Below, piece by piece: positions 1-64,000 of a stretch of DNA of 64,000 nucleotides (position 1 is its first letter; every line of letters begins with the position of its first letter). The stretch is from Candidatus Diapherotrites archaeon ADurb.Bin253. Lineage in GTDB: Archaea > Nanobdellota > Nanobdellia > Pacearchaeales > GW2011-AR1. The position numbers were made by a program, and so were the translations under genes. The stretch lies in contig MWBV01000001.1 in NCBI GenBank assembly GCA_002069705.1, positions 21,768 through 85,767 of the forward strand. The letters run 5' to 3'. The notes below the pieces were generated by a model that was given only the letters and a program-made list of their open reading frames with translations, was not told where the DNA came from and ran no database searches.

Positions 1-1282
1 CTAAAGGAGTTTCAAATGTAACTCTTACATATTCTTCATCGTTTATTGTTTCTGACCAAATGTCATCCAATGACTTGACTTCTTCATAGATATTAGAAAT
101 AAATGCTCTATCTGAAGATAAATGCTCTGCTTTTGTAATAAGAATTATATCAAAGGTTTGTGTAGACAAATGAGGTATAGTCCACTCCACATAATCTAAA
201 AAACCATTATTATTTGTGTCCTTTGCCTGGAAATCTAAATAAGTATCATTTTCTCTCCAATACACTTTAATTAGATACTCTTGACCTAAAGAAAGTTTTT
301 CTGGTATAGAAATGTGTGAAAGAACATTTGTATAATGTAAATCCTCCTCTGAAGAAATGGTAACTTGTTTTTTGTTTTCAGAAATAGTTTTTTCTGTTAT
401 TGAAGGAGATTCTGTAAAATAATCAAGATAAATTGTTTCTGAGAGATTTTCATTAAATAGAAGGTAATTTTGGTTATCTATCTCCAACAAATTATAATCG
501 CTAAAAATCTCCCCACTTTCTTTTTTAATATTAAAATCTAATAGAGAAGGTAATTTTATTAAATTTCCTTCTTGAATAATATCTATTTTCTTACTCCAAG
601 AAACAGGTTTACCTATCTCTGCTTTTCCTTGAATTGGGTTTAAAGGATTATTAAAAATTGATTTTAAATTATACTTTGTTTTACCATTTCCTCTTATTAG
701 TTCAAGAGAATACTCTCCTTCTTCTAATAGCTCAAAGAAGAATATGTCATTAGAACCAAGTCTAGATGTTCTTTTACCTGAAGGAGAAAAAATAATTAAT
801 TCGTAATTCCCTAATCTGGTAAAATCAAATTTTAATTTGGTTTCAATGAAATACATATTATTATCTTGAAAATCAAATACAGAATCTTTTCTTATTTCTG
901 TAGTCAGTTCTTCTTCCATAGGGATAGAATCAGATGGAGATTCGTAAATTACTTCTTCTAGATTTTCATTAGTATTTTTATCTGAAACTACTATTTTTAT
1001 TCTTTCAAAATATTCTTGTGATTTGATATCAACTGTATATGTTCCTACTTCACTAAAGATAAAAGAGAATTTTTCAGTACATGGGGTTTGAATCTTTTCT
1101 GAGGGAGTTTTTATGTCAATAGTACATGAACCATAATCTGTTAAATCTAATCTTAATTCTTCTCCAACAAAATAATGAATTTCAGAGGAAGCAGAGCTAA
1201 ATAAAGTTGAAAAAATTAAAATTAAAATTAAAGCAATTACTAAAGATACTGCTCCAATTCTAATTACTCCTCTTTTATCCAT
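1..1282 (-). CDS. Giant surface protein, N-terminal part (truncated by window edge); paralog of 15887..21349
   Basis: ATG at 1282..1280 on the minus strand. The reverse-strand translation begins MDKRGVIRIGAVSLVIALILILIF (signal/anchor). Downstream segments (KLKFDFTRLGNYELIIFSP, YWRENDTYLDFQAKDTNNNGFLDYVEWTIPHLSTQTF, EYVRVTFE) align with the N-terminus of the 1820-aa protein at 15887..21349. Confidence 0.6.
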   Translation of the reverse strand, partial: MDKRGVIRIGAVSLVIALILILIFSTLFSSASSEIHYFVGEELRLDLTDYGSCTIDIKTPSEKIQTPCTEKFSFIFSEVGTYTVDIKSQEYFERIKIVVSDKNTNENLEEVIYESPSDSIPMEEELTTEIRKDSVFDFQDNNMYFIETKLKFDFTRLGNYELIIFSPSGKRTSRLGSNDIFFFELLEEGEYSLELIRGNGKTKYNLKSIFNNPLNPIQGKAEIGKPVSWSKKIDIIQEGNLIKLPSLLDFNIKKESGEIFSDYNLLEIDNQNYLLFNENLSETIYLDYFTESPSITEKTISENKKQVTISSEEDLHYTNVLSHISIPEKLSLGQEYLIKVYWRENDTYLDFQAKDTNNNGFLDYVEWTIPHLSTQTFDIILITKAEHLSSDRAFISNIYEEVKSLDDIWSETINDEEYVRVTFETPL

Positions 1283-1283
1283 T

Positions 1284-1517
1284 TTATTTCTTTATTTGCC
1301 AGAGATTTATTCTTCCAACCCTGAACCCTGTAATTTTGTTATTTAATTGTAACCTCAAACAACGTGTTTGAATAGAATGCCAAGGGCGATTAACCTCATC
1401 TGCTAGTTCCTGTGTTGACTTTGGATTGATAGAACTAGCTAAATTTTTTATAATTTCTCCCTCAAGTTTGTCCTCTTTTTTGCGATTAACCGTACGGTTA
1501 ATCTTACTTTTAATCAT
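1284..1517 (-). CDS. Small winged-helix-like DNA-binding protein (putative transcriptional regulator)
   Basis: 77 aa with a basic N-terminus and a helix-turn-helix-like core (STQELADEVNRPWHSIQTRCLRLQ). Sits directly upstream (minus strand) of the surface protein gene. Confidence 0.35.
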   Translation of the reverse strand: MIKSKINRTVNRKKEDKLEGEIIKNLASSINPKSTQELADEVNRPWHSIQTRCLRLQLNNKITGFRVGRINLWQIKK

Positions 1518-1579
1518 ACTATATAACGCAAGAATTATCTGTTTAAATACCTTTTGTATACTTATTAATTAAAACTATA

Positions 1580-2953
1580 TTAGTATATTAGGATATTAAA
1601 CGGGCCTTTATTTGTTGTGTAAACTGAATAATATTCATAATTTGCGTCTTCATTCATAAAATCTAATTCCAACTCTTTTTCTGGGTCGGATAGGGTAATA
1701 TTTTTACCTTTTTCCACTTTGAAAACAATAAAAATATTTTCTAAATCTTTCTCTTGTATTGTTGTAAAAATCTCAAAAAATATTGTCTTTCTACCTTTCT
1801 TTATTTTTTCACTATACTTTAAAGTAGAATATGATTCTGGAATGTCTTTATTTGGAAATAGTGCAATAGTTTTTATGAAATCGTATTCTAAATTTAAAAC
1901 TGCAGGATATTTGGGAGAGATGCTTTTTCTTAATACATTATTTTGATAATTTTCTTGCATTTTATTACTTTTGTGAAAGGGTATCCAACTGTACTTAAAA
2001 GACCTTAATTTATTTGAAGAATTATAATCTCCTAGTTGTTGATAAAGAAAATAATCTTGTTTAAGTGTATGTTTAGGAAGTTTAAATGAGTAATTCACAT
2101 AAAATTCTTTTTTATCAGAAATAATATTTTTTATAGCTTTATGTGATAAACTAATATCAAATATATCTGAATAATTTATCAATTCCCAATCTCTTGGAAA
2201 AGAAATTAAAAAATCTCCAGAAACATTGTGAGAAGAGTTAAAACCAAACATAAGTGTGACAATCTGTTTAGAATCAATATAAAAAAAGTTTTTCTTTTTC
2301 TTGCAATTTTTACAAAAAGGTTCAATATTAAAATTAAAATAATCCAGGTTATAAAAAGAGAATTGATTATATACTTCATTTGTTTTTTCTGAATAAATTA
2401 TTAGTTGATTTTTTCCTTTTTGTATTGGAATTTTAAAATCAGATATATTTGAGTTGTCTTGAAGTTTTCCTTTAAATTCTCCTTCTGAAGAAGATAAAAT
2501 ATAATTTAATTCTTTGGGGGATTGAGGATTATCTATATTTAGATTTATATACGATTTATCTAAAAATATTCTTTCTTTTTGAAGCGAGGAATTAACCATT
2601 TTTTTTATTACCATATCTGGAAATATATCATATCCTTTATCTGTAAGAAATAAATAAACTGGTCCACCTATTATCCCTTTTTCTAAGTCAAATACTTCTG
2701 CAAAAACCTTTTTACCAACTGAAAAATTTACTGAAGAGATATTCTCTAAATCACAACAAAACTTTTTTTCTGGATTTACTCTACATTCTGTTAAATCAGA
2801 TTTATTTTCTTCAAAATAAACAACCACTCTTGACCAATCAGAAGAAATATCCTTTGAATCATCCACTACTCCACATACAAAACTAGGAGATACAAAGGAT
2901 AAACTAAATAAGATAATAAAAAAAGGTATAAAGGCTAAGTAAAATATCTTCAT
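1580..2953 (-). CDS. Secreted hypothetical protein (Sec signal peptide, many N-x-S/T sequons)
   Basis: 457-aa ORF. N-terminal hydrophobic signal MKIFYLAFIPFFIILFSLSFVSPSF; no recognisable catalytic motif. Confidence 0.5.
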   Translation of the reverse strand: MKIFYLAFIPFFIILFSLSFVSPSFVCGVVDDSKDISSDWSRVVVYFEENKSDLTECRVNPEKKFCCDLENISSVNFSVGKKVFAEVFDLEKGIIGGPVYLFLTDKGYDIFPDMVIKKMVNSSLQKERIFLDKSYINLNIDNPQSPKELNYILSSSEGEFKGKLQDNSNISDFKIPIQKGKNQLIIYSEKTNEVYNQFSFYNLDYFNFNIEPFCKNCKKKKNFFYIDSKQIVTLMFGFNSSHNVSGDFLISFPRDWELINYSDIFDISLSHKAIKNIISDKKEFYVNYSFKLPKHTLKQDYFLYQQLGDYNSSNKLRSFKYSWIPFHKSNKMQENYQNNVLRKSISPKYPAVLNLEYDFIKTIALFPNKDIPESYSTLKYSEKIKKGRKTIFFEIFTTIQEKDLENIFIVFKVEKGKNITLSDPEKELELDFMNEDANYEYYSVYTTNKGPFNILIY

Positions 2954-2996
2954 AAAACAAGAATTCCAACAAACTATAAAAGATTTTCTAAGGTAA

Positions 2997-4088
2997 TTAT
3001 AAATGAATAAACTCTTCTTCAGTTGTTCTTGATTTTGCGAGTATCCCTATTGCTAAAAGTACTATAGCTCCTCCAAATATAGAAAAGAAAGTAGATACAT
3101 TTTGAGAAAATCCTAAATCTATAAAATCTTTGTATGAAATTAATATATCAAAACCTATGATTAAAAGAGAAATCTCTTTCATAAAGGTCCCCCCTCCAAA
3201 AAACATCAACAATGCAACCAATAAAGGTAAAAGAATTCCACCAAAAATAACTAAATTTGTTGAAACATCTGAATTAGCACATAATATCTCTGTATGAGGT
3301 AACCCTCCTTCATACACTATTCTTTCTAAACCACAATTTGGGCTTAGTTTAGAGGCAATAAAATGGCCTCCCTCATGAATAGAAAGAACTCCAACAAAAA
3401 TAAAATTAGTTAAAATAATTATAAACACAAAATATCTTAAGAAATCAAAAACATAATTGTTGTGTTTTAATTTTAAATTCTTTTTTTCAAAAAAGTCGAG
3501 AGGAAGCTTGTTTAAGTCTATTAAAAAGAAGAAGAAAAATGCAAGAAAAAATGAATTAGAGATTACACATATGACTGGAGAAAATTCACCTTGAAAAAGC
3601 AATATAGAATGTAGAAACAAAGAGATTGAAGCGTAAAAGATAGCAAATCTAGAAGAATTGGAAAAAGCTGGAGAAGATATAAGAAGTATAAATAAAATAA
3701 TTATTAGCAAAAAAGACGAAATCAATAAAAGATTAGAAAAACTTAATTCTAAAAATAAAGATAATGCTGGTATGAGATATATGCTCAAAAGGTAAAATAA
3801 CTTCTTGCTTTTTCTTATATAAAAGACGATAATCAATAATAGAATAGTTTGAAAAAATATAATTAGTGAATAAATAAAAAGAAGGTCAAATGGAGCATAC
3901 TCTATAAAGTTCAGAGACCAAAGGAGAAGAATTAGAAAAAAGATAAAAAATTCTAATCCAATTAAGAAAATAAAAAGAGATATTTTTTTGTATGTATCTT
4001 TGCGATTGAATTTAAATGCTACATACACTAAAAGTATTGATATTGCTAGAGATATAATAATATTTAGAAGAATTAGGATATTTAACAT
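2997..4088 (-). CDS. Polytopic membrane protein with HExxH (HEGGH) motif at a TM boundary; possible intramembrane zinc metalloprotease
   Basis: 363 aa, at least 8 hydrophobic segments. IFVGVLSIHEGGHFIASKL places HExxH inside or adjacent to a TM helix, as in M50/S2P-type proteases. The motif alone is weak evidence. Confidence 0.45.
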   Translation of the reverse strand: MLNILILLNIIISLAISILLVYVAFKFNRKDTYKKISLFIFLIGLEFFIFFLILLLWSLNFIEYAPFDLLFIYSLIIFFQTILLLIIVFYIRKSKKLFYLLSIYLIPALSLFLELSFSNLLLISSFLLIIILFILLISSPAFSNSSRFAIFYASISLFLHSILLFQGEFSPVICVISNSFFLAFFFFFLIDLNKLPLDFFEKKNLKLKHNNYVFDFLRYFVFIIILTNFIFVGVLSIHEGGHFIASKLSPNCGLERIVYEGGLPHTEILCANSDVSTNLVIFGGILLPLLVALLMFFGGGTFMKEISLLIIGFDILISYKDFIDLGFSQNVSTFFSIFGGAIVLLAIGILAKSRTTEEEFIHL

Positions 4089-4178
4089 TTTTTAAAAATA
4101 TCCTCCTGATAAAAATTAAGCGACGCCATATAAAATTTTATATATGGAGTTATTTAAATGTTTTTTAATAAAATAAAA

Positions 4179-4955
4179 TTATTCTAACTCCACATATAAA
4201 TAATATGCTGTTGCTCCTGTAAATCCAGCTGAACCATTTTCTGGAACTAACATCTGGAAATCATAAGATTGTCCATCATAACCTACACGGTTATCTTCTA
4301 AGATTGTTGCATAAATTATACTTGTACTGTCATATAAAGCTACTTCTTGAAAGTATACATCTTGAGCAGCATCATTTACAAATGTATTAAGAGTAGGGCA
4401 AGTATTAGGACCAATAGGTCTTCCAGCAACATTAAATCCAGAATGAGTGCCAGGAAATTGAAAGGTCTTATTAATAGTATCTGGTCTTGCTGAGAAATTA
4501 TGGAATAAGGCAGCATCTTCTGCTGAAAGAGATGTAGCAAGGTTAGCACATTGAATTAAATTCCATTCTATTGTAGAAGAATCTCTTGTTGCATAAACTC
4601 TTCCAGAACTAACTGCTCCACTCCAATCATAGATTGTAGAACCTGATGCATCATCCAAAGTAAATCCTCCATTAACCCAACCTACAAAAGCTTTCCAGTG
4701 GGTGTTTTGTGCGTTTGCAGATAAATTAATTGCTCCTATATACCCTCCAGATATATTAAACATACCTGCTGTGGTAGATGTCATTGTTTCATTCCAAACA
4801 GACTCTATGTTTGTTGGACCAGATGGATCTGCAGATATTAAAATAATCTGGAGAATACAAATAGAAAAAATTATTATTGAAAATACAAAAATGGTTTTCA
4901 ATAAACTTTTTTCTCTACTTCTTTTTAAATTTATTTCTTGTTTCATCTTTATCAT
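4179..4955 (-). CDS. Secreted protein, member of a three-gene tandem paralog family (C-terminus ...YYLYVELE)
   Basis: 258 aa, N-terminal TM/signal, glycosylation sequons. The C-terminal motif Y-Y-x-[WY]-VELE is shared with 5005..5706 and 6515..7297. Confidence 0.55.
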   Translation of the reverse strand: MIKMKQEINLKRSREKSLLKTIFVFSIIIFSICILQIILISADPSGPTNIESVWNETMTSTTAGMFNISGGYIGAINLSANAQNTHWKAFVGWVNGGFTLDDASGSTIYDWSGAVSSGRVYATRDSSTIEWNLIQCANLATSLSAEDAALFHNFSARPDTINKTFQFPGTHSGFNVAGRPIGPNTCPTLNTFVNDAAQDVYFQEVALYDSTSIIYATILEDNRVGYDGQSYDFQMLVPENGSAGFTGATAYYLYVELE

Positions 4956-5004
4956 TTCTCCTTTTTAACTAAAATATAAGGGCGTAAAAAACAATAAAAT
5001 GCCC

Positions 5005-5706
5005 TTATTCTAGTTCTACCCAAAAGTAATAGGTAGTAGTTGCTATGTCTGTACCATGTCCATTTTCTAACACTATCATTTCAAAATCATGAGGGACATT
5101 ATCAAACCCATTAGCATCTTCTAATAAAAGAGATGTGAATATCAGATTTGAACCATCTGTTAACAAAACCTCGTCGAATGTTCCAACGCCATTACTGTCA
5201 AACAATTTAGTGTTATCACAAGATCCAGCTGTAAACAAAATACTATTTGTAACAAATTCTGGATGATCGTTTAAATTAAATGTTTCGTTGATACCGTCCA
5301 CATCGTCAGGTTTAATTCCAAACATATTTTCAAAAAAGGTCATGTTATTTGCTTCATCATAACACTGAATTCCCTGCCATTCTACACTTGAAGAATTTGT
5401 AGCATAGATTTCACCTTCTGGAGAAGCCAGAGACCAATTATACATCACATTATCATTACCATCTGCTAACATGATTGTACCTGAAACATTACCAAAATAA
5501 CCTTGCCAAGATTGAGTTAGTGAATAACCAAAGATACTCAATTCGGTTACATTTCCTGCAATAGCTTCTGCACTTGTAGGATCATCTGCAGGCGCTCTAG
5601 TAGATGATAAATTAGTCACATTTGCCCCTGTTGGTAATGCTGATACAAATGATGAAAAAACGAACACCATTAATAGCAATACAATAATATTACCTATCTT
5701 CTTCAT
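5005..5706 (-). CDS. Secreted protein, tandem paralog family (C-terminus TTYYFWVELE)
   Basis: 233 aa with Sec signal MKKIGNIIVLLLMVFVFSSFVSA. The long block NVTNLSSTRA..DDP..AIAGNVTELSIFGYSLTQSWQGYFGNVSGTIMLAD.NDNVMYNWSLASPEGEIYA is nearly identical to 6515..7297. Confidence 0.6.
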   Translation of the reverse strand: MKKIGNIIVLLLMVFVFSSFVSALPTGANVTNLSSTRAPADDPTSAEAIAGNVTELSIFGYSLTQSWQGYFGNVSGTIMLADGNDNVMYNWSLASPEGEIYATNSSSVEWQGIQCYDEANNMTFFENMFGIKPDDVDGINETFNLNDHPEFVTNSILFTAGSCDNTKLFDSNGVGTFDEVLLTDGSNLIFTSLLLEDANGFDNVPHDFEMIVLENGHGTDIATTTYYFWVELE

Positions 5707-6325
5707 ATTTTCTACCTCCTTTCATTTCTATATTTTTTTTAAAAAAAACAGAACTTTGGTAAATAGGACAAAAAACAGACAAATTAAGATTAGCTATATC
5801 GTCTAAATTATAAACCTCTAATTTTATTTTGTTATCATATTTTTTAATAGCAGAATCAAAAATTTGCTGTAATTTTTTATCTTCTGAAAATAAGATAATT
5901 GAAGGATTTTGTTTTCTGGAATCAACAAAAATAGCTTCAACATCTTTTAGATTATCTTTTATTTTAATGAGAAATTCTTCTAAAAAAGTTTGTAAGTGTT
6001 TATCTTCTAAAAACCATGTTCTTAGAATAGATTTCTGATATGATTCTAATGCTAAAGATTTTTTCTCTCCAAATCCTTTAGTAAGCATAGTCAAATATAC
6101 TACATCTTTTGAAATTGAAAACAAATTTCTGGGTTTTCCTTTTTCAAATGCCCCTGTTTTCTCTTTTGAAACTATTCGTGCTGCCTCTAATAATTTCAAT
6201 TGTTGGCTTATGAAAGAAACAGTAGTTTTAGTTTTCTCTGCTATCTCAATTGGGGAAGAGGGCTTTTCTGAGATTATTTTTAAAATTTCCCATCTAGGCG
6301 AGGCCAGAAATGAATCGAGTTCCAT
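5690..6325 (-). CDS. Transcriptional regulator, N-terminal winged HTH (ArsR/TrmB-like) with C-terminal domain
   Basis: 211 aa. The N-terminus SPRWEILKIISEKPSSPIEIAEKTKTTVSFISQQLKLLEAARIVSKEK is a typical wHTH recognition-helix region. The 3-prime end overlaps 5005..5706 by 17 nt. Confidence 0.5.
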   Translation of the reverse strand: MELDSFLASPRWEILKIISEKPSSPIEIAEKTKTTVSFISQQLKLLEAARIVSKEKTGAFEKGKPRNLFSISKDVVYLTMLTKGFGEKKSLALESYQKSILRTWFLEDKHLQTFLEEFLIKIKDNLKDVEAIFVDSRKQNPSIILFSEDKKLQQIFDSAIKKYDNKIKLEVYNLDDIANLNLSVFCPIYQSSVFFKKNIEMKGGRKYEEDR

Positions 6326-6514
6326 TAGATGATAAATATATAAAAAGCTATTTAAATGTTTTGTTTAATTAATTAACTTAAATTTATTACTTATAAAGCT
6401 TATAAATAACATAGTGTTATTACTTTAATTAATTTAATACTTAAATAGTATGTGTAAAAGTAGAAAAATATGAATAAAAAACAGAAAAACAGATGTAAAA
6501 ACAGAAAAGCTGAT

Positions 6515-7297
6515 TTATTCTAACTCTACCCAGAAATAATAAGTGGTTGTTGAAGTATCTGTTAAATGGCCATTTTCAAGAACAAGCATTTCAAAATCAT
6601 GGGGATTGTTATCAAAACCAAGTACATCTTCATTCAATAAAGAAGCAAAAATTACACTACGTGTTGTAGGTTCATATAAAAGAACTTCTTCAAATTTGTT
6701 GTCTTCTCCTTGTCCTGCATTACTAAACACCTGTGTACTCCTACATTCTCCCTCTGAAAATTCTAAATTATTTGTATAAAAAGTATTGTGCCCTCCTGCT
6801 CCAAGTAAGGTAAATGTCTCATTAACTCCGTCAACATCATCCCAATCTATTCCAAACATAGATTCAAGTATAGATAAATTAGTACCATACATGCTTGTTC
6901 CACCTGCATTTAGAGTATCATCTGCATAAGTTCCATCTGCATCAAAATTAAAACATTGAACATAGTTCCATGCAATTGAATTATTTGTAGATGCATAGAT
7001 TTCACCTTCTGGAGAAGCCAGAGACCAATTGTACATCACATTGTCATTATTATCTGCCAGCATAATTGTACCTGAAACATTACCAAAATAACCTTGCCAA
7101 GATTGGGTTAGTGAATAACCAAATATACTCAATTCAGTTACATTTCCTGCAATAGCAGGAATTCCCATAGGATCGTCGGGTATAGCTCTTGTGGATGATA
7201 AATTAGTTACATTTGCTCCAAAAGGTTCTACAGCTAAAGCCAAAGAAATGTTCATTAAAAGACCAAAAAATATTATCGGTAAAAGCTTGAGCCTCAT
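6515..7297 (-). CDS. Secreted protein, tandem paralog family (C-terminus TTYYFWVELE)
   Basis: 260 aa with signal peptide. Shares a ~100-aa near-identical block and the C-terminal motif with 5005..5706. Confidence 0.6.
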   Translation of the reverse strand: MRLKLLPIIFFGLLMNISLALAVEPFGANVTNLSSTRAIPDDPMGIPAIAGNVTELSIFGYSLTQSWQGYFGNVSGTIMLADNNDNVMYNWSLASPEGEIYASTNNSIAWNYVQCFNFDADGTYADDTLNAGGTSMYGTNLSILESMFGIDWDDVDGVNETFTLLGAGGHNTFYTNNLEFSEGECRSTQVFSNAGQGEDNKFEEVLLYEPTTRSVIFASLLNEDVLGFDNNPHDFEMLVLENGHLTDTSTTTYYFWVELE

Positions 7298-7348
7298 CCT
7301 CTTCTTCCTCGATGAATTAAGTTAAAATAAGTTTATAATTCTTTCTTT

Positions 7349-8203
7349 TTAATTAATCTCATTTAAAAGAGTTTTAAGTCTCTCGATATCTCTTGAAAGA
7401 GGAGTCTTTTTTTGTAATTCTTTTAAAGAATCTGAGTATTTTTGAACTTTTTCCAAAATCTTATCTACTTCTTCTTTCTCAGCAAAGTTGATTATCTTTG
7501 TTTTTAAGATATCTAGTTCCTTTGAGTTTTGTTCTATATTTGCTTTTGATTCTTGAAGTTGAGAATTAAATGTATCTAAATCTTGTATCTTTTTTCTCAT
7601 TTCACTGTAAATTGTTTGAACTTTATCTGTTTGTATATTTATTGTCCCTTCAATTTTCTTTATTCCAATTAGTCCTTTTTTTATCTCCTCGCTTAATTTG
7701 ATTATCTCCTCTATACCTCTAAAAAAACTTATTTTACGCCTTGTTTCTTTTAGTTCTTCCATAACTTGGTCTAAAATTGCTTCGTTCCCTTCTAAATTTG
7801 CTTTAAGTGCTTCAATCTTTACATTTTGTCTTTCTAAATCCATCATAAATTTATCTGGCTTTATTGATTCAACCAAATCTATTGCCTTTACAGATTTTAA
7901 CTCTAAGGTCTGGATTGTTCTATCTCTCTCTAAAATCATAGACCTTAATTCTCCTATTTGCTCGCTTATGTGAGTAAATCTTTCTGTAAAGGATTTTCTA
8001 ACTTCTTGGAATGCTTCTTGACTTGCCTTTAATCTGTCTACTTCTGTAGAAAGTTTTAGTAATGAAGGTGCTTCTGATGAAGAATCAGAAGACAGATTAG
8101 AATCTTTTTGATTTGTTTCCTCTTTTTCTACTTCGTTTTCTTCAAACTCCTCTTCTTGATTTTCTTCCTCTTTTTTCTTTGATTTTAAAAACTTAAACAT
8201 CAT
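7349..8203 (-). CDS. Coiled-coil protein with acidic N-terminus
   Basis: 284 aa. E/K-rich heptad-like sequence throughout; no TM. Immediately downstream of, and co-oriented with, the membrane ATPase gene. Confidence 0.45.
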   Translation of the reverse strand: MMFKFLKSKKKEEENQEEEFEENEVEKEETNQKDSNLSSDSSSEAPSLLKLSTEVDRLKASQEAFQEVRKSFTERFTHISEQIGELRSMILERDRTIQTLELKSVKAIDLVESIKPDKFMMDLERQNVKIEALKANLEGNEAILDQVMEELKETRRKISFFRGIEEIIKLSEEIKKGLIGIKKIEGTINIQTDKVQTIYSEMRKKIQDLDTFNSQLQESKANIEQNSKELDILKTKIINFAEKEEVDKILEKVQKYSDSLKELQKKTPLSRDIERLKTLLNEIN

Positions 8204-8516
8204 TCACCTCCTTTTCTAATATAAGTATTAAAGAATTTATTTTTTTAAAATCTTTCTCATTAAAGTCTAAACTCAATAACCTTATTTTTGGAGAGATTAG
8301 ACCAGATTTCAAGTCAAAAAAGTTTCTTTTTTTCTTATCTTTGATGTTTTTTATCTTAATATCCAACTCAATATGCTTTAATCTTAGTTCTGAGATTAAA
8401 GAGTTTTTAATTATCTCTAATCTCTCACGTTTGTTCTTTATTTTGTGTATCTTTTTATATTTGTCTTTAGGTAAAAAGGATTTAGAAATTTTTTCAACCA
8501 TCTTCAACTCTTTCAT
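8193..8516 (-). CDS. Small basic hypothetical protein
   Basis: 107 aa, lysine-rich. Overlaps the neighbouring gene's start by 11 nt. Protein-coding status uncertain. Confidence 0.3.
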   Translation of the reverse strand: MKELKMVEKISKSFLPKDKYKKIHKIKNKRERLEIIKNSLISELRLKHIELDIKIKNIKDKKKRNFFDLKSGLISPKIRLLSLDFNEKDFKKINSLILILEKEVNDV

Positions 8517-8566
8517 GTTTCTTTAAATACAATCTGGTTTTTATCTCTTTTGATATCTTAAAATGT

Positions 8567-11500
8567 TTAAGAAGAAGGACTACTACTGTTTTCTGTTTCT
8601 ACTTTCTTTTCTTCTATTTTCTTTTTCTTTAATTCTTCTTTTTCATATATCTCCCTAGCTTTCTTTGCTTCTTCTACAGATTTCTGAATTTCTGAAGCAT
8701 CTAAAAGTTTCTTTTCTGCTTTCTTAGGTTTCTTTCCTATTTTTTCCCACTGTTTTTGTAATCTTGGGCCTAAACCTTCTACATATATATCTACTACTGA
8801 AAAATTACCTGTCATAAGTTTATCTTTAATTAACTTTAATTCCATCTTTAAATCAAAAATATCCACCTTTTCTTTTTCCAACTGATTTATTTGATTCTCA
8901 AAATCATCTATTATCTCGTTATATTTATTATACTTTCCAAGTTCTTCATCTGAAAGTCTTCTTGTGTTGTGTAAAATAGGTCTAAAATTAACAAAGTAGG
9001 GCTTACCTTTATTATATTCTGCATTTTGAAACATAGCTACTCCAACTTCTGCTCTAACAAGAGATTTCAAAAATTCTTCTCCATATTTTGTTTTAATTCT
9101 TTCTAAATCAGATTCTTCAATTGTTCTTGTTTGGATTTCTGTGTTTATGTTTGCTTTAACTTCTCCTACAAAGTCGCTTAAAACCTGAGAGATTAGAATA
9201 ACGCCCATCCCCCATTTTCTAAATTCTCTACATGCTCTTTCTATTTGTAAAAATCCTTCTCCACTACCTCCAAATTTTGAAAGTAATCTGTGTACTTCGT
9301 CAAATACCAATAAAACCTTAAGCTCCTGTGCTTCTTTAGGATCTGACTTAAATATTTGTCTTATAACACTTGCAATAAATATATCAATATCTTTAGGATC
9401 TAATTTATTTAATGCGAGTATCTGTATTTGTCCTGGATTAATGTATTTTTCTACCTCTATTATTTCTCTTGCGTGATTTATTTGTCGTATATTTCCTGGA
9501 AAACCTCTAGCATCACTAGGTTTTAGTCCGAACTTAGGGTAGAATGACATCATTCTTTTATCTTCACATTTTCTAAGCATACCTGACCACTGAGCTGTTG
9601 GGTCAAATACAATTACTGCAACATTTTTCATTAAAGCTTCTTCAACTAAAACTTGTGCAGAAATACTCTTACCCATACCTGTAGCTCCTGCAACTATTGC
9701 GTGTGTTTTTAATTTTTCTGGTTCTAAGTACACAAAAGTTTTTGATTCTGCAATTAATCCCAATTTAAAGAATTTTTTATCTGCTTTTGGAAGAGTAGAT
9801 AAATCTAAGGAAATTCTGTACCTCTTTCTTTTTTCTTTGTATCTTTTGTACAAAAATAAATTCAAAAAAATGAAACTAATAAAGAAGAGTGCTGCAAAGA
9901 AAATCCAAAGAGGAATTCCTAAAAAAGAATATAAATAAATTGGCTTACGGACAGAAAAGGGAGCTGTAACACTAGAAGAGAATCCTAAATACTTTGCTCT
10001 AACAATAAATAGATAATCTCCTTCAGAAAAATTAGAGGGTATTTTTATTTGATCAACTATTGACAGAGATTTTTTTATTTCTACTTCTTGGGTTTCACTA
10101 AAATATATTGTGGAATCTTTTTCCCCCATAATTAATTTTTCTAAAGTAACCTTGTATTCTTGATTCACCAACAAATTTTGAAGGGTCAATTTGTAGTTTA
10201 AATTTTCTCCAGGATTAACTACTTCTCTAAATAAATCTAAGGTTATCAACAATGTTTCTATAGGAACCTTTTTTTCTATGACCTTAACTGTAATAGGTAT
10301 TTCTTTTTCAATATCTCCAGATATTTTTAAAGAACCCTCATAAGTTCCAATAGGTTTAGTACCATAAAAAGTCAAAATCAATTCATCTCCTTTTCCAGGT
10401 TCAATAAGCATAGCATCTCTATTTAATTTTACAAAATCCGATAGTTCTGGTGATAGAGTAAACAACATATTCATATTTTCTAGTTTGAAGTTATAAACAC
10501 CTATTGTGTCTTCTACAAATGTATTTTGTCTTATCTCTTTGAATATCTCTTTTGTGCTAACCCAATAATCTTCTCCTGTCCTTTGTACCTCTTCTATAAT
10601 CTGTTGCATATCTTCTCCTGGCTCTTCATCATATGGTCCAGTTGGAAATTGATTATTTGTTGTACCTAGATTAACCAAAGTCATTGTTATATTATGATTT
10701 AAAGAAGTAGTATTTGAAGAAAAGTTTAATATGCTATAATAATTATTAAATCCAGGACTTGTTGAGATAATTGGATGCTGTTGCGGAGTTATCTCAGATA
10801 CTAAAGAATAAAAACCATTAGCATCTGTATGAGTAGTTTCTCCTCCAAGGTAAACTGTTGCAGAATCTATTGGATTACCTGCTTCATCTAAAACATAACC
10901 CCAAACAGTTGGATAAATTGTGATGCTAATGCTTGGTGTGTGTGGATTCATAGTTATATTTTTATTGAAGATATAATCTGTGAAATTAACTGTTATATTT
11001 GAAAAGTATTCGTCATACCCCTCTCCATAAGCAATAAGATTGTGAGTTCCTTTTAGAAGATCAACTGAAAGATTATAAAATCCTGTTGAATCTGTAACTA
11101 CACTAATCCCTGCTATAACAACAGTTATATTCTCGATAGGCATTCCACTAAGATTAGTCACATGGCCATAAATATTAGTAGAAATTACCTCTCCCATTCC
11201 ACCCTCAGGACATATGTCATATGGGTCTGTAAAAAAATAATATCTTTCTGTTGAAAGTTCTCTTGTTGGGAGAAGCATCTGAAAATTAACTATACTCTCT
11301 TCCTTATATCCTTTTTGTAAATCTTCTACATGTGTTACATAAACTAAGTTTTCTGAGTCATTTAATACTCCTATATCAAATATTCCCTTTTGACCATCCC
11401 ACCTATAAGTATGTGTAGAAGGTATATTCGTTATATTTCTTGATCCTACCATTACCCACATATTGTCTGTAAATGTTTTGGATGCATAGGTACCATCATC

Positions 11501-11965
11501 ACATCCTGTCCAAGCGTCTATTTGAGATATTGTGGCTGGCATTAAAGAATCAAAATCTATTGTTGGAGAAGTTGAAGCATAAATTTCTCTTCCTCCTACT
11601 GCATCTTGTTGCATACAATCAAAAAATAATGCTATATCTGAAATCTCTCCCCCCTTTAATTCTTTGGAAGGAGCTTCAGAATAACCTGGAACTCTTATAG
11701 CTAACCCATACAAACCATGCCAAAATCGTGTTTGAAATTTTAAGGTAACATTCAATTCGCTTATATATCCTGCTTCTGAAGGAATATATGTTGAAAAACC
11801 TGTCGAGATTAAATTTGTTGCAAATAAAATTATTACAACTAAAGTAGAAAAAAGTGCAAACAGTAACAAGAAAAATTCTAAAACCTCCTCATTTTTCCTG
11901 TTTTTTAATTCTTTCTTTACTATTTTTAAAGCACTATTAGAAGATATATTACCTCTCTTACTCAT
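8567..11965 (-). CDS. Single-pass membrane protein: large extracellular domain (CarboxypepD_reg-like and beta-sandwich repeats) fused to a cytoplasmic HerA/VirB4/FtsK-superfamily P-loop ATPase
   Basis: 1132 aa. N-terminal anchor FFLLLFALFSTLVVIILFATNLI, then ~600 aa of N-glycosylation-rich ectodomain with repeats such as GYVLDEAGNPIDSATVYLGGETTHTDANGFYSL. A second TM IPLWIFFAALFFISFIFLNLFLY is followed by Walker A HAIVAGATGMGKS and a DEAH-like Walker B LLVFDEVHRLL. Confidence 0.7.
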   Translation of the reverse strand: MSKRGNISSNSALKIVKKELKNRKNEEVLEFFLLLFALFSTLVVIILFATNLISTGFSTYIPSEAGYISELNVTLKFQTRFWHGLYGLAIRVPGYSEAPSKELKGGEISDIALFFDCMQQDAVGGREIYASTSPTIDFDSLMPATISQIDAWTGCDDGTYASKTFTDNMWVMVGSRNITNIPSTHTYRWDGQKGIFDIGVLNDSENLVYVTHVEDLQKGYKEESIVNFQMLLPTRELSTERYYFFTDPYDICPEGGMGEVISTNIYGHVTNLSGMPIENITVVIAGISVVTDSTGFYNLSVDLLKGTHNLIAYGEGYDEYFSNITVNFTDYIFNKNITMNPHTPSISITIYPTVWGYVLDEAGNPIDSATVYLGGETTHTDANGFYSLVSEITPQQHPIISTSPGFNNYYSILNFSSNTTSLNHNITMTLVNLGTTNNQFPTGPYDEEPGEDMQQIIEEVQRTGEDYWVSTKEIFKEIRQNTFVEDTIGVYNFKLENMNMLFTLSPELSDFVKLNRDAMLIEPGKGDELILTFYGTKPIGTYEGSLKISGDIEKEIPITVKVIEKKVPIETLLITLDLFREVVNPGENLNYKLTLQNLLVNQEYKVTLEKLIMGEKDSTIYFSETQEVEIKKSLSIVDQIKIPSNFSEGDYLFIVRAKYLGFSSSVTAPFSVRKPIYLYSFLGIPLWIFFAALFFISFIFLNLFLYKRYKEKRKRYRISLDLSTLPKADKKFFKLGLIAESKTFVYLEPEKLKTHAIVAGATGMGKSISAQVLVEEALMKNVAVIVFDPTAQWSGMLRKCEDKRMMSFYPKFGLKPSDARGFPGNIRQINHAREIIEVEKYINPGQIQILALNKLDPKDIDIFIASVIRQIFKSDPKEAQELKVLLVFDEVHRLLSKFGGSGEGFLQIERACREFRKWGMGVILISQVLSDFVGEVKANINTEIQTRTIEESDLERIKTKYGEEFLKSLVRAEVGVAMFQNAEYNKGKPYFVNFRPILHNTRRLSDEELGKYNKYNEIIDDFENQINQLEKEKVDIFDLKMELKLIKDKLMTGNFSVVDIYVEGLGPRLQKQWEKIGKKPKKAEKKLLDASEIQKSVEEAKKAREIYEKEELKKKKIEEKKVETENSSSPSS

Positions 11966-12077
11966 TTAATAATCGTGTAAAGAAAATTAATAAAGTTTCC
12001 TATACAAAAACAAACATAAGTTTACCAAAAAGTATTTAAAGAATTTCCGGTTTTTCATGAAATAAAAGAAGTGAAAA

Positions 12078-12908
12078 ATGGCCATAACAAAAATTTTTAA
12101 AAAAGGTAAAGTGCCAGATGAATTGCCAGACCTTGCAATAGATGAATTAAAAAAAGAATTAAAAAAAGATTATTCTGAAAAAGAAGAAAAATTAGAGGAA
12201 GTTCCTGAAAAGAAGGAAGAAACACAACAGGAAGAAAAAGAAGAAATTCAACAAGTTGAAGAAAAAGATAGTCAAGAAGAGAGTGAAAATGAAGTAGAAG
12301 AATCTGAAGAAAGTCAAGAAGATGTTCAGCAGGATGAAGAATCTGAAGAGAGTGAAGTAGAAAAAGAGATAGAAGAGGAAGAATCTGAAGAGAGTGAAGT
12401 AGAAAAAGAGATAGAAGAGGAAGAATCTGAAGAACCAGAGAGAGAAATTAAACTAGAAAAAAGTTTTTTTGCTCCTCTTTTAATTGAGTTAAAAAAAGAG
12501 AATTTTGACCCAGAAAAAATTAATAGTTGGTATGAGAAAAAGTCTTCAGAAAAGAATACGATAGATGGTATGAGAGAATATTGGGAAAAGCAAAAAGATA
12601 ATTTTATTACAGAGAGTGTAAAAAAAGAGTTCAAAAACAGGATTTATAAGAGTATGGAACATCTTCAAAAATTAGAATCAGAATGGCAAGTTTTAGAAAC
12701 AAAAAGGCAAGAAATTCAATTAAATTTAACTAAAAAAGAGGAAGAGATTAAAAAAGAGGAAGAAAAAATAAAATTAACAATAAGGGAATTTTCAAAAATA
12801 TCAAAGGAAAAGGTTAATGTCAAAAAAGAAAATAAAAAAAGACCAAAAAACACTAGTAAAGGTTCAGAGAAAAAAGGAAATCTTAAAAAAGAGCGTAAAT
12901 CTAAATAG
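12078..12908 (+). CDS. Highly acidic low-complexity protein with tandem EEESEESEVEKEIEE repeats and a K-rich C-terminus
   Basis: 276 aa. The 45-nt unit at 12336..12380 is repeated at 12381..12425, with a partial third copy. Confidence 0.45.
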   Translation: MAITKIFKKGKVPDELPDLAIDELKKELKKDYSEKEEKLEEVPEKKEETQQEEKEEIQQVEEKDSQEESENEVEESEESQEDVQQDEESEESEVEKEIEEEESEESEVEKEIEEEESEEPEREIKLEKSFFAPLLIELKKENFDPEKINSWYEKKSSEKNTIDGMREYWEKQKDNFITESVKKEFKNRIYKSMEHLQKLESEWQVLETKRQEIQLNLTKKEEEIKKEEEKIKLTIREFSKISKEKVNVKKENKKRPKNTSKGSEKKGNLKKERKSK

Positions 12909-12911
12909 TTA

Positions 12912-13217
12912 ATGAAGAAAAAAAGAAAGGCGAATAAACTTTTAACTATAATCTATATTTTAGTTGCTATTTTAGTAATTCTATTAATTATTGATTTTAA
13001 AGTCTGGAAATACTTAGAAAAAAAAGAAGTGAAAGTAATAGATATCCAAGACAAATGTACTCCTTTTTTAAATAATTTAATTCATACTATAAAAGACGAA
13101 TCAATCTGTGAGAATTCTTGTAGGGCAGAGTGTGTTATGAGAGATATGAATCTCTATAAATCAGAATTTGTGCTTAATCTAGAAACATGTAATAGTTGTA
13201 AGTGTTATTGTAAATAA
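12912..13217 (+). CDS. Small membrane-anchored Cys-rich protein
   Basis: 101 aa. TM segment LLTIIYILVAILVILLII followed by eight Cys, including a C-terminal CNSCKCYCK. Confidence 0.35.
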   Translation: MKKKRKANKLLTIIYILVAILVILLIIDFKVWKYLEKKEVKVIDIQDKCTPFLNNLIHTIKDESICENSCRAECVMRDMNLYKSEFVLNLETCNSCKCYCK

Positions 13218-13218
13218 A

Positions 13219-13833
13219 ATGAGAGACTTAGAAGAGGAATATGCTGAGAGAATTGAAGAAGAAGGAGAAATATTATTAGAGGGGTTAAGAAATCAGAAAA
13301 GTCTTGCTGAATTAGAAAAAGAGTATTCTAAACGTGTAAAGGAAATAAGGAGAGTATATGAAAAATCAGTAAAAAAGGAGATGTTAAAAAAAGAAGTATT
13401 TCAGAAGAGTGAAAAGAAAGAGGAGAGTAAAAAGAAAGAAGAAGTATTTGAAGTTGAAGGTGTAGAACTTGAAAAGAATTGGTTAGAAAAAAAGCACCTT
13501 AAGCTAAAACTAACAACTTACAAGATTAAAAGAAATTTAGTAAATTTTATTTATAAGATAACTCCAAAATTTATAATTTATAGATATTATAGGAACAAAA
13601 GAGTAATTTCTGATTTTAAAAAAGAGGTTAAAGGTTTTTTTAGAAGAAGAAAGGAAAAAATATCTGACTTTGTTACTAAATTATTAACCCACATCAAAAA
13701 AGGAGGATCATCAATAAAGAATAATTTAAAAAAGATTATGGGAGTGTTTAAATTTAGTAAAAAAAGTAAACAATCCACTAAAACAAATGAAAATGGAACA
13801 AAAAATGCAGAAAATAAAGACAAAGGCGAATAA
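13219..13833 (+). CDS. Charged (E/K-rich) hypothetical protein
   Basis: 204-aa ORF starting 2 nt after the previous stop. Low complexity. Confidence 0.35.
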   Translation: MRDLEEEYAERIEEEGEILLEGLRNQKSLAELEKEYSKRVKEIRRVYEKSVKKEMLKKEVFQKSEKKEESKKKEEVFEVEGVELEKNWLEKKHLKLKLTTYKIKRNLVNFIYKITPKFIIYRYYRNKRVISDFKKEVKGFFRRRKEKISDFVTKLLTHIKKGGSSIKNNLKKIMGVFKFSKKSKQSTKTNENGTKNAENKDKGE

Positions 13834-14176
13834 AGAGGATTATCTGGATAAAGTAAAAAATCCAAAATTAAAAGAAATGGCATTAATCCTAGAATCTAAA
13901 GGGATAATGAAGGTGAAAAAAATAAATTCAGAAGCTGATGCAGAAGAAATTATAAAACAAGAGATGAAAGATTCTCTACAAAATAAAATACAAGACCTCA
14001 ATGAGACATTTTCTGAATTAAGAAAAAGAGGAATTGACCTAAGCATATTCAATTTCAAATTAGTTATTTTGCCACTAAAGTTAAAAGTTTTTTTAGCTAC
14101 TTATGAAAAAAAAGATTTAGAAAATATTTTAAAGAGAATAGATGAAATTGATAAAGAAATAAAAAAATACAAATAA
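13787..14176 (+). CDS. Hypothetical coiled-coil protein
   Basis: 129-aa ORF overlapping the previous ORF; K/E-rich. Confidence 0.3.
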   Translation: MKMEQKMQKIKTKANKEDYLDKVKNPKLKEMALILESKGIMKVKKINSEADAEEIIKQEMKDSLQNKIQDLNETFSELRKRGIDLSIFNFKLVILPLKLKVFLATYEKKDLENILKRIDEIDKEIKKYK

Positions 14177-14178
14177 AC

Positions 14179-15852
14179 TCAATCATCTTCTTTTTCTCTT
14201 CTTCTAGCTATAATAAATAATATTATGAAGAATATTATTATGAAAATCAACATAAAGATTATATAAGTTAATAGCTTAAATCTTTGATACTTTAATTCGA
14301 AGGTCTTACTAAATATATTAACCAATGAATCTTTTCTTTCTCCATAATATGCAATAACATTAACAAAGGGGTTATTTTCTAAATCTGATTCTGTAAGTCT
14401 TTCATATACAAATATCTTTTTAGAGCGTTTTGGGAATATCTTTTCTGGAGCATCGCTTCCTAGGGTTTGTTTTAATCTATTTATTTTTATATCTTTTAAT
14501 TCGATACTTACCCAGCACTCAACATCTCCTATGTTTTTTACCTTAACTATAAATGCTTTATCCTGTAGATTGTACCTTAACTTTTTTATGTCTAATTCGC
14601 ACCTGTCTAAAATATTAACTATTTGAACATCATAAGTTCCTTGAAAAACCCTATCTAAAGAAGTAGGGGTTTCTCCATATAACACATAAACCTGAGCTGA
14701 AAGATTCTCATCTGGAACATTTACACCTTCGTAAATAACTGTTTTAAAATCTCCTGGGGCTATAAATATTTCTTCTAAGTCTCCTACACGAATATTTCCA
14801 GAAGAAGTGATAAGAGTTATTGTTCCTTTGAAATAAGCAGGCATGTTTGAGTTACTTATATATGTTACTTCTAAAGTTGAAGTAGCTTTATTATATTTTA
14901 TAGAATGAATAGAAAGATTTAGATTTGGAACAGGTATGTAAAATAAATCAAGGCCTTCAACAGGGGATACTCCAGATGTCTTTTCACGCGCGCTTCTGGC
15001 AAATTTAACCATAACATTAATACCTGTAGATTGTCTTATATTTGTAGCAGCCCCTATCAGTTCATTTCCGATTAAAACTCCTATTTCTATATCTGAAGAT
15101 TTGATGTAATCTGCAATTTTGGTTGGAACATTTTCACTTCCTGTAAAAAGCAAAGTGTTTTTTCCCTGCATTATCTCCTTTTCAATAAATTCTCCGTTAC
15201 TTAAAATAATTTGAGATATTGAACCTACTTCAGAATATTTTTTTACCATATTTATATTATCTTGGAATCTGTCTCCACTGTTTATTATTTCTGGATTGTA
15301 TTTAGCTAATGTTTCTGTAACTTCTGAATCAACATATCCATATAAAACCAAATTATTGACACCTCTAATTTCAAGTATTGCGTCTATATCATCTATATTT
15401 ACTCTATTTGCCAAAAACACCCATGAATCAGTTGCAAGGGCATAAGCTACAACAGCCATAGAATTATATCCAAAAGAATCTCCAACAACTATAAAATTTT
15501 TTATTTCTGGTAATTTATCTATTAGTTCCAAATTAGCTGAAGAAACCTCAATTTCTTCTACAGGGTCAAATCCTTTGGATTTTGCCAAACTAGGGTAATT
15601 AAATACTAAAGGATTATTTTTTGAAGATACTATCAACAAGTTATAATCTTTGTTTATCCCATTAAGTAAGATAGGTCCATGAGCAGTACTTACTAAAAAG
15701 TCTGATTCTATTCCTTTAAGATTTGCGTACATTATGCTTGAATAAACATCTTGCCAATTTTCAGAATTAGAAATAACATAATTTGGAGCAGCAAAAACAA
15801 AAGGTACTAAAAAAAAGCAAAAAACAACTGCAATAGATAATCTCTTTTTCAT
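14179..15852 (-). CDS. Surface protein with signal peptide and C-terminal TM anchor
   Basis: 557 aa. N-terminal signal MKKRLSIAVVFCFFLVPFVFA. C-terminal LLTYIIFMLIFIIIFFIILFII followed by a short basic tail RRREKEDD. Confidence 0.55.
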   Translation of the reverse strand: MKKRLSIAVVFCFFLVPFVFAAPNYVISNSENWQDVYSSIMYANLKGIESDFLVSTAHGPILLNGINKDYNLLIVSSKNNPLVFNYPSLAKSKGFDPVEEIEVSSANLELIDKLPEIKNFIVVGDSFGYNSMAVVAYALATDSWVFLANRVNIDDIDAILEIRGVNNLVLYGYVDSEVTETLAKYNPEIINSGDRFQDNINMVKKYSEVGSISQIILSNGEFIEKEIMQGKNTLLFTGSENVPTKIADYIKSSDIEIGVLIGNELIGAATNIRQSTGINVMVKFARSAREKTSGVSPVEGLDLFYIPVPNLNLSIHSIKYNKATSTLEVTYISNSNMPAYFKGTITLITSSGNIRVGDLEEIFIAPGDFKTVIYEGVNVPDENLSAQVYVLYGETPTSLDRVFQGTYDVQIVNILDRCELDIKKLRYNLQDKAFIVKVKNIGDVECWVSIELKDIKINRLKQTLGSDAPEKIFPKRSKKIFVYERLTESDLENNPFVNVIAYYGERKDSLVNIFSKTFELKYQRFKLLTYIIFMLIFIIIFFIILFIIARRREKEDD

Positions 15853-15886
15853 ATTAGTAGTTTTAAAAGAATATATTTAAAACTTT

Positions 15887-18800
15887 CTAGGATTGAGTAT
15901 ATAATGAATCTTGTGTAACTGAAACTTCGTACCCTTTTTCTGGTTCAAGTACAAAATTTAATCCAAAATATGGGGGCATTGAAGAATAATTATTTTTTAT
16001 ATATCCTTCAGAAATTTGACTAAATTCGTTCCAATTAGTTACCGAGTCTGCATAAGAAATGTTATTAATTAAATCAAATGCATCTTCTAATGAAGAATTT
16101 GCATATAATGAAATCCAATTTTTACCATAAAAAGTACTTGAAGATAAGTTTGTAAAAAGCATAATATTTACTTTATCTTTTACTGTTCCAACTAGGCTCC
16201 AATTAGTGAATTCTGAAGAATGAGGGTTAAGATTAACTTCATAACCTGCCCCTTCTTGTAGATTAAAATTACAATTTGTTTCGGTACAGCTTGGAAAATT
16301 TGGACAAGAAAATTCGTTGCAAGTAACTTTTCTTTGTAGAGTACTATTCCACATTGTAAATGCTGTAATATTATTTATGAAATTAAGAGAATTATTTGCA
16401 TCATCTAAATTACTATTATTCAAATAAAACCCAAGCCAATTTTTATTATTTATTTCATCTTTTCTCTTTAAATAGTAAACTGTTTTACCCAGAGCGATAT
16501 TACTGAAATTTTCTCCTGTTGGATTCCAATTAGATAATTTATAAAATCTTCTTCTTGTAGAATTAGCAAAATTATCAACATAATTAGTTTTGTTTGTTTG
16601 TGCTAAAAAAGAGAATTCTTCTTTCAAATCATCTGTATAATATATTTTATAATAGTCTGAATGATTTGCAGGTTCCCAATCTATAATTACTTCTCCTGTT
16701 CCATCGTCATTAGTTTGGGAGATGGTTATTAAAGAGGAATTTGGAGATTCTGGAAAGAAAAATGCTGCAAAAGTAAAGTTAGTAGAATTAAATGCAAAAT
16801 TTCCAGAATTATCATAGCATAAAACATTCCAAAGATAATGCCCTTCTCCAACCATCTCTTTATTGTAAAAGCTTAATGAAGTTTTCTTTTGAGGATTTAA
16901 AAATGTCTCATTAATATGCCAACCCCCTGCCCAATCTCCATATAATGTGCAATTAGATATTTCGTTTAAATCATCTACAGAGAAATTTAAAAAAGGTATT
17001 AGTGTCCCTGAAAAATTTAAGTAATTACCTGATAATAAATTTACTTCTGGAGGAATTGTATCTAAATTTATTCTTCTTGTTTCTGTAAAATTATAGTTTC
17101 CTACAATATCAAAAATAGTTACATTGAAAAGATAAGAGTTATCCTCTAAAGAAGTTAAATTAATACTTCTGCTAGAATCTGTAAAGGTTGTTGAATTTTT
17201 TAGAGTGTTATTTATGTAATATAGATTAAATGTAATATTTTTAAGATTCTTTTCAACTACTGAGACATTTAGATAAATCCAATTTTGAGAACTATTTGAA
17301 TTATTTTCTGGAGTTGGAAAAACATAATCTATTAAGGGAGATACAGAATCTGTTATAACCATCTCTGTTTCATTATAATAAGCAGTGTAGTTTTGTGTAT
17401 CTGTTCTCAGCATTGAAAAATTATAAACTCCATAAACTAAGGATTGTTCTGAATTATTTGGAATTAGGGTTCCGTTTCTGTATAAATTAAAAGAAGAAGT
17501 ACAATTAGCCCATACTCTAAATGTTTCTGTAGAATCTATAGGAGAACTTACATTAAACAAAACTTGACAAATTTCTGGATTTTTATTTATTGTAAAAAAG
17601 GAATCTGTATAAGAAAAAGAATAATTCAGTGTATCTGTTCTGTATGCAGAAAAGTTATAAGATCCAACACCTAACTTTTGTTCTGAATTGTTTGAAATTA
17701 TTATTCCGTCTCTATATAATCTAAAAGGAGATGTTGAATTAGTATAAACTCTAAATGTCTCTGGGTAAGTTATTGGAGAAGATGTATTAAATTGTACTTT
17801 AAATTGTTCTGTATTTTTTTGAATTATTAAATTCTCTGTATCTAAATTTGAATGAGAAGTGTAATTTGCACCTCCTGTTGTGTTAAGAATATAATTATAA
17901 AATCCTGCTCCCAATGTAATTGTTTCTCCAGTATTAATATTTGTATTATTTCTATATATTCTATAAATTAAATCAGAATCTCCTTGGAGATGATTTGTTG
18001 AAGAAATTGTTGTGCTTGTAGGATAAGTTAATTCCCATCCTGCAGAACTTGAAAGAGTTGCTGTAGGAGTTCCCTTATTTACTATGAAAAATTCTGAGGA
18101 AAAGAAATTTGTATAGTTTTGTGTATCTGTTCTTTGTACAGTTATGTTGTAATATCCAGCTCCAGAATTTATTATTGAATTATTTGGGATTGAAGTTCCA
18201 TTTCTATAAATTGTGTAAGCTGAAGAACAGTTTGTATAAACAATGAAAGTTTCTGGATATGTTATTGGGCTTAAAGTATTGAAATAAACTCCGCAATCAT
18301 AAAAAGTTGATTTGTTTACTTGAACTGTGTAGATTGTCCAATTAATGTTGTTTGAAGAATCATTTATTGAAACATTAATCGCATAATTTCCTGCTGCGAG
18401 CGAGGTTGAGTTTGAAAGATATCCTGTTTGATTTATTGAAAACCTGGTATCGTTAATTTTGTAAAATCCAAAATTGATATTATCTGTTGCATCAAAGTTA
18501 ACTCCTAAAGATTGATTTTTATAAAACAAAGAGGCATTGTTTGGAATTTGTGTAAAATAAGGGGGAGTTACATCTAACAATTCATCGATTGTAAAATAGC
18601 TATAATCGTAAGTATATGAAAAATTCTGTGAATCTAATCTAAACATTGAAAAATTGTAAGTTCCTGCAGCCAATTTTTGTTCAGAATTGTTTAAAATCTC
18701 TGTACCATTCCTATACAATGTAAATGGAGAGGTACAGTTTGCCCAAACTTGAAATGTTGCTGGATAATTTATTGGAGAAGTTTCATTGAAAAATATCTCG

Positions 18801-21349
18801 CAAATCTCTGGATTTTTTAAAACAATAAATTCTCTTTGATGAAATATATAAGTATAATTTTCATTCTCTTGTCTTTCAGAAGTAAAATTATAATATCCTG
18901 CTCCTGAATCTATTATTGAATTATTTAGTATTTGTGTTCCATTCATAAATAAGTTATGATTTGAACTACAATTTGTATATACTCTAAATGTTTCCGGATA
19001 AGTTACTGGAGAAGATGTATTAAAATAAACAAAACAATCCTCATTTGATTTAAGAACATTAACATTGTAAAGAATCCAATTAATGTTGTTTGATGTGTCG
19101 TTAATAGAGATATTCAATAAATAATTTCCTCCTGATAAACTTGTGGAATTGGTTAAAAATCCTGATTGATTTATTGAAAATCTAGTGTCATTAACAGAAT
19201 AATATCCAAAATTTACATTATCTGTTGCATCAAAGTCAACTCCTAAAGATTCATTTCCGTAGAAGATTGAAGCATTTAATGGTATAAATATAAACTCGGG
19301 AGGAGTTGTGTCCAATAAAAACTCTCCTGCTGAAATTGCTATCCAATTGAATTCTCTTCCATTACAATTATTTGTGGTGTCATCATCTTCTGCTGTTACA
19401 GTGAAAGAGGTTGTTGTTTTTCCAGAGACTTCTATTTCACAAGGGTCTGCTGTGCCTGTTCTTGATGCTGTTGTTACAACCACGTAATTTGTATCTGGAA
19501 AAGAACTTCCCAATTGAATAACTTTTGAAGTTGGTCCAGAAGCAGTATCACTACCTGCTTTAATTATTATTCCGCCTATTGTTTCTGTACCATAGGAAAC
19601 AGCACACCAATCTATACTGCTAACAGCTTCTAATGCTCCACCATCATCTAAAATAACTGAATTCCAGCTTCCTGTTGATTTTGAAGAATAACTTACTCTT
19701 GGAGAATCAGAATCCCAAGGTGTATAAGCTACAACAGCATAATTTGTATCTGGGAAACTTGATTCAAAATTTATTACAGATGTGCTTGAACCTGAACCTG
19801 AATTACATTTAACTGAAATATTCTGAAAATCAAATTCGCCAAAAGATAATGCTGCCCACTCAATCCCTGCAGATTCGTTTGCTCCACCATCATCGTGAAC
19901 CCTGTTTATTCTAAAGCCAGTTGTTGCTTTGTTATCATATTGAATAGAAAAAACAGCATCTGTATCTTGTTGTCCTGAAAATAAAATTGAATAATTTGTA
20001 TCTGGCATAGCAGTTGAGAAAGTGATTTGAGTAGGAGTTCCTGCATAATAATAAGTCACTCCAGTACGAGCATAGAAATTCGGGTCTATAATATGATCAA
20101 ATTCCAAAATACCTCCAACTACCTTTAAATCAAATATGTCTTGTTGAGATTGAAGATTTGTTAAATAAACTTTATTATATTCGTTTGAAATAAGATTATC
20201 AAATTGTGCGATTAACTCATTTTTATCTTTTTCATAAACTTCAACTATTGGATTTCCTGAGATAATTCTTGGAAATAATGTTATATCTCGTGTGCTATCT
20301 AAAGGTACTTCAAAAGTAACTCTAACATATTCTCCTTCTCTTATTTCTTCTGACCAGAGATTATCTTTTTCTTTTACTTGCTCATAAATATCTGAAATAA
20401 AATTTTTATTTGAATCTAAGTGTTCTGCTTTGATTATTACAATTATTTCAAATGTTTGAGATGACAAATGGGGAGTTATCCATTCTACATAATCAAATAA
20501 GCCATTACCATTTGTATCTGAAGCATTGAAATCTAAATAGGTGTTGTTTTCTTTCCAATATATTTTAATTGAAGATTTTGAGTATATTTCTCTAGGTAAG
20601 TAAGTATAAGAGAGAACATTCTTGTAATTGAGTCCTTCTAATGAGGAAACTACAACTTCTTTGGTTGTGTTAGAAATTATTGTTTCTTCTATTTTTGGAG
20701 GTTCTGTAGTATATTCTATTTTAAGTTCCCCAGAAATGTTTTCAGATAGAGATTCTGTTAAATTAATGTAATTTTTGCCATCAATGTTTGTCAAAGTATA
20801 TGAAATTTCTTCACCTGTTTTATCTGTTAAAGTTAAATTAATTACTGGTGGTATCTCTATTAAATTTGTTAAATTCTCTTCTGAAATTGTTTGTGTCCAT
20901 TCTACTGGCTTATTTATTTCTGCTTTTTCTTGAACAGGGTCTTCTGGATTAAGTTTTTGCTCTTCAGGAGATTCTTGTCCTGATGAAATAACAAAGAAAT
21001 AATAAACCTTTTTCCCGTTTCCTCTCTGAACAACTACAGAGTATTCTCCTTCCTCTTCTAGTTTAAGTAAAAAATTATCGTTTGATGAAACTCTAGAGAT
21101 AACTTCTTTAGATGGAGAATTTATAATTAATTTGTAATTGCCTAATTTTGTGAAATCTAACCTCAAAACAGTATCTAAGGGATAAGTATTATTTGATTTA
21201 AAATCAAAAATTACAGAATTTCCTCTTTCTTCTGGAATATTTGAATATGCTGAAGAAAAAAGAGAGAATGCTATTATTCCAAAAAGGAACAAAGACAGAA
21301 AGCCAATTACACCTATTTTAATTAACCCTTTTTTCATTTGATTACGCAA
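15887..21349 (-). CDS. Giant (1820-aa) repetitive cell-surface protein (S-layer/adhesin-like)
   Basis: N-terminal signal/anchor, dense N-x-S/T sequons, and internal repeats (e.g. FNTSSPITYPETFRVYTN... recurs about 5 times). Its N-terminal region is paralogous to 1..1282 and to part of 32749..36054. Confidence 0.7.
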   Translation of the reverse strand: MRNQMKKGLIKIGVIGFLSLFLFGIIAFSLFSSAYSNIPEERGNSVIFDFKSNNTYPLDTVLRLDFTKLGNYKLIINSPSKEVISRVSSNDNFLLKLEEEGEYSVVVQRGNGKKVYYFFVISSGQESPEEQKLNPEDPVQEKAEINKPVEWTQTISEENLTNLIEIPPVINLTLTDKTGEEISYTLTNIDGKNYINLTESLSENISGELKIEYTTEPPKIEETIISNTTKEVVVSSLEGLNYKNVLSYTYLPREIYSKSSIKIYWKENNTYLDFNASDTNGNGLFDYVEWITPHLSSQTFEIIVIIKAEHLDSNKNFISDIYEQVKEKDNLWSEEIREGEYVRVTFEVPLDSTRDITLFPRIISGNPIVEVYEKDKNELIAQFDNLISNEYNKVYLTNLQSQQDIFDLKVVGGILEFDHIIDPNFYARTGVTYYYAGTPTQITFSTAMPDTNYSILFSGQQDTDAVFSIQYDNKATTGFRINRVHDDGGANESAGIEWAALSFGEFDFQNISVKCNSGSGSSTSVINFESSFPDTNYAVVAYTPWDSDSPRVSYSSKSTGSWNSVILDDGGALEAVSSIDWCAVSYGTETIGGIIIKAGSDTASGPTSKVIQLGSSFPDTNYVVVTTASRTGTADPCEIEVSGKTTTSFTVTAEDDDTTNNCNGREFNWIAISAGEFLLDTTPPEFIFIPLNASIFYGNESLGVDFDATDNVNFGYYSVNDTRFSINQSGFLTNSTSLSGGNYLLNISINDTSNNINWILYNVNVLKSNEDCFVYFNTSSPVTYPETFRVYTNCSSNHNLFMNGTQILNNSIIDSGAGYYNFTSERQENENYTYIFHQREFIVLKNPEICEIFFNETSPINYPATFQVWANCTSPFTLYRNGTEILNNSEQKLAAGTYNFSMFRLDSQNFSYTYDYSYFTIDELLDVTPPYFTQIPNNASLFYKNQSLGVNFDATDNINFGFYKINDTRFSINQTGYLSNSTSLAAGNYAINVSINDSSNNINWTIYTVQVNKSTFYDCGVYFNTLSPITYPETFIVYTNCSSAYTIYRNGTSIPNNSIINSGAGYYNITVQRTDTQNYTNFFSSEFFIVNKGTPTATLSSSAGWELTYPTSTTISSTNHLQGDSDLIYRIYRNNTNINTGETITLGAGFYNYILNTTGGANYTSHSNLDTENLIIQKNTEQFKVQFNTSSPITYPETFRVYTNSTSPFRLYRDGIIISNNSEQKLGVGSYNFSAYRTDTLNYSFSYTDSFFTINKNPEICQVLFNVSSPIDSTETFRVWANCTSSFNLYRNGTLIPNNSEQSLVYGVYNFSMLRTDTQNYTAYYNETEMVITDSVSPLIDYVFPTPENNSNSSQNWIYLNVSVVEKNLKNITFNLYYINNTLKNSTTFTDSSRSINLTSLEDNSYLFNVTIFDIVGNYNFTETRRINLDTIPPEVNLLSGNYLNFSGTLIPFLNFSVDDLNEISNCTLYGDWAGGWHINETFLNPQKKTSLSFYNKEMVGEGHYLWNVLCYDNSGNFAFNSTNFTFAAFFFPESPNSSLITISQTNDDGTGEVIIDWEPANHSDYYKIYYTDDLKEEFSFLAQTNKTNYVDNFANSTRRRFYKLSNWNPTGENFSNIALGKTVYYLKRKDEINNKNWLGFYLNNSNLDDANNSLNFINNITAFTMWNSTLQRKVTCNEFSCPNFPSCTETNCNFNLQEGAGYEVNLNPHSSEFTNWSLVGTVKDKVNIMLFTNLSSSTFYGKNWISLYANSSLEDAFDLINNISYADSVTNWNEFSQISEGYIKNNYSSMPPYFGLNFVLEPEKGYEVSVTQDSLYTQS

Positions 21350-21478
21350 ATTTAGATATTTTTATAGATTATTGTTATACAAAATCTCTTATAATGGTAA
21401 GATTTAAATACTTTTAAAAGTATCTGTTTAGTATCAAAAGAGGGTAATTAGGCACTATTAAAATCCTTTTAAAAGTAC

Positions 21479-21637
21479 ATGGTTGAAATAACATTTAAAG
21501 ATAATAAGATACAAAAAGGCCACAGAATCAAAATTCCAAAGGCAATAGTAGATACACTTAATCTAAAAGAGGGTGCAAAAATAATTTTGAAATTTGACCC
21601 AATAAATAAAAAAATAATTGTGGAGGAAGAAAAATGA
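21479..21637 (+). CDS. Small AbrB/MazE/SpoVT-type (swapped-hairpin) DNA-binding protein; absent from the supplied ORF track
   Basis: Manual translation gives 52 aa: MVEITFKDNKIQKGHRIKIPKAIVDTLNLKEGAKIILKFDPINKKIIVEEEK. The GHRIKIPKAIVDTLNLKEGAKI stretch matches the AbrB-family looped-hinge pattern. The stop TGA overlaps the ATG of 21634 (ATGA). Confidence 0.45.
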   Translation: MVEITFKDNKIQKGHRIKIPKAIVDTLNLKEGAKIILKFDPINKKIIVEEEK

Positions 21638-21954
21638 ATAAAGTATTCTTGATAGTAATTATAGGGTCATTCTTTTTTGGAATCAGTGGGATTATTTTTG
21701 CAGAAGAATTTCAAGAAGGAATTAAACTTTCAGAGGGAAAAAATTTAGTTTATTTTAGTGAAGAGATTAAACCAATATATGCAAGTGATTTGGTTAAAAT
21801 TTATCCTGAAATAAATGCTATTACTTATTATGAGGGAGATGAAGAAAAAGGATATGTAAATGTGTTTGGAGGGGTTGGAGAAAATTTTGTTGTAATGTTC
21901 AATAACACTTACGAAATAACTGTTGAAAAGGAGGTAACATTAAAATTAAAATGA
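21634..21954 (+). CDS. Small secreted protein
   Basis: 106 aa with signal peptide MNKVFLIVIIGSFFFGISGIIFA. The stop overlaps the next start (ATGA). Confidence 0.45.
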   Translation: MNKVFLIVIIGSFFFGISGIIFAEEFQEGIKLSEGKNLVYFSEEIKPIYASDLVKIYPEINAITYYEGDEEKGYVNVFGGVGENFVVMFNNTYEITVEKEVTLKLK

Positions 21955-23144
21955 TAAAAAAGATTTCATTAAATCTGGCAATTATCTTGTTTATTTTGCC
22001 ATTGGGCTCTGCAGCGCATTATATTGTTGGAATTGTTGAAAATGCAAAAGATGGAACTAGTGCTAATGGGCAGAGTATAGTTCTTTGGAATCCTGCCGTA
22101 GGAATTCAAGAAAATGTAAGTGATATAATTGGTCCTGCTGGAAACTCCAGAACAAATAATATCTATATGATTGATTGTGAACTTCTACCAAGCGGATGCA
22201 ATGTTACAAATACCTTAAGTTTAAAGGTGATAAATAATGGGGACAATTATATTTCCCAAGAAAAAAATGTTAGTGTTGGGGGATTTGGATATGATATTGT
22301 AGAGAATATAACATTAAATTCTCCTCCAAATATCACTCTTGTAAATGTGGATGATTCAATTACTTCTCCGCAAAATGAAATTGATTTAATACCTGCTGAA
22401 ACTAAAGAAGTAATCTGTTCTGCTATTATTTATGAATATGAGGGAGAAGAGTCATTGATAAATGCAACTGGAAGATTTTTTGACAATGTTCAATCAAATT
22501 ACGATTCCTTAGAAGATAATAATGAGCATTATAGAAACAATAGTTGTTTGATAGATAAAAATTATGGAGGAGTTAATGAAGCTGCTGTTTATTGTAGTTT
22601 TTATATTTGGTATTATTCAAATTCTGAAAACTGGAATTGTACTATAGAAGTAACAGATAATTTATCTATATCCTCTAGAGGTAGTGATTTATCTTTCATA
22701 AATCCTCTTCTAGCTTTAGGAGTGGAATCAGTTGTGACATTTAATCTAACAAAATCTGACATAACTGACGAAGCAATATTGGATGTTACAAACTATGGGA
22801 ATGTTAAAATAAATCTATCTTTAAGCGGATATGCTTTTGAACAGAATGATGGTTTAGCTATGAATTGTAGTGAAGGTGAAATCAGAAATATACCTGTAGA
22901 AAATGAAAAATACAATTTAACCAATAGCAATTCAGGAGATATAACATTTGAAGAGTTTATGATATCTTATAAAAATTTGACGAGTTACCCTGCTGTAAAT
23001 AAATTCAATCTAGAATATAGAAAAGATGATTTACTAAATGAGGCTACCAAATCAACATACTGGAGGATTCATGTTCCTGACGGTATAACTGGAAATTGTC
23101 AGGGAAATATTGTTTTTGGAGCTGTAAGAGCACCAGGAGATTAA
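21951..23144 (+). CDS. Secreted protein; N-terminal ~130 aa near-identical to 26353..28218
   Basis: 397 aa. Signal peptide, then AAHYIVGIVENAKDGTSANGQSIVLWNP...NVTNTLSLKVINNGDNY shared with the paralog. Confidence 0.6.
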   Translation: MIKKISLNLAIILFILPLGSAAHYIVGIVENAKDGTSANGQSIVLWNPAVGIQENVSDIIGPAGNSRTNNIYMIDCELLPSGCNVTNTLSLKVINNGDNYISQEKNVSVGGFGYDIVENITLNSPPNITLVNVDDSITSPQNEIDLIPAETKEVICSAIIYEYEGEESLINATGRFFDNVQSNYDSLEDNNEHYRNNSCLIDKNYGGVNEAAVYCSFYIWYYSNSENWNCTIEVTDNLSISSRGSDLSFINPLLALGVESVVTFNLTKSDITDEAILDVTNYGNVKINLSLSGYAFEQNDGLAMNCSEGEIRNIPVENEKYNLTNSNSGDITFEEFMISYKNLTSYPAVNKFNLEYRKDDLLNEATKSTYWRIHVPDGITGNCQGNIVFGAVRAPGD

Positions 23145-24347
23145 ATGAATAACAAAATAAGAATAGGTATCAAAACAGGAATCATTACGTTAATTATAAT
23201 TGTAAATTTATTATATGTCTCTTCTGCAAACATAGGCGTTAGTCCAGCAAATGTTTATTTCAAAGATGTTTTAAGAGGAGGTTATGCTGAAAGAATAGTT
23301 ACAATAACTGTTGATTCTGAAGAACCTACAAAAATATCTCTTGAACCAAGAGGAGAGATTGTTGATTGGGTTTCATTTGAAGAGAAAGAATTTGAAGTTT
23401 CAAGAAATAAACCATATTATTTAAAAATAATTTTACAGCCTCCTGTTGATATACCTAATGGAAATTACACTGGTTTCTTAAGAGTAACTACCTCTAGCAA
23501 AAATAAAGGAGTTGAGGGACAAGCCACTGGAGTAATTAATGCTGCATTAGATTTATACTTAGAAGTAAAAATAACAGATGTGGAATTCTCTTCTTGTAGA
23601 GCGTGGGACTTTCAAGTAGAATCTGTAGAAAAAGGAGATGATATTTTATTTAAAGTTAAAGTGTTAAATGAAGGAAACGTTAGGCTTTATCCTACGATAA
23701 AAATAGACATGTGGGATCAAGAAAGAACAGAACTAGTCAAACAAGTAGAATTTTCTGAAGATATGATAATTCCAACAACTGAAAAGGAATTAAATATAAA
23801 GGTGGAATCTTCTGACATGAACTTGGGACAATACTGGGCAGAAATAACTTCTATTGAATGTTATGCTGCTCAAACATTAACTTTTGATATTTTAGAAGAA
23901 GGTGCTTTGAAGGCCCAAGGAAATCTTTTAAGAATCAGTTCCCCTACTTGGATTAAAGTAGACGATACGACAATAATTGAAGCTTTATTTGAAAATACTG
24001 GAGAAAAAAATGTAAATGCTAGGTTTAAAGGAGAAATTACACTTGGCAGTAGAGTAATACAAATACTAGAGAGTGAGTTGTCTAGTGTTTCCATAGGCGA
24101 AATAGAGACATTTAAATTTTATTTTACTCCAAGGAAAGAAGGTAAGTATATAGTTACTGGAATGGTATTTTATGATGGAAAAAGAACATTTGAAAAAAGT
24201 ACTGTCATAAATGTAGAAAAAAAAGGTTTTGATATTGGTGTTATTAGAACTATTCTAATTTATTTAATATTGCTTATAGTTATAGCTTATCTAGCTTACA
24301 AAATAAAAAAAGAAAAGAGGAGGAATAATTTAAGATGGAAAAGATAA
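23145..24347 (+). CDS. Surface protein with beta-sandwich domains and C-terminal TM anchor
   Basis: 400 aa with N-terminal signal. C-terminal IRTILIYLILLIVIAYLAY followed by a basic tail. Confidence 0.55.
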   Translation: MNNKIRIGIKTGIITLIIIVNLLYVSSANIGVSPANVYFKDVLRGGYAERIVTITVDSEEPTKISLEPRGEIVDWVSFEEKEFEVSRNKPYYLKIILQPPVDIPNGNYTGFLRVTTSSKNKGVEGQATGVINAALDLYLEVKITDVEFSSCRAWDFQVESVEKGDDILFKVKVLNEGNVRLYPTIKIDMWDQERTELVKQVEFSEDMIIPTTEKELNIKVESSDMNLGQYWAEITSIECYAAQTLTFDILEEGALKAQGNLLRISSPTWIKVDDTTIIEALFENTGEKNVNARFKGEITLGSRVIQILESELSSVSIGEIETFKFYFTPRKEGKYIVTGMVFYDGKRTFEKSTVINVEKKGFDIGVIRTILIYLILLIVIAYLAYKIKKEKRRNNLRWKR

Positions 24348-26356
24348 AGTCATTTTTATTTCTAGGAATTTTATTGACTTTGACACCTTTATTGATTGCA
24401 GCAAACTCTGTGACAATTAATACTTTCTATGGTTTCTCTAATGATTCGTTTATAGATGGTACAGTATACAAAACAGACTCTGTTGTTTTGAGGGTAAAGA
24501 CCTCTGTTGAAACAGAATGTTATTATGGTAAAGAAATTTATCCTTCTACTCCCTTCCAAGGAGAATATGGATTAACTCATGAAATATATTTGGAAAATAT
24601 TGAAGAAGGGTTCCATGAATATTATATAAGGTGTGGGGAAAGTTCCAATCCAATTATGAAGATAAATTTTGCAACAAGTACACCTATCTATGCTACTATA
24701 AAAATATCTGAAAATGCTCCTCTTAAATCTGGAAGGTACAAAATAAATTTAATTACTTCTAAAACAAGTTTAAATACCCCTCTTCTAGAGTATAGTTTTG
24801 ATGATTTAGTTTACAAAACAATTCCATTAAGAGGGTCTGGTAAAAATTGGGAAGGTAACTTGATAATTCCTGAAAATGCTGGTGAAAGTGTATGTTCATT
24901 TAGATTTAAATCGAAAGATATTACTGGAGAAGAAGGAACAAAAATTATTGGAGACAATCTATTCCTCGTAGATACAATTAAACCTGCTACAATTTCCATA
25001 ATTAGTGCCACAGGATATAAAGGAAAAATAAAATTAAATTGGTTTAGTGAAGAAAAAATAGATAATTATAATGTTTATAGGTCTGAATATTCTCCTGTAG
25101 ATTACACTGACTTCTATGAATTGTCAAGTAAAGATTATTTTTATGATGAAGATGTAGAAAAAGGCAAAACATATTATTATAAAATAGCTGCAGTAGATGA
25201 AGCTGGAAATATTGGAGATTTATCTAAGGAAGTATATGCTACTGCGTTGTTAAGTAATACTTCTGAAAATACTGGATTAAATATAAAATTAATTGGAAAG
25301 GTAGATAATTTTATTATAGAGATTGACTCTCTGATTAAGAATATTGAGGACATAAAAGAACTTTTAAAACTAAAAGATAATAAGGAAAAACAGATATTTG
25401 AAAGTATTAAGTTAAATAAAGAGTTGGAAAGTGCTATTCTAGAATTAAACTCTTTAAAAAGAGATGTAGAAAATTATAAACTTCAGGATTTGAGTGAAGA
25501 TGAATTAAACAAAAAAATATCTTCTTCTTCGATTAAATTGAGTATTATAAAGAAAAAGATACCAGAAGATATAACTATAATAGAGGAAGTAGAATTTTAT
25601 AGAGAGATAAAAAAAGAAGATATAGATAGAATATTCTTACAATATTCCAATTATGATGATAGAGGTTATGGTAAAGAAATAACTTATACTCAAAAATTAA
25701 TTGAAGACCCCAAAACAAAAATTAAATGTAATGCTTATAGTGTAGATATAATATATATTGATGGTACAAAAAAGAAAATAACATTTGTTGAAGAAGAACT
25801 AAGCATAAAAGAAGAATATGAAAAAGAAGTTAATTATATTTTAATAGTTCCAAAAGAAATTGCTGAAAGAGCTTCTGACATAAAAGTAATAAATTTGGAA
25901 TATGAAACTATAAAAGAAGGTCCCATAATTCTTTTTAAACCAGATGTAAAAAAAGTAACTTATTATTTTTTCAAGGAAATTCCTTTAAATTCTATTAAAG
26001 AAATAACTCTATCGCCTATTAAAATACCTTCGTTAGAAGAAGGCCAGTCAAAAATAACAGGAAATTCTATTTTAGAATATACCTCAAAAGGATATTTTGG
26101 AATAATTGTTTTAATTGCTTTTGCATTAATATTGGGAGTTTATTTTCTTAGAATAAGAAATGGTTCTTCGATTAAACCCTTATTGATAACTATGGAGAAT
26201 CTAAAAAAAGTTAAATCTCTCTTAAAGGAAGGGAGGGAACAAGAAGCTAAGGAATTGTATAGTAAAATAAAAGAAGATTATAAAACTCTTTCAAAAAAAG
26301 AAAAGGAATTGGTGGTTGAAAAAATAAATGAGATGAATTTTGGAGGAATAAGATGA
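24335..26356 (+). CDS. Surface protein with fibronectin-III-like domain, C-terminal TM and a conserved cytoplasmic tail
   Basis: 673 aa. Fn3-like YNVYRSEYSPVDYTDFYELS...GKTYYYKIAAVDEAGNIG. TM YFGIIVLIAFALILGVYFL. Tail ...LKKVKSLLKEGREQEAKELYSKIKEDYKTL. Confidence 0.6.
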   Translation: MEKIKSFLFLGILLTLTPLLIAANSVTINTFYGFSNDSFIDGTVYKTDSVVLRVKTSVETECYYGKEIYPSTPFQGEYGLTHEIYLENIEEGFHEYYIRCGESSNPIMKINFATSTPIYATIKISENAPLKSGRYKINLITSKTSLNTPLLEYSFDDLVYKTIPLRGSGKNWEGNLIIPENAGESVCSFRFKSKDITGEEGTKIIGDNLFLVDTIKPATISIISATGYKGKIKLNWFSEEKIDNYNVYRSEYSPVDYTDFYELSSKDYFYDEDVEKGKTYYYKIAAVDEAGNIGDLSKEVYATALLSNTSENTGLNIKLIGKVDNFIIEIDSLIKNIEDIKELLKLKDNKEKQIFESIKLNKELESAILELNSLKRDVENYKLQDLSEDELNKKISSSSIKLSIIKKKIPEDITIIEEVEFYREIKKEDIDRIFLQYSNYDDRGYGKEITYTQKLIEDPKTKIKCNAYSVDIIYIDGTKKKITFVEEELSIKEEYEKEVNYILIVPKEIAERASDIKVINLEYETIKEGPIILFKPDVKKVTYYFFKEIPLNSIKEITLSPIKIPSLEEGQSKITGNSILEYTSKGYFGIIVLIAFALILGVYFLRIRNGSSIKPLLITMENLKKVKSLLKEGREQEAKELYSKIKEDYKTLSKKEKELVVEKINEMNFGGIR

Positions 26357-28218
26357 ATAAAAAAATCTTATTTATATTTCTCGTATTGCTTATTTTACCA
26401 TTGAGCTCTGCTGCACATTATATTATGGGATTTGTTGAAGATGCAAAAGATGGAACTAGTGCTGATGGACATAGTATAATCCTTTGGAATCCTATTATAG
26501 GAATTCAAGAAAACATAAGTGATATAATTGGTCCTCTTGGAAACTCTGGAACAAACAATAAGTATACGATTGATTGTGAACTTTTGCCAAGCGGATGTAA
26601 TGTGACAAATACATTAAGTTTAAAGGTGATAAATAACGGGGATAATTATGTTTCACAAGAAAAAAATGTTAGTGTTAGTGTATTAGGATATGATGTTGTA
26701 GAAAATATAACATTAAATTCTCCTCCAAATACTACTCTGATTTATCCAACTGATTTTGAAAAGATTCCATATTCTGAAGTAATGTTTAATTGTTCAATAG
26801 AAGATTTAGATAATAATGCAAAAGAAATTAGTTTATATGGAAACTGGACAGGGGCATGGGAACTAAATGAAACCCAAGAAATCAGTTCGGGGGATAAATT
26901 CAAAACATTTATTAAAAGCATTGCAGATGGTTTCTACAAATACGCTTGTAAAGTAACAGACAGTTTACTAATCTCTAGTTTTTCTCTACAAAACAATAGC
27001 TTTGCAATAGATACAAACATTCCTCTAATCCAATCTATTTCTTCTAATGTTTCTAGCTTGTGTGGTAAGACAAATACAATACAAATAAATTGTACTGCTT
27101 ACGATGAAACATCAGGAATAGATAAAGTAATAATACAATCTATTTCTCCACAGAATGAAATAAACAATTACAGTGCAAATAATATTTATGATAACATCTA
27201 TTCTTATGAAATACTGCTTGATAAAATTGGAACATGGAATTTTAATTGTATAGCTAATGATAGTGCAGGAAATTACAACAATTTGTTTTTAAATGATATA
27301 AATGTTTATTCTGAACTCCCTCAAATAAGCATAAATTCTAGTTCAATTAATCTAAGCAAAACAAATCCTATTGAAACAGAAGAAATACAAATTTCTGCTT
27401 TTGTGGAGAATAAAGGATGTTCTAATGCAGAAAATGTAGTTGTTGTATTTTTTAATGGAGATCCAGAAATTTCTGGAGAGAAGATAGGAGAGAGTGTAAT
27501 AAATATAAGCGAAAATGATGGGCTTGTATCTAGTATTTCTTGGAGCACTAAAATTGGGCTAAATAATATTTTTGTTATAGGAGACTATTACAATTCTTTT
27601 GATGAAGAGGATGAAACAGACAATAAAGCAAATAATACATTTTCCATAAATTCTTGGCAAGAAATATATGGGAACACACAAGTAGATAAGGTTATTGGGG
27701 GAGACCAAGTTGAAATAAAAAAATGGTTTAATGAAAGTTATTTAGAAGGAAGTATTTTTGTAGCAGATTCTGAGTCAGATATCAACTGGTTGTCTTTAAA
27801 ACCAATAGGAAGAAAAAAAGATGGACAAAAAAGTTCAGAAGATTTTTTAGAAATAGATGAAATACTCGGGATGACTTTTTTTGAAGATTCTGTTTCTAAT
27901 GTCTTTTCTGAAAACCAAGAACCAAAAGAAACCAGAGATATGATTATTTATCAAAAAGAAATAAAAAATGTCCCGATAATTAATTCTACAGAAAACTCAG
28001 ATTTTATAACTGGTTTACTTTGGGATAGTTCAGATGACTCTTATAATGGAGAATTTGATAGTGAAGATAAAGAAGATATAGTATTTGTTACACCAATAAT
28101 TAAAAATTCTCCTGGGAAATATGGAATTTATGATTATGAGATAAGGATACCTTCAAAATTAAGAGAATACAATAAATTGAATATTGAAGAAGTTTATCTA
28201 TATTATGAACTTAATTAA
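26353..28218 (+). CDS. Secreted protein, paralog of 21951..23144 with a longer C-terminal region
   Basis: 621 aa. Its N-terminus is near-identical to 21951..23144 at both protein and nucleotide level. The stop shares the palindrome TTAATTAA with the convergent ATPase gene. Confidence 0.6.
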   Translation: MNKKILFIFLVLLILPLSSAAHYIMGFVEDAKDGTSADGHSIILWNPIIGIQENISDIIGPLGNSGTNNKYTIDCELLPSGCNVTNTLSLKVINNGDNYVSQEKNVSVSVLGYDVVENITLNSPPNTTLIYPTDFEKIPYSEVMFNCSIEDLDNNAKEISLYGNWTGAWELNETQEISSGDKFKTFIKSIADGFYKYACKVTDSLLISSFSLQNNSFAIDTNIPLIQSISSNVSSLCGKTNTIQINCTAYDETSGIDKVIIQSISPQNEINNYSANNIYDNIYSYEILLDKIGTWNFNCIANDSAGNYNNLFLNDINVYSELPQISINSSSINLSKTNPIETEEIQISAFVENKGCSNAENVVVVFFNGDPEISGEKIGESVINISENDGLVSSISWSTKIGLNNIFVIGDYYNSFDEEDETDNKANNTFSINSWQEIYGNTQVDKVIGGDQVEIKKWFNESYLEGSIFVADSESDINWLSLKPIGRKKDGQKSSEDFLEIDEILGMTFFEDSVSNVFSENQEPKETRDMIIYQKEIKNVPIINSTENSDFITGLLWDSSDDSYNGEFDSEDKEDIVFVTPIIKNSPGKYGIYDYEIRIPSKLREYNKLNIEEVYLYYELN

Positions 28219-30551
28219 TCTTTTTTTGGAGAGGATTCTTTAATAAAATTATTCAATATTTCTACTATCTTTGATTTTTCAACCTCTGCTAAAATTTTCT
28301 TGGATAATTCTGGTGAAACTTGTTCTGCCCATTTTGCAATATCGTGACGTTTAGAATTAACATGTATCTTGAAAACAGCTAATTCTATACCCGGCAATGT
28401 TTCAGCTAATTCTTTTAATGAAGATATCATTATTCCATTATCAAATGTAAGTGGTTTGAGTATTTTTGTAGATATGTTTTCTGCTTCTACTTTCTTTTCT
28501 TCTATTTTCTTTTTCTTTAATTCTTCTTTTTCATATATTGCTCTAGCTTTCCTTGCCTCTTCTACAGATTTCTGAATTTCTGAAGCGTCTATAAGTTTCT
28601 TTTCTAATTTTTTTGGTTTCTTACCTAGTTTTTCCCATTGTTTCTGTAACCTAGGTCCTATTCCTTCTATATAAATATCAACTACAGAAAAATTACCACT
28701 CATTAATTTGTCTTTTATTAATTTCAATTCCATCTTTAAATCAAATGTATCTATTTTTTCTTTTTCTAATTGTTCTATTTGATTATCAAAGTCATCAATT
28801 ATTTCATTATATTTATTGTATTTCTCTAGCTCTTCATCTGAAAGTCTTCTTGTGTTGTGTAAAATAGGTCTAAAATTTATGAAGTAGGGTTTACCTTTAT
28901 TATATGCTGTATTAACAAACATTCCAACTCCAACAGATGCTTTAACTAAGGACTGCAAAAATTCCTCTCCATATTTTATTTTTATTCTTCCTAAATCTCC
29001 TTCATCTCTTGTTCTCATTTGTATTTCTGTGTTAATATTTGCTTTAATTTCTCCTACAAAGTCACTTAAAACCTGAGAAACTAACATAACTCCAATTCCC
29101 CATTTTCTAAATTCTCTACATGCTCTTTCGATTTGTAAAAATCCTTCTCCACTACCTCCAAACTTTGAAAGTAATCTATGTACCTCGTCAAAAACTAATA
29201 AAACTTTTAAATCAGGGGTTTCCTTTGGATCTGATTTAAATATTTGTCTTATAGCACTAGCAACAAAAATATCCATATCATTTGGATCAAGTTTATTTAA
29301 TGCAAATATTTGTATTTGTCCAGGATGTATGAATCTTTCTATGTCTATTACTTCTCTAGCATGGGAGATTTGTCTAATGTTTCCAAAAAATGCTCTGGCA
29401 TCAGAGGGTTTTAATCCAAATTTTGGATAATAAGAAAGCATTTTTTTATCTTCGCATTTTCTAAGCATACCTGACCACTGAGCTGTTGGGTCAAATACAA
29501 TTACTGCGACATTTTTCATTAAAGCCTCTTCTATTAATACCTGGGCAGCAATACTCTTTCCTCCTCCTGTAGCTCCAGCAACAATACTATGTGTTTTTAA
29601 TTTTTCTGGTTCCAAGCAAGCTTTAATTTTTGTTTCTGCTATAAGCCCAAGAGATAAATTTTCTTTAGAGGGCATAGGAAGTTTTTTTGTATCTAATTCC
29701 ATACGATATTTCTTTGAAAGTTTTATACGTCTTTTGATTAGGAAATAAATGAGTAAAAATAATAAAATCATTCCTATTCCAGAAAACAAAAGCCAAAGAG
29801 GTAAGAATCCGAATAAAAGCCTACTGAAAAAAGGCTTTCTAATTACAAAATAGCTCAAGGCAGGAATTAATTCATTATTATATACTGCAGATAATTGAAG
29901 TATATATTCTCCTTTTTCTATTTCTGGAGGCATTTCAAATTCTTTTAGGTGATAAAAAGAATTAGTAAAATTAAAACTCTCCTGGCCTAAGAAATAAGAA
30001 TCGTTTTTTGTGTTGTTCAAAGAATAAGAAAGAACTATTTCGTCAAATTCTCCAGAATTTATCCTATATAAATATACTTTAAATTTAAGTTTTTCATTTA
30101 ATTTAAAATATTTTTTATAGGGTTCTACTTGAACAAAAAAAACCGGATTTAGGTCTGATTCCACTACTCGAATATTTACAAGTATCCTTTCATTAACTCC
30201 TCCTGAAATAAGTATCTCTCCAGAGTAATTTCCAATCCTTGCACCTTTAATATAAAAGTACATTGCAGAACTGTTTTTTGGAAATATTTCAATTCCAGAA
30301 GATTCAAATTCAAGTAATTCCATCACATTACCTGAAGAAGAAAATGTTGCAGAGATAGGTTCGTTCCTAAGATTGTTCACAATAATAAAATCTTGGAAGA
30401 GTGTTCCCACTTCTACACTTCTATCTACTTTGCTCCTAGAGACAACATATCCTTCTCTTTGTATCTCGTCTCCATATGCAGATTCTGCTATAATCATCTG
30501 AGAAAAGAATAAGATAAAAAAGAGTATTAGTAAAAATTTTTTTATTTTCAT
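28215..30551 (-). CDS. Single-pass membrane protein: extracellular beta-sandwich domain fused to a cytoplasmic HerA/VirB4/FtsK-superfamily ATPase (paralog of 8567..11965)
   Basis: 778 aa. Signal peptide, ~240-aa ectodomain, TM LFGFLPLWLLFSGIGMILLFLLIYFLI, then an ATPase domain with Walker A HSIVAGATGGGKS and Walker B LLVFDEVHRLL. The ATPase domain is mostly identical to ATPase1 over ~380 aa, and shared nucleotide strings show through (e.g. acctgaccactgagctgttgggtcaaatacaattactgc). Confidence 0.7.
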   Translation of the reverse strand: MKIKKFLLILFFILFFSQMIIAESAYGDEIQREGYVVSRSKVDRSVEVGTLFQDFIIVNNLRNEPISATFSSSGNVMELLEFESSGIEIFPKNSSAMYFYIKGARIGNYSGEILISGGVNERILVNIRVVESDLNPVFFVQVEPYKKYFKLNEKLKFKVYLYRINSGEFDEIVLSYSLNNTKNDSYFLGQESFNFTNSFYHLKEFEMPPEIEKGEYILQLSAVYNNELIPALSYFVIRKPFFSRLLFGFLPLWLLFSGIGMILLFLLIYFLIKRRIKLSKKYRMELDTKKLPMPSKENLSLGLIAETKIKACLEPEKLKTHSIVAGATGGGKSIAAQVLIEEALMKNVAVIVFDPTAQWSGMLRKCEDKKMLSYYPKFGLKPSDARAFFGNIRQISHAREVIDIERFIHPGQIQIFALNKLDPNDMDIFVASAIRQIFKSDPKETPDLKVLLVFDEVHRLLSKFGGSGEGFLQIERACREFRKWGIGVMLVSQVLSDFVGEIKANINTEIQMRTRDEGDLGRIKIKYGEEFLQSLVKASVGVGMFVNTAYNKGKPYFINFRPILHNTRRLSDEELEKYNKYNEIIDDFDNQIEQLEKEKIDTFDLKMELKLIKDKLMSGNFSVVDIYIEGIGPRLQKQWEKLGKKPKKLEKKLIDASEIQKSVEEARKARAIYEKEELKKKKIEEKKVEAENISTKILKPLTFDNGIMISSLKELAETLPGIELAVFKIHVNSKRHDIAKWAEQVSPELSKKILAEVEKSKIVEILNNFIKESSPKKD

Positions 30552-32446
30552 TTTTCTGTTCTCCCTTTTTGAATGCTTGTATCTTTTTTTTGTTTATTTT
30601 GTTCTTCTTTAGATTCTTTAGATTCTTTAGGTTCTTTAATCTCTTTTTTTTCTGGGGTGTTAACTTTAGGTATTTCCTTGGAATCTTTAGTGAAGGAATT
30701 GTACAAATCACTTATCTCTTTTTTTAATCTTTCTCTATCATCAAAAACCTCTTTAGGAATTGGTTCGCGATAAATATCTTTTATTTTTATAAATAATTTA
30801 AGTGCTTCATCCTCTTTATTTTGTTTTATTAAACTCTTTAATCTATTTAACATTATATACAACTCCAAAAGCCTTTCTTTCTTTTTGTCTCTTTTGTGCT
30901 TTACCATCAATATTGCTAAAAGTATTGCCACTAAAAGTATTAAAAAAGAGATAGAACCTATCTTGAAGAAAGATGCAAAATTGAATCTTGTACCTACCTC
31001 AAAAGGAACTGAATCTATAGCTATGTTCTTTTCATCTGAAGCTCTGGCATATATTAAATAATTTCCTTCAGGAGTTAGACTTGGCACTTGTAATTCTCTT
31101 TCAAGAAAAACATTGTAAAAAAACACTATTTCTTCTTCTGAAAAGTTGTACACTTTTCCTTCATAATCTTTTATAGCATAGTACAAAGAAGCATTAACTT
31201 CTTTTAAATCCTTAATATTAAATAAGCTTATATTAAATTTGATATTTTTTCCTGGTTTAACTAAAGAATACCCTTCAGATAAATTTAAAATCAAATCAAA
31301 CTCTAAATCTATTGCTTGAACATCTAATACTGTGGGAATTGACTTATTTACTTTGGGAGATTTCACATCTATATATCCAAAATATTGTCCAGGAATAGTT
31401 CTTTCTGGAGCGTAAAAATCAATAGTAATTTCTTTTGATTTTCCTGGAAGAATAGTTATGTTTGTTTCGCTAAAAATTGTGAAATTGTTTATTTTTCTTG
31501 AAGAAAGATGGATTGGAATCTCTTCTAATCCTGTATTTGTTATCTTTAAAACTCTTGTTTTTGAAGAACCTTGTTTCAAAGAAACCCTTAATTCTGATAT
31601 ACTAAGCTGAAAGTTTTCAGATTTTCTTTTTTGAATTTCTATTTTACTTAAAATTCTATCCACTAGCCGAGATGGATCTTTACCAGAATCTCCACTGCTT
31701 CCTCCACCCCCAGAATATCCTCCAGGTATTTGTTGGGTAGAAACAACAAATGATTGTATGGGCGTAAGGTTCATATTTTCAGAAGTATCGAATGCATAAA
31801 ATCTCCAATAAACAGTATTTAATGGGGGTGCTCTTATTTGAATGTTACGAAAAGAGACGTTTTCTAATCCAGAAAAATTTGTAGAAGAATAATTTTCCCA
31901 TCCTGCTCCTTGGTTTATTGAGAAGATATATCTGCCTAACCCTCTGTCATCTGTCCAATTTGTTACAAATGTTATTATGTCATTTTGATAAACTGTTTGT
32001 TTACTTATATTTGGGGAAGACCAGTTAGGGGGGGAAGAATCTAATCCCACATATAACATAACTACATTACTAAGGGTATCATAAATAGAATCTGAAGCAT
32101 AAAAAGTTACGTTCCTAGTCCCCGTAAATCCTTCTCTTGGAAAAAAAGAAACTTCATTTGTTAAGGGGTCTATAAATACATAAATATCTTCTACAGAAGA
32201 ATTATAGTATGAAAGATTTGGAGAATCTGCATCTGAGAAATAATCATCTAAATCAAATGCATTTAAATGATTTTGATTCTCTGGCCAGCTTTGGTTTGGA
32301 ATGTCCTTTATAAGAAACGGGGGAGAATTAGGAATATCTAAACTAGTTAAGATATCAGCAGATACAAATTGTAAAAAACAAAATAAAATTACAAATATCA
32401 TCTGTAAATATTTTTTCCCCTCTTTTAAAAAAAATGAAAATCTCAT
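30548..32446 (-). CDS. Surface protein with beta-sandwich domain, TM and conserved cytoplasmic tail; translationally coupled upstream partner of ATPase2
   Basis: 632 aa. Signal peptide, GGGGSSG linker, TM IGSISFLILLVAILLAILMV, tail ...LNRLKSLIKQNKEDEALKLFIKIKDIYREPIP. Overlaps 28215..30551 by 4 nt. Confidence 0.6.
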   Translation of the reverse strand: MRFSFFLKEGKKYLQMIFVILFCFLQFVSADILTSLDIPNSPPFLIKDIPNQSWPENQNHLNAFDLDDYFSDADSPNLSYYNSSVEDIYVFIDPLTNEVSFFPREGFTGTRNVTFYASDSIYDTLSNVVMLYVGLDSSPPNWSSPNISKQTVYQNDIITFVTNWTDDRGLGRYIFSINQGAGWENYSSTNFSGLENVSFRNIQIRAPPLNTVYWRFYAFDTSENMNLTPIQSFVVSTQQIPGGYSGGGGSSGDSGKDPSRLVDRILSKIEIQKRKSENFQLSISELRVSLKQGSSKTRVLKITNTGLEEIPIHLSSRKINNFTIFSETNITILPGKSKEITIDFYAPERTIPGQYFGYIDVKSPKVNKSIPTVLDVQAIDLEFDLILNLSEGYSLVKPGKNIKFNISLFNIKDLKEVNASLYYAIKDYEGKVYNFSEEEIVFFYNVFLERELQVPSLTPEGNYLIYARASDEKNIAIDSVPFEVGTRFNFASFFKIGSISFLILLVAILLAILMVKHKRDKKKERLLELYIMLNRLKSLIKQNKEDEALKLFIKIKDIYREPIPKEVFDDRERLKKEISDLYNSFTKDSKEIPKVNTPEKKEIKEPKESKESKEEQNKQKKDTSIQKGRTEK

Positions 32447-32548
32447 TTACCCTCTATTTTAGTTATTATCTACCTATTTATTTAAACCTTATTAAAAAAA
32501 TACTCTAAAAAAAGAAACCTTTATAAAGTACCTAATGGTTTTTATATA

Positions 32549-32752
32549 ATGCCTAAAAAAGACCTAAATGATACTAAATACAAAAGCGCTACTGTTAAAG
32601 GAACTATCCCATTTAATCAAAAAGAGGCAATAAGAAAATTGATTGGAGTCATAGGTAGCAATGAACAAGATGTGGTTGGAAAAATAATAACTCTCTGGTT
32701 ATATAATGAAGGGTATCTAACAAATAAAAATAAAAAAGGAGAGTCAAAATGA
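32549..32752 (+). CDS. Small hypothetical protein
   Basis: 67-aa ORF ending 4 nt into the next gene. No recognisable motifs. Confidence 0.25.
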   Translation: MPKKDLNDTKYKSATVKGTIPFNQKEAIRKLIGVIGSNEQDVVGKIITLWLYNEGYLTNKNKKGESK

Positions 32753-35700
32753 AAGGCAAGATATTTCTGATATTTTTGGTATTCTCTTTATTGATTATGT
32801 CTCCAATTACTATTGGAGCAGATGGAGAGATTAACAATCCAGAAGATAATCCAAATTCTGAATTAAATGAAGATAATAATAATAAAAATCAAGAAAACAC
32901 TGAAACAACAAATGCAAATAGTTCTTCTGAAGATTTAAACAAAGTTATAGATGAAGTACAAAAACAAAATATAAACGATGATGAAAATAATGAAAGTAAT
33001 TCTGATAAACAAGATATAAACGATAATGAAAATAATGAAAGTAATTCTGATAAACAAGATATGGAAGATGGTTCTAATGAATCTAATTCAACAGAGATAG
33101 AATTGGAGAATTTATCTTCACAAGAAAATTCTGTATATATTTCTTCGAATAATATCTCACCTCCTGAAGAACCCAAAGAGGAACAACCTGCTGCATTGCT
33201 TGTTGAATCTTCAAAAGAAGAGAATTCTGGTCCTTGTTGGGGATATGATGCTCTTGGGAAAAAGGTGATAAAGATAGAAGACTGTGAGGAGGGAGATATA
33301 GAAAAAATTAAACCACTAGAAGAGCTTGAGATAAGTGAATTTGAAAAAGAGGTGATTGTCTCAAGTAAAGAAGATTTCAATAAACCAATTAGAGTTTATA
33401 GTATTTTAACAAAAGAAGCAAATAAAGAAGAAATAAAGATATTCTGGAAAAACGAAAACAACTTAGAGATAACTCAAGATGAATCTTTTTCTGTTGAATA
33501 CTATGATAAAAATGAAAATGGATTAATAGATAAGGTTTCTTGGATAGTCCCACACTTAAGTGAGCAAAAATTTAAGATAATAGTTGAAATTGAAAATCCT
33601 AAAGAATCTACAGAAGAACTTTTACTAAATGTTACTGGACCTTCTGGACAAACCAGGAATCCGATAAATTTCAATATAGAAGTTAATTATTCTGGAAATT
33701 TTAATTGTAATCTCAAAATCGGAAATGAAGAAGCTCTTGCTTTTTCTTCTAACAAAAATTATAGTTTAGACCTTCGAGATGGAGATTATAATTGGGAAGT
33801 TATCTGTTATGATAGTGTTGATGGAACAAATTCGTCAATTACCAATGCCACATTTGGTGACTTTTCTGTTAATGAAGGTGTTTATTATACTAACTTAACT
33901 GAAGGAAAATTATATTTTTTGGATTTAATACAAAACAAAATACAAAACCCTGAAACAATAACAATTAATTCGACAAACCCTTCTAACTACACTATTAAAA
34001 TAAAAAGAAATGAACAAGAAATTTATACAAAGGAATCGTTTAATAATACAAACATTCTGATGAATGAATTAATACTAAGTTCTGCTGGAAATTATACTTT
34101 AAGTGTTAAATTTAAAGAACCTTCTCCAGAATATGAAATTCTTAAGAACTTTTATGTAGCAAGTGCAAATATAACTTTAAATGCAACTTCTGTTGAAGAA
34201 GGTAAACCTGTTAAGATAACTGCTATAGGTAACTCTCAAGATAAAGCCATTTCTACTATAATAATTGATTATGGAGATGGAACTAGTGATTATAATCATA
34301 TAAATGCAAATTCTTTTTCAAAAGAGTTTGTTAAAACATACAACAAAAACGGAAATTACAATATAAAATTATTTATAACAATTCCTGGAGAAGATACATT
34401 TAATATTATCAAAAATGGATTAGTTGTTACAAAACCTACAACACCTACAACCCCAAAAGATGAGAAATCTCCAGAAATTGAATTATTATATCCTGAAGAT
34501 AAAGAGATATTTGAAGTAAATCATGTAAACTTTTCATATAAAGCTAGTGATGATGTTAAAATACAAAATTGTACATTTAAATTATATGAAAATTGTGCTT
34601 CTATGACTACTTGTTCTACAAGTGAATCTAATTTATTGTACCAATCATTCGCAGATGCAAATAACTTTTCTGGTCAAAAAAATAAAGAAATTAGAGTAAA
34701 TTTAAATAAATTTAATGATGGAATTCATTTATGGGAAGTAGAATGTTATGATAATTCTTCAAATAATGCTTGGGAAAGGGGTTTTTTAAAGATTAAAGTA
34801 AATGAAAGTCAAACATCAACTACTCAAAATTATTCTCAAAAAGCAGAAATAGATAGGCTAAAAGAAATTGCAGATCACTTTATTACAAAAAGTTTCAGCT
34901 TAGAAGAAAAAGAGGTTTTAGAAGACCTTATACTCCTTGAAGATACAAAGTATTACAAAAAAAGGCTCTTAGATATTGAAAATTTCTTTAGGGAGAATTA
35001 CAAATATGTTTCAAGTGAAGAATTAAGAAACAAAAAAACAGAGGAATACTTAACTGAATTAAATGAAATAAAAAACAAGATACCTAAAGAAATATCTATT
35101 AAAGAAAACTATGAATATGTTAAGAACAGTGTAGAAACAGATTTTGAAGATGTTATAAAAAGCTATTTTGACTCAACAAATACTCAAATCAGTAAATCTT
35201 CTCTTAAAAAATTAGCAACTATAAATAGAGAATTACAAAATGACATATCTATATCTACAAAAGTTAGGAAAGTGGAGATAGAGTATAATAATGGTACACA
35301 GGAGATAATATTAGTAAAGAAAAAAATTGATTTAAATGATGATTCCCATGAAAGAATATTAGAAATAATCCCTAAAGAAGTCCTAGAAAATAGTGATGAT
35401 GTTTTTTTCTTGGTTGATAGCAAAGTGATTCAAAAAGACCCTATTTTTGAAATAGATTACGATGACTTGGAAAAAGGAGAAATTTTATATTACTTAACTA
35501 AAAAAATAAAGATAAAGGATATAGAAAAAACAGAAACAATACTTTTTGAAGATAATTTAAATAAATTTGAAAGGGGGGTCACAGGACTGTTTATTCTTGA
35601 ATTTGCTTCAATAGATAATACAATTTATTTTGTGCTTATTTTTGTTTTGTTAGTTGTTTTAATCTCTATGGTATTTTTTGTGATTAAAAAATTCAAGATG

Positions 35701-36054
35701 ATTGGTTGGAAAAAAGAACCCAATGTTGTTAGGGTGCTAAATTTAATTGAAGATGTAAAAAGAGCACTTAAAGAAAAGGACATAGAGAGAGCAAGGGAGA
35801 AATATTATAAGATAAAGGAAATATATCCTGTATTGCCTTCAAAAACTAAACCCTATTTTTATGAAAAAATAAAAGAAATGTTGATTAGGATAGATAGAAA
35901 AGATATTTTTGGGTTAGTTAAAGAATATCAAGAAGCAAAAAGAAAATGGAATAAAGAAGAGGTTCTTAGATTGTACGAAGATATTAGAAAAATCTATGAA
36001 AGATTACCTGAAAAAGACAGGAAAAAAGTATATGGTATAATTAATGGATACTAA
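32749..36054 (+). CDS. Giant (1101-aa) surface protein with an acidic tandem repeat, a domain shared with the other giant surface proteins, C-terminal TM and a conserved cytoplasmic tail
   Basis: Signal peptide; 45-nt tandem repeat at 32971..33060 encoding INDDENNESNSDKQD twice. Domain IKIFWKNENNLEITQDESFSVEYYDKNENGLIDKVSWIVPHLSEQKFKIIV matches 15887..21349. TM IYFVLIFVLLVVLISMVFFVI; tail ...AREKYYKIKEIYPVLPSK... Confidence 0.65.
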   Translation: MKGKIFLIFLVFSLLIMSPITIGADGEINNPEDNPNSELNEDNNNKNQENTETTNANSSSEDLNKVIDEVQKQNINDDENNESNSDKQDINDNENNESNSDKQDMEDGSNESNSTEIELENLSSQENSVYISSNNISPPEEPKEEQPAALLVESSKEENSGPCWGYDALGKKVIKIEDCEEGDIEKIKPLEELEISEFEKEVIVSSKEDFNKPIRVYSILTKEANKEEIKIFWKNENNLEITQDESFSVEYYDKNENGLIDKVSWIVPHLSEQKFKIIVEIENPKESTEELLLNVTGPSGQTRNPINFNIEVNYSGNFNCNLKIGNEEALAFSSNKNYSLDLRDGDYNWEVICYDSVDGTNSSITNATFGDFSVNEGVYYTNLTEGKLYFLDLIQNKIQNPETITINSTNPSNYTIKIKRNEQEIYTKESFNNTNILMNELILSSAGNYTLSVKFKEPSPEYEILKNFYVASANITLNATSVEEGKPVKITAIGNSQDKAISTIIIDYGDGTSDYNHINANSFSKEFVKTYNKNGNYNIKLFITIPGEDTFNIIKNGLVVTKPTTPTTPKDEKSPEIELLYPEDKEIFEVNHVNFSYKASDDVKIQNCTFKLYENCASMTTCSTSESNLLYQSFADANNFSGQKNKEIRVNLNKFNDGIHLWEVECYDNSSNNAWERGFLKIKVNESQTSTTQNYSQKAEIDRLKEIADHFITKSFSLEEKEVLEDLILLEDTKYYKKRLLDIENFFRENYKYVSSEELRNKKTEEYLTELNEIKNKIPKEISIKENYEYVKNSVETDFEDVIKSYFDSTNTQISKSSLKKLATINRELQNDISISTKVRKVEIEYNNGTQEIILVKKKIDLNDDSHERILEIIPKEVLENSDDVFFLVDSKVIQKDPIFEIDYDDLEKGEILYYLTKKIKIKDIEKTETILFEDNLNKFERGVTGLFILEFASIDNTIYFVLIFVLLVVLISMVFFVIKKFKMIGWKKEPNVVRVLNLIEDVKRALKEKDIERAREKYYKIKEIYPVLPSKTKPYFYEKIKEMLIRIDRKDIFGLVKEYQEAKRKWNKEEVLRLYEDIRKIYERLPEKDRKKVYGIINGY

Positions 36055-36096
36055 AGAACAGCAAATCTTAAAAAAGCAACACTTTCTTAAATAAAT

Positions 36097-36600
36097 ATGG
36101 AATTTAAAAAAAATTGGATATTCCTGTTTGGATTGGTTTTACTTTTTCTACTTGCAGGATCTGTTCTTGCTGCACCTAATTATGACCAAAAAGTATACAG
36201 AGTAGATTCAAAATTAAAAAATAATTATAATTCTGAAAGATGTTCTAACTGTTATAATTATAATAACTATGAATGGGATTATGGAAATCAAAATAGAGAA
36301 ATTGTGCGTAGTGATAATTATGGATTTAGAAACTACGATTCCTATAAAAGTGAAAAAACAAAAAAGAGTATTTTTGGAGATTATATTAAAGAATATTCAG
36401 TTCAAATTAGAAATAGGGGATATACTGGGAGATATTTTACAGTAGTCTTTAAATTAAAAGATAAAAATGGTTTTGAATTCACTCAATCAATTACCAAATA
36501 CCTGAGAGATGGAGAAAGTAAAAAATTCGTATATAAAGACATTCAATATGAAAGACATGAAATTCTTAATTGGAGCTACTCTATTGTTCCTGGAAAATAA
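36097..36600 (+). CDS. Small secreted protein
   Basis: 167 aa. Signal peptide IFLFGLVLLFLLAGSVLAA, N/Y-rich. Confidence 0.4.
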   Translation: MEFKKNWIFLFGLVLLFLLAGSVLAAPNYDQKVYRVDSKLKNNYNSERCSNCYNYNNYEWDYGNQNREIVRSDNYGFRNYDSYKSEKTKKSIFGDYIKEYSVQIRNRGYTGRYFTVVFKLKDKNGFEFTQSITKYLRDGESKKFVYKDIQYERHEILNWSYSIVPGK

Positions 36601-36725
36601 AAATGCCTCTAGGGGCTTAAAAAAGGCCTATTTTTAGGGTGCGTACAATATACATTATACGAAGTTTTAGGTGATTTTTTAGTGTTTTTTGGGAATTTGA
36701 GAGATTTTGTCTATTTTATATGATA

Positions 36726-37961
36726 ACTTAGGTTAGCTTTGTTATCTGTGCTGGATTTCTGAGTCCTCTTTTTTATAATCTGGAAGTAAATGATTTGCTA
36801 AACGAAAAAATCTATATTCTACTTCTTTTAGTTCTTTTGATTTGAATTGAACTGTTTTACAATCTTTTGCACTTAGGTTAGCTTTGTTCTTTTCCAATAA
36901 TAATTCGTGTTCTTGGAGTAACAGTAACTTGTATATAATATCATATTTATTCTCTTTTCTTATTCTCTTTTCTTGAAAAGTATAAGGGATAATTAATAAT
37001 TAATAATTAACAATATGATGAACCTGGTTGATTGAAATTTTTATATTCTAAATCCTGTTCATTTTTATCTTTTAAATCTGGTTTATTTATACTTAGGTTA
37101 GCTTTGTTATAAAGACAGTTTTTAAGATTGAGTTGTTTAATATTGTTATCTGAATATTTAGCTAACCTTAAAATCAATTCTAGATGGGTTATTTCTTCAT
37201 TTAAATGGGTTATTTCTTCATTTAATTGTCCTATTCTGTGTCTTGTATATGAGGTAATTTTAGTTATAATTTCTTCTGAAGAACCAGTAGATAAATTAGA
37301 GTAATCTCCATAGCATGCTGGACATTCTATTATATTATGGGACCCTCTGCCATAAATAACAAGATATGTGCCATCTAAGGGGCATCTTTTATTAGATAAT
37401 TTATCTCCAAAATCTAAAAAAACTGTCTCCTTTTTTCCCTCTAAACCAACAAATAGATATTCTCTTTTTTCTCCAGGATTTCCTATATCAAAAAGCTCTT
37501 TTGGTACTTCTTTTATTAGGTCTTTCATTAAGGTTAAAATCTCTCCCTCTTTTTAAGGATTTGTTGTTCAAGAAATACAATTACAAAACTAAAATCCAAA
37601 TTTTAAAAAAAATGTGTTCTGGGGCATTTTTAAATAAAATGTGTTCTGGGACATTTTGCACTTAGGTTAGCTATGTTATTTGCTAAATTTGAGAATATTT
37701 TAGGAGATGTAAATTGAAAAAAAAGATGAATTAAATGGCCTGAAATCTGGAGTTATAGGAATTATTTTTTTAATATCTTTGAAATATATTTGAATTAAAA
37801 AAAGAAAGAGGGAAATTTTAAAGGGGTTTTTGAGGTGTTTTTTTGGTGTTTTTTGAAATGATTTTTGGAGTATTTTTTGGGGCGTTTTTTGAATAAATTT
37901 TGCTCTAAAAAAATGATAGAATTGATTTTTATAAAATCTTTGAACTTAGGTTAACTTAGTT
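36726..37961 (+). repeat. Five dispersed direct copies of the 18-nt motif ACTTAGGTTAGCTTTGTT
   Basis: Copies at 36726..36743, 36871..36888, 37091..37108, 37660..37677 (one mismatch) and 37944..37961 (degenerate), all in the same orientation with irregular spacing. Confidence 0.7.
37007..37528 (-). CDS. Hypothetical protein with CxxxG...CPAC zinc-ribbon-like motif and an internal 7-aa duplication
   Basis: 173 aa. RCPLDG...ECPACYG, and LNEEITHLNEEITH encoded by the direct repeat gggttatttcttcatttaaat x2 near 37185..37225. One copy of the 18-nt motif lies inside its 3-prime part, so protein-coding status is uncertain. Confidence 0.3.
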   Translation of the reverse strand: MKDLIKEVPKELFDIGNPGEKREYLFVGLEGKKETVFLDFGDKLSNKRCPLDGTYLVIYGRGSHNIIECPACYGDYSNLSTGSSEEIITKITSYTRHRIGQLNEEITHLNEEITHLELILRLAKYSDNNIKQLNLKNCLYNKANLSINKPDLKDKNEQDLEYKNFNQPGSSYC

Positions 37962-37984
37962 TTAAAAAAAATGTGCTGGAATCT

Positions 37985-38140
37985 ATAAAAAATGTGCTGG
38001 AATGCTGTTTAAACAGCTGTTTTTTTGGTTTTATCGACGTAAAAATAAATAAAGACAAAGGATAAAAACAGGCTGTTTATAATGTTCAAACAGCTGTTTG
38101 TGTCTGTTTAGGGCTGTTTAAACAGCCTGTTTTCCATTAA
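37985..38140. promoter_or_regulatory. Cluster of CTGTTTAAACAG palindromes (candidate operator or iteron sites)
   Basis: gctgtttaaacagctgttt near 37986, ggctgtttataatgttcaaacagctgttt near 38071, and gggctgtttaaacagcctgttt near 38112. The half-site GTTCAAACAG recurs inside the next gene. Confidence 0.45.
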
Positions 38141-38291
38141 TTTTTTAGACAAACACCCCTGCTTTTTTAAATAAAAATGTTCAAATCTTTGCTAAAAAAT
38201 TCTCTGTAAATAAAGAAAAATAAACAAGTAAAAATAGTTTTTATATCGATAAAAGCAAAACATTTTTAAACTAGATATTATAACATATAAT

Positions 38292-38927
38292 ATGTTTGGA
38301 TGGTTTTCTTGGAAAAAAGAAAGTAAAAAGATAAGAGATGATACAAAGACAGGATTTGAGTTTGTTAAAAAAGATATCTCATCTCTAACTGGCTGGATTA
38401 AACACCTTGATTCTGAAAAAAATATTCAAAAAAGAGATATAGATCAGATAAAGTATGATTTAGCGTCTATAAAAAATGAAATTGAATCTATAAAAAATGT
38501 TATTTCGATTATGAACAATTTAAAGCCGAAGCAGGTGTTTAAAACAAACAGGGGGCTGTTGGATAAACAAACACCTGTTTATGCTGTTCAAACAGGTGTT
38601 CAAACAGGTGTTCAAACACCAAATTTAGACCAATTTTCTGTTACAGAAAGAGCAATATTATGGATTCTATTAAACGCGGATATGAAGTTAGGATATGATG
38701 ATTTATCTACAATATTAGGAAAGGAAAAAAGCACTATAAGAGGGCAGATAAATGCTATTAAGTCAAAAAGTGAGGGATTGATAGAAGAGAGTATTGAGAA
38801 AAATGGTAAGAAAAGAGTGTTTATATCTGAAGAAATAAAGGAAAAAATGCTAAAAAAGTCAAAAGTGAGAGTTGGAGGATCTAAAAATATGAAGAAATAT
38901 GAGAAAAATGAAGAAAAAAACACTTAA
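38292..38927 (+). CDS. Coiled-coil protein with QTG-repeat linker and C-terminal winged-HTH domain (putative DNA-binding regulator)
   Basis: 211 aa. N-terminal coiled coil, the linker VQTGVQTGVQT encoded by gttcaaacaggtgttcaaacaggtgttcaaaca, then HTH-like FSVTERAILWILLNADMKLGYDDLSTILGKEKSTIRGQINAIKSK. Confidence 0.5.
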   Translation: MFGWFSWKKESKKIRDDTKTGFEFVKKDISSLTGWIKHLDSEKNIQKRDIDQIKYDLASIKNEIESIKNVISIMNNLKPKQVFKTNRGLLDKQTPVYAVQTGVQTGVQTPNLDQFSVTERAILWILLNADMKLGYDDLSTILGKEKSTIRGQINAIKSKSEGLIEESIEKNGKKRVFISEEIKEKMLKKSKVRVGGSKNMKKYEKNEEKNT

Positions 38928-39151
38928 AAAACCGAAAAGTGAGAGTTAGGATATTAAAAAATTAAATAAAAAAGATATAAAAGAGGCTAAAGTGAGAGAA
39001 AATTTAAATAAAAATTAAAAAAAGGAGGAAAAATAAATAATAAAAAGAGTTGAATCAAAAAAAGGAAGGCGGAAAAGCCTAAAATGAGGCTTAATTTAGG
39101 GGAAAAGGAACAGAGAAAGAGAAGATTAAAGTTATTCTCTTTACCGAATAA

Positions 39152-40012
39152 TTATAATTCTCTTAATTTAAAAATTGTTGGAAGAGTAGCTATCTTTTTA
39201 AGATTAGGAGAGATAGAAAGGCGAATTGATTTGTTGTTTATTTTAGTTTTTTCGACGGGAATTCCTTTTTTTATTAATCTCCCTATGTAATCTCTAATTG
39301 AACTTTCTGTCAAACCTAATTTTATTGAAAGGTTCTTATAATCTGTATATCCATTTTCTTCAGAAAGCTGATAAATTGTTGAAAAAACTGAAAATTCTTG
39401 GTCTGTTAATCTCTTAAATTTTAATCTAACTTCTTTCTTCAAATTATCCAAAGAATCTAGTATTTTTGTAGCATCTCCTATATAATCTTCTGATAATTTA
39501 CTTATATGTATTTCTTCTGGATTATACGAACTTTTATCTGTCTGTTGGTTTGTCTGTTGGTTTGTCTGTCTGTCTGTTGGAACCCCTCTATTTCCTGTGG
39601 AAAGTATGGTATTTTCACCCTTTAAGGCGTTATAAGGGGGTTTTTGTGTTGGATATGTTGGATAACTAAAAGTATCTGTTGGAATATTTTGTCTTTGTGC
39701 TGGATGTGCTGGATATGCTGGATTGGCCCTATGAAACATAAAACACATTGGAAAGTTGGTATTATTGGTATTGAATGGGCATGAATAGGAAATGTTATTT
39801 TGAAGGGGTTCTTTTTTTTGGGAAATTGTTTCGTTTAAAAATTCTTTTCTTAGCAAGTCTTCATTTTTTTTATTGATTGTTTTAAGAACATCACATATTT
39901 CTATTAATCTTTGACGAATTTCATTCAATTCTTCGCTTAAAGAAGATGCTTCTTTCTTGAGAATGTTTATGTCTTGCTTAACTTTAGAAAAAGCCTCTTT
40001 TACGTGTTCCAT
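39152..40012 (-). CDS. Coiled-coil protein with QTN-repeat linker and C-terminal winged-HTH domain; architectural paralog of 38292..38927
   Basis: 286 aa. N-terminal coiled coil, P/Y-rich region, RQTNQQTNQQTD linker, then HTH-like LTDQEFSVFSTIYQLSEENGYTDYKNLSIKLGLTESSIRDYIGRLIKKG. An ORB-like element is embedded at 39583..39604. Confidence 0.5.
   Translation of the reverse strand: MEHVKEAFSKVKQDINILKKEASSLSEELNEIRQRLIEICDVLKTINKKNEDLLRKEFLNETISQKKEPLQNNISYSCPFNTNNTNFPMCFMFHRANPAYPAHPAQRQNIPTDTFSYPTYPTQKPPYNALKGENTILSTGNRGVPTDRQTNQQTNQQTDKSSYNPEEIHISKLSEDYIGDATKILDSLDNLKKEVRLKFKRLTDQEFSVFSTIYQLSEENGYTDYKNLSIKLGLTESSIRDYIGRLIKKGIPVEKTKINNKSIRLSISPNLKKIATLPTIFKLREL
39583..39604 (-). promoter_or_regulatory. 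ORB-like origin recognition box (inverted copy)
   Basis: cccctctatttcctgtggaaag is the reverse complement of CTTTCCACAGGAAATAGAGGGG, matching the two copies upstream of orc1. Confidence 0.45.
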
Positions 40013-40087
40013 TTTTCTGCAAACAATCAGAACTATAAAAAGATTAAGATTAATAAAAATATATTAATTTAAAATATATTCTGTATT

Positions 40088-40354
40088 TTATTGTCTTTGT
40101 TTATATATTAGATATGCTTTCTCACTAAGTTTCCACCTGCTTCTTTTAAGATAATCTTTACCCTGAGGGTTTTTAGTTATTTCTACAACAAATCCTTTCT
40201 TTTTTAAATCCTTTAAGAGCTTTTTAACAAATTCTTCATCCCTTGCTATTTCTTTTGCTATATGGAATGTAAAAATAGGTTTAGGATTGACAATGTAAAG
40301 ATAAGCCAATATTTGCTCTGAAATTTTCTCTTTTTTTTCTTTTGAAATATACAT
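40088..40354 (-). CDS. Small winged-helix DNA-binding protein
   Basis: 88 aa. ISEQILAYLYIVNPKPIFTFHIAKEIARDEEFVKKLLKDLKKKGFVVEI is a typical wHTH layout. Confidence 0.4.
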   Translation of the reverse strand: MYISKEKKEKISEQILAYLYIVNPKPIFTFHIAKEIARDEEFVKKLLKDLKKKGFVVEITKNPQGKDYLKRSRWKLSEKAYLIYKQRQ

Positions 40355-40410
40355 TATTAGAGAAAGAAACAGATTGTTTTAAAGTTAACCTAAAAAGAAA
40401 ATAATCACTT

Positions 40411-40815
40411 TCATTTAATCTTAAAAGAAGGAAGGGGAAGATGTGGTGGAAGATTAAGCTCTTCTTCAAATTGTAATGCTTTTAGATTACATTTTCTAAA
40501 AATAGAATTAAATATAATTTCCTTGAATTTTTCTGGTATTTTCTTTTCCTCCCATTTATTTAATATTTCATCGGATTCTGAATGTGAAAGAGAAACTAAA
40601 AGATAGCCAGAAAATTTTAACAGAGCTATGTCTTGCTCGTAATTAAGTTCATATTCAAATTTTATTTTTATTGGCGATTCAGAATCAGTTAATAATGTAG
40701 AAGATGATTTTTGTATCCCTAATATATTTAATTTTGTAGAAATTTTAATATTTTTAAAAGAATCTTCTTTTCTTTCTAAATCGATTTTATAAAAACTTAT
40801 TCCTAATACCTTCAT
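40411..40815 (-). CDS. Hypothetical protein
   Basis: 134-aa ORF. No recognisable motifs. Confidence 0.3.
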   Translation of the reverse strand: MKVLGISFYKIDLERKEDSFKNIKISTKLNILGIQKSSSTLLTDSESPIKIKFEYELNYEQDIALLKFSGYLLVSLSHSESDEILNKWEEKKIPEKFKEIIFNSIFRKCNLKALQFEEELNLPPHLPLPSFKIK

Positions 40816-40893
40816 AAGATAGAAATCAAAGATTTATTTTTAAATATTTGTATTAAAGAGATTTATATAATTTAACTAAATAAATTAAATTAT

Positions 40894-41154
40894 TTAAATT
40901 AAATCTTCTTCAGAAACAATCATAAAATCACCTATAGCAATTATTGCGCTATAAGGAATTAAAAATTCCCCAGAAGAAGTTTTTTCTAAATTCAAATTTC
41001 TTGTATAAGGAGTAGCATCTCTTATTACAATCCCGATTAATTCACCAGATCTTGTTTCAAATGTAATATCTCTAACAAAACCTAGTCTTTTTCCCTCTTT
41101 TGTTACTACCATCTTTCCTACAAGAGCATTGAATGGATTTTTTTCGCTTTGCAT
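40894..41154 (-). CDS. PRC-barrel domain protein
   Basis: 86 aa. LVGKMVVTKEGKRLGFVRDITFETRSGELIGIVI is the PRC-barrel signature. Confidence 0.5.
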   Translation of the reverse strand: MQSEKNPFNALVGKMVVTKEGKRLGFVRDITFETRSGELIGIVIRDATPYTRNLNLEKTSSGEFLIPYSAIIAIGDFMIVSEEDLI

Positions 41155-41289
41155 ATGAGAGATAAAAGTAAATAATTTATAAACTTTTCTGTGAAAATGT
41201 ATAATTGTTAAAAAATCAAAAAAGAGCTAATTTCATATAAGCGAACCCTCCCTCCCCTTTATTTCTTATGGAAATATTTATAAAGAAAT

Positions 41290-41640
41290 ATTTTATATTT
41301 TTTTATTTTTATTTATTTTAAAAAAATATATATAATAAATAATATATAATGGACAATATATAATAAATGAATTGAACAAATTACACAAAATAAGTGAAAT
41401 AAATGAAATAAATAATATGTAATGAATAATAAATAATAAACGAGTTGTACAAAATAGATTAATTACATAAAATAAAATAAACAATATATGATAAATAATA
41501 AACTAATTATATAATATATAAATAAATTAAATAAATTAAATAAATAATATATAATAAACTAGTTATAGTATATATAAATAAGATAAATAAGATAAATATA
41601 CTATCAAATAAGTAAAATTTTCTTAAATATACTTAATTAT
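41290..41640. promoter_or_regulatory. Extremely AT-rich tract with AAATAAAT-type periodic repeats; putative duplex unwinding element of oriC
   Basis: ~350 bp almost devoid of G/C (aaataaattaaataaattaaataaataatatataataaa...), directly upstream of the ORB pair and orc1. Confidence 0.5.
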
Positions 41641-41646
41641 TATATA

Positions 41647-41671
41647 TTTCCACAGGAAATAGAGGCGTTCC
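41647..41671 (+). promoter_or_regulatory. ORB-like origin recognition box 1
   Basis: TTTCCACAGGAAATAGAGGCGTTCC: dyad TTTCC-ACA-GGAAA followed by a G-rich element, resembling the archaeal ORB (GTTCC-AGT-GGAAAC + GGGG). Confidence 0.55.
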
Positions 41672-41743
41672 TCTTTGTTAGTAGTTATAATCTTTTATAT
41701 AATCTTTAATTTTTTTTCATCGATAACTTAAGGAGGAATAAAG

Positions 41744-41770
41744 TTTCCACAGGAAATAGACGTGTGAGTC
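41744..41770 (+). promoter_or_regulatory. ORB-like origin recognition box 2
   Basis: GTTTCCACAGGAAATAGACGTGTGAGTC, same orientation as box 1, 20 bp upstream of the orc1 ATG. Confidence 0.55.
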
Positions 41771-41789
41771 TTAGCTTAAATTAATTAAA

Positions 41790-43004
41790 ATGAAGTTGGA
41801 TATAGATAAGATATTTGATAGCTTTGATAAAAATAATATCTTTAAAGATAAAACTATTTTGCAATCAAATTATTCTCCTAGTGAAATCCCTCATAGAGAA
41901 GAACAGATAAAGCAAATAGCTTCTATTTTAGCTCCTGTTTTAAGAGGTGAAAAAACCAGTAATCTTTTTTTATATGGAAAGACAGGAACAGGGAAAACTC
42001 TTGCAATGAGATTTGTTCAGGAAGAATTGTATAAGAGGGTTAAGAAAGATGCTGATTTTAAACTTAAAATTGAATATTTAAATTGTAAGATGAAGAAAGT
42101 TTCTGATACAGAATATCGGATTTTAGCTGAATTAGTTAAAAAAATGGGGGGAGATGTTCCTTTAACAGGTTTACCAACACAAGCAATTTATAATAAATTT
42201 ATAGAAACAATTGATTCTGAAAAGAATTTGGTTGTACTTATTTTAGATGAAATAGATCAAACTGTTAAGAAAATTTCAAGTGATTTTTTATATAGTCTTG
42301 TTAGATTAAACTCAGAATTATCTAAATCTCAAATATGTCTTGTTGGAATAAGTAATGATTTAAGATTTTTAGAAGAGTTGGACCCTAGAGTTAGAAGTTC
42401 TTTGTCTGAAGAAGAAATTCTTTTTCACCCATATAATGCACTTCAAATACAGGATATTCTTAATCAGAGAGCAGAATTGGCATTTAAAGAAGGGGTTTTA
42501 CAGGAAGGGGTTATCAATAAATGTGCTGCACTGGCAGCAAAAGAACATGGTGATGCAAGGAGAGCATTGGATTTACTAAGAGTAGCAGGAGAATTAGCAG
42601 AAAGAGATAATTCTAAGAAAATTTTATTAAAATATATAGATAATGCTAATGAAAAAATAGAAAAAGATAAAATTTTGGAAACTATTTCTTCTGAACCAAA
42701 GCAATTTCAGTTGGTTTTAGGTTCAATTATTTATCTTTTAGAACACCAAAAAAACGATTTACCTGTTTTTACAGGGGAGGTTTATGATTTTTATCAGCAA
42801 CTTTGTCTTAAAAATAGATTGGAGATTTTAACACAAAGAAGAGTTGGGGAGATTATTCAAGAATTAGATATGTTGGGTATAATTAATGTAAGAGTAATTT
42901 CAAAAGGAAGAGGAGGAAGAATGAGAGAAATAAAGATGGCAATATCTAAAGAAATTACCAACAAAGCTAAAGAAATAATAGAAAACTCTCTTAATTATGT
43001 TTAA
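41790..43004 (+). CDS. orc1: Orc1/Cdc6 replication initiator (AAA+ plus C-terminal winged helix)
   Basis: 404 aa. Walker A LFLYGKTGTGKT, Walker B VLILDEIDQ, sensor regions, C-terminal wHTH. Confidence 0.93.
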   Translation: MKLDIDKIFDSFDKNNIFKDKTILQSNYSPSEIPHREEQIKQIASILAPVLRGEKTSNLFLYGKTGTGKTLAMRFVQEELYKRVKKDADFKLKIEYLNCKMKKVSDTEYRILAELVKKMGGDVPLTGLPTQAIYNKFIETIDSEKNLVVLILDEIDQTVKKISSDFLYSLVRLNSELSKSQICLVGISNDLRFLEELDPRVRSSLSEEEILFHPYNALQIQDILNQRAELAFKEGVLQEGVINKCAALAAKEHGDARRALDLLRVAGELAERDNSKKILLKYIDNANEKIEKDKILETISSEPKQFQLVLGSIIYLLEHQKNDLPVFTGEVYDFYQQLCLKNRLEILTQRRVGEIIQELDMLGIINVRVISKGRGGRMREIKMAISKEITNKAKEIIENSLNYV

Positions 43005-43018
43005 ACTTATATTCAAAA

Positions 43019-44707
43019 ATGGATTCAAAGCAACTTTTGAAGGTTTGTTTAGAGAATGGTTTATTAGTGGATAAAGATGTTTTGAACCTTTTTAATGGAG
43101 CAAAGGATATAAATTCTGTTAAATTAATCATTGATAAACTGAAAAATTATACTCGTCAGAATATCATAACTAAAAACATCTTTTATGAACACAAAGAGAA
43201 AGTAAATGAATTTTTTTATGAATTGCCTCAAAAATCACAAAAAGAATTAGAAAATTTTAAAATTAAATTGGGTCTGAGTATAGAAATTTCAAGAGAGAAA
43301 GAATCTATAGTAGATGAAAAAAATTCCCTTTCAATTAACTCGGTCAAATCAAATTCTTCTTCTAGTTCTTTAGTTTATTCTGATTCTTCAGAATCTTCTG
43401 ATTCTTCTGGAGAGGTTTTAATTTTGTCTTCTTTTCCTGTTGTAAATAAAAAATTAGAGGTTCAGGATTTTGTGTCTTATTTTAGGAGCAGGTTTGTTGA
43501 AATGAGGGGAATTTTGCAATCAAGACCAGAATTAGATAATCCAATTTCTATAAGTAAAATATTTGGTAATAAACAGAAGATATCTATAATTGGGATTGTA
43601 TCAAAAAAGTCTTTTACTAAGAATAGAAATATTATCTTTGATGTCGAAGATACTACTGGGTTAATTAAAATAATAATAAATAAAGATAAAAAAGAGCTGT
43701 ATGAAAAAGCAGAAAATGTTGCATTGGATTCTGTTATTGGATTTAAAGGTTCAGGTAATGAAGAGAGATTTTTTGCAGATGATATAATTTATCCTGATTC
43801 TGCTCTTCCTGAAAGAAAATTTTCTTTAAATGATGAATATGCTGCATTTATTGGAGATTTACATTTTGGAAGTAAAAGATTTATGAGAGATAATTTTATT
43901 AAATTTATAAATTATTTAAATGGAGAATTAGACGAAGATAAAGAAGCAAAAAAGATAAAGTACCTCTTTTTAGTTGGCGATATTGTGACTGGTGTTGGAA
44001 ATTATCCTAATCAAGAGAAAGATTTAGAGATATTAGATTTAGAAGAACAATTTTTTGGATTAGCAGAACTTTTAAGTAAGATAAGAAAAGATGTAAAAAT
44101 AATTATTTCTCCTGGAAATCATGACGGTGTTAGACTTATGGAGCCCCAGCCTTTTTTAGATCAAAAATATTCTTGGCCATTATATGAGATGGAAAATGTT
44201 TTTATTACACCTAATCCTTGTTATGTTAATATTGGGAAAAGAGAAAATTTTTCTGGATTTAATGTTTTAACTTATCATGGTTTTTCTTATCCTTATTATG
44301 CAAATAATATCCCCTCGCTTATTCAAAAGAAAGCAATGAATTGTCCAGAAGAAATTATGAAGTATCTTCTTAAAAATCGACATCTTGCTCCAACTCATGC
44401 TTCTACACAATATTTTCCTTTAGAGAAAGATGGTCTTTTAATAAGAAATATCCCGGATATATTTGTATCTGCTCACACACATAAATGTGGAGTTACATAT
44501 TACAATAATATCTTGGTTGTTTCTGTTTCATGTTGGGAAGAAATGACTCCTTATCAAGAAAAATTTGGAAATATTCCCGATCATTGTAAAGTTCCTATTT
44601 TTAATTTAAAGACAAGAAAAGTTAAAATATTGGATTTTGAAGATAATGAACCTGTTCAAGAAAATAAATTGCCTTCTTTAGAAACAACCAATTCAAATGG
44701 AAATTAA
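43019..44707 (+). CDS. DNA polymerase II (PolD) small subunit DP1, calcineurin-like phosphoesterase/exonuclease
   Basis: 562 aa. OB-fold region, phosphoesterase motifs GDLHFGS, LVGDIV, GNHD, and a SAHTH-like motif. Confidence 0.9.
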   Translation: MDSKQLLKVCLENGLLVDKDVLNLFNGAKDINSVKLIIDKLKNYTRQNIITKNIFYEHKEKVNEFFYELPQKSQKELENFKIKLGLSIEISREKESIVDEKNSLSINSVKSNSSSSSLVYSDSSESSDSSGEVLILSSFPVVNKKLEVQDFVSYFRSRFVEMRGILQSRPELDNPISISKIFGNKQKISIIGIVSKKSFTKNRNIIFDVEDTTGLIKIIINKDKKELYEKAENVALDSVIGFKGSGNEERFFADDIIYPDSALPERKFSLNDEYAAFIGDLHFGSKRFMRDNFIKFINYLNGELDEDKEAKKIKYLFLVGDIVTGVGNYPNQEKDLEILDLEEQFFGLAELLSKIRKDVKIIISPGNHDGVRLMEPQPFLDQKYSWPLYEMENVFITPNPCYVNIGKRENFSGFNVLTYHGFSYPYYANNIPSLIQKKAMNCPEEIMKYLLKNRHLAPTHASTQYFPLEKDGLLIRNIPDIFVSAHTHKCGVTYYNNILVVSVSCWEEMTPYQEKFGNIPDHCKVPIFNLKTRKVKILDFEDNEPVQENKLPSLETTNSNGN

Positions 44708-45665
44708 GGATAGAGTTTATGGAGTTCAGAAGATAGAAGAAAATGTTATTTTAGATTTAATTAATTCTAATTCTCTTAAAAGATTAAAAGATATTTCTCA
44801 ATTAGGGATGCCTGATACTTATCTTTCTTTTCCTGGTTTTTCCAGATATGAACATTCTTTAGGCACCATGATACTTTTGAAAAAGTTAGGTGCAACATTA
44901 GAGGAACAGGTTGCAGGGTTATTACATGATATCTCCCATACTCCTTTTTCTCATGTTATAGATTGGGTTGTTGGAGATCCTACTAAAGAAGATTACCAAG
45001 ATAAAATATTTCAAGAATTTTTAGAAAAATCAGATGCATTTGATATATTGAATCAACATGGATTAAATCCTTATTTTATTTCAGATTTAAATAATTTTAA
45101 ACTTCTAGAGAGAGATGCTCCAAAACTTTGTGTAGATAGGTTAGATTATTCTTTACGTCAATTAAGGATAGAAAAAGGTAAAGAATTAACAGATAAAATA
45201 TTAAATGATTTATGTGTTTATGATAATCAAATTATGTTTAAGAATTTTAAGCCAGCGAAATTGTTTGGAGATTCATATATGGGACTTCAAAAATCTAGTT
45301 GGGCTGGAGACGAAATGCGAAGCAGGTATCATATCTTATCTGAAACTTTGAAAGAGGCTTTAAACAAAAATCTAATTGATTTTAGTTTTTTTAATGGAAC
45401 TGAAAAACCTATTTTAGAAATTTTAAATAATTCAAATAATGAATTTATCTTACTTAATTTAAGTATGTTAAAGAATGGCTTTTCTGTTATTGAAGATAAT
45501 GAAGGTATAGAATTAAAAAAGAAATTTAGATATGTTGACCCTGAAATTAAAGTTAATGGAGGTTTTGTTTGTTTAAGTGAAATTTGTAAGGATTATAAAA
45601 AAACAGTAGAATATGAAAAAGAAAGAAATAAGGAGGTTAAGAAAGTAAAAATAATTCCAGTTTAA
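44697..45665 (+). CDS. HD-domain metal-dependent phosphohydrolase
   Basis: 322 aa. YEHSLGTMILL...LLHDISHTPFSH has the H...HD...H arrangement. Overlaps DP1 by 11 nt and ends 1 nt before DP2. Confidence 0.6.
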   Translation: MEIKDRVYGVQKIEENVILDLINSNSLKRLKDISQLGMPDTYLSFPGFSRYEHSLGTMILLKKLGATLEEQVAGLLHDISHTPFSHVIDWVVGDPTKEDYQDKIFQEFLEKSDAFDILNQHGLNPYFISDLNNFKLLERDAPKLCVDRLDYSLRQLRIEKGKELTDKILNDLCVYDNQIMFKNFKPAKLFGDSYMGLQKSSWAGDEMRSRYHILSETLKEALNKNLIDFSFFNGTEKPILEILNNSNNEFILLNLSMLKNGFSVIEDNEGIELKKKFRYVDPEIKVNGGFVCLSEICKDYKKTVEYEKERNKEVKKVKIIPV

Positions 45666-45666
45666 A

Positions 45667-48600
45667 ATGGATACTAAAATTTATTTTGAAAATTTGAAAA
45701 AAGAAGTGGATAAAATTTATTCTGTTGCTAATTTAGCTCGTTCTAAAGGTTATGATCCTGTTCATGAAGTTGAAATTCCTTTAGCTATGAGTATGGCTGA
45801 AAAGGTAGTTGGATTAATATCTACAATTTATCCTCAAATGAAGGGAGCAGGTATTGCAGAAAGGATTTTAGAGTTAGAAAAGGAGCACGGTAAACTAGAT
45901 GTGACTATTTTATTTAAAATTGCAGAGGAAGTAGCTAAACAAAAATTCTGCAAATTTGAAAATTTATTACAAGCTATGGATGCCGGAATAAGGATAGCAT
46001 TTGCTTATACTACATTAGGAGTGGTTTCAAGTCCCATAGAAGGATTTACAGGATTAAAAATAAGAAAAACTCGTGACGGAAAAGAGTACATTGAAGCGAG
46101 TTTTTCTGGCCCGATTAGAAGTGCTGGAACTACTGCGAGTTGTGTTATTTTGATTGTTATAGATTATTTAAGAGAAATTTTTGGTTTTGCAAAATATGAT
46201 CCTACGCCAGATGAAATAAAAAGAGTTTATGCTGAATTGGAGCATTTTCACGATAGGGTGACTAATTTACAGTATATGCCAACTGAAGAAGAAGCACTTT
46301 TTTTAGCAGAACATCTTCCCATACAAATTGCAGGAGATGCTTCTGAAACAATTGAAGTTCCAAACTATAAAAATTTAGAAAGAGTGGACACAAATTATCT
46401 GAGAAGTGGTTTTTGTCTTATTATTGGAGAAGGGCTTGCTCAAAAAGCAGCAAAAGGATTTAGATTGCTTGGCAGGGCAAAAAAAAATGGGATACAATCT
46501 ACTGGTTTTGATTTTTTAGAGGAATATGTTAAGATACATGAAAAAAGAGATAGGGGAAAAGCAGATGGTTCTCCTACATATATTAAAGATTTGGTTGCTG
46601 GAAGGCCTATTTTTGGACATCCTTCAAAATCTGGAGGATTTAGATTTAGATATGGGAGAGGAAGAGTATCTGGTTTTAGTGCAACTTCTTTAAATCCTGC
46701 AACTATGGCTGTAACAGACGGTTTTATTGCAATTGGAACACAGCTTAAGATAGAAAAACCCACAAAAGGTTGCGCAGTTACTGTGTGTGATAGTATTGAT
46801 GGCCCTATTGTAAAATTATTCAATGGGAGTGTGAAGAAATTATCTTCTATAGAAGAAACAAAATCTATTTATCCAGACATAGATGAGATTATTTATCTTG
46901 GAGATATTCTTTTTCCTTTTAGTGACTTAGCAAACAGGAATGCTAATCTTATTAAGCCAGGATATGTTGAAGAATGGTGGCATTTGGAATTAATTGAAAA
47001 AGAAAATTCTTTGAAGAATATTAATCCTTTTTCTGTTTCTTTTGATGATGCTATTGAATTAAGTGAAAAATATTCTCTACCTCTTCATCCTAAATATATT
47101 TTTTATTGGACTCAAATTTCAAGAGAAAATCTATTAGATTTACTTATTTGGTTGGAAAATGCAAGAATTGAAAAGAAAATAATTTTACCTTATAACAAAT
47201 CTGAAAGAGAAAAATTTTCATTAGGAAAGAGAGCATTGGAGATTTTGGGTGTTGAACACCAAGTCACTGTAGAAAATGTTGTTTTAACAGAAGAGACAAG
47301 TAGAGCTCTTTTATTTAACCTAGGTTTTGAATTAAATAAAGTTGATGGAAATAAAATTAATTTTAAGGAAATTTTTGACTTTTATAATTTAAATAAAGAT
47401 AAATCTGTTTTGGAGATTGTTAATTCTTTTTCTAAATATTTAATTAAAGATAAAGCAGGGGAATTTATTGGGGCGCGTATGGGTAGACCAGAAAAAGCTA
47501 AACTAAGAAAACTTGTTGGAAGTCCGAATGTTTTATTTCCTGTTGGGAAAGAAGGAGGAAGGTTGAGGAGTTTACAAGCAGCTTGTAAAGAAGGAAAAGT
47601 TTGGGGGAGCTTTCCTATTTATTATTGTGATTCATGTCAAAAAGAAACAATCTATCCAACTTGTGAAGAATGTAATTTAATTACTAAGCCGATGTATTAT
47701 TTTATGGAAACAAAAGAAAAACTTTTTAGTAAATCTAATGAAAATTCTTCTAGAGAAGGAGTAAGATATTGTAATAAATCAATAGATATAAATCATTATT
47801 ATGAACACGCATTAAAAAGATTGGGAGTATCTAAGGAAGAAGCTCCTCTTTTGATTAAAGGAGTTAGAGGCACTTCTTCTGCAAATCATGCTGTAGAGGA
47901 TTTATCTAAGGGAATTTTAAGAGCAAAATATGATTTACAAGTAAATAAGGACGGAACTATTCGTTTTGATGCAACAGAATTACCTTTACTTTACTTTAAA
48001 CCTAAAGAGGCTTATGTGAGTGTAAAAAAACTTCGTGAAATAGGTTATCATAAAGATATTTTTGGAGAAGAATTGGAAAGAGAAGACCAAATTTTGGAAT
48101 TAATGCCCCATGATATTTTATTACCTAGTTCCTTTGACTCTTTAGACGAAAGAGCAGATGATGTTTTTTTTAAGGTTTCTCGTTTTGTCGACGAGGAGTT
48201 GGAAAAGGTTTATGGACTTGAAAAAATTTATAATGTCCAAAATAAAGAAGATTTAATTGGTAAATTGGGTGTTTGTATGGCTCCTCATAATTGTGCAGGG
48301 GTTATTTGTAGGTTTGTAGGATTTTCAAATACACAGGGTTTATTTGCTAGTCCATATATGCATGCTGCTGTAAGAAGAGATTGTGATGGAGATGAAGCAG
48401 CAATTATGCTTCTTGGAGATGTTTTACTTAATTTTTCAAGAGAGTTTTTACCAAGTCATAGAGGAGGAACACAAGATGCTCCCCTTGTTTTAAATGCAAA
48501 AATAGATGCTGGAGAGGTGGATGATCAAATATTGGATTTTGAATTTTTAATGAATTATCCTCTTGATTTATATCGTGCTGCTGAAAAAGGAGTTCATTCT

Positions 48601-49131
48601 TCAGAAGTTAAAGTAAATACTGTACGAGAGATTTTAAAAAAAGGAGAGAATCCTTTTTTGAGAGCAGGTTTTACACATGATACAGATAATTTCAATGAAG
48701 GGATTTTGTGCTCTTCATATAAACGTTTATTGACAATGAAAGATAAGGTGAATCATCAAATGAATTTGGTCGAGAAGTTGAGGTCAGTGGATACTTCAGA
48801 TACTGCAAGATTAATTATAGATAGACATTTTATAAGAGATATGAGAGGTAATCTCAGAAAATTTTCTATGCAAGAATTTAGGTGTGTTGGATGTAATGAA
48901 ATTTTAAGAAGAGTTCCCCTAAACGGGGTTTGTCCTTTTTGTAGAGGCAAACTTATTTTTACAATTCATGAGGGAGGAATAAAGAAATACTTAGAACCTG
49001 CCTTGGATTTGGCTAAAAAATATAATCTTTCTAATTATATGCAACAGAATTTAGAACTTGTAAAAAGATATGTTGAGAGTATTTTTGGGAGAGAATTAGA
49101 AAAACAAGAGAACATAAGCAAATGGTTTTAA
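45667..49131 (+). CDS. DNA polymerase II (PolD) large catalytic subunit DP2
   Basis: 1154 aa. Conserved DP2 segments including Cys clusters (CDSCQKETIYPTCEEC; CVGCNE...CPFCRG) and the catalytic region ...CDGDEAAIM... Confidence 0.93.
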   Translation: MDTKIYFENLKKEVDKIYSVANLARSKGYDPVHEVEIPLAMSMAEKVVGLISTIYPQMKGAGIAERILELEKEHGKLDVTILFKIAEEVAKQKFCKFENLLQAMDAGIRIAFAYTTLGVVSSPIEGFTGLKIRKTRDGKEYIEASFSGPIRSAGTTASCVILIVIDYLREIFGFAKYDPTPDEIKRVYAELEHFHDRVTNLQYMPTEEEALFLAEHLPIQIAGDASETIEVPNYKNLERVDTNYLRSGFCLIIGEGLAQKAAKGFRLLGRAKKNGIQSTGFDFLEEYVKIHEKRDRGKADGSPTYIKDLVAGRPIFGHPSKSGGFRFRYGRGRVSGFSATSLNPATMAVTDGFIAIGTQLKIEKPTKGCAVTVCDSIDGPIVKLFNGSVKKLSSIEETKSIYPDIDEIIYLGDILFPFSDLANRNANLIKPGYVEEWWHLELIEKENSLKNINPFSVSFDDAIELSEKYSLPLHPKYIFYWTQISRENLLDLLIWLENARIEKKIILPYNKSEREKFSLGKRALEILGVEHQVTVENVVLTEETSRALLFNLGFELNKVDGNKINFKEIFDFYNLNKDKSVLEIVNSFSKYLIKDKAGEFIGARMGRPEKAKLRKLVGSPNVLFPVGKEGGRLRSLQAACKEGKVWGSFPIYYCDSCQKETIYPTCEECNLITKPMYYFMETKEKLFSKSNENSSREGVRYCNKSIDINHYYEHALKRLGVSKEEAPLLIKGVRGTSSANHAVEDLSKGILRAKYDLQVNKDGTIRFDATELPLLYFKPKEAYVSVKKLREIGYHKDIFGEELEREDQILELMPHDILLPSSFDSLDERADDVFFKVSRFVDEELEKVYGLEKIYNVQNKEDLIGKLGVCMAPHNCAGVICRFVGFSNTQGLFASPYMHAAVRRDCDGDEAAIMLLGDVLLNFSREFLPSHRGGTQDAPLVLNAKIDAGEVDDQILDFEFLMNYPLDLYRAAEKGVHSSEVKVNTVREILKKGENPFLRAGFTHDTDNFNEGILCSSYKRLLTMKDKVNHQMNLVEKLRSVDTSDTARLIIDRHFIRDMRGNLRKFSMQEFRCVGCNEILRRVPLNGVCPFCRGKLIFTIHEGGIKKYLEPALDLAKKYNLSNYMQQNLELVKRYVESIFGRELEKQENISKWF

Positions 49132-49137
49132 TTTTCA

Positions 49138-50331
49138 TTAAAGAAGATATAATAAAATTGTAGGAATTAATAAACATCCCATCATCTGTGTTTTTTTAAC
49201 ATTGAGTTGAATACAATACAATCCTACTAATGTAGATATTCCAAATACAAATAATCCAAGAATCCCAGAGATAATTAAAATTAAAACACTAAGAAATAAA
49301 ATAGTCCATTTAGAGAGTTTATTGTAATCTATTTTTTCTATATATTTTATAAACAATATGGATAATTTTTTTGTAAGAAAAAAAGAAATTATTCCTGAAA
49401 TTAAACAAACAATAATAATTAAGATTAAACTTTGAAAGGTTACTTGCCCAAGGAGAGATTGCACTGCTGCAGCTGCACCTGTACGGGTTCTAGATATACT
49501 ATATAGAGACACGAAGGAAAGTCCCATAACAAATACATTTACTATTCCTAAAAGTATAAGAAAATCTTTTTCGTTTGTTCTAGATATTTGGTTTCCAATA
49601 ACTGCTGCTTGTCCTCCTCCTAATCCTGGAAGAAAACCACAAAAAGGAGAGGCGATTATTGCTCCAGATAGAGGACGCATCATGTTTTTTAATTTTATCC
49701 TTTTGAAATTAGTTTTTTGTTTGGGTATTTTTGTTTTTTGTTTTATACTCAACAATAACATAGAGCTACCAAACAATCCACTTAAAAGAGGTAAGAGAGG
49801 TTCTTTTAAATTTAAATCTAATACAAGGTATCCAAGAATCCCTGTTATAATCATTACAAGGAATGCCTGGAGTTTATTTTTTTCTGAGAAAATCATAATT
49901 ATACAAACTAAGATTAGAATGTATGGAATTACTTTTTGTATTGTGGGATAAGTTTTAGACAATAAAAACGAGAGCGGTAAAAAAAGAAGAACTAAAAGAA
50001 TAACTCCGCTTAATCCCCCATAAGCAGTTCTCATTACTGCTTCGTGTCCTTTTCCTTGCTTTAGCATTTCGTGTCCAGGAAGTACAGCTAGTTCTGTATC
50101 TGTGTCTGGACATCCAAGAAAAATACTTGGAATGAAATCAATAAAAGTGTGGGCTATTGCAAGAGACGAGATAAATACAACCAGATATATCATAAACGAA
50201 TGATTAGAGAAAGAAGAGGAGAGAGTCACTAAAAATGTTCCTACAAGATTAATATGTATTCCAGGGAATAAGCCTGTGAAAATTCCCACAACAATTCCAA
50301 GAATTATTGCAATTATTATCTCAATAATCAT
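49138..50331 (-). CDS. TctA/DUF112-family polytopic membrane protein (putative transporter subunit)
   Basis: 397 aa, ~10 TM. Duplicated GxxxGxxPG(I/L) motifs (GIFTGLFPGIH; CGFLPGLGGGQAAVIG). Confidence 0.45.
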   Translation of the reverse strand: MIIEIIIAIILGIVVGIFTGLFPGIHINLVGTFLVTLSSSFSNHSFMIYLVVFISSLAIAHTFIDFIPSIFLGCPDTDTELAVLPGHEMLKQGKGHEAVMRTAYGGLSGVILLVLLFLPLSFLLSKTYPTIQKVIPYILILVCIIMIFSEKNKLQAFLVMIITGILGYLVLDLNLKEPLLPLLSGLFGSSMLLLSIKQKTKIPKQKTNFKRIKLKNMMRPLSGAIIASPFCGFLPGLGGGQAAVIGNQISRTNEKDFLILLGIVNVFVMGLSFVSLYSISRTRTGAAAAVQSLLGQVTFQSLILIIIVCLISGIISFFLTKKLSILFIKYIEKIDYNKLSKWTILFLSVLILIISGILGLFVFGISTLVGLYCIQLNVKKTQMMGCLLIPTILLYLL

Positions 50332-50404
50332 TCCTAATTGAGCAGGAGATTATTTTTAAGAATTTAAGATATTGGAAACTATATTTGGTTGAATTTATTT
50401 TATT

Positions 50405-51262
50405 TTATTTTTCTTCTGCAGCTTTTATGAGTAAGTTTAAAACTTCTTCTATTATTCTTTCATGTTCCTCTTCAAAAAAGTCCAAAGATGGCTGTCCGTT
50501 TACTTCTAATAATAACCATTTTCCTCCTTTTTTTAATACATCTATCCCACAAATTTTAATGTCCAAAAATTTAACTGTTTTTTTGATTATTCTTTCTAAT
50601 TTTTTGTCTATGTCAAATGGTTCAAATCTTTTTGCATATACTCCTGTTGCTTTCCATCCTGCATTATTCTTTTTTAATGCTGTCTGAACTATCTTATTTC
50701 CTATTACAGTTACTCTATAACTTGGAGATTCTATAAATTCTTGAGCTATTATGGGTAATTTTTCACTTCCTTTTTTCCAGAATTTTTTTATTATTTGTTC
50801 TGCTTCAGCCATTCCTCTAGCTTTCTCAACATATTCCCCCATTGTTCCATTTATTCTTTTGAGAATAACTGGCCATCTTCCAAATTGTTTTAATTCACTT
50901 TTGGCATTATTTATATTTTCAGATAAAAGTATTGTTTCTGGGGTAGGAACATTGTGCTTTTTACATTTTACATAAAACATCCATTTGTCTTCTGTACAGT
51001 AATATGATTTTGATGATTCTATTATTTTTATTCCCCATTCTTCTATTGTTTTAGTAAGCTCAACTGAAAAATCATCCCACACTGAACAATAAATTATGTC
51101 ACATTGTTTGACTTTTCTTTTAAATGATTTTATATCAAATTTATCTGAAAGGTTTATGAGAATTACTTTTACTCCTTTTTTCTTTGCTATCTCAAAGAAT
51201 AGTTTTCCCTCTTTTTCTATTTCTCTTGAGCAAGAGAGTATCCCAATTGTTTTCTTTTTCAC
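50405..51262 (-). CDS. ATP-grasp family ligase (RimK/LysX-like)
   Basis: 285 aa. WPVILKRINGTMGEYV...ICGIDVLKKGGKWLLLEVNGQPSLDFFEE is typical of the ATP-grasp C-terminal half. Confidence 0.6.
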   Translation of the reverse strand: MKKKTIGILSCSREIEKEGKLFFEIAKKKGVKVILINLSDKFDIKSFKRKVKQCDIIYCSVWDDFSVELTKTIEEWGIKIIESSKSYYCTEDKWMFYVKCKKHNVPTPETILLSENINNAKSELKQFGRWPVILKRINGTMGEYVEKARGMAEAEQIIKKFWKKGSEKLPIIAQEFIESPSYRVTVIGNKIVQTALKKNNAGWKATGVYAKRFEPFDIDKKLERIIKKTVKFLDIKICGIDVLKKGGKWLLLEVNGQPSLDFFEEEHERIIEEVLNLLIKAAEEK

Positions 51263-51330
51263 TTTCTTATTTTAATTTAAACTTTATTATTTTTAGTTTA
51301 ATTTTGTATTTAAATATAATGTTTTTAAAT

Positions 51331-52239
51331 TTATTTTGTTTTAAATTCAACAACATCCAAATCTCTTAGTTTATGGTTAAGTCCAACAATTTGTCCAGGA
51401 AATTTACTTGATGGCCCCCATATTTTTGTCTCCTTTACTTTTTCGGAAAATCCCTTTAATATTTTTTCAGCCACTTCTCTGGTAGTAGCTCCAGGTTTAA
51501 GAATTATCGGATTTTTGCTTTTTTCTTTTCCAGGTTCTTTAGTATATACTCTTATTTTGTTGAATGATGAAAATAATTTTTCTTTTAATAATTCTATTCC
51601 TTCTTTGCTTATAGAGGAAAATAACACAAAATTGTATTTTTTTGACTGAAGAGTTGAAGAAATTTTTCTTTTTTCTTCTAAGTTCAATAAGTCTGATTTA
51701 TTAAATAAAACTATTTTGTTTTTTTGTATGTTTCCAATCATTGTTTCTATTTCTTTTAGGTCTTGGATAGAGTTTATTATAATAATTAAAGTGTCTGTAG
51801 TATTTGTAATGCCTTTGTCATAATATTCTGATTCTATTGCTGGATTTTCTATTATTTGGATATTTGCCCCTTGATAATTCATCATCCCTATTTTGGGAGT
51901 AGTTGTTGAAAGATGAGTGTGTGAAACCTCTGCCTTTGCATTAGTTAATTCTGTTAAAACAGAGGATTTTCCGGAATTAGATTTGCCGATTATAACCGCT
52001 TGTAAATCTTCTTTTTTTATTCCTGTTCTTGAAGACTTTCCAGATTTTTTACTTTTTTCCTTTTCTTCTAAGAGCTTTTTTAATCTTGTCTTTAATTGCG
52101 CTCTTAGGTTTTCCCCTCCTTTGTGGGAAGGAGCATAAGAAATCATTTTTTTTAATTTTTCAATTTTTTCTTCTACCGACTTTGCACGAAGATATTCCCC
52201 TTCTGCTGCGATATATTCTGGATGAGCATTTATTGGCAT
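51331..52239 (-). CDS. DRG/Obg-family GTPase with C-terminal TGS domain (divergent G3 motif)
   Basis: 302 aa. G1 IIGKSNSGKSS, G4 FNKSD, TGS-like C-terminus IRVYTKEPG...PIILKPGATTREVAEKI...DLDVVEF. The expected DxxG is replaced by ENPA. Confidence 0.55.
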   Translation of the reverse strand: MPINAHPEYIAAEGEYLRAKSVEEKIEKLKKMISYAPSHKGGENLRAQLKTRLKKLLEEKEKSKKSGKSSRTGIKKEDLQAVIIGKSNSGKSSVLTELTNAKAEVSHTHLSTTTPKIGMMNYQGANIQIIENPAIESEYYDKGITNTTDTLIIIINSIQDLKEIETMIGNIQKNKIVLFNKSDLLNLEEKRKISSTLQSKKYNFVLFSSISKEGIELLKEKLFSSFNKIRVYTKEPGKEKSKNPIILKPGATTREVAEKILKGFSEKVKETKIWGPSSKFPGQIVGLNHKLRDLDVVEFKTK

Positions 52240-52272
52240 ATAACTTTTAAAGTCGAAGAGCTTAAATAATTT

Positions 52273-53064
52273 ATGAATAGAGAGGAATTAATAAAAAAGA
52301 TAACCACCAAAAAAGATTTTTCTGAATTACCTAAACAGGATGTTGAATTGGCATTTAATAAATTTAATAGGCCTCATTATTCAGACGAGGAAAAAGTTAA
52401 ATTAACCAGAGATTTACTTAGAAAGGTTTTTAGTGTTTTTACTAGTGGAAAGCTGTTGAATATAAAAGATAAAGATTGTGAATGGATATTAAATAAGCAT
52501 ATTTCAACCAGAGAGAGATTGAAGTTTTATCCAGAAGTTTATCATAGGATTTTCTCAGATTCTATTTTAGATAAGGTGAACAAGAGAGTAGATTTAACAG
52601 TTATTGATTTGGGAGCAGGAGTAAATGGATTTAGTTACAAATATTTTCCAAAAAATATAAATTATCTGGGGATTGAAGGGATGAACCAGCTTGTTAACTT
52701 AACAAATCATTATTTTAATAGGGAGAATATTAAAGGAAAAGTTATTCAAGAAAGTTTATTCAATTTAGATAAAATAAAGGAATTAATCCTCAAGGTTAAG
52801 GGATTAAAAATTTTATTTTTGTTTAAGGTTATAGATTCTTTGGAGATGCTACAAGACAATTATTCAAAATCTTTGATTAAAGAATTGACTCCTTTAGTTG
52901 ATTTTGTTGTTATTAGTTTTGCAACTAGAAGTTTAGTTAAAAGAGAGAGATTTAAGGTTAATCGTAAGTGGATTTTAAAGTTTATAGAAGAAAACTTTGA
53001 AGTTTTAGAAGATTTTGAAATAGGAAATGAAAGATACATTAAGTTTAGAAGTAGGTTTAAATAG
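52273..53064 (+). CDS. Class I SAM-dependent methyltransferase
   Basis: 263 aa. Motif I VIDLGAGVNGF; an acidic residue at the end of beta-2 (LGIEG). Confidence 0.5.
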   Translation: MNREELIKKITTKKDFSELPKQDVELAFNKFNRPHYSDEEKVKLTRDLLRKVFSVFTSGKLLNIKDKDCEWILNKHISTRERLKFYPEVYHRIFSDSILDKVNKRVDLTVIDLGAGVNGFSYKYFPKNINYLGIEGMNQLVNLTNHYFNRENIKGKVIQESLFNLDKIKELILKVKGLKILFLFKVIDSLEMLQDNYSKSLIKELTPLVDFVVISFATRSLVKRERFKVNRKWILKFIEENFEVLEDFEIGNERYIKFRSRFK

Positions 53065-53084
53065 CCTCTTTTCTTTTTTAAAGT

Positions 53085-54290
53085 ATGAAAGTTAGTTTTT
53101 ATAGAAAGGTGCTGAAAAATGGCATGACTGTGATTCTTGAAAAAAGAAATCTTCCCATAGTTAGTGTTGCATTTGCAGTAAGGAATGGAGGGGTAAATGA
53201 AAAAGAAGAGGAAAAAGGGATTTCTCATTTTATTGAACACATGTTATATAAAGGAACTCCTTCAAGAAATGCCAAGAAAATTGCAGAGGAAATAGAGAAA
53301 AAAGGAGGAGACCTTAATGGATTTACTTCTGATGAAATTACTGCTTATTGGTGTAAAATGCCTTCAAAAAATTTGAAATGTGCTTTAGATGTTTTATCCG
53401 ATATGGTTAAAAATCCATTATTTGACGTAAAAGAATTAGAAAAAGAAAGAAAAGTGATTTTTGAAGAAATAAAAATGTATCATGATAATCCACGATTACA
53501 TTCTATGGATGAAATACAAAAGCTAATGTATAATGGGACTATGAAAATAAATCTTGCAGGAACATTTGAGACAATGAATTCTATTTCCAGAGAAAAGATG
53601 GTTAAAAAATTTAAAGAAGTTTATACTTCAAATAATCTTATTTTATGCGTAGTTGGAGATGCAGATTTCAAAGAGTTGGTAAAATTTGCAGAAAGAAATT
53701 TTGACAACTCAAACTCTAAAATTAAAGTGGAAAAGTTTGGATTAGAGAGAGGAATTAGGACAGAAAAAAGAGTTGGGATAGACCAAGCAAATGTTGTTTT
53801 TGCTTATCATGTTCCTCTAGCAGGAGATAAAAAAAGTTATTCTGCCATAGTTTTAAATGCCTTAATGGCTGGAGGAATGTCTTCTAGATTATTTAGTGAA
53901 ATAAGAGAAAAAAGAAACTTGGCTTATGCAGTTAAAGGCGATGTAAATATAAACAAAACTTTTGCATATAATATTATTTATGTTGGAACAATGAAAGAGA
54001 ATGTAGAAAAAGTAAAGGGGTTAATTATAGAAGAATTTCAAAAAGTTTCAACTTCATTAATGGAAAAAGATCTTAAAGAAATTAAAGAACAGTTAATTGG
54101 AAACTATCAAATTTCTATGGAAGATTCTCAAGATCAAATGGTGAATCTTTTGGCACACGAGGTAAGAGGTAATGCAAAAGAATTTTATAATTTTGAAAAA
54201 GAAATTTCTAAGGTTAAATTAGAAGACGTTAAAAATTTAGCAAAAAAGGTAGTTAAGGATTATAGTTTTTTTGCACTCATACCTAAATAG
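53085..54290 (+). CDS. M16-family (pitrilysin/insulinase-like) zinc peptidase
   Basis: 401 aa. Inverted zinc motif HxxEH in GISHFIEHMLYKGT; a downstream E in ...EITAYW... Confidence 0.75.
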   Translation: MKVSFYRKVLKNGMTVILEKRNLPIVSVAFAVRNGGVNEKEEEKGISHFIEHMLYKGTPSRNAKKIAEEIEKKGGDLNGFTSDEITAYWCKMPSKNLKCALDVLSDMVKNPLFDVKELEKERKVIFEEIKMYHDNPRLHSMDEIQKLMYNGTMKINLAGTFETMNSISREKMVKKFKEVYTSNNLILCVVGDADFKELVKFAERNFDNSNSKIKVEKFGLERGIRTEKRVGIDQANVVFAYHVPLAGDKKSYSAIVLNALMAGGMSSRLFSEIREKRNLAYAVKGDVNINKTFAYNIIYVGTMKENVEKVKGLIIEEFQKVSTSLMEKDLKEIKEQLIGNYQISMEDSQDQMVNLLAHEVRGNAKEFYNFEKEISKVKLEDVKNLAKKVVKDYSFFALIPK

Positions 54291-54332
54291 CATTTAAGAT
54301 AATCTTAAAAAGAGAATTTATTCTGTATTGTT

Positions 54333-55148
54333 ATGTTTGTAGTTAAAGTACCCGGAATAAACGGAAATTCAGATACTTCTGGATGTGAAAAATCTGGAAA
54401 CGAAATTTTGAAAATTTTAAAAAAAGAGGGTTGTGTAAACGAATCAGGAAATGTTGTTGATATAACTAATTTGGATTTAGAGGAAATACACTTAGATAAT
54501 TCTAATTTAAAATTAACTAATCATCTTATTTATAAAAATAGTTTTGAAATCTTTGAAAGTAAACCTAAAACAATCTTTTTAGGAGGAGACCATTCTATTA
54601 GTTATTCTTTATGCAAGGCATTTTTGGATTCTTCTAAAAAGAGAGGTAAAGAACCCTGTTTAATTTTATTTGATGCACATCCAGATTGCAAACCCTTTCT
54701 AAATTCTAGTCAGGATTTTCCAAAAAATGAAGAATGGTTAAGAAAATTAATAGAAGATGGTTTTCCAAAAAAGAATATCCTTATTGTAGGGATTAGAAAT
54801 ATGAGCAAGGAAGAATTTAAGTTTTTGAAAGATAATTCAATAAAAACTTTGTCTTTAAACTCTCTTTTAGAGGATATTGAAGAAACCTGTGAAATAATTA
54901 TGGAATTCTCAGATAAGAAAGATTTGTATTTGTCAGTAGATATTGATGTGATTGACCCTTTGTTTGCTCCTGCTACTGCTAATCCAGAGATAGGGGGGTT
55001 AACAAGTAGAGAGTTTATTTACCTAATTTCTAGATTGAATAAAATAAAAAATCTTAGAGCAGTTGATTTGGTGGAGATTAATCCATTAAAAGATAAGGAA
55101 CATTTAACTTTAACACTTGGAGCAAAAATTATTTCAGAATTAATCTGA
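54333..55148 (+). CDS. Arginase/agmatinase (ureohydrolase) family enzyme
   Basis: 271 aa. Family motifs GGDHSISY, DAHPD and SVDIDVIDP. Confidence 0.7.
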   Translation: MFVVKVPGINGNSDTSGCEKSGNEILKILKKEGCVNESGNVVDITNLDLEEIHLDNSNLKLTNHLIYKNSFEIFESKPKTIFLGGDHSISYSLCKAFLDSSKKRGKEPCLILFDAHPDCKPFLNSSQDFPKNEEWLRKLIEDGFPKKNILIVGIRNMSKEEFKFLKDNSIKTLSLNSLLEDIEETCEIIMEFSDKKDLYLSVDIDVIDPLFAPATANPEIGGLTSREFIYLISRLNKIKNLRAVDLVEINPLKDKEHLTLTLGAKIISELI

Positions 55149-55159
55149 GAGAGGGTTGT

Positions 55160-55864
55160 TTAATATTTTCTTTCAATTATCTCTCTTATCTGTTCTGATT
55201 TAACTCCTAATATCTCTCTTAGTTCTTCAGTCGGTGCAAGAATGATGTTTTGGATGGACCCGAATTTTTCTAACAATGCTCTTGCCTTTTTTGGACCAAT
55301 GCCTGGAAAACCTTCAATTATAAACTGTAACTGTTCTTTTTTCCCCAGTGTTTTCTTTTTTGCATTTAGATTTATTTCTTTATCCTTCTTTTTAGATAAT
55401 ATTGTTATAAATTTTGCAGTATCTTCTGAATTTTTAGAAAAGATTAAAGGAATTTTATGTTTGAGGGCTATTGAAAGTAAAAATCCCCTGATTGCATTTG
55501 GATTTACTCCAGAGTTTTCTTCTCCATACAATTCTTTTTCAGATATTCCTTCAACTATAATTAATTTATTTTCATATTGTTTTATTTCTTCAATTTGCTT
55601 TAATAGTCTTTGATTAATCATTGAGGAGATAAAATCAGAAACTGTTTTCCTTTCTATTATGGTGTCCATTACTATATAATCTCCTATTTTCAATTCTTTG
55701 AATTCTACTTCTAATCCTTCTTTTATTATGTAGGATGCTACCAAAGAATTTTTTTCTCTATAATCTATGATTATTTTTTCTGCTTTATCTTCTTGTTTTT
55801 TTTCTTTTATTTTATTTCTTTTAGAAAATATATCTAACATTATAGGAGATTTTACTGTTTTCAT
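55160..55864 (-). CDS. hef: XPF/ERCC4 nuclease domain plus HhH2 (equivalent to the Hef C-terminal half)
   Basis: 234 aa. ERCC4 motifs IDYREKNS...GDYIV...ERK; HhH2 GFPGIGPKKARALLEKFGS. Its start overlaps the helicase stop (ATGA). Confidence 0.75.
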   Translation of the reverse strand: MKTVKSPIMLDIFSKRNKIKEKKQEDKAEKIIIDYREKNSLVASYIIKEGLEVEFKELKIGDYIVMDTIIERKTVSDFISSMINQRLLKQIEEIKQYENKLIIVEGISEKELYGEENSGVNPNAIRGFLLSIALKHKIPLIFSKNSEDTAKFITILSKKKDKEINLNAKKKTLGKKEQLQFIIEGFPGIGPKKARALLEKFGSIQNIILAPTEELREILGVKSEQIREIIERKY

Positions 55865-57426
55865 TCTAATTTCTTTTGTACTTCTGTTTTAATTGTTTTA
55901 ATTGGACCTTCTTTAGATAAATCTTCTTTTATACTCTCTATAGCTGTTTTCATTTTTTTCTCTCTTGATTTTGCAACATAAAAAAATGCTTCGTCACGGG
56001 TTTTTTTTGTTATTAGTATAATTAATTTACCTTTCATCAACCTAGCTGTTCTTCCTGCTCTTTGTATTGTCCTTATTGCAGAAGGTATTGGTTCATAAAA
56101 CACAACTATATTTACTTCTGGTATGTCTAATCCTTCTTCAGCAATACATGTTGCACATAAAACATTTATTTTTCCTTCAGAAAATTCTTCTATTATCTTT
56201 TTTTGTTGTTTTTGGTTTAACCCTCCCAAAGAATCTTTTTTTGCTTGTCCTATGAACACTTTAGATTTTACTCCTTCTATCTCATTTATTCTCCTAGATA
56301 TGTTTCCTGCAGTCTCTCGGAATTGGGTGAATATTATCATCTTTAGATTTTTGTTATGTTCTCTTTCTCGTTTTATTATGTTTATTATTTCTTGCATTTT
56401 TGGATGTTCTACTTTCTTTGCTAGAAGTTCATTTGCCTGAGAATAAATAAAATTAAATTCTGGTTTTGATACCAATTTTATTACTCCCTTACTTTGTTTT
56501 TTTGAGGCTTGGTCAAATAATCCTTTGAGGTATTTATAAAATCCTTCTAATGTTTGAGTTTCTAATAATTCCAATGCATGTTGTATTTTTATTGCTTGTG
56601 CACACGCACTTGCCCCTCTCATATAGTTGAAATTCTTATAATTTGAGGAGATAGTAGAGGATATTTTTTTTTGAAGATTAATTAGATCTGTTTTTGAAGC
56701 TGGTCCAAAAAGCACTTTCCTTTCTCTTAGCTCTGAAACATATTCCCCAAATAGTTTTAATAAGATATGCCTCATATCTTGAAATTCTGCTGGAAAATCT
56801 AACATTATTTTTTCAAATTCTAATTCTTGTAGATGTTCTTTGACATCAGAACTATCTCTTGTACGCAATTCAACCTCTTCTATTGAGAGGTTTTTACAGA
56901 TTTCCTTTATTTTTGATTTTTCACTTCCTGGAGAAGCAGTTAATCCAATTATCCTTGGATTATTGGACTGGTTTTTGTATTCTTCTGCAATATATCTATA
57001 ATCATAGTTTTTTATGCATCTGTGGGCTTCATCTTCTATTAAAAGACACACATCCTTTAAAGAATACATTCTTTTTTTTAAATCGTTTGCAATACATTGA
57101 GGTGTTGAAAAAATGATATCTGCTGTTTGCCATATTTTTTTTCTTTTTTCAGTATTAACACTTCCAGTGAATAATTGCATTTCTCCAAATAATTCTGGAA
57201 GGTTTCTCTTGAAGTATTTTAAATGTTGTTCTGCTAGAGGTTTTGTTGGTGCAAGAAATAAGACCTTTTCTCCTGGAAACAATTTCATTCTTTCTATCGT
57301 TAACATCAATGCGATTAATGTTTTACCCAGTCCAGTTGGAAGAACAACAAGACAATTTTTCTCTTTACATGTTTCAAATATCTCTTGCTGATATTTTCTT
57401 GGTTTTATTTTTTCTAAAAATTCCAT
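55861..57426 (-). CDS. hef: Hef-type DEAH helicase (equivalent to the Hef N-terminal half)
   Basis: 521 aa. Walker A LPTGLGKT, DEAH box IEDEAHR, motif VI QRAGRTAR, and an inserted helical domain as in Hef/FANCM. Confidence 0.8.
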   Translation of the reverse strand: MEFLEKIKPRKYQQEIFETCKEKNCLVVLPTGLGKTLIALMLTIERMKLFPGEKVLFLAPTKPLAEQHLKYFKRNLPELFGEMQLFTGSVNTEKRKKIWQTADIIFSTPQCIANDLKKRMYSLKDVCLLIEDEAHRCIKNYDYRYIAEEYKNQSNNPRIIGLTASPGSEKSKIKEICKNLSIEEVELRTRDSSDVKEHLQELEFEKIMLDFPAEFQDMRHILLKLFGEYVSELRERKVLFGPASKTDLINLQKKISSTISSNYKNFNYMRGASACAQAIKIQHALELLETQTLEGFYKYLKGLFDQASKKQSKGVIKLVSKPEFNFIYSQANELLAKKVEHPKMQEIINIIKREREHNKNLKMIIFTQFRETAGNISRRINEIEGVKSKVFIGQAKKDSLGGLNQKQQKKIIEEFSEGKINVLCATCIAEEGLDIPEVNIVVFYEPIPSAIRTIQRAGRTARLMKGKLIILITKKTRDEAFFYVAKSREKKMKTAIESIKEDLSKEGPIKTIKTEVQKKLE

Positions 57427-57477
57427 TATTTTGCTTTAACTTTTATTTATTTTATAAATTCTTTTTATATTAAAATT

Positions 57478-58131
57478 TTATATTAAAAAGAAAGTGTATC
57501 CAACTGCAATTAAAGTAATTATTGCAAGGAAACTCCAAAGAACCAAATTACCAAAGAATATTTTATTTCCATCTAAATCAGATATTGGAATCATATTAAA
57601 GAAAGCAAACCAGATATTTAACTTTGCAAATAAAACTCCAAAGTTTCCTCCTATGAAATAAAAGATTAATGCTAGGAAGAGATTAGCAATTATTCCTGTT
57701 GCAGCTATTTTTCCAATGTGTTCTTCTGTCATTTCTGAAAAAGAATATATACCGTGTCTTTTTGCCGCCCTATATGACTTTGCCTTTACATCAAAAACTA
57801 ATGAAGCCATCCAGACAAAGCTGTTTAATGGTAATAGGAGTATTTTGAATATAATTGGCATAAAAGCTCCTATTGGAAATGCTTTTTTGAAATGTTGTCC
57901 TGTCTTAAAACCAAATCTTTTTATTTCCCATAATTTTATTTCTATTTCAGATTCTAAAAAATATGCAGCGGTTTTCTTTATTAAAATATTTACTGTTAGT
58001 AATATAAATACTGCAAGTAAAGAAAGAAGCAGGAGATTTAGATTTATAGACAAGTCCTTTGTTAATGATATTGCGAATGCAGTTATTATTGTTATGAGTA
58101 TCACATACCCAATCTCTTTTCCCTTTGCCAT
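57478..58131 (-). CDS. Membrane protein with S2P/M50-like NxxPxxxLDG motif but no HExxH
   Basis: 217 aa, ~6 TM. NMIPISDLDGNKIFFG matches the second zinc-ligand motif of site-2 proteases. No HExxH is found in the ORF. Confidence 0.4.
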   Translation of the reverse strand: MAKGKEIGYVILITIITAFAISLTKDLSINLNLLLLSLLAVFILLTVNILIKKTAAYFLESEIEIKLWEIKRFGFKTGQHFKKAFPIGAFMPIIFKILLLPLNSFVWMASLVFDVKAKSYRAAKRHGIYSFSEMTEEHIGKIAATGIIANLFLALIFYFIGGNFGVLFAKLNIWFAFFNMIPISDLDGNKIFFGNLVLWSFLAIITLIAVGYTFFLI

Positions 58132-58248
58132 GTTTTTTTTAAGATATTTTTTTTTATAAATCTTATGATATTCACAAGTTATCCTATTTTACAACAATAT
58201 TCAATCCATCATGGAAAAGTATTTAAATAAACTATTGTATTTCCTAAT

Positions 58249-58512
58249 ATGAAAATCAAAAAAATTTCAGAGGTTTTAGGTAAAAGGGTATTTACTGATT
58301 CGGGAGAATTTTTTGGAGAAGTGGAAGAAGCAAATCTCTTTGAAAACAAAATTGATGGATGGAGGATAAGAGTTGGTGGAAATATCCTTTCTTTAATGGG
58401 GGGAGCTAGAGGAGTGATAATCCCTCATCAATTTGTTAGGTCTATTAGTGATGTTTTCATAATAAGTAAATCAGCTTTACCAAGCCAAGATACAGGGTTT
58501 GAAGAAGTGTAA
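58249..58512 (+). CDS. PRC-barrel domain protein
   Basis: 87 aa. LGKRVFTDSGEFFGEVEEANLFENKIDGWRIRV is PRC-barrel-like. Confidence 0.45.
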   Translation: MKIKKISEVLGKRVFTDSGEFFGEVEEANLFENKIDGWRIRVGGNILSLMGGARGVIIPHQFVRSISDVFIISKSALPSQDTGFEEV

Positions 58513-58535
58513 GTTAAAAGGAGTAAAAAGAGGTA

Positions 58536-59048
58536 ATGACAGAAGTAACTTTTTTACAGAATTCACTTTTAACTAAGTTTGTATACCCTTTTTTACTTAT
58601 GTTCTTTGTACTTTTTGCAGTTTTAGAGAAGACTAAGGTTTTTGGTTCAGGTACTAAACAGATTAATGCATTAATTTCTTTTGTAATTAGTTTTATTTTT
58701 GTTTCTGCAGTATTTCCTAAAGAAGTGACTAGTAATTTAATATTGTTCTTGGCAATAGCATTAGTAGTTATTTTTGTGGTTCTTCTTTTGTGGGGATTTA
58801 TAATGGGAGAAGAGGGATTAAATATATTTAAGAACGCTCCTAAAGGATTGAAATGGGCAATAGGAATTTTTGTTGTTATAACTACTTTAATTGCAGTTCT
58901 TTGGGCTGCTGGAGTAGACACAGCTAGCTTTTTTGATAGATTATTCAATTCTTCTTGGAGCAATCAATTCTGGACCAATACGGTTTTCATAGTTTTGGTT
59001 GTTATTGCTCTTGTTGTGGTTTTAGCATCAGGAAAATCTAAAGGATAG
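58536..59048 (+). CDS. Small polytopic membrane protein
   Basis: 170 aa, four hydrophobic segments. Confidence 0.4.
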   Translation: MTEVTFLQNSLLTKFVYPFLLMFFVLFAVLEKTKVFGSGTKQINALISFVISFIFVSAVFPKEVTSNLILFLAIALVVIFVVLLLWGFIMGEEGLNIFKNAPKGLKWAIGIFVVITTLIAVLWAAGVDTASFFDRLFNSSWSNQFWTNTVFIVLVVIALVVVLASGKSKG

Positions 59049-59086
59049 TAGAAACATATTTAAACAATGTTAGATAAATTTATAGA

Positions 59087-59653
59087 ATGATAAATGAGGG
59101 GATTGTTTTAGCTTCTTATGGTTTTTTTGGAGGCGGGACAATTGGTGATTTACTTGGACAGTGGGAAGCTGCAGGAATTTTTGCATATGCATTGCCATTT
59201 CTTTTGATATTTGCGATTGTTTATGCAATATTGAGTTTTGTTAATGTTTTTAAAAACAATAAAGCAGTTGTCACAATAATTTCTTTGGCAGTTGCATTAA
59301 TGGCATTGCAGTTTGAAATAGTTTCATATTTCTTTGCAGATATTTTTCCAAGGTTAGGTGTTGCTCTTTCAATTATTTTGGTTTTGCTTATTTTGGGAGG
59401 AATGTTTTTAGATTGGGATAATAAAGGGATGAAATGGTTTTTATTTGCAGTTGTGGCAATTGCAATTATCATAGTTGTTTGGGGACCTTTAAGAAATATA
59501 GGATTGTTTAGTGGAATTGGATTTAATATTTTTGGAGGGAATATAGGAACTATAATTGCAGTTGTAGTAATAGTCGGATTAATTGCGTGGGTTATTAATG
59601 GGAATACAAAGATTAATGTTGGAGATGCTCCAGTAAGAAACCCTACTAGATAA
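59087..59653 (+). CDS. Small polytopic membrane protein, near-identical paralog of 63188..63709
   Basis: 188 aa. From LGQWEAAGIFAYALPFLLIF onward it is almost identical to the downstream copy; the duplication is visible at nucleotide level. Confidence 0.5.
   Translation: MINEGIVLASYGFFGGGTIGDLLGQWEAAGIFAYALPFLLIFAIVYAILSFVNVFKNNKAVVTIISLAVALMALQFEIVSYFFADIFPRLGVALSIILVLLILGGMFLDWDNKGMKWFLFAVVAIAIIIVVWGPLRNIGLFSGIGFNIFGGNIGTIIAVVVIVGLIAWVINGNTKINVGDAPVRNPTR
59147..59600 (+). repeat. Direct repeat copy A (~455 bp), near-identical to 63201..63654
   Basis: Starts tttacttggacagtgggaagctgcagg... and ends ...ggattaattgcgtgggttatt, with only a handful of mismatches versus copy B. Confidence 0.8.
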
Positions 59654-59697
59654 ATTTTAAATTTAATTTTTAATAAGACAATTTAATTATTAAAAGA

Positions 59698-60423
59698 TTA
59701 TTTTCTTTTTTTTACTGTTTTTTTCTCTTCAGATTTTTCGTGAAGTATTGGGACCATTTTTTCAAAAGATTCTTGCATCATTCCCATTTCATTTTTTATT
59801 GACTCTATATTTTTTCCATATGAACCTATTTTTTCTAATATTGCTATTTGTAATTTGTCAATTATACTCTCTATTCTTTTTATTCTTTCATTATAATTAC
59901 TTATTCTTGTTTCAACAAGTGTTGCAAATTCATTTAGAGACTCTATCTGTTTTTGTTCTTTTTTTATTTTTTCTGAAAATACTTGTTCTGTAATTTCTAT
60001 AATAGTATCTGTATCATAACCTCCTCCCACGGGGTTTTCTACATATCCTTCTTGAGCAATATATTGTTCTTGTCCATATTCAGGACCTGCATTATACATT
60101 GGAGGTTGTATATTTTCATTGAATTGAGGTACCATTGGTTGTGGCGAATAAAATTCTCGTGGGTCATGCTCTATTTCTTGGGTCTTTGGGGTGTATAGTG
60201 GGGGCGCTTGAGGAGTTGGAGGTTGGAGTTCATTTTTCATAATTGAAGGTTCCATTCCTTCTTCTCCAGCATATTCTGCAGAAACTGCATTTTTTATTTT
60301 TATTTGATTGAATGCATCTTCAACAGCTTTAGGAGAAACTCCCCTTTCTTGTAATTTTCTATAAATTTCATTTTCTTGCATTCCCTGGTTTTTCATATTT
60401 GTTATATCTTCTATTATTCCCAT
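59698..60423 (-). CDS. Hypothetical protein with N-terminal helical domain, P/Q-rich linker and C-terminal coiled coil
   Basis: 241-aa ORF. Linker PPTPQAPPLYTPKTQ...PQPMVPQFNENIQPPMYNAGPEYGQEQY. Confidence 0.35.
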   Translation of the reverse strand: MGIIEDITNMKNQGMQENEIYRKLQERGVSPKAVEDAFNQIKIKNAVSAEYAGEEGMEPSIMKNELQPPTPQAPPLYTPKTQEIEHDPREFYSPQPMVPQFNENIQPPMYNAGPEYGQEQYIAQEGYVENPVGGGYDTDTIIEITEQVFSEKIKKEQKQIESLNEFATLVETRISNYNERIKRIESIIDKLQIAILEKIGSYGKNIESIKNEMGMMQESFEKMVPILHEKSEEKKTVKKRK

Positions 60424-60437
60424 TTTTTATTTAGTGT

Positions 60438-60827
60438 TTATTTGTTTTTTAAGTTTTCTAAATCTTTTCTTGTAACGAATTCTAAAGGTTGAAACATTTT
60501 TGCTTGTTTTGAGAGTATTTCTAATTCCTCTTTTTTTGCAAATTTTGAAAACTCTCCTGATGCTGTTTCAAAAAAAGATTTTAATCTTTCAACATCTATC
60601 TTTAAAGTTTCTATTTCTTTTTTTATATTTAAGAATGTAGAATGCATTTCTTTTTTTACTTCAATTAAGTTTTGTCCTATCAAAAGTACTCTGTCTTTGA
60701 TTATTCTTTGTTTATCTTCCAAATCTCTTATTTTTGTGCTAACCTCTGTAAAATACTGATTTTCATATCCCTCTTCAGCCATATTTGCTAGAAGTAAATC
60801 TACTTTAAATTTGTTTGGATTATACAA
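60438..60827 (-). CDS. Hypothetical coiled-coil protein
   Basis: 129 aa, heptad-rich. Co-oriented with 59698..60423. Confidence 0.35.
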   Translation of the reverse strand: MYNPNKFKVDLLLANMAEEGYENQYFTEVSTKIRDLEDKQRIIKDRVLLIGQNLIEVKKEMHSTFLNIKKEIETLKIDVERLKSFFETASGEFSKFAKKEELEILSKQAKMFQPLEFVTRKDLENLKNK

Positions 60828-60859
60828 AATATTTTAAACTATAGACTATTTTTTCTTTC

Positions 60860-63148
60860 ATGCAATTTGGAAAAGAGGATGAGCTGTATTCCTATGAAGT
60901 CAAGAGAGAAGGAGGAGAAGATGTTCTTTATATTAATTATATGGGGGCTCCATATGTCCCTAGCTTAGCAGAACATCCAGAAGTTATGGAAAGAACAATT
61001 GATTCTTTAATTGAAAACCCTCAAGTTTCAAGGGTTGTTTTTGTTCAACAAAAAAATTACAATTATGATTTTAAAGAAACAGGTTATTTATTAGAAATAG
61101 CTCAATTCTATGTTTATCTTGTTAAACAAGAAAAAATACTTAGTCAAGAGAAGTTAATCACATCTAATCCTGATTTCTTTCCAAGAAGATATAATGAAAT
61201 GTTTTCTTTTTTATATCTTCTTAAAAAAGATCCACTTTCAGCATATTTTCAACTTAGAAAGATAATCTTAGAAGGAAAGATAATTTTGGATAAACTTGAT
61301 GGAGTATTGAAATTAGACCAAAAGAATTATCTTGCTTTAGTAGAAAAAATTTTAGAAAATTTTTCTAAAACTAATTTCATTCAAACATTTCAGCAGTATT
61401 CTACCCAATATAAAAGAGGAGATAGAGAAATATACCATAAACTTTTCAGACCAGATGTTATTGCTAATTTTACATTTACCCGGTTGGTTTCAGATTTGCC
61501 TAGAGATGCAGAAATAATATCTCAATATAAAATATCTAATGGGGAAGATGATGAATCCAATGTAACTATACTTAGAAAAAAGAATGAATCTAAACTTATT
61601 TATCATTTAGTTCCCCCTGAAAATACTCTGACTGAAGATCAAAGTATAATTCTTAATTTGGCAAGAGGGGTTTTAATAGAACATCAACCTAAAGCAGAAG
61701 AATTTACAGATACAGAAAGAGTTAGGCAAGTATTTATGAATATCTCCAAAGACCTTATAAGAGATTTATCTCAAAGTAGGGACATAAAATTAGATTATTC
61801 ATCTTTGAATAAATTGTCTTCTATTCTCGTTAGGCATACAATTGGATTTGGAATTGTAGAGGTTTTACTCCAAGATAAAAATCTTCAGGATATTTCTTTA
61901 AATGCACCTATTCCACAGACTCCAATTTTTGTAAGACATCAGGAATATGACCAATGCACAACAAATATTTTGCCTAGTCAGGAAGATGCTGACTCATGGG
62001 CAGCAAAATTCAGAATGATTTCTGGTAGACCTTTGGATGAAGCTAATCCTATATTAGATACTCAGGTAGAAATAGGAACTCTTAGAGCAAGAATTTCAAT
62101 TGTTCAACAACCCTTATCTTGTGATGGATTAGCTTATTCTATAAGAAGACATAGAGAGAGTCCTTGGACATTGCCTCTTTTTATTCAGAACAAGATGATT
62201 AATCCTTTTGGTGCAGGGTTACTTAGTTTTTTAATAGATGGTGCTAGAACATTGTTGGTTGCTGGAACTAGGAGTTCTGGTAAAACTTCTCTTTTAGGAA
62301 GTCTTATGCTTGAGATTGTTCCTAAACATAGAATAATAGTTATTGAAGATTCTTTAGAATTACCTGTTGAAGCTTTAAGAAAACTTAATTATGATATTTT
62401 AAGAATGAAAGTTCGTTCTGCTCTCTTAAAAACAACTACAGAAGTATCAGCAGAAGATGGTATTAGAACAAGTTTGAGATTAGGAGATAGTTGTTTGATT
62501 ATAGGGGAAGTTAGGAGTGTTGAAGCTAAAGCACTTTATGAAGCAATGAGAGTTGGAGCATTGGCAAATGTTGTTGCAGGTACAATCCATGGAGCATCTC
62601 CTTATGGTGTTTTTGATAGAGTAGTTAATGATTTGGAAGTTCCAATAACTAGTTTTAAAGCAACTGATTCAGTTATTGTATGCAATCCAATAAAATCTCC
62701 AGATGGATTACATGCTTGGAAAAGATTAATTCAACTTTCTGAAGTAAGAAAACACTGGACAAAAGATCCGCTAGCAGAAAAAGGTTTTGTTGATCTTATG
62801 AAGTATAATATCGAGAAAGATGAATTGGAACCCACTGAGGATTTAATTAATGGAGATAGTCAAATAATTAAAGATGTTGCTTCAAATGTAAAGGGTTGGG
62901 CAGGTAATTGGGATGCAGTTTATGACAATATTCTTCTTAGATCAAAAATAAAAAATGAATTAGTTAATGTAGCAAAAAAAACTTCAGATTATGATTTGCT
63001 AGAATCTAAATTTAATACATTGTCTAATCATGCATTTCATAGAATCTCAGATGAGATAATTCAAGAAGTCGGATTACCCTTGGGAGAGAGAGTTTTTCCT
63101 GTTTGGCAGGAATGGTTAAATAAAGAAATTAAAAAAAGAATAATCTGA
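60860..63148 (+). CDS. Type II/IV secretion-system ATPase of the FlaI/GspE/VirB11 family with a ~250-aa N-terminal extension
   Basis: 762 aa. Walker A LVAGTRSSGKTSLL, Asp box IIVIEDSLEL, Walker B CLIIGEVRS, His box AGTIHGASP. Confidence 0.8.
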   Translation: MQFGKEDELYSYEVKREGGEDVLYINYMGAPYVPSLAEHPEVMERTIDSLIENPQVSRVVFVQQKNYNYDFKETGYLLEIAQFYVYLVKQEKILSQEKLITSNPDFFPRRYNEMFSFLYLLKKDPLSAYFQLRKIILEGKIILDKLDGVLKLDQKNYLALVEKILENFSKTNFIQTFQQYSTQYKRGDREIYHKLFRPDVIANFTFTRLVSDLPRDAEIISQYKISNGEDDESNVTILRKKNESKLIYHLVPPENTLTEDQSIILNLARGVLIEHQPKAEEFTDTERVRQVFMNISKDLIRDLSQSRDIKLDYSSLNKLSSILVRHTIGFGIVEVLLQDKNLQDISLNAPIPQTPIFVRHQEYDQCTTNILPSQEDADSWAAKFRMISGRPLDEANPILDTQVEIGTLRARISIVQQPLSCDGLAYSIRRHRESPWTLPLFIQNKMINPFGAGLLSFLIDGARTLLVAGTRSSGKTSLLGSLMLEIVPKHRIIVIEDSLELPVEALRKLNYDILRMKVRSALLKTTTEVSAEDGIRTSLRLGDSCLIIGEVRSVEAKALYEAMRVGALANVVAGTIHGASPYGVFDRVVNDLEVPITSFKATDSVIVCNPIKSPDGLHAWKRLIQLSEVRKHWTKDPLAEKGFVDLMKYNIEKDELEPTEDLINGDSQIIKDVASNVKGWAGNWDAVYDNILLRSKIKNELVNVAKKTSDYDLLESKFNTLSNHAFHRISDEIIQEVGLPLGERVFPVWQEWLNKEIKKRII

Positions 63149-63187
63149 TTTGAAAAAATTTATTAAGCTGTTTTTGTTATTTCTTTT

Positions 63188-63709
63188 ATGTATTTAGGAA
63201 ATTTACTTGGACAGTGGGAAGCTGCAGGAATTTTTGCATATGCATTGCCATTTCTTTTGATATTTGCGATTGTTTATGCAATATTGAGTTTTGTTAATGT
63301 TTTTAAAAACAATAAAGCAGTTGTCACAATAATTTCTTTGGCAGTTGCATTAATGGCATTGCAGTTTGAAATAGTTTCATATTTCTTTGCAGATATTTTT
63401 CCAAGGTTAGGTGTTGCTCTTTCAATTATTTTGGTTTTGCTTATTTTGGGAGGAATGTTTTTAGATTGGGATAATAAAGGGATGAAATGGTTTTTATTTG
63501 CAGTTGTGGCAATTGCAATTATCATAGTTGTTTGGGGACCTTTAAGAAATATAGGATTGTTTAGTGGAATTGGAATTAATATTTTTGGGGGCAATATAGG
63601 CACTATAATTGCAGTTGTGTTAATAGTTGGATTAATTGCGTGGGTTATTTCTGGTGGGAATAAAGATTCCCATATTAGGTACCCTCCAGAACGCCCTTAC
63701 GGATATTGA
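63188..63709 (+). CDS. Small polytopic membrane protein, near-identical paralog of 59087..59653
   Basis: 173 aa. Near-identical to the upstream copy except at both termini. Confidence 0.5.
   Translation: MYLGNLLGQWEAAGIFAYALPFLLIFAIVYAILSFVNVFKNNKAVVTIISLAVALMALQFEIVSYFFADIFPRLGVALSIILVLLILGGMFLDWDNKGMKWFLFAVVAIAIIIVVWGPLRNIGLFSGIGINIFGGNIGTIIAVVLIVGLIAWVISGGNKDSHIRYPPERPYGY
63201..63654 (+). repeat. Direct repeat copy B (~455 bp), near-identical to 59147..59600
   Basis: Direct comparison shows identity apart from scattered substitutions (e.g. ggatttaat/ggaattaat; gtagtaatagtcgg/gtgttaatagttgg). Confidence 0.8.
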
Positions 63710-63743
63710 GAATCTTTAAATAGTTTTTAATTTTTAATTGAAT

Positions 63744-64000
63744 ATGCCCAAGCATAAAAGACTAAATAATTTGAAGTATAGTGTTTCTTTAATTCCCACA
63801 TCTCATAATTTTTCTATAGATAATTCTGTTGGAAACATCTCTAGATTGCATTTCAAAAGAGGGATTTCTTATTTTGATTTTAAGGTATTCTATAATAATG
63901 ATGAATTTTATGGAATAAAATATCATTTTAAAGATGGCCATTATAAAAAATCATATTTTTTTAAAGAAGGAGATATTACAATAAATAAAAAGAATATTCT
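63744..64000 (+). CDS. Hypothetical protein, N-terminal fragment (runs off the window)
   Basis: Open frame from ATG 63744 (MPKHKRLNNLKYSVSLIPTSH...) to the window end. Confidence 0.2.
   Translation, partial: MPKHKRLNNLKYSVSLIPTSHNFSIDNSVGNISRLHFKRGISYFDFKVFYNNDEFYGIKYHFKDGHYKKSYFFKEGDITINKKNI

Follow-up and report, generated by a model that had tools for sequence, protein, structure and literature searches.

A probable orc1-adjacent replication origin in a DPANN archaeon, with one origin recognition box inside a neighbouring gene

The stretch of AT-rich DNA lying upstream of orc1 in an uncultured DPANN archaeon with a tiny genome raises the question of whether this is where the chromosome starts to replicate. 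To judge from its sequence, the locus is very likely an orc1-adjacent chromosomal replication origin of the oriC1 type, belonging to a Pacearchaeota/Woesearchaeota-like lineage. A preliminary description had proposed a probable oriC, and the proposal is upheld: the features that serve as sequence-level criteria for predicting archaeal origins (Wu et al. 2012, PMC3528665) are found here, and the arrangement is kept in ∼42 related species. The origin is of the ordinary, canonical orc1-adjacent archaeal kind, with the exception that one box is kept within an adjacent protein-coding gene. The analysis rests on the sequence and its statistics, on the orientation and conservation of the elements and on the homology of the initiator, and covers a window of 64 kb, the whole stretch of DNA under study (Table 1).

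Table 1. Features of the putative origin and its flanking genes (positions within the 64-kb window)
Feature	Position	Strand	Description
p286, conserved origin-adjacent coiled-coil/wHTH gene	39152..40012	-	Pfam HTH_36, 25.3 bits
(ACAG)n-like tetranucleotide tract	39537..39576	-	directly 3' of ORB-A; TRF period 4 x 10.2 copies
ORB-A, distal full box	39577..39603	-	TTTCCACAGGAAA-TAGA-GGGG-TTCCAA; exact 19-mer match
p88, small putative wHTH protein	40088..40354	-	Pfam TrmB, 21.3 bits (cut-off 25.6 bits)
p134, conserved cassette protein	40411..40815	-	syntenic in 42 species
PRC-barrel protein gene	40894..41154	-	Pfam PRC, 39.5 bits (cut-off 21.2 bits)
ORB-B, degenerate inverted box	41246..41274	-	TTTCCATAAGAAA-TAAA-GGGGAGGGAGGG; three mismatches to 19-mer
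AT-rich tract, putative duplex unwinding element (DUE)	41275..41646	.	372 bp between boxes B and C
ORB-C	41647..41675	+	TTTCCACAGGAAA-TAGA-GGCGTTCCTCTT; exact 19-mer match
Conserved non-coding C-D module	41676..41724	+	TTAGTAGTTATAATC-TTTATATAA, T-run, CATCGAT
ORB-D	41744..41769	+	TTTCCACAGGAAA-TAGA-CGTGTGAGT; one mismatch to 19-mer
orc1/cdc6 initiator gene, 404 aa	41790..43004	+	Pfam Cdc6_lid, Cdc6_C and AAA domains
PolD operon downstream of orc1	43019..49131	+	Pfam
DP1	43019-44707	+	Pfam
HD-domain protein gene	44697-45665	+	Pfam
DP2	45667-49131	+	Pfam

All three ORB-like boxes reported earlier are present: the 19-mer TTTCCACAGGAAATAGAGG occurs without mismatch at 41647-41665 (+) and 39585-39603 (-), and with a single mismatch at 41744-41762 (+). 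Another box, ORB-B, had been overlooked; its 19-mer site (41256-41274, -) reads TTTCCATAAGAAATAAAGGGGAGGGAGGG. Sites with up to three mismatches number four in the window against 0.02 expected from shuffles; they span less than 2.2 kb, and the remainder of the 64 kb contains none. Across 66 species-level loci, the 3 kb upstream of orc1 have a 42-fold higher density of the dyad than the remaining sequence (84 versus 8 matches). All four boxes, including ORB-B and ORB-C, are invariant in 10 strain contigs, while the tract between them carries indels. The dyad with its G-rich tail agrees with the biochemically defined ORB1/2 of P. furiosus (TTCCAGTGGAAAT...GGGGGG) and also with a haloarchaeal ORB (..GGAAACAGTGGGG..).

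The elements are laid out as A<- ... B<- [372 bp, 90.9% AT] C-> D-> orc1, each dyad pointing toward the tract. This tract is the most AT-rich and least stable 300 bp of the window (z=5.5), which has an overall A+T content of 71.5%. The dyad of ORB-B (41262-41274) abuts its left edge, with a strong G-string on the far side, and ORB-C forms the right edge in the inverted orientation; B and C are 84% complementary over 25 nt. Their inversion around the window's extreme of AT content and stability counts in favour of an origin, as does the recurrence of the B-tract-C-D architecture in ∼42 species while the length and sequence of the tract vary. The tract had been described as ∼350 bp of 'almost pure A/T': the AT-rich extreme is borne out, but the wording is a slight overstatement, because 34 G/C remain. 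The bracketing of the tract by boxes likewise holds for ORB-C, paired with the newly found ORB-B, and not for the distal box, which is 2 kb away.

Both the B-tract-C-D layout and the order of the genes around it are common to ∼42 related species whose Orc1 proteins are 58-96% identical. In nearly all of these, the minus strand carries a box that ends in a G-rich tail near the left edge of the tract (class consensus AAAt.TTTCcAta.GAAAt.AagGGGtg.G.G). A tract of at least 87.5% AT is found in nearly all related species with a length of 95-282 bp; among strains with identical Orc1 it measures 323-372 bp, and strain variation is concentrated in it. It holds low-complexity repeats, and comparison of related species revealed no conserved internal motif. 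It is also the point where many MAG contigs end.

On the other side, ORB-C (class consensus TTCCAtaaGAAAt..AGGTGTttttcTT) and ORB-D (TTTCCAtAgGAAAta.AcgTGTgaG) are separated by 96-100 bp in 41/41 loci and by 97-98 bp in 37. Here the distance is 97 bp, and ORB-D ends 21 bp ahead of the orc1 ATG; in relatives it is found at -30 to -135 from the ATG. The module between the two boxes comprises a TATA-like block (41694-41702), conserved across the loci, a T-run (41710-41717) and CATCGAT (41718-41724), with columns invariant or near-invariant in 38 species. It is putatively the BRE/TATA promoter and start region of orc1.

Orc1 scores 410 bits with NCBIfam TIGR02928 (cut-off 181 bits). In the PDB it comes closest to S. 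solfataricus Orc1-1 (2QBY_A, 7e-107), followed by A. pernix ORC1 (2V1U, 3e-91), both ORB-binding initiators. The DNA-contacting segments are conserved, the aligned stretches being 'TGL' in the ISM, 'TQRRV' in the recognition helix and 'GR' in the wing. Pfam confirms the previously noted order orc1/DP1/DP2, with an additional HD-domain gene separating DP1 and DP2; synteny of orc1-DP1-DP2 holds in 63-65 of 66 species, and only 12 have the HD gene. To the left, the small genes had been said to include a wHTH and a PRC-barrel gene. The PRC-barrel assignment passes the Pfam threshold, that of the wHTH (p88) falls below it. The PRC-barrel gene is transcribed away from the tract and is syntenic in 44 species (53-94% identity); p88 is part of the conserved origin-flanking cassette (38 species, 50-92% identity), and p134 has no Pfam or NCBIfam match.

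ORB-A stands apart from the other three boxes: it is an outlying ORB, strongly conserved, and lies within a gene. The open reading frame said to contain an inverted third box does contain it, and is a real, conserved gene, p286, syntenic in 36 species (2,559 homologues; 852 representative clusters). The protein has a long helix at its N terminus (aa 2-64) and a MarR/ArsR-like winged helix-turn-helix at its C terminus (aa 177-285); the linker between them (aa 65-176) is disordered, and its coding region hosts ORB-A and the (ACAG)n tract. An AlphaFold2 model gives pLDDT >90 in both folded parts and <50 in the linker, and the best Foldseek matches are MarR/ArsR/HlyU regulators. With its dyad at 39591-39603 and G-string at 39583-39586, the box codes for S-T-G-N-R-G-V-P and stands in the same reading frame in 35/35 orthologues; its class consensus amounts to 59 bits. 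The tetranucleotide tract, interrupted here as (CAGA)3 CAAACCAA CAGA CAAACCAA (CAGA)2 and coding for T-D-R-Q/T-N-Q-Q repeats, follows ORB-A in all orthologues over 28-40 nt, (CAGA)7 being recurrent in many species, and is invariant in 13 strain-level contigs. It is the sole (ACAG)>=3 tract of the window; of the 40 such tracts present in 689 kb of related loci, 35 lie behind an ORB dyad and the remaining five are likewise within p286.

Since ORB-A is translated, the conserved entity might instead be a short linear peptide motif of the linker, S-x-G-N-x-G-V-P-T-D-R-Q-T, its likeness to an ORB being incidental or secondary. Such a motif occurs in 120/120 close homologues and 129/147 cluster representatives, with several residues invariant in the protein alignment, but this explanation is unlikely in view of the nucleotides. 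Rare synonymous codons are fixed, namely TCC (35/35; background 6%), GGG (35/35; 19%) and GAC (34/35; 17%), and the codon ahead of the box stays NTT even though its amino acid changes among the 35 orthologues, while codons outside the dyad arms (centre and spacer) are free to vary in amino acid. The box is the most conserved nucleotide stretch of p286, with third-position conservation of 0.90 compared with 0.52 gene-wide and 0.64-0.65 in the well-conserved wHTH, and it is identical at 19/19 positions to ORB-C, which is intergenic and thus non-coding. To judge by its codons, ORB-A is under constraint as DNA, since synonymous sites too are conserved. The idea that this region, or the C-D module, is a structured non-coding RNA or a 5'-UTR riboregulator instead of protein-binding DNA could appeal to ∼130 nt of high non-coding conservation and to the short hairpins that the dyads allow. 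It is highly improbable: RNAalifold found no consensus pairs for the C-D module in 38 species, an Rfam search with the limit relaxed to E<=1 gave nothing, covariation is absent from the arms of the dyads, and the same box is found on either side of the tract in opposite orientations.

The strand composition of the window bears on two further explanations. The skew check suggested earlier gives a mixed picture: only an AT-skew step coincides with the locus, and fourfold-site GC skew shows neither a sign switch nor a change point in the 64 kb (+0.18 left, +0.14 right). For strand-referenced fourfold AT skew, the top-scoring change point anywhere in the window falls at 41,083 (|z|=4.7; by permutation of gene blocks, p=0.012). 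It is a step and not a sign flip, and in relatives the step is nearly gone after controlling for gene orientation (L+ -0.128 versus R+ -0.157). The constant GC-skew polarity would suit boxes that are Orc1 operators, solely regulating transcription of orc1 and of the divergent PRC-barrel cassette, with replication starting elsewhere and the tract merely a long AT-rich divergent promoter region. The position of box D between the TATA-like block and the orc1 ATG, and the rigid C-D spacing typical of a regulatory unit, point the same way. Regulation alone nevertheless leaves unexplained why nearly all species have an inverted G-string box B exactly at the far edge of a tract of 100-370 bp and ∼90% AT. 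Here the tract greatly exceeds the other intergenic regions of the window in length and AT content, and in archaea examined by experiment this same arrangement serves as the origin, with which autoregulation coexists (PMC4010727; PMC12141716). An exclusively regulatory role is accordingly quite unlikely. The same unchanging GC skew across 64 kb would also fit an oriC sequence that is genuine but dormant or dispensable, another site or recombination-dependent initiation being mainly used. A canonical origin sequence is no guarantee of use, because Thermococcus kodakarensis, according to the account in PMC5663688, can dispense with both a canonical oriC and Cdc6. Against dormancy stand the purifying selection on four boxes and their geometry across species of such divergent Orc1, the coincidence of the AT-skew change point with the locus, and the status of ORC1 as a single-copy core gene in a reduced genome; ORC1 is single-copy phylum-wide and already serves as an origin marker (preprint 10.64898/2026.05.13.725050). 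Dormancy is therefore very unlikely.

If the locus is an active origin, Orc1 binding, MCM loading, origin firing and orc1 autoregulation may be pictured as follows. Orc1/Cdc6 monomers produced from the adjacent gene would occupy the four boxes, the winged-helix domain contacting the dyad TTCCA-NN-GGAAA and the AAA+ initiator-specific motif the G-rich 3' extension. The boxes would act as a divergent 2+2 array with dyads toward the tract. Boxes B and C, which directly flank it, would guide ATP-Orc1-dependent MCM loading between them, following a model in which MCM is loaded between inverted ORBs (PMC12141716), and the intervening DNA would melt, by analogy with Sulfolobus ORB2/ORB3. Box D probably doubles as a site of Orc1 self-repression besides being an origin box, because it follows the TATA-like block and closely precedes the start codon of orc1. 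Box A would be a conserved outlying Orc1 site, 1.65-3.3 kb off, and might serve in looping to the origin, as a boundary or in control of its host gene.

The oriC1 of Aeropyrum pernix has four ORBs, two on each side of the DUE, and 2V1U is the structure of its Orc1 bound to ORB4. The 2+2 arrangement around an AT-rich centre is thus shared, the A. pernix initiator is the second-best structural relative of Orc1 here, and ORB4 (CTCCACAGGAAACGGAGGGGT) presumably shares with box A the CCACAGGAAA dyad half and the 4-nt spacer to GGGG. The Aeropyrum boxes all lie in one compact intergenic origin, whereas the present locus has its outer left box within a gene, kilobases away.

Sulfolobus oriC1 likewise adjoins its orc1-1 gene, whose product is the initiator most similar to the one described here, and, as outlined in PMC12141716, comprises an AT-rich DUE between two inverted ORBs with a further ORB outside (Robinson et al. 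2004; Dhanaraju et al. 2025). The proposed Orc1-directed recruitment of MCM to the intervening DNA is borrowed from that system. The ORB3-DUE-ORB2 unit is given there as ∼130 bp, compared with a tract of 372 bp here (100-390 bp in relatives) that varies even among strains, and no conserved motif resembling the Sulfolobus ucm was found inside this tract. Haloarchaeal oriC1 has been predicted by the same criteria that hold at this locus, and haloarchaeal ORBs have a terminal G-string, e.g. ..GGAAACAGTGGGGTGGGGGGGT, similar to the tail GGGGAGGGAGGG of box B; haloarchaea differ in possessing many orc/cdc6 genes and multiple origins (PMC3528665), in contrast to the single ORC1 of this lineage.

In Pyrococcus and other Thermococcales (Matsunaga et al. 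2007, PMC1904270) the origin is also directly upstream of cdc6/orc1, followed by the PolD genes, and the ORBs combine a TTCCA-N-GGAAAT dyad with a G-string, long inverted ORBs surrounding AT-rich DNA. The spacer between dyad and G-string is ∼9 nt there and 4 nt here, and the locus described here lacks a swarm of mini-ORBs. A search for a Pyrococcus-style ORB cluster in dp1 found none. Pyrococcus also has an extra ORB site within the coding sequence of a neighbouring gene, evolutionarily conserved and occupied by Cdc6 in vivo. There it is a cluster in dp1; here one full box stands alone in a wHTH gene across the origin, followed by the (ACAG)n tract.

A preliminary description of this DNA had proposed a replication origin upstream of orc1, marked by three ORB-like boxes. 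All three are present: the 19-mer TTTCCACAGGAAATAGAGG occurs exactly in boxes A and C and with a single mismatch in box D. A fourth site, box B, was missing from that description: on the minus strand it reads TTTCCATAAGAAATAAAGGGGAGGGAGGG, in which a strong G-string comes after a degenerate dyad, and it adjoins the left edge of the AT tract. When up to three mismatches are allowed, four sites are found in the 64-kb window against 0.02 expected from dinucleotide-preserving shuffles, and no further site lies outside this cluster. No other 300 bp of the 64 kb is as AT-rich or as unstable thermodynamically as the AT tract, a putative duplex unwinding element (DUE; z = 5.5); the window average is 71.5% A+T. 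The tract is bracketed by the inverted boxes B and C and not, as had been supposed, by box A and the downstream pair. All four boxes, followed from dyad to G-rich tail, point away from the tract, A and B leftwards and C and D rightwards, and 21 bp separate the end of box D from the orc1 ATG. Archaeal origins are predicted from an intergenic region that adjoins orc/cdc6 and contains inverted ORBs around an AT-rich element (PMC3528665); all of these features are found at this locus. The origin interpretation is supported by orc1 adjacency, by the inverted ORBs around the AT-rich element and by an arrangement that is kept in relatives. From sequence, geometry and deep conservation, the locus is predicted with high confidence to be a canonical orc1-adjacent ORB-type archaeal replication origin. 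Its variant features are a distal ORB within a coding gene, an (ACAG)n tract attached to that ORB, and a rigid module of box C, putative promoter and box D.

Features of the predicted origin and its surroundings (window positions)
Feature	Position	Strand	Remarks
Left-flank gene	8567-11965	-	
Left-flank gene	15887-21349	-	
Left-flank gene	28215-30551	-	
Left-flank gene	32749-36054	+	
Five-gene cassette	38292-41154		p211, p286, p88, p134, PRC-barrel gene
p286	39152-40012	-	286 aa; upstream of orc1; contains box A
TrmB-like wHTH gene		-	upstream of orc1; small, sub-threshold
p134		-	upstream of orc1; unknown, 134 aa
PRC-barrel gene		-	upstream of orc1
(ACAG)n tract	39537-39576	-	directly 3' of box A
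Box A	39577-39603	-	19-mer at 39585-39603
Box B	41246-41274	-	fourth box at 41256-41274
AT tract	41275-41646		372 bp, 90.9% A+T
Box C	41647-41675	+	19-mer at 41647-41665
Hairpin in box C tail	41661-41674		
Box D	41744-41769	+	19-mer at 41744-41762
orc1/cdc6	41790-43004	+	404 aa; Pfam; NCBIfam TIGR02928; PDB homology
DP1			downstream of orc1
HD-domain gene	44697-45665	+	between DP1 and DP2; 11-nt overlap with DP1 end
DP2			downstream of the HD-domain gene

The protein encoded beside these boxes scores 410 bits against NCBIfam TIGR02928 (cut-off 181 bits), and its best solved relatives, Orc1-1 of S. solfataricus (2QBY_A, 7e-107) and ORC1 of A. pernix (2V1U, 3e-91), are both ORB-binding initiators. 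Segments that contact DNA in these initiators are conserved in the alignment: 'TGL' in the initiator-specific motif, 'TQRRV' in the recognition helix and 'GR' in the wing. On the DNA side, ORB1 of P. furiosus, studied in Cdc6 gel-shift assays, has the reverse complement TTCCAGTGGAAATGAAACTCTGGGGGG (PMC1904270), and a haloarchaeal ORB contains ..GGAAACAGTGGGGTGGGG.. (PMC3528665). The class consensuses of the present boxes carry 44–59 bits, the highest value belonging to class A, TTCCAnnGGAAAt.aaGGGGtT.C.ACAGACAGA. The dyad and its flanking T are identical to those of the P. furiosus and haloarchaeal ORBs, whereas the G-string follows after a shorter spacer here; the core TTCCA..GGAAA is common to P. 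furiosus ORB1–3, a haloarchaeal ORB and these boxes. [quoted passage not shown] A point of difference is that the AT tracts of 24 species contain no conserved short motif comparable to the Sulfolobus-type ucm element.

The literature searched contains no account of ORBs, or of how oriC is built, in this clade. A 2026 preprint rotated 208 complete Nanobdellota genomes to ORC1, reported as a single-copy core gene, and its text nowhere mentions ORB, oriC or skew (10.64898/2026.05.13.725050). For DPANN/Nanobdellota archaea, the location of ORC1 is at present the sole basis on which origins are placed. The cis-architecture predicted here, comprising box consensus, polarity, DUE and rigid C-promoter-D module, would offer a concrete origin model for an uncultured clade, and the predicted origin would give coverage-based growth-rate estimates, and the rotation of genomes, a fixed reference point.

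Conservation was followed at two depths. An identical Orc1 protein is recorded on contigs of many samples, including the 801,691-bp NCBI contig JAXGNJ010000001.1 (GCA_040768045.1), where orc1 lies near 607.8 kb; the sources assign it to a DPANN archaeon of Diapherotrites/Pacearchaeota type. The organism is abundant in samples such as ERZ772708 (about 32x) and ERZ795063 (about 15x). Boxes A–D are invariant in 10 strain-level contigs; strain variation in the region is concentrated in the AT tract, whose length ranges from 323 to 372 bp among strain-level contigs with identical Orc1. At greater distance, a survey of one genome per species yielded 66 orc1 loci with Orc1 identities of 58–96%. With up to one mismatch, the dyad gives 84 hits in the 3 kb upstream of orc1 and 8 in the remainder of these loci, a 42-fold difference in density, and the gene order p211, p286, p88, p134, PRC, [tract], orc1, DP1, (HD), DP2 is kept wherever the available DNA suffices. 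The layout of box B, tract, box C and box D recurs in about 42 species whose intergenic region is complete: at the left edge of a tract of 95–282 bp with at least 87.5% A+T stands a box on the minus strand that carries a G-rich tail, a plus-strand box occupies the right edge, and a second plus-strand box precedes the ATG. The distal box A is common to 35–37 species. No conserved motif was detected inside the AT tract, as no G/C-containing 7-mer is present in more than 4 of 24 species' tracts and only generic A/T words recur; this is as expected of an unwinding element defined by composition. In this species the tract consists of degenerate AAATAATATATAAT-like units together with a roughly 73-bp repeat.

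Of the 66 MAG contigs that carry orc1 and represent one species each, roughly one in three ends 76–850 bp upstream of the gene (loci L011-L013, L016, L020, L022, L024, L027, L029, L032, L033, L040, L044, L045, L049, L054, L057, L063, L066, L068 and L076). The low-complexity AT tract seems to be a systematic breaking point of MAG assemblies at the predicted origin, whose architecture would explain why contigs so often stop just upstream of orc1.

Raw GC skew in the window tracks gene orientation; fourfold-degenerate sites were therefore referenced to the plus strand, separating gene orientation from strand-wide bias. At these sites GC skew is +0.18 to the left and +0.14 to the right of the tract in both gene orientations, with no sign switch within the 64 kb and no change point in the window (maximum |z| 1.6). 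The value of (A-T)/(A+T) shifts stepwise, being about -0.055 to the left and about -0.19 to the right in both orientations, and the best change point of the whole window falls at 41,083, 192 bp left of the tract edge at 41,275 (|z| = 4.7, p = 0.012 by gene-block permutation). In relatives the AT-skew step is small once orientation is controlled; the right flank there consists almost entirely of plus-strand genes, so that the comparison is confounded. The skew in 64 kb neither refutes nor strongly supports an origin. Separately, the plus strand is richer in G than in C at fourfold sites throughout the window whatever the gene orientation (+0.12 to +0.20 per quarter), and in related species too the sign of GC skew is equal on both flanks, a strand-wide bias without inversion at the predicted origin.

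The spacing between boxes C and D is 96–100 bp in 41 of 41 loci and 97–98 bp in 37 of them. The DNA 3' of box C is almost invariant in relatives, reading AGGTGTTTCTCTT..TTAGTAGTTATAATC.TTTATATAA and then a T-run and CATCGAT/CGTTGA. We infer that this block comprises the BRE/TATA promoter and start region of orc1; box D would then sit in the orc1 leader, where Orc1 could autoregulate. The possibility that the module encodes a structured RNA was discarded, since RNAalifold gave 0 consensus pairs from 38 sequences and no relevant Rfam match was obtained at E<=1, either for the module or for the region as a whole. A sigma-70 promoter scan returned 10 sites against 9.4 expected; built on a bacterial model, it says nothing about an archaeon. 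Within the tail of box C, AGAGGCGTTCCTCT forms a short GC hairpin that leads into a T-rich run, and a scanner calls this terminator-like on both strands; a few close relatives show a comparable AGAG..CTCT pairing. A search of the whole 64-kb window with ARAGORN yielded neither tRNA nor tmRNA genes.

Box A, the most conserved of the four boxes, lies 1.65–3.3 kb (median 2.07 kb) upstream of orc1 in relatives. In 35 of 35 orthologues it falls within p286 in one reading frame, where it encodes S-[TISN]-G-N-x-G-[VA]-[PS]-T-D-[RK]; all 120 close homologues carry this peptide, as do 129 of the 147 listed 50%-identity representatives of the family (88%). The codons chosen are unusual: TCC encodes the Ser throughout, although it makes up 6% of Ser codons in these loci, GGG likewise encodes the second Gly (19%), and 34 of 35 orthologues use GAC for Asp (17% background). 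The codon preceding the Ser is always NTT, the amino acid there varying over seven residues, and codons at the dyad centre and spacer vary freely. Over a stretch of 11 codons, conservation reaches 0.92 for all nucleotides and 0.90 for third positions, compared with 0.60 and 0.52 across the gene and 0.64–0.65 for third positions in the conserved wHTH. Judged from these patterns, the constraint on box A acts on DNA rather than on the peptide. An AlphaFold2 model built from 35 homologues gives two confidently predicted parts, a helix (aa 2-64) and a C-terminal wHTH, joined by a linker (aa 65-176) predicted to be disordered (pLDDT <50); on this model box A would be written into a linker that tolerates it. 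The case would represent a natural example of a coding sequence with a second, DNA-level code in a disordered linker. Within species, the variable dyad centre of box A tracks those of boxes C and D only weakly above permutation (A=D 9 versus 5.3, p = 0.03; A=C not significant), and the idea of such tracking was dropped. A seemingly covarying, GC-clamped palindrome upstream of box A proved to be a real inverted repeat in only about 7 of 35 species and was set aside.

A precedent for an ORB inside a gene exists in Thermococcales, where a conserved Cdc6-bound site lies within the dp1 coding gene beside oriC (PMC1904270). Here the embedded box is found in p286 instead, which would extend the precedent to another gene and lineage. 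A Thermococcales-like ORB cluster in dp1 itself was rejected: on the downstream side of orc1, dyad-like matches are no denser than background (58 in 253 kb), and the sole positionally conserved one is without a G-string. It was also considered whether p286 might be a replication protein of WhiP/Cdt1-, DnaD- or Rep-like type, as weak Pfam hints would have it; its folded domain, the modelled wHTH, matches generic MarR/ArsR regulators only, and the idea was abandoned.

An (ACAG)n-like tract of 28–40 nt, often pure (CAGA)7-9, follows box A in every species; it is interrupted in this species, and (CAGA)7 recurs in many others. In the window the tract after box A is the sole (ACAG)>=3 tract. Related loci totalling 689 kb contain 40 such tracts, of which 35 come after an ORB dyad and the remaining five are likewise inside p286, the repeat being essentially absent elsewhere in 750 kb of sampled DNA. 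A phase-variable contingency locus was weighed as an explanation and rejected for this species: the tract is identical in 13 strain-level contigs, without repeat-number polymorphism, and a single reading frame is kept through it in 35 of 35 orthologues. Given this invariance, its behaviour here is not that of a phase-variation tract. Self-homogenisation of a microsatellite could explain the third-position purity of the repeat but not its fixed position and length. A more ambitious reading, which we consider improbable, is that ORB dyad, G-string and the (ACAG)n tract of about 28–40 nt together form a distinct functional DNA module, making box A more than a spare Orc1 site. In one version, ORB-bound Orc1 would nucleate further protein loading or strand opening on the periodic repeat; in another, origin licensing would be coupled to expression of the wHTH protein that the module interrupts. 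For the first version, the bacterial unit of DnaA-box, GC-spacer and DnaA-trio, which serves unwinding, would be a formal parallel. If either version held, this would be a type of cis-element not described for archaeal origins. At three of the related loci (L051, L052 and L055) a second ORB-like box (CTTCGACAGGAAAt.a.GGGGGTT) occurs just past the repeat.

A 17-mer common to boxes A, C and D was used as the query for a scan across metagenomes. Among the matches listed, triple occurrences are confined to the orc1 locus, and where GGGGTTCCAACAGACA or a near-identical sequence comes after the 17-mer, the match always lies inside a p286 homologue. The other singletons among the matches listed are chance occurrences on unrelated, mostly GC-richer contigs, and the viral-contig matches are likewise unrelated. 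Two recurrent contexts were seen among these matches, cggaTTTCCACAGGAAATAGAggatgccatccagaat on several viral and metagenome contigs of 44–51% GC and atatTTTCCACAGGAAATAGAaaaaagatggcaggaa on contigs of 34–41% GC (metagenome loci L078, L091, L129, L199, L201, L204, L208-L210 and others); they are conserved sequences of other organisms, unconnected with this origin.

Several observations concern the neighbouring genes. The five-gene cassette that includes p286 is syntenic beside the predicted origin across the clade (related loci L014-L075), with three of its five genes lacking a family assignment; the PRC-barrel protein is weakly similar to YlmC/YmxH (27.9 bits, below cut-off). A homologue of the HD-domain gene was detected between DP1 and DP2 in only 12 of 66 related species, indicating a variable insertion in the PolD operon. 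The 36 kb to the left of the cassette mostly encode very large proteins without family matches, together with two HerA/DUF87-type ATPases, one of them fused to CarboxypepD_reg domains, a protein of 1820 aa whose C-terminal domain is tail-fibre gp53-like, and a protein with a PKD domain. This region could specify a surface or secretion apparatus or represent a mobile island. One strain contig (L007, 1-1636) carries, about 9 kb upstream, a phage-type integrase in place of the 632-aa gene found in other strains, and in another (L004, 18782-21215) small RHH-type genes replace the RimK/GTPase genes downstream of TctA. These two contigs differ in flanking content despite identical Orc1, pointing to variable islands on either side of the origin region.
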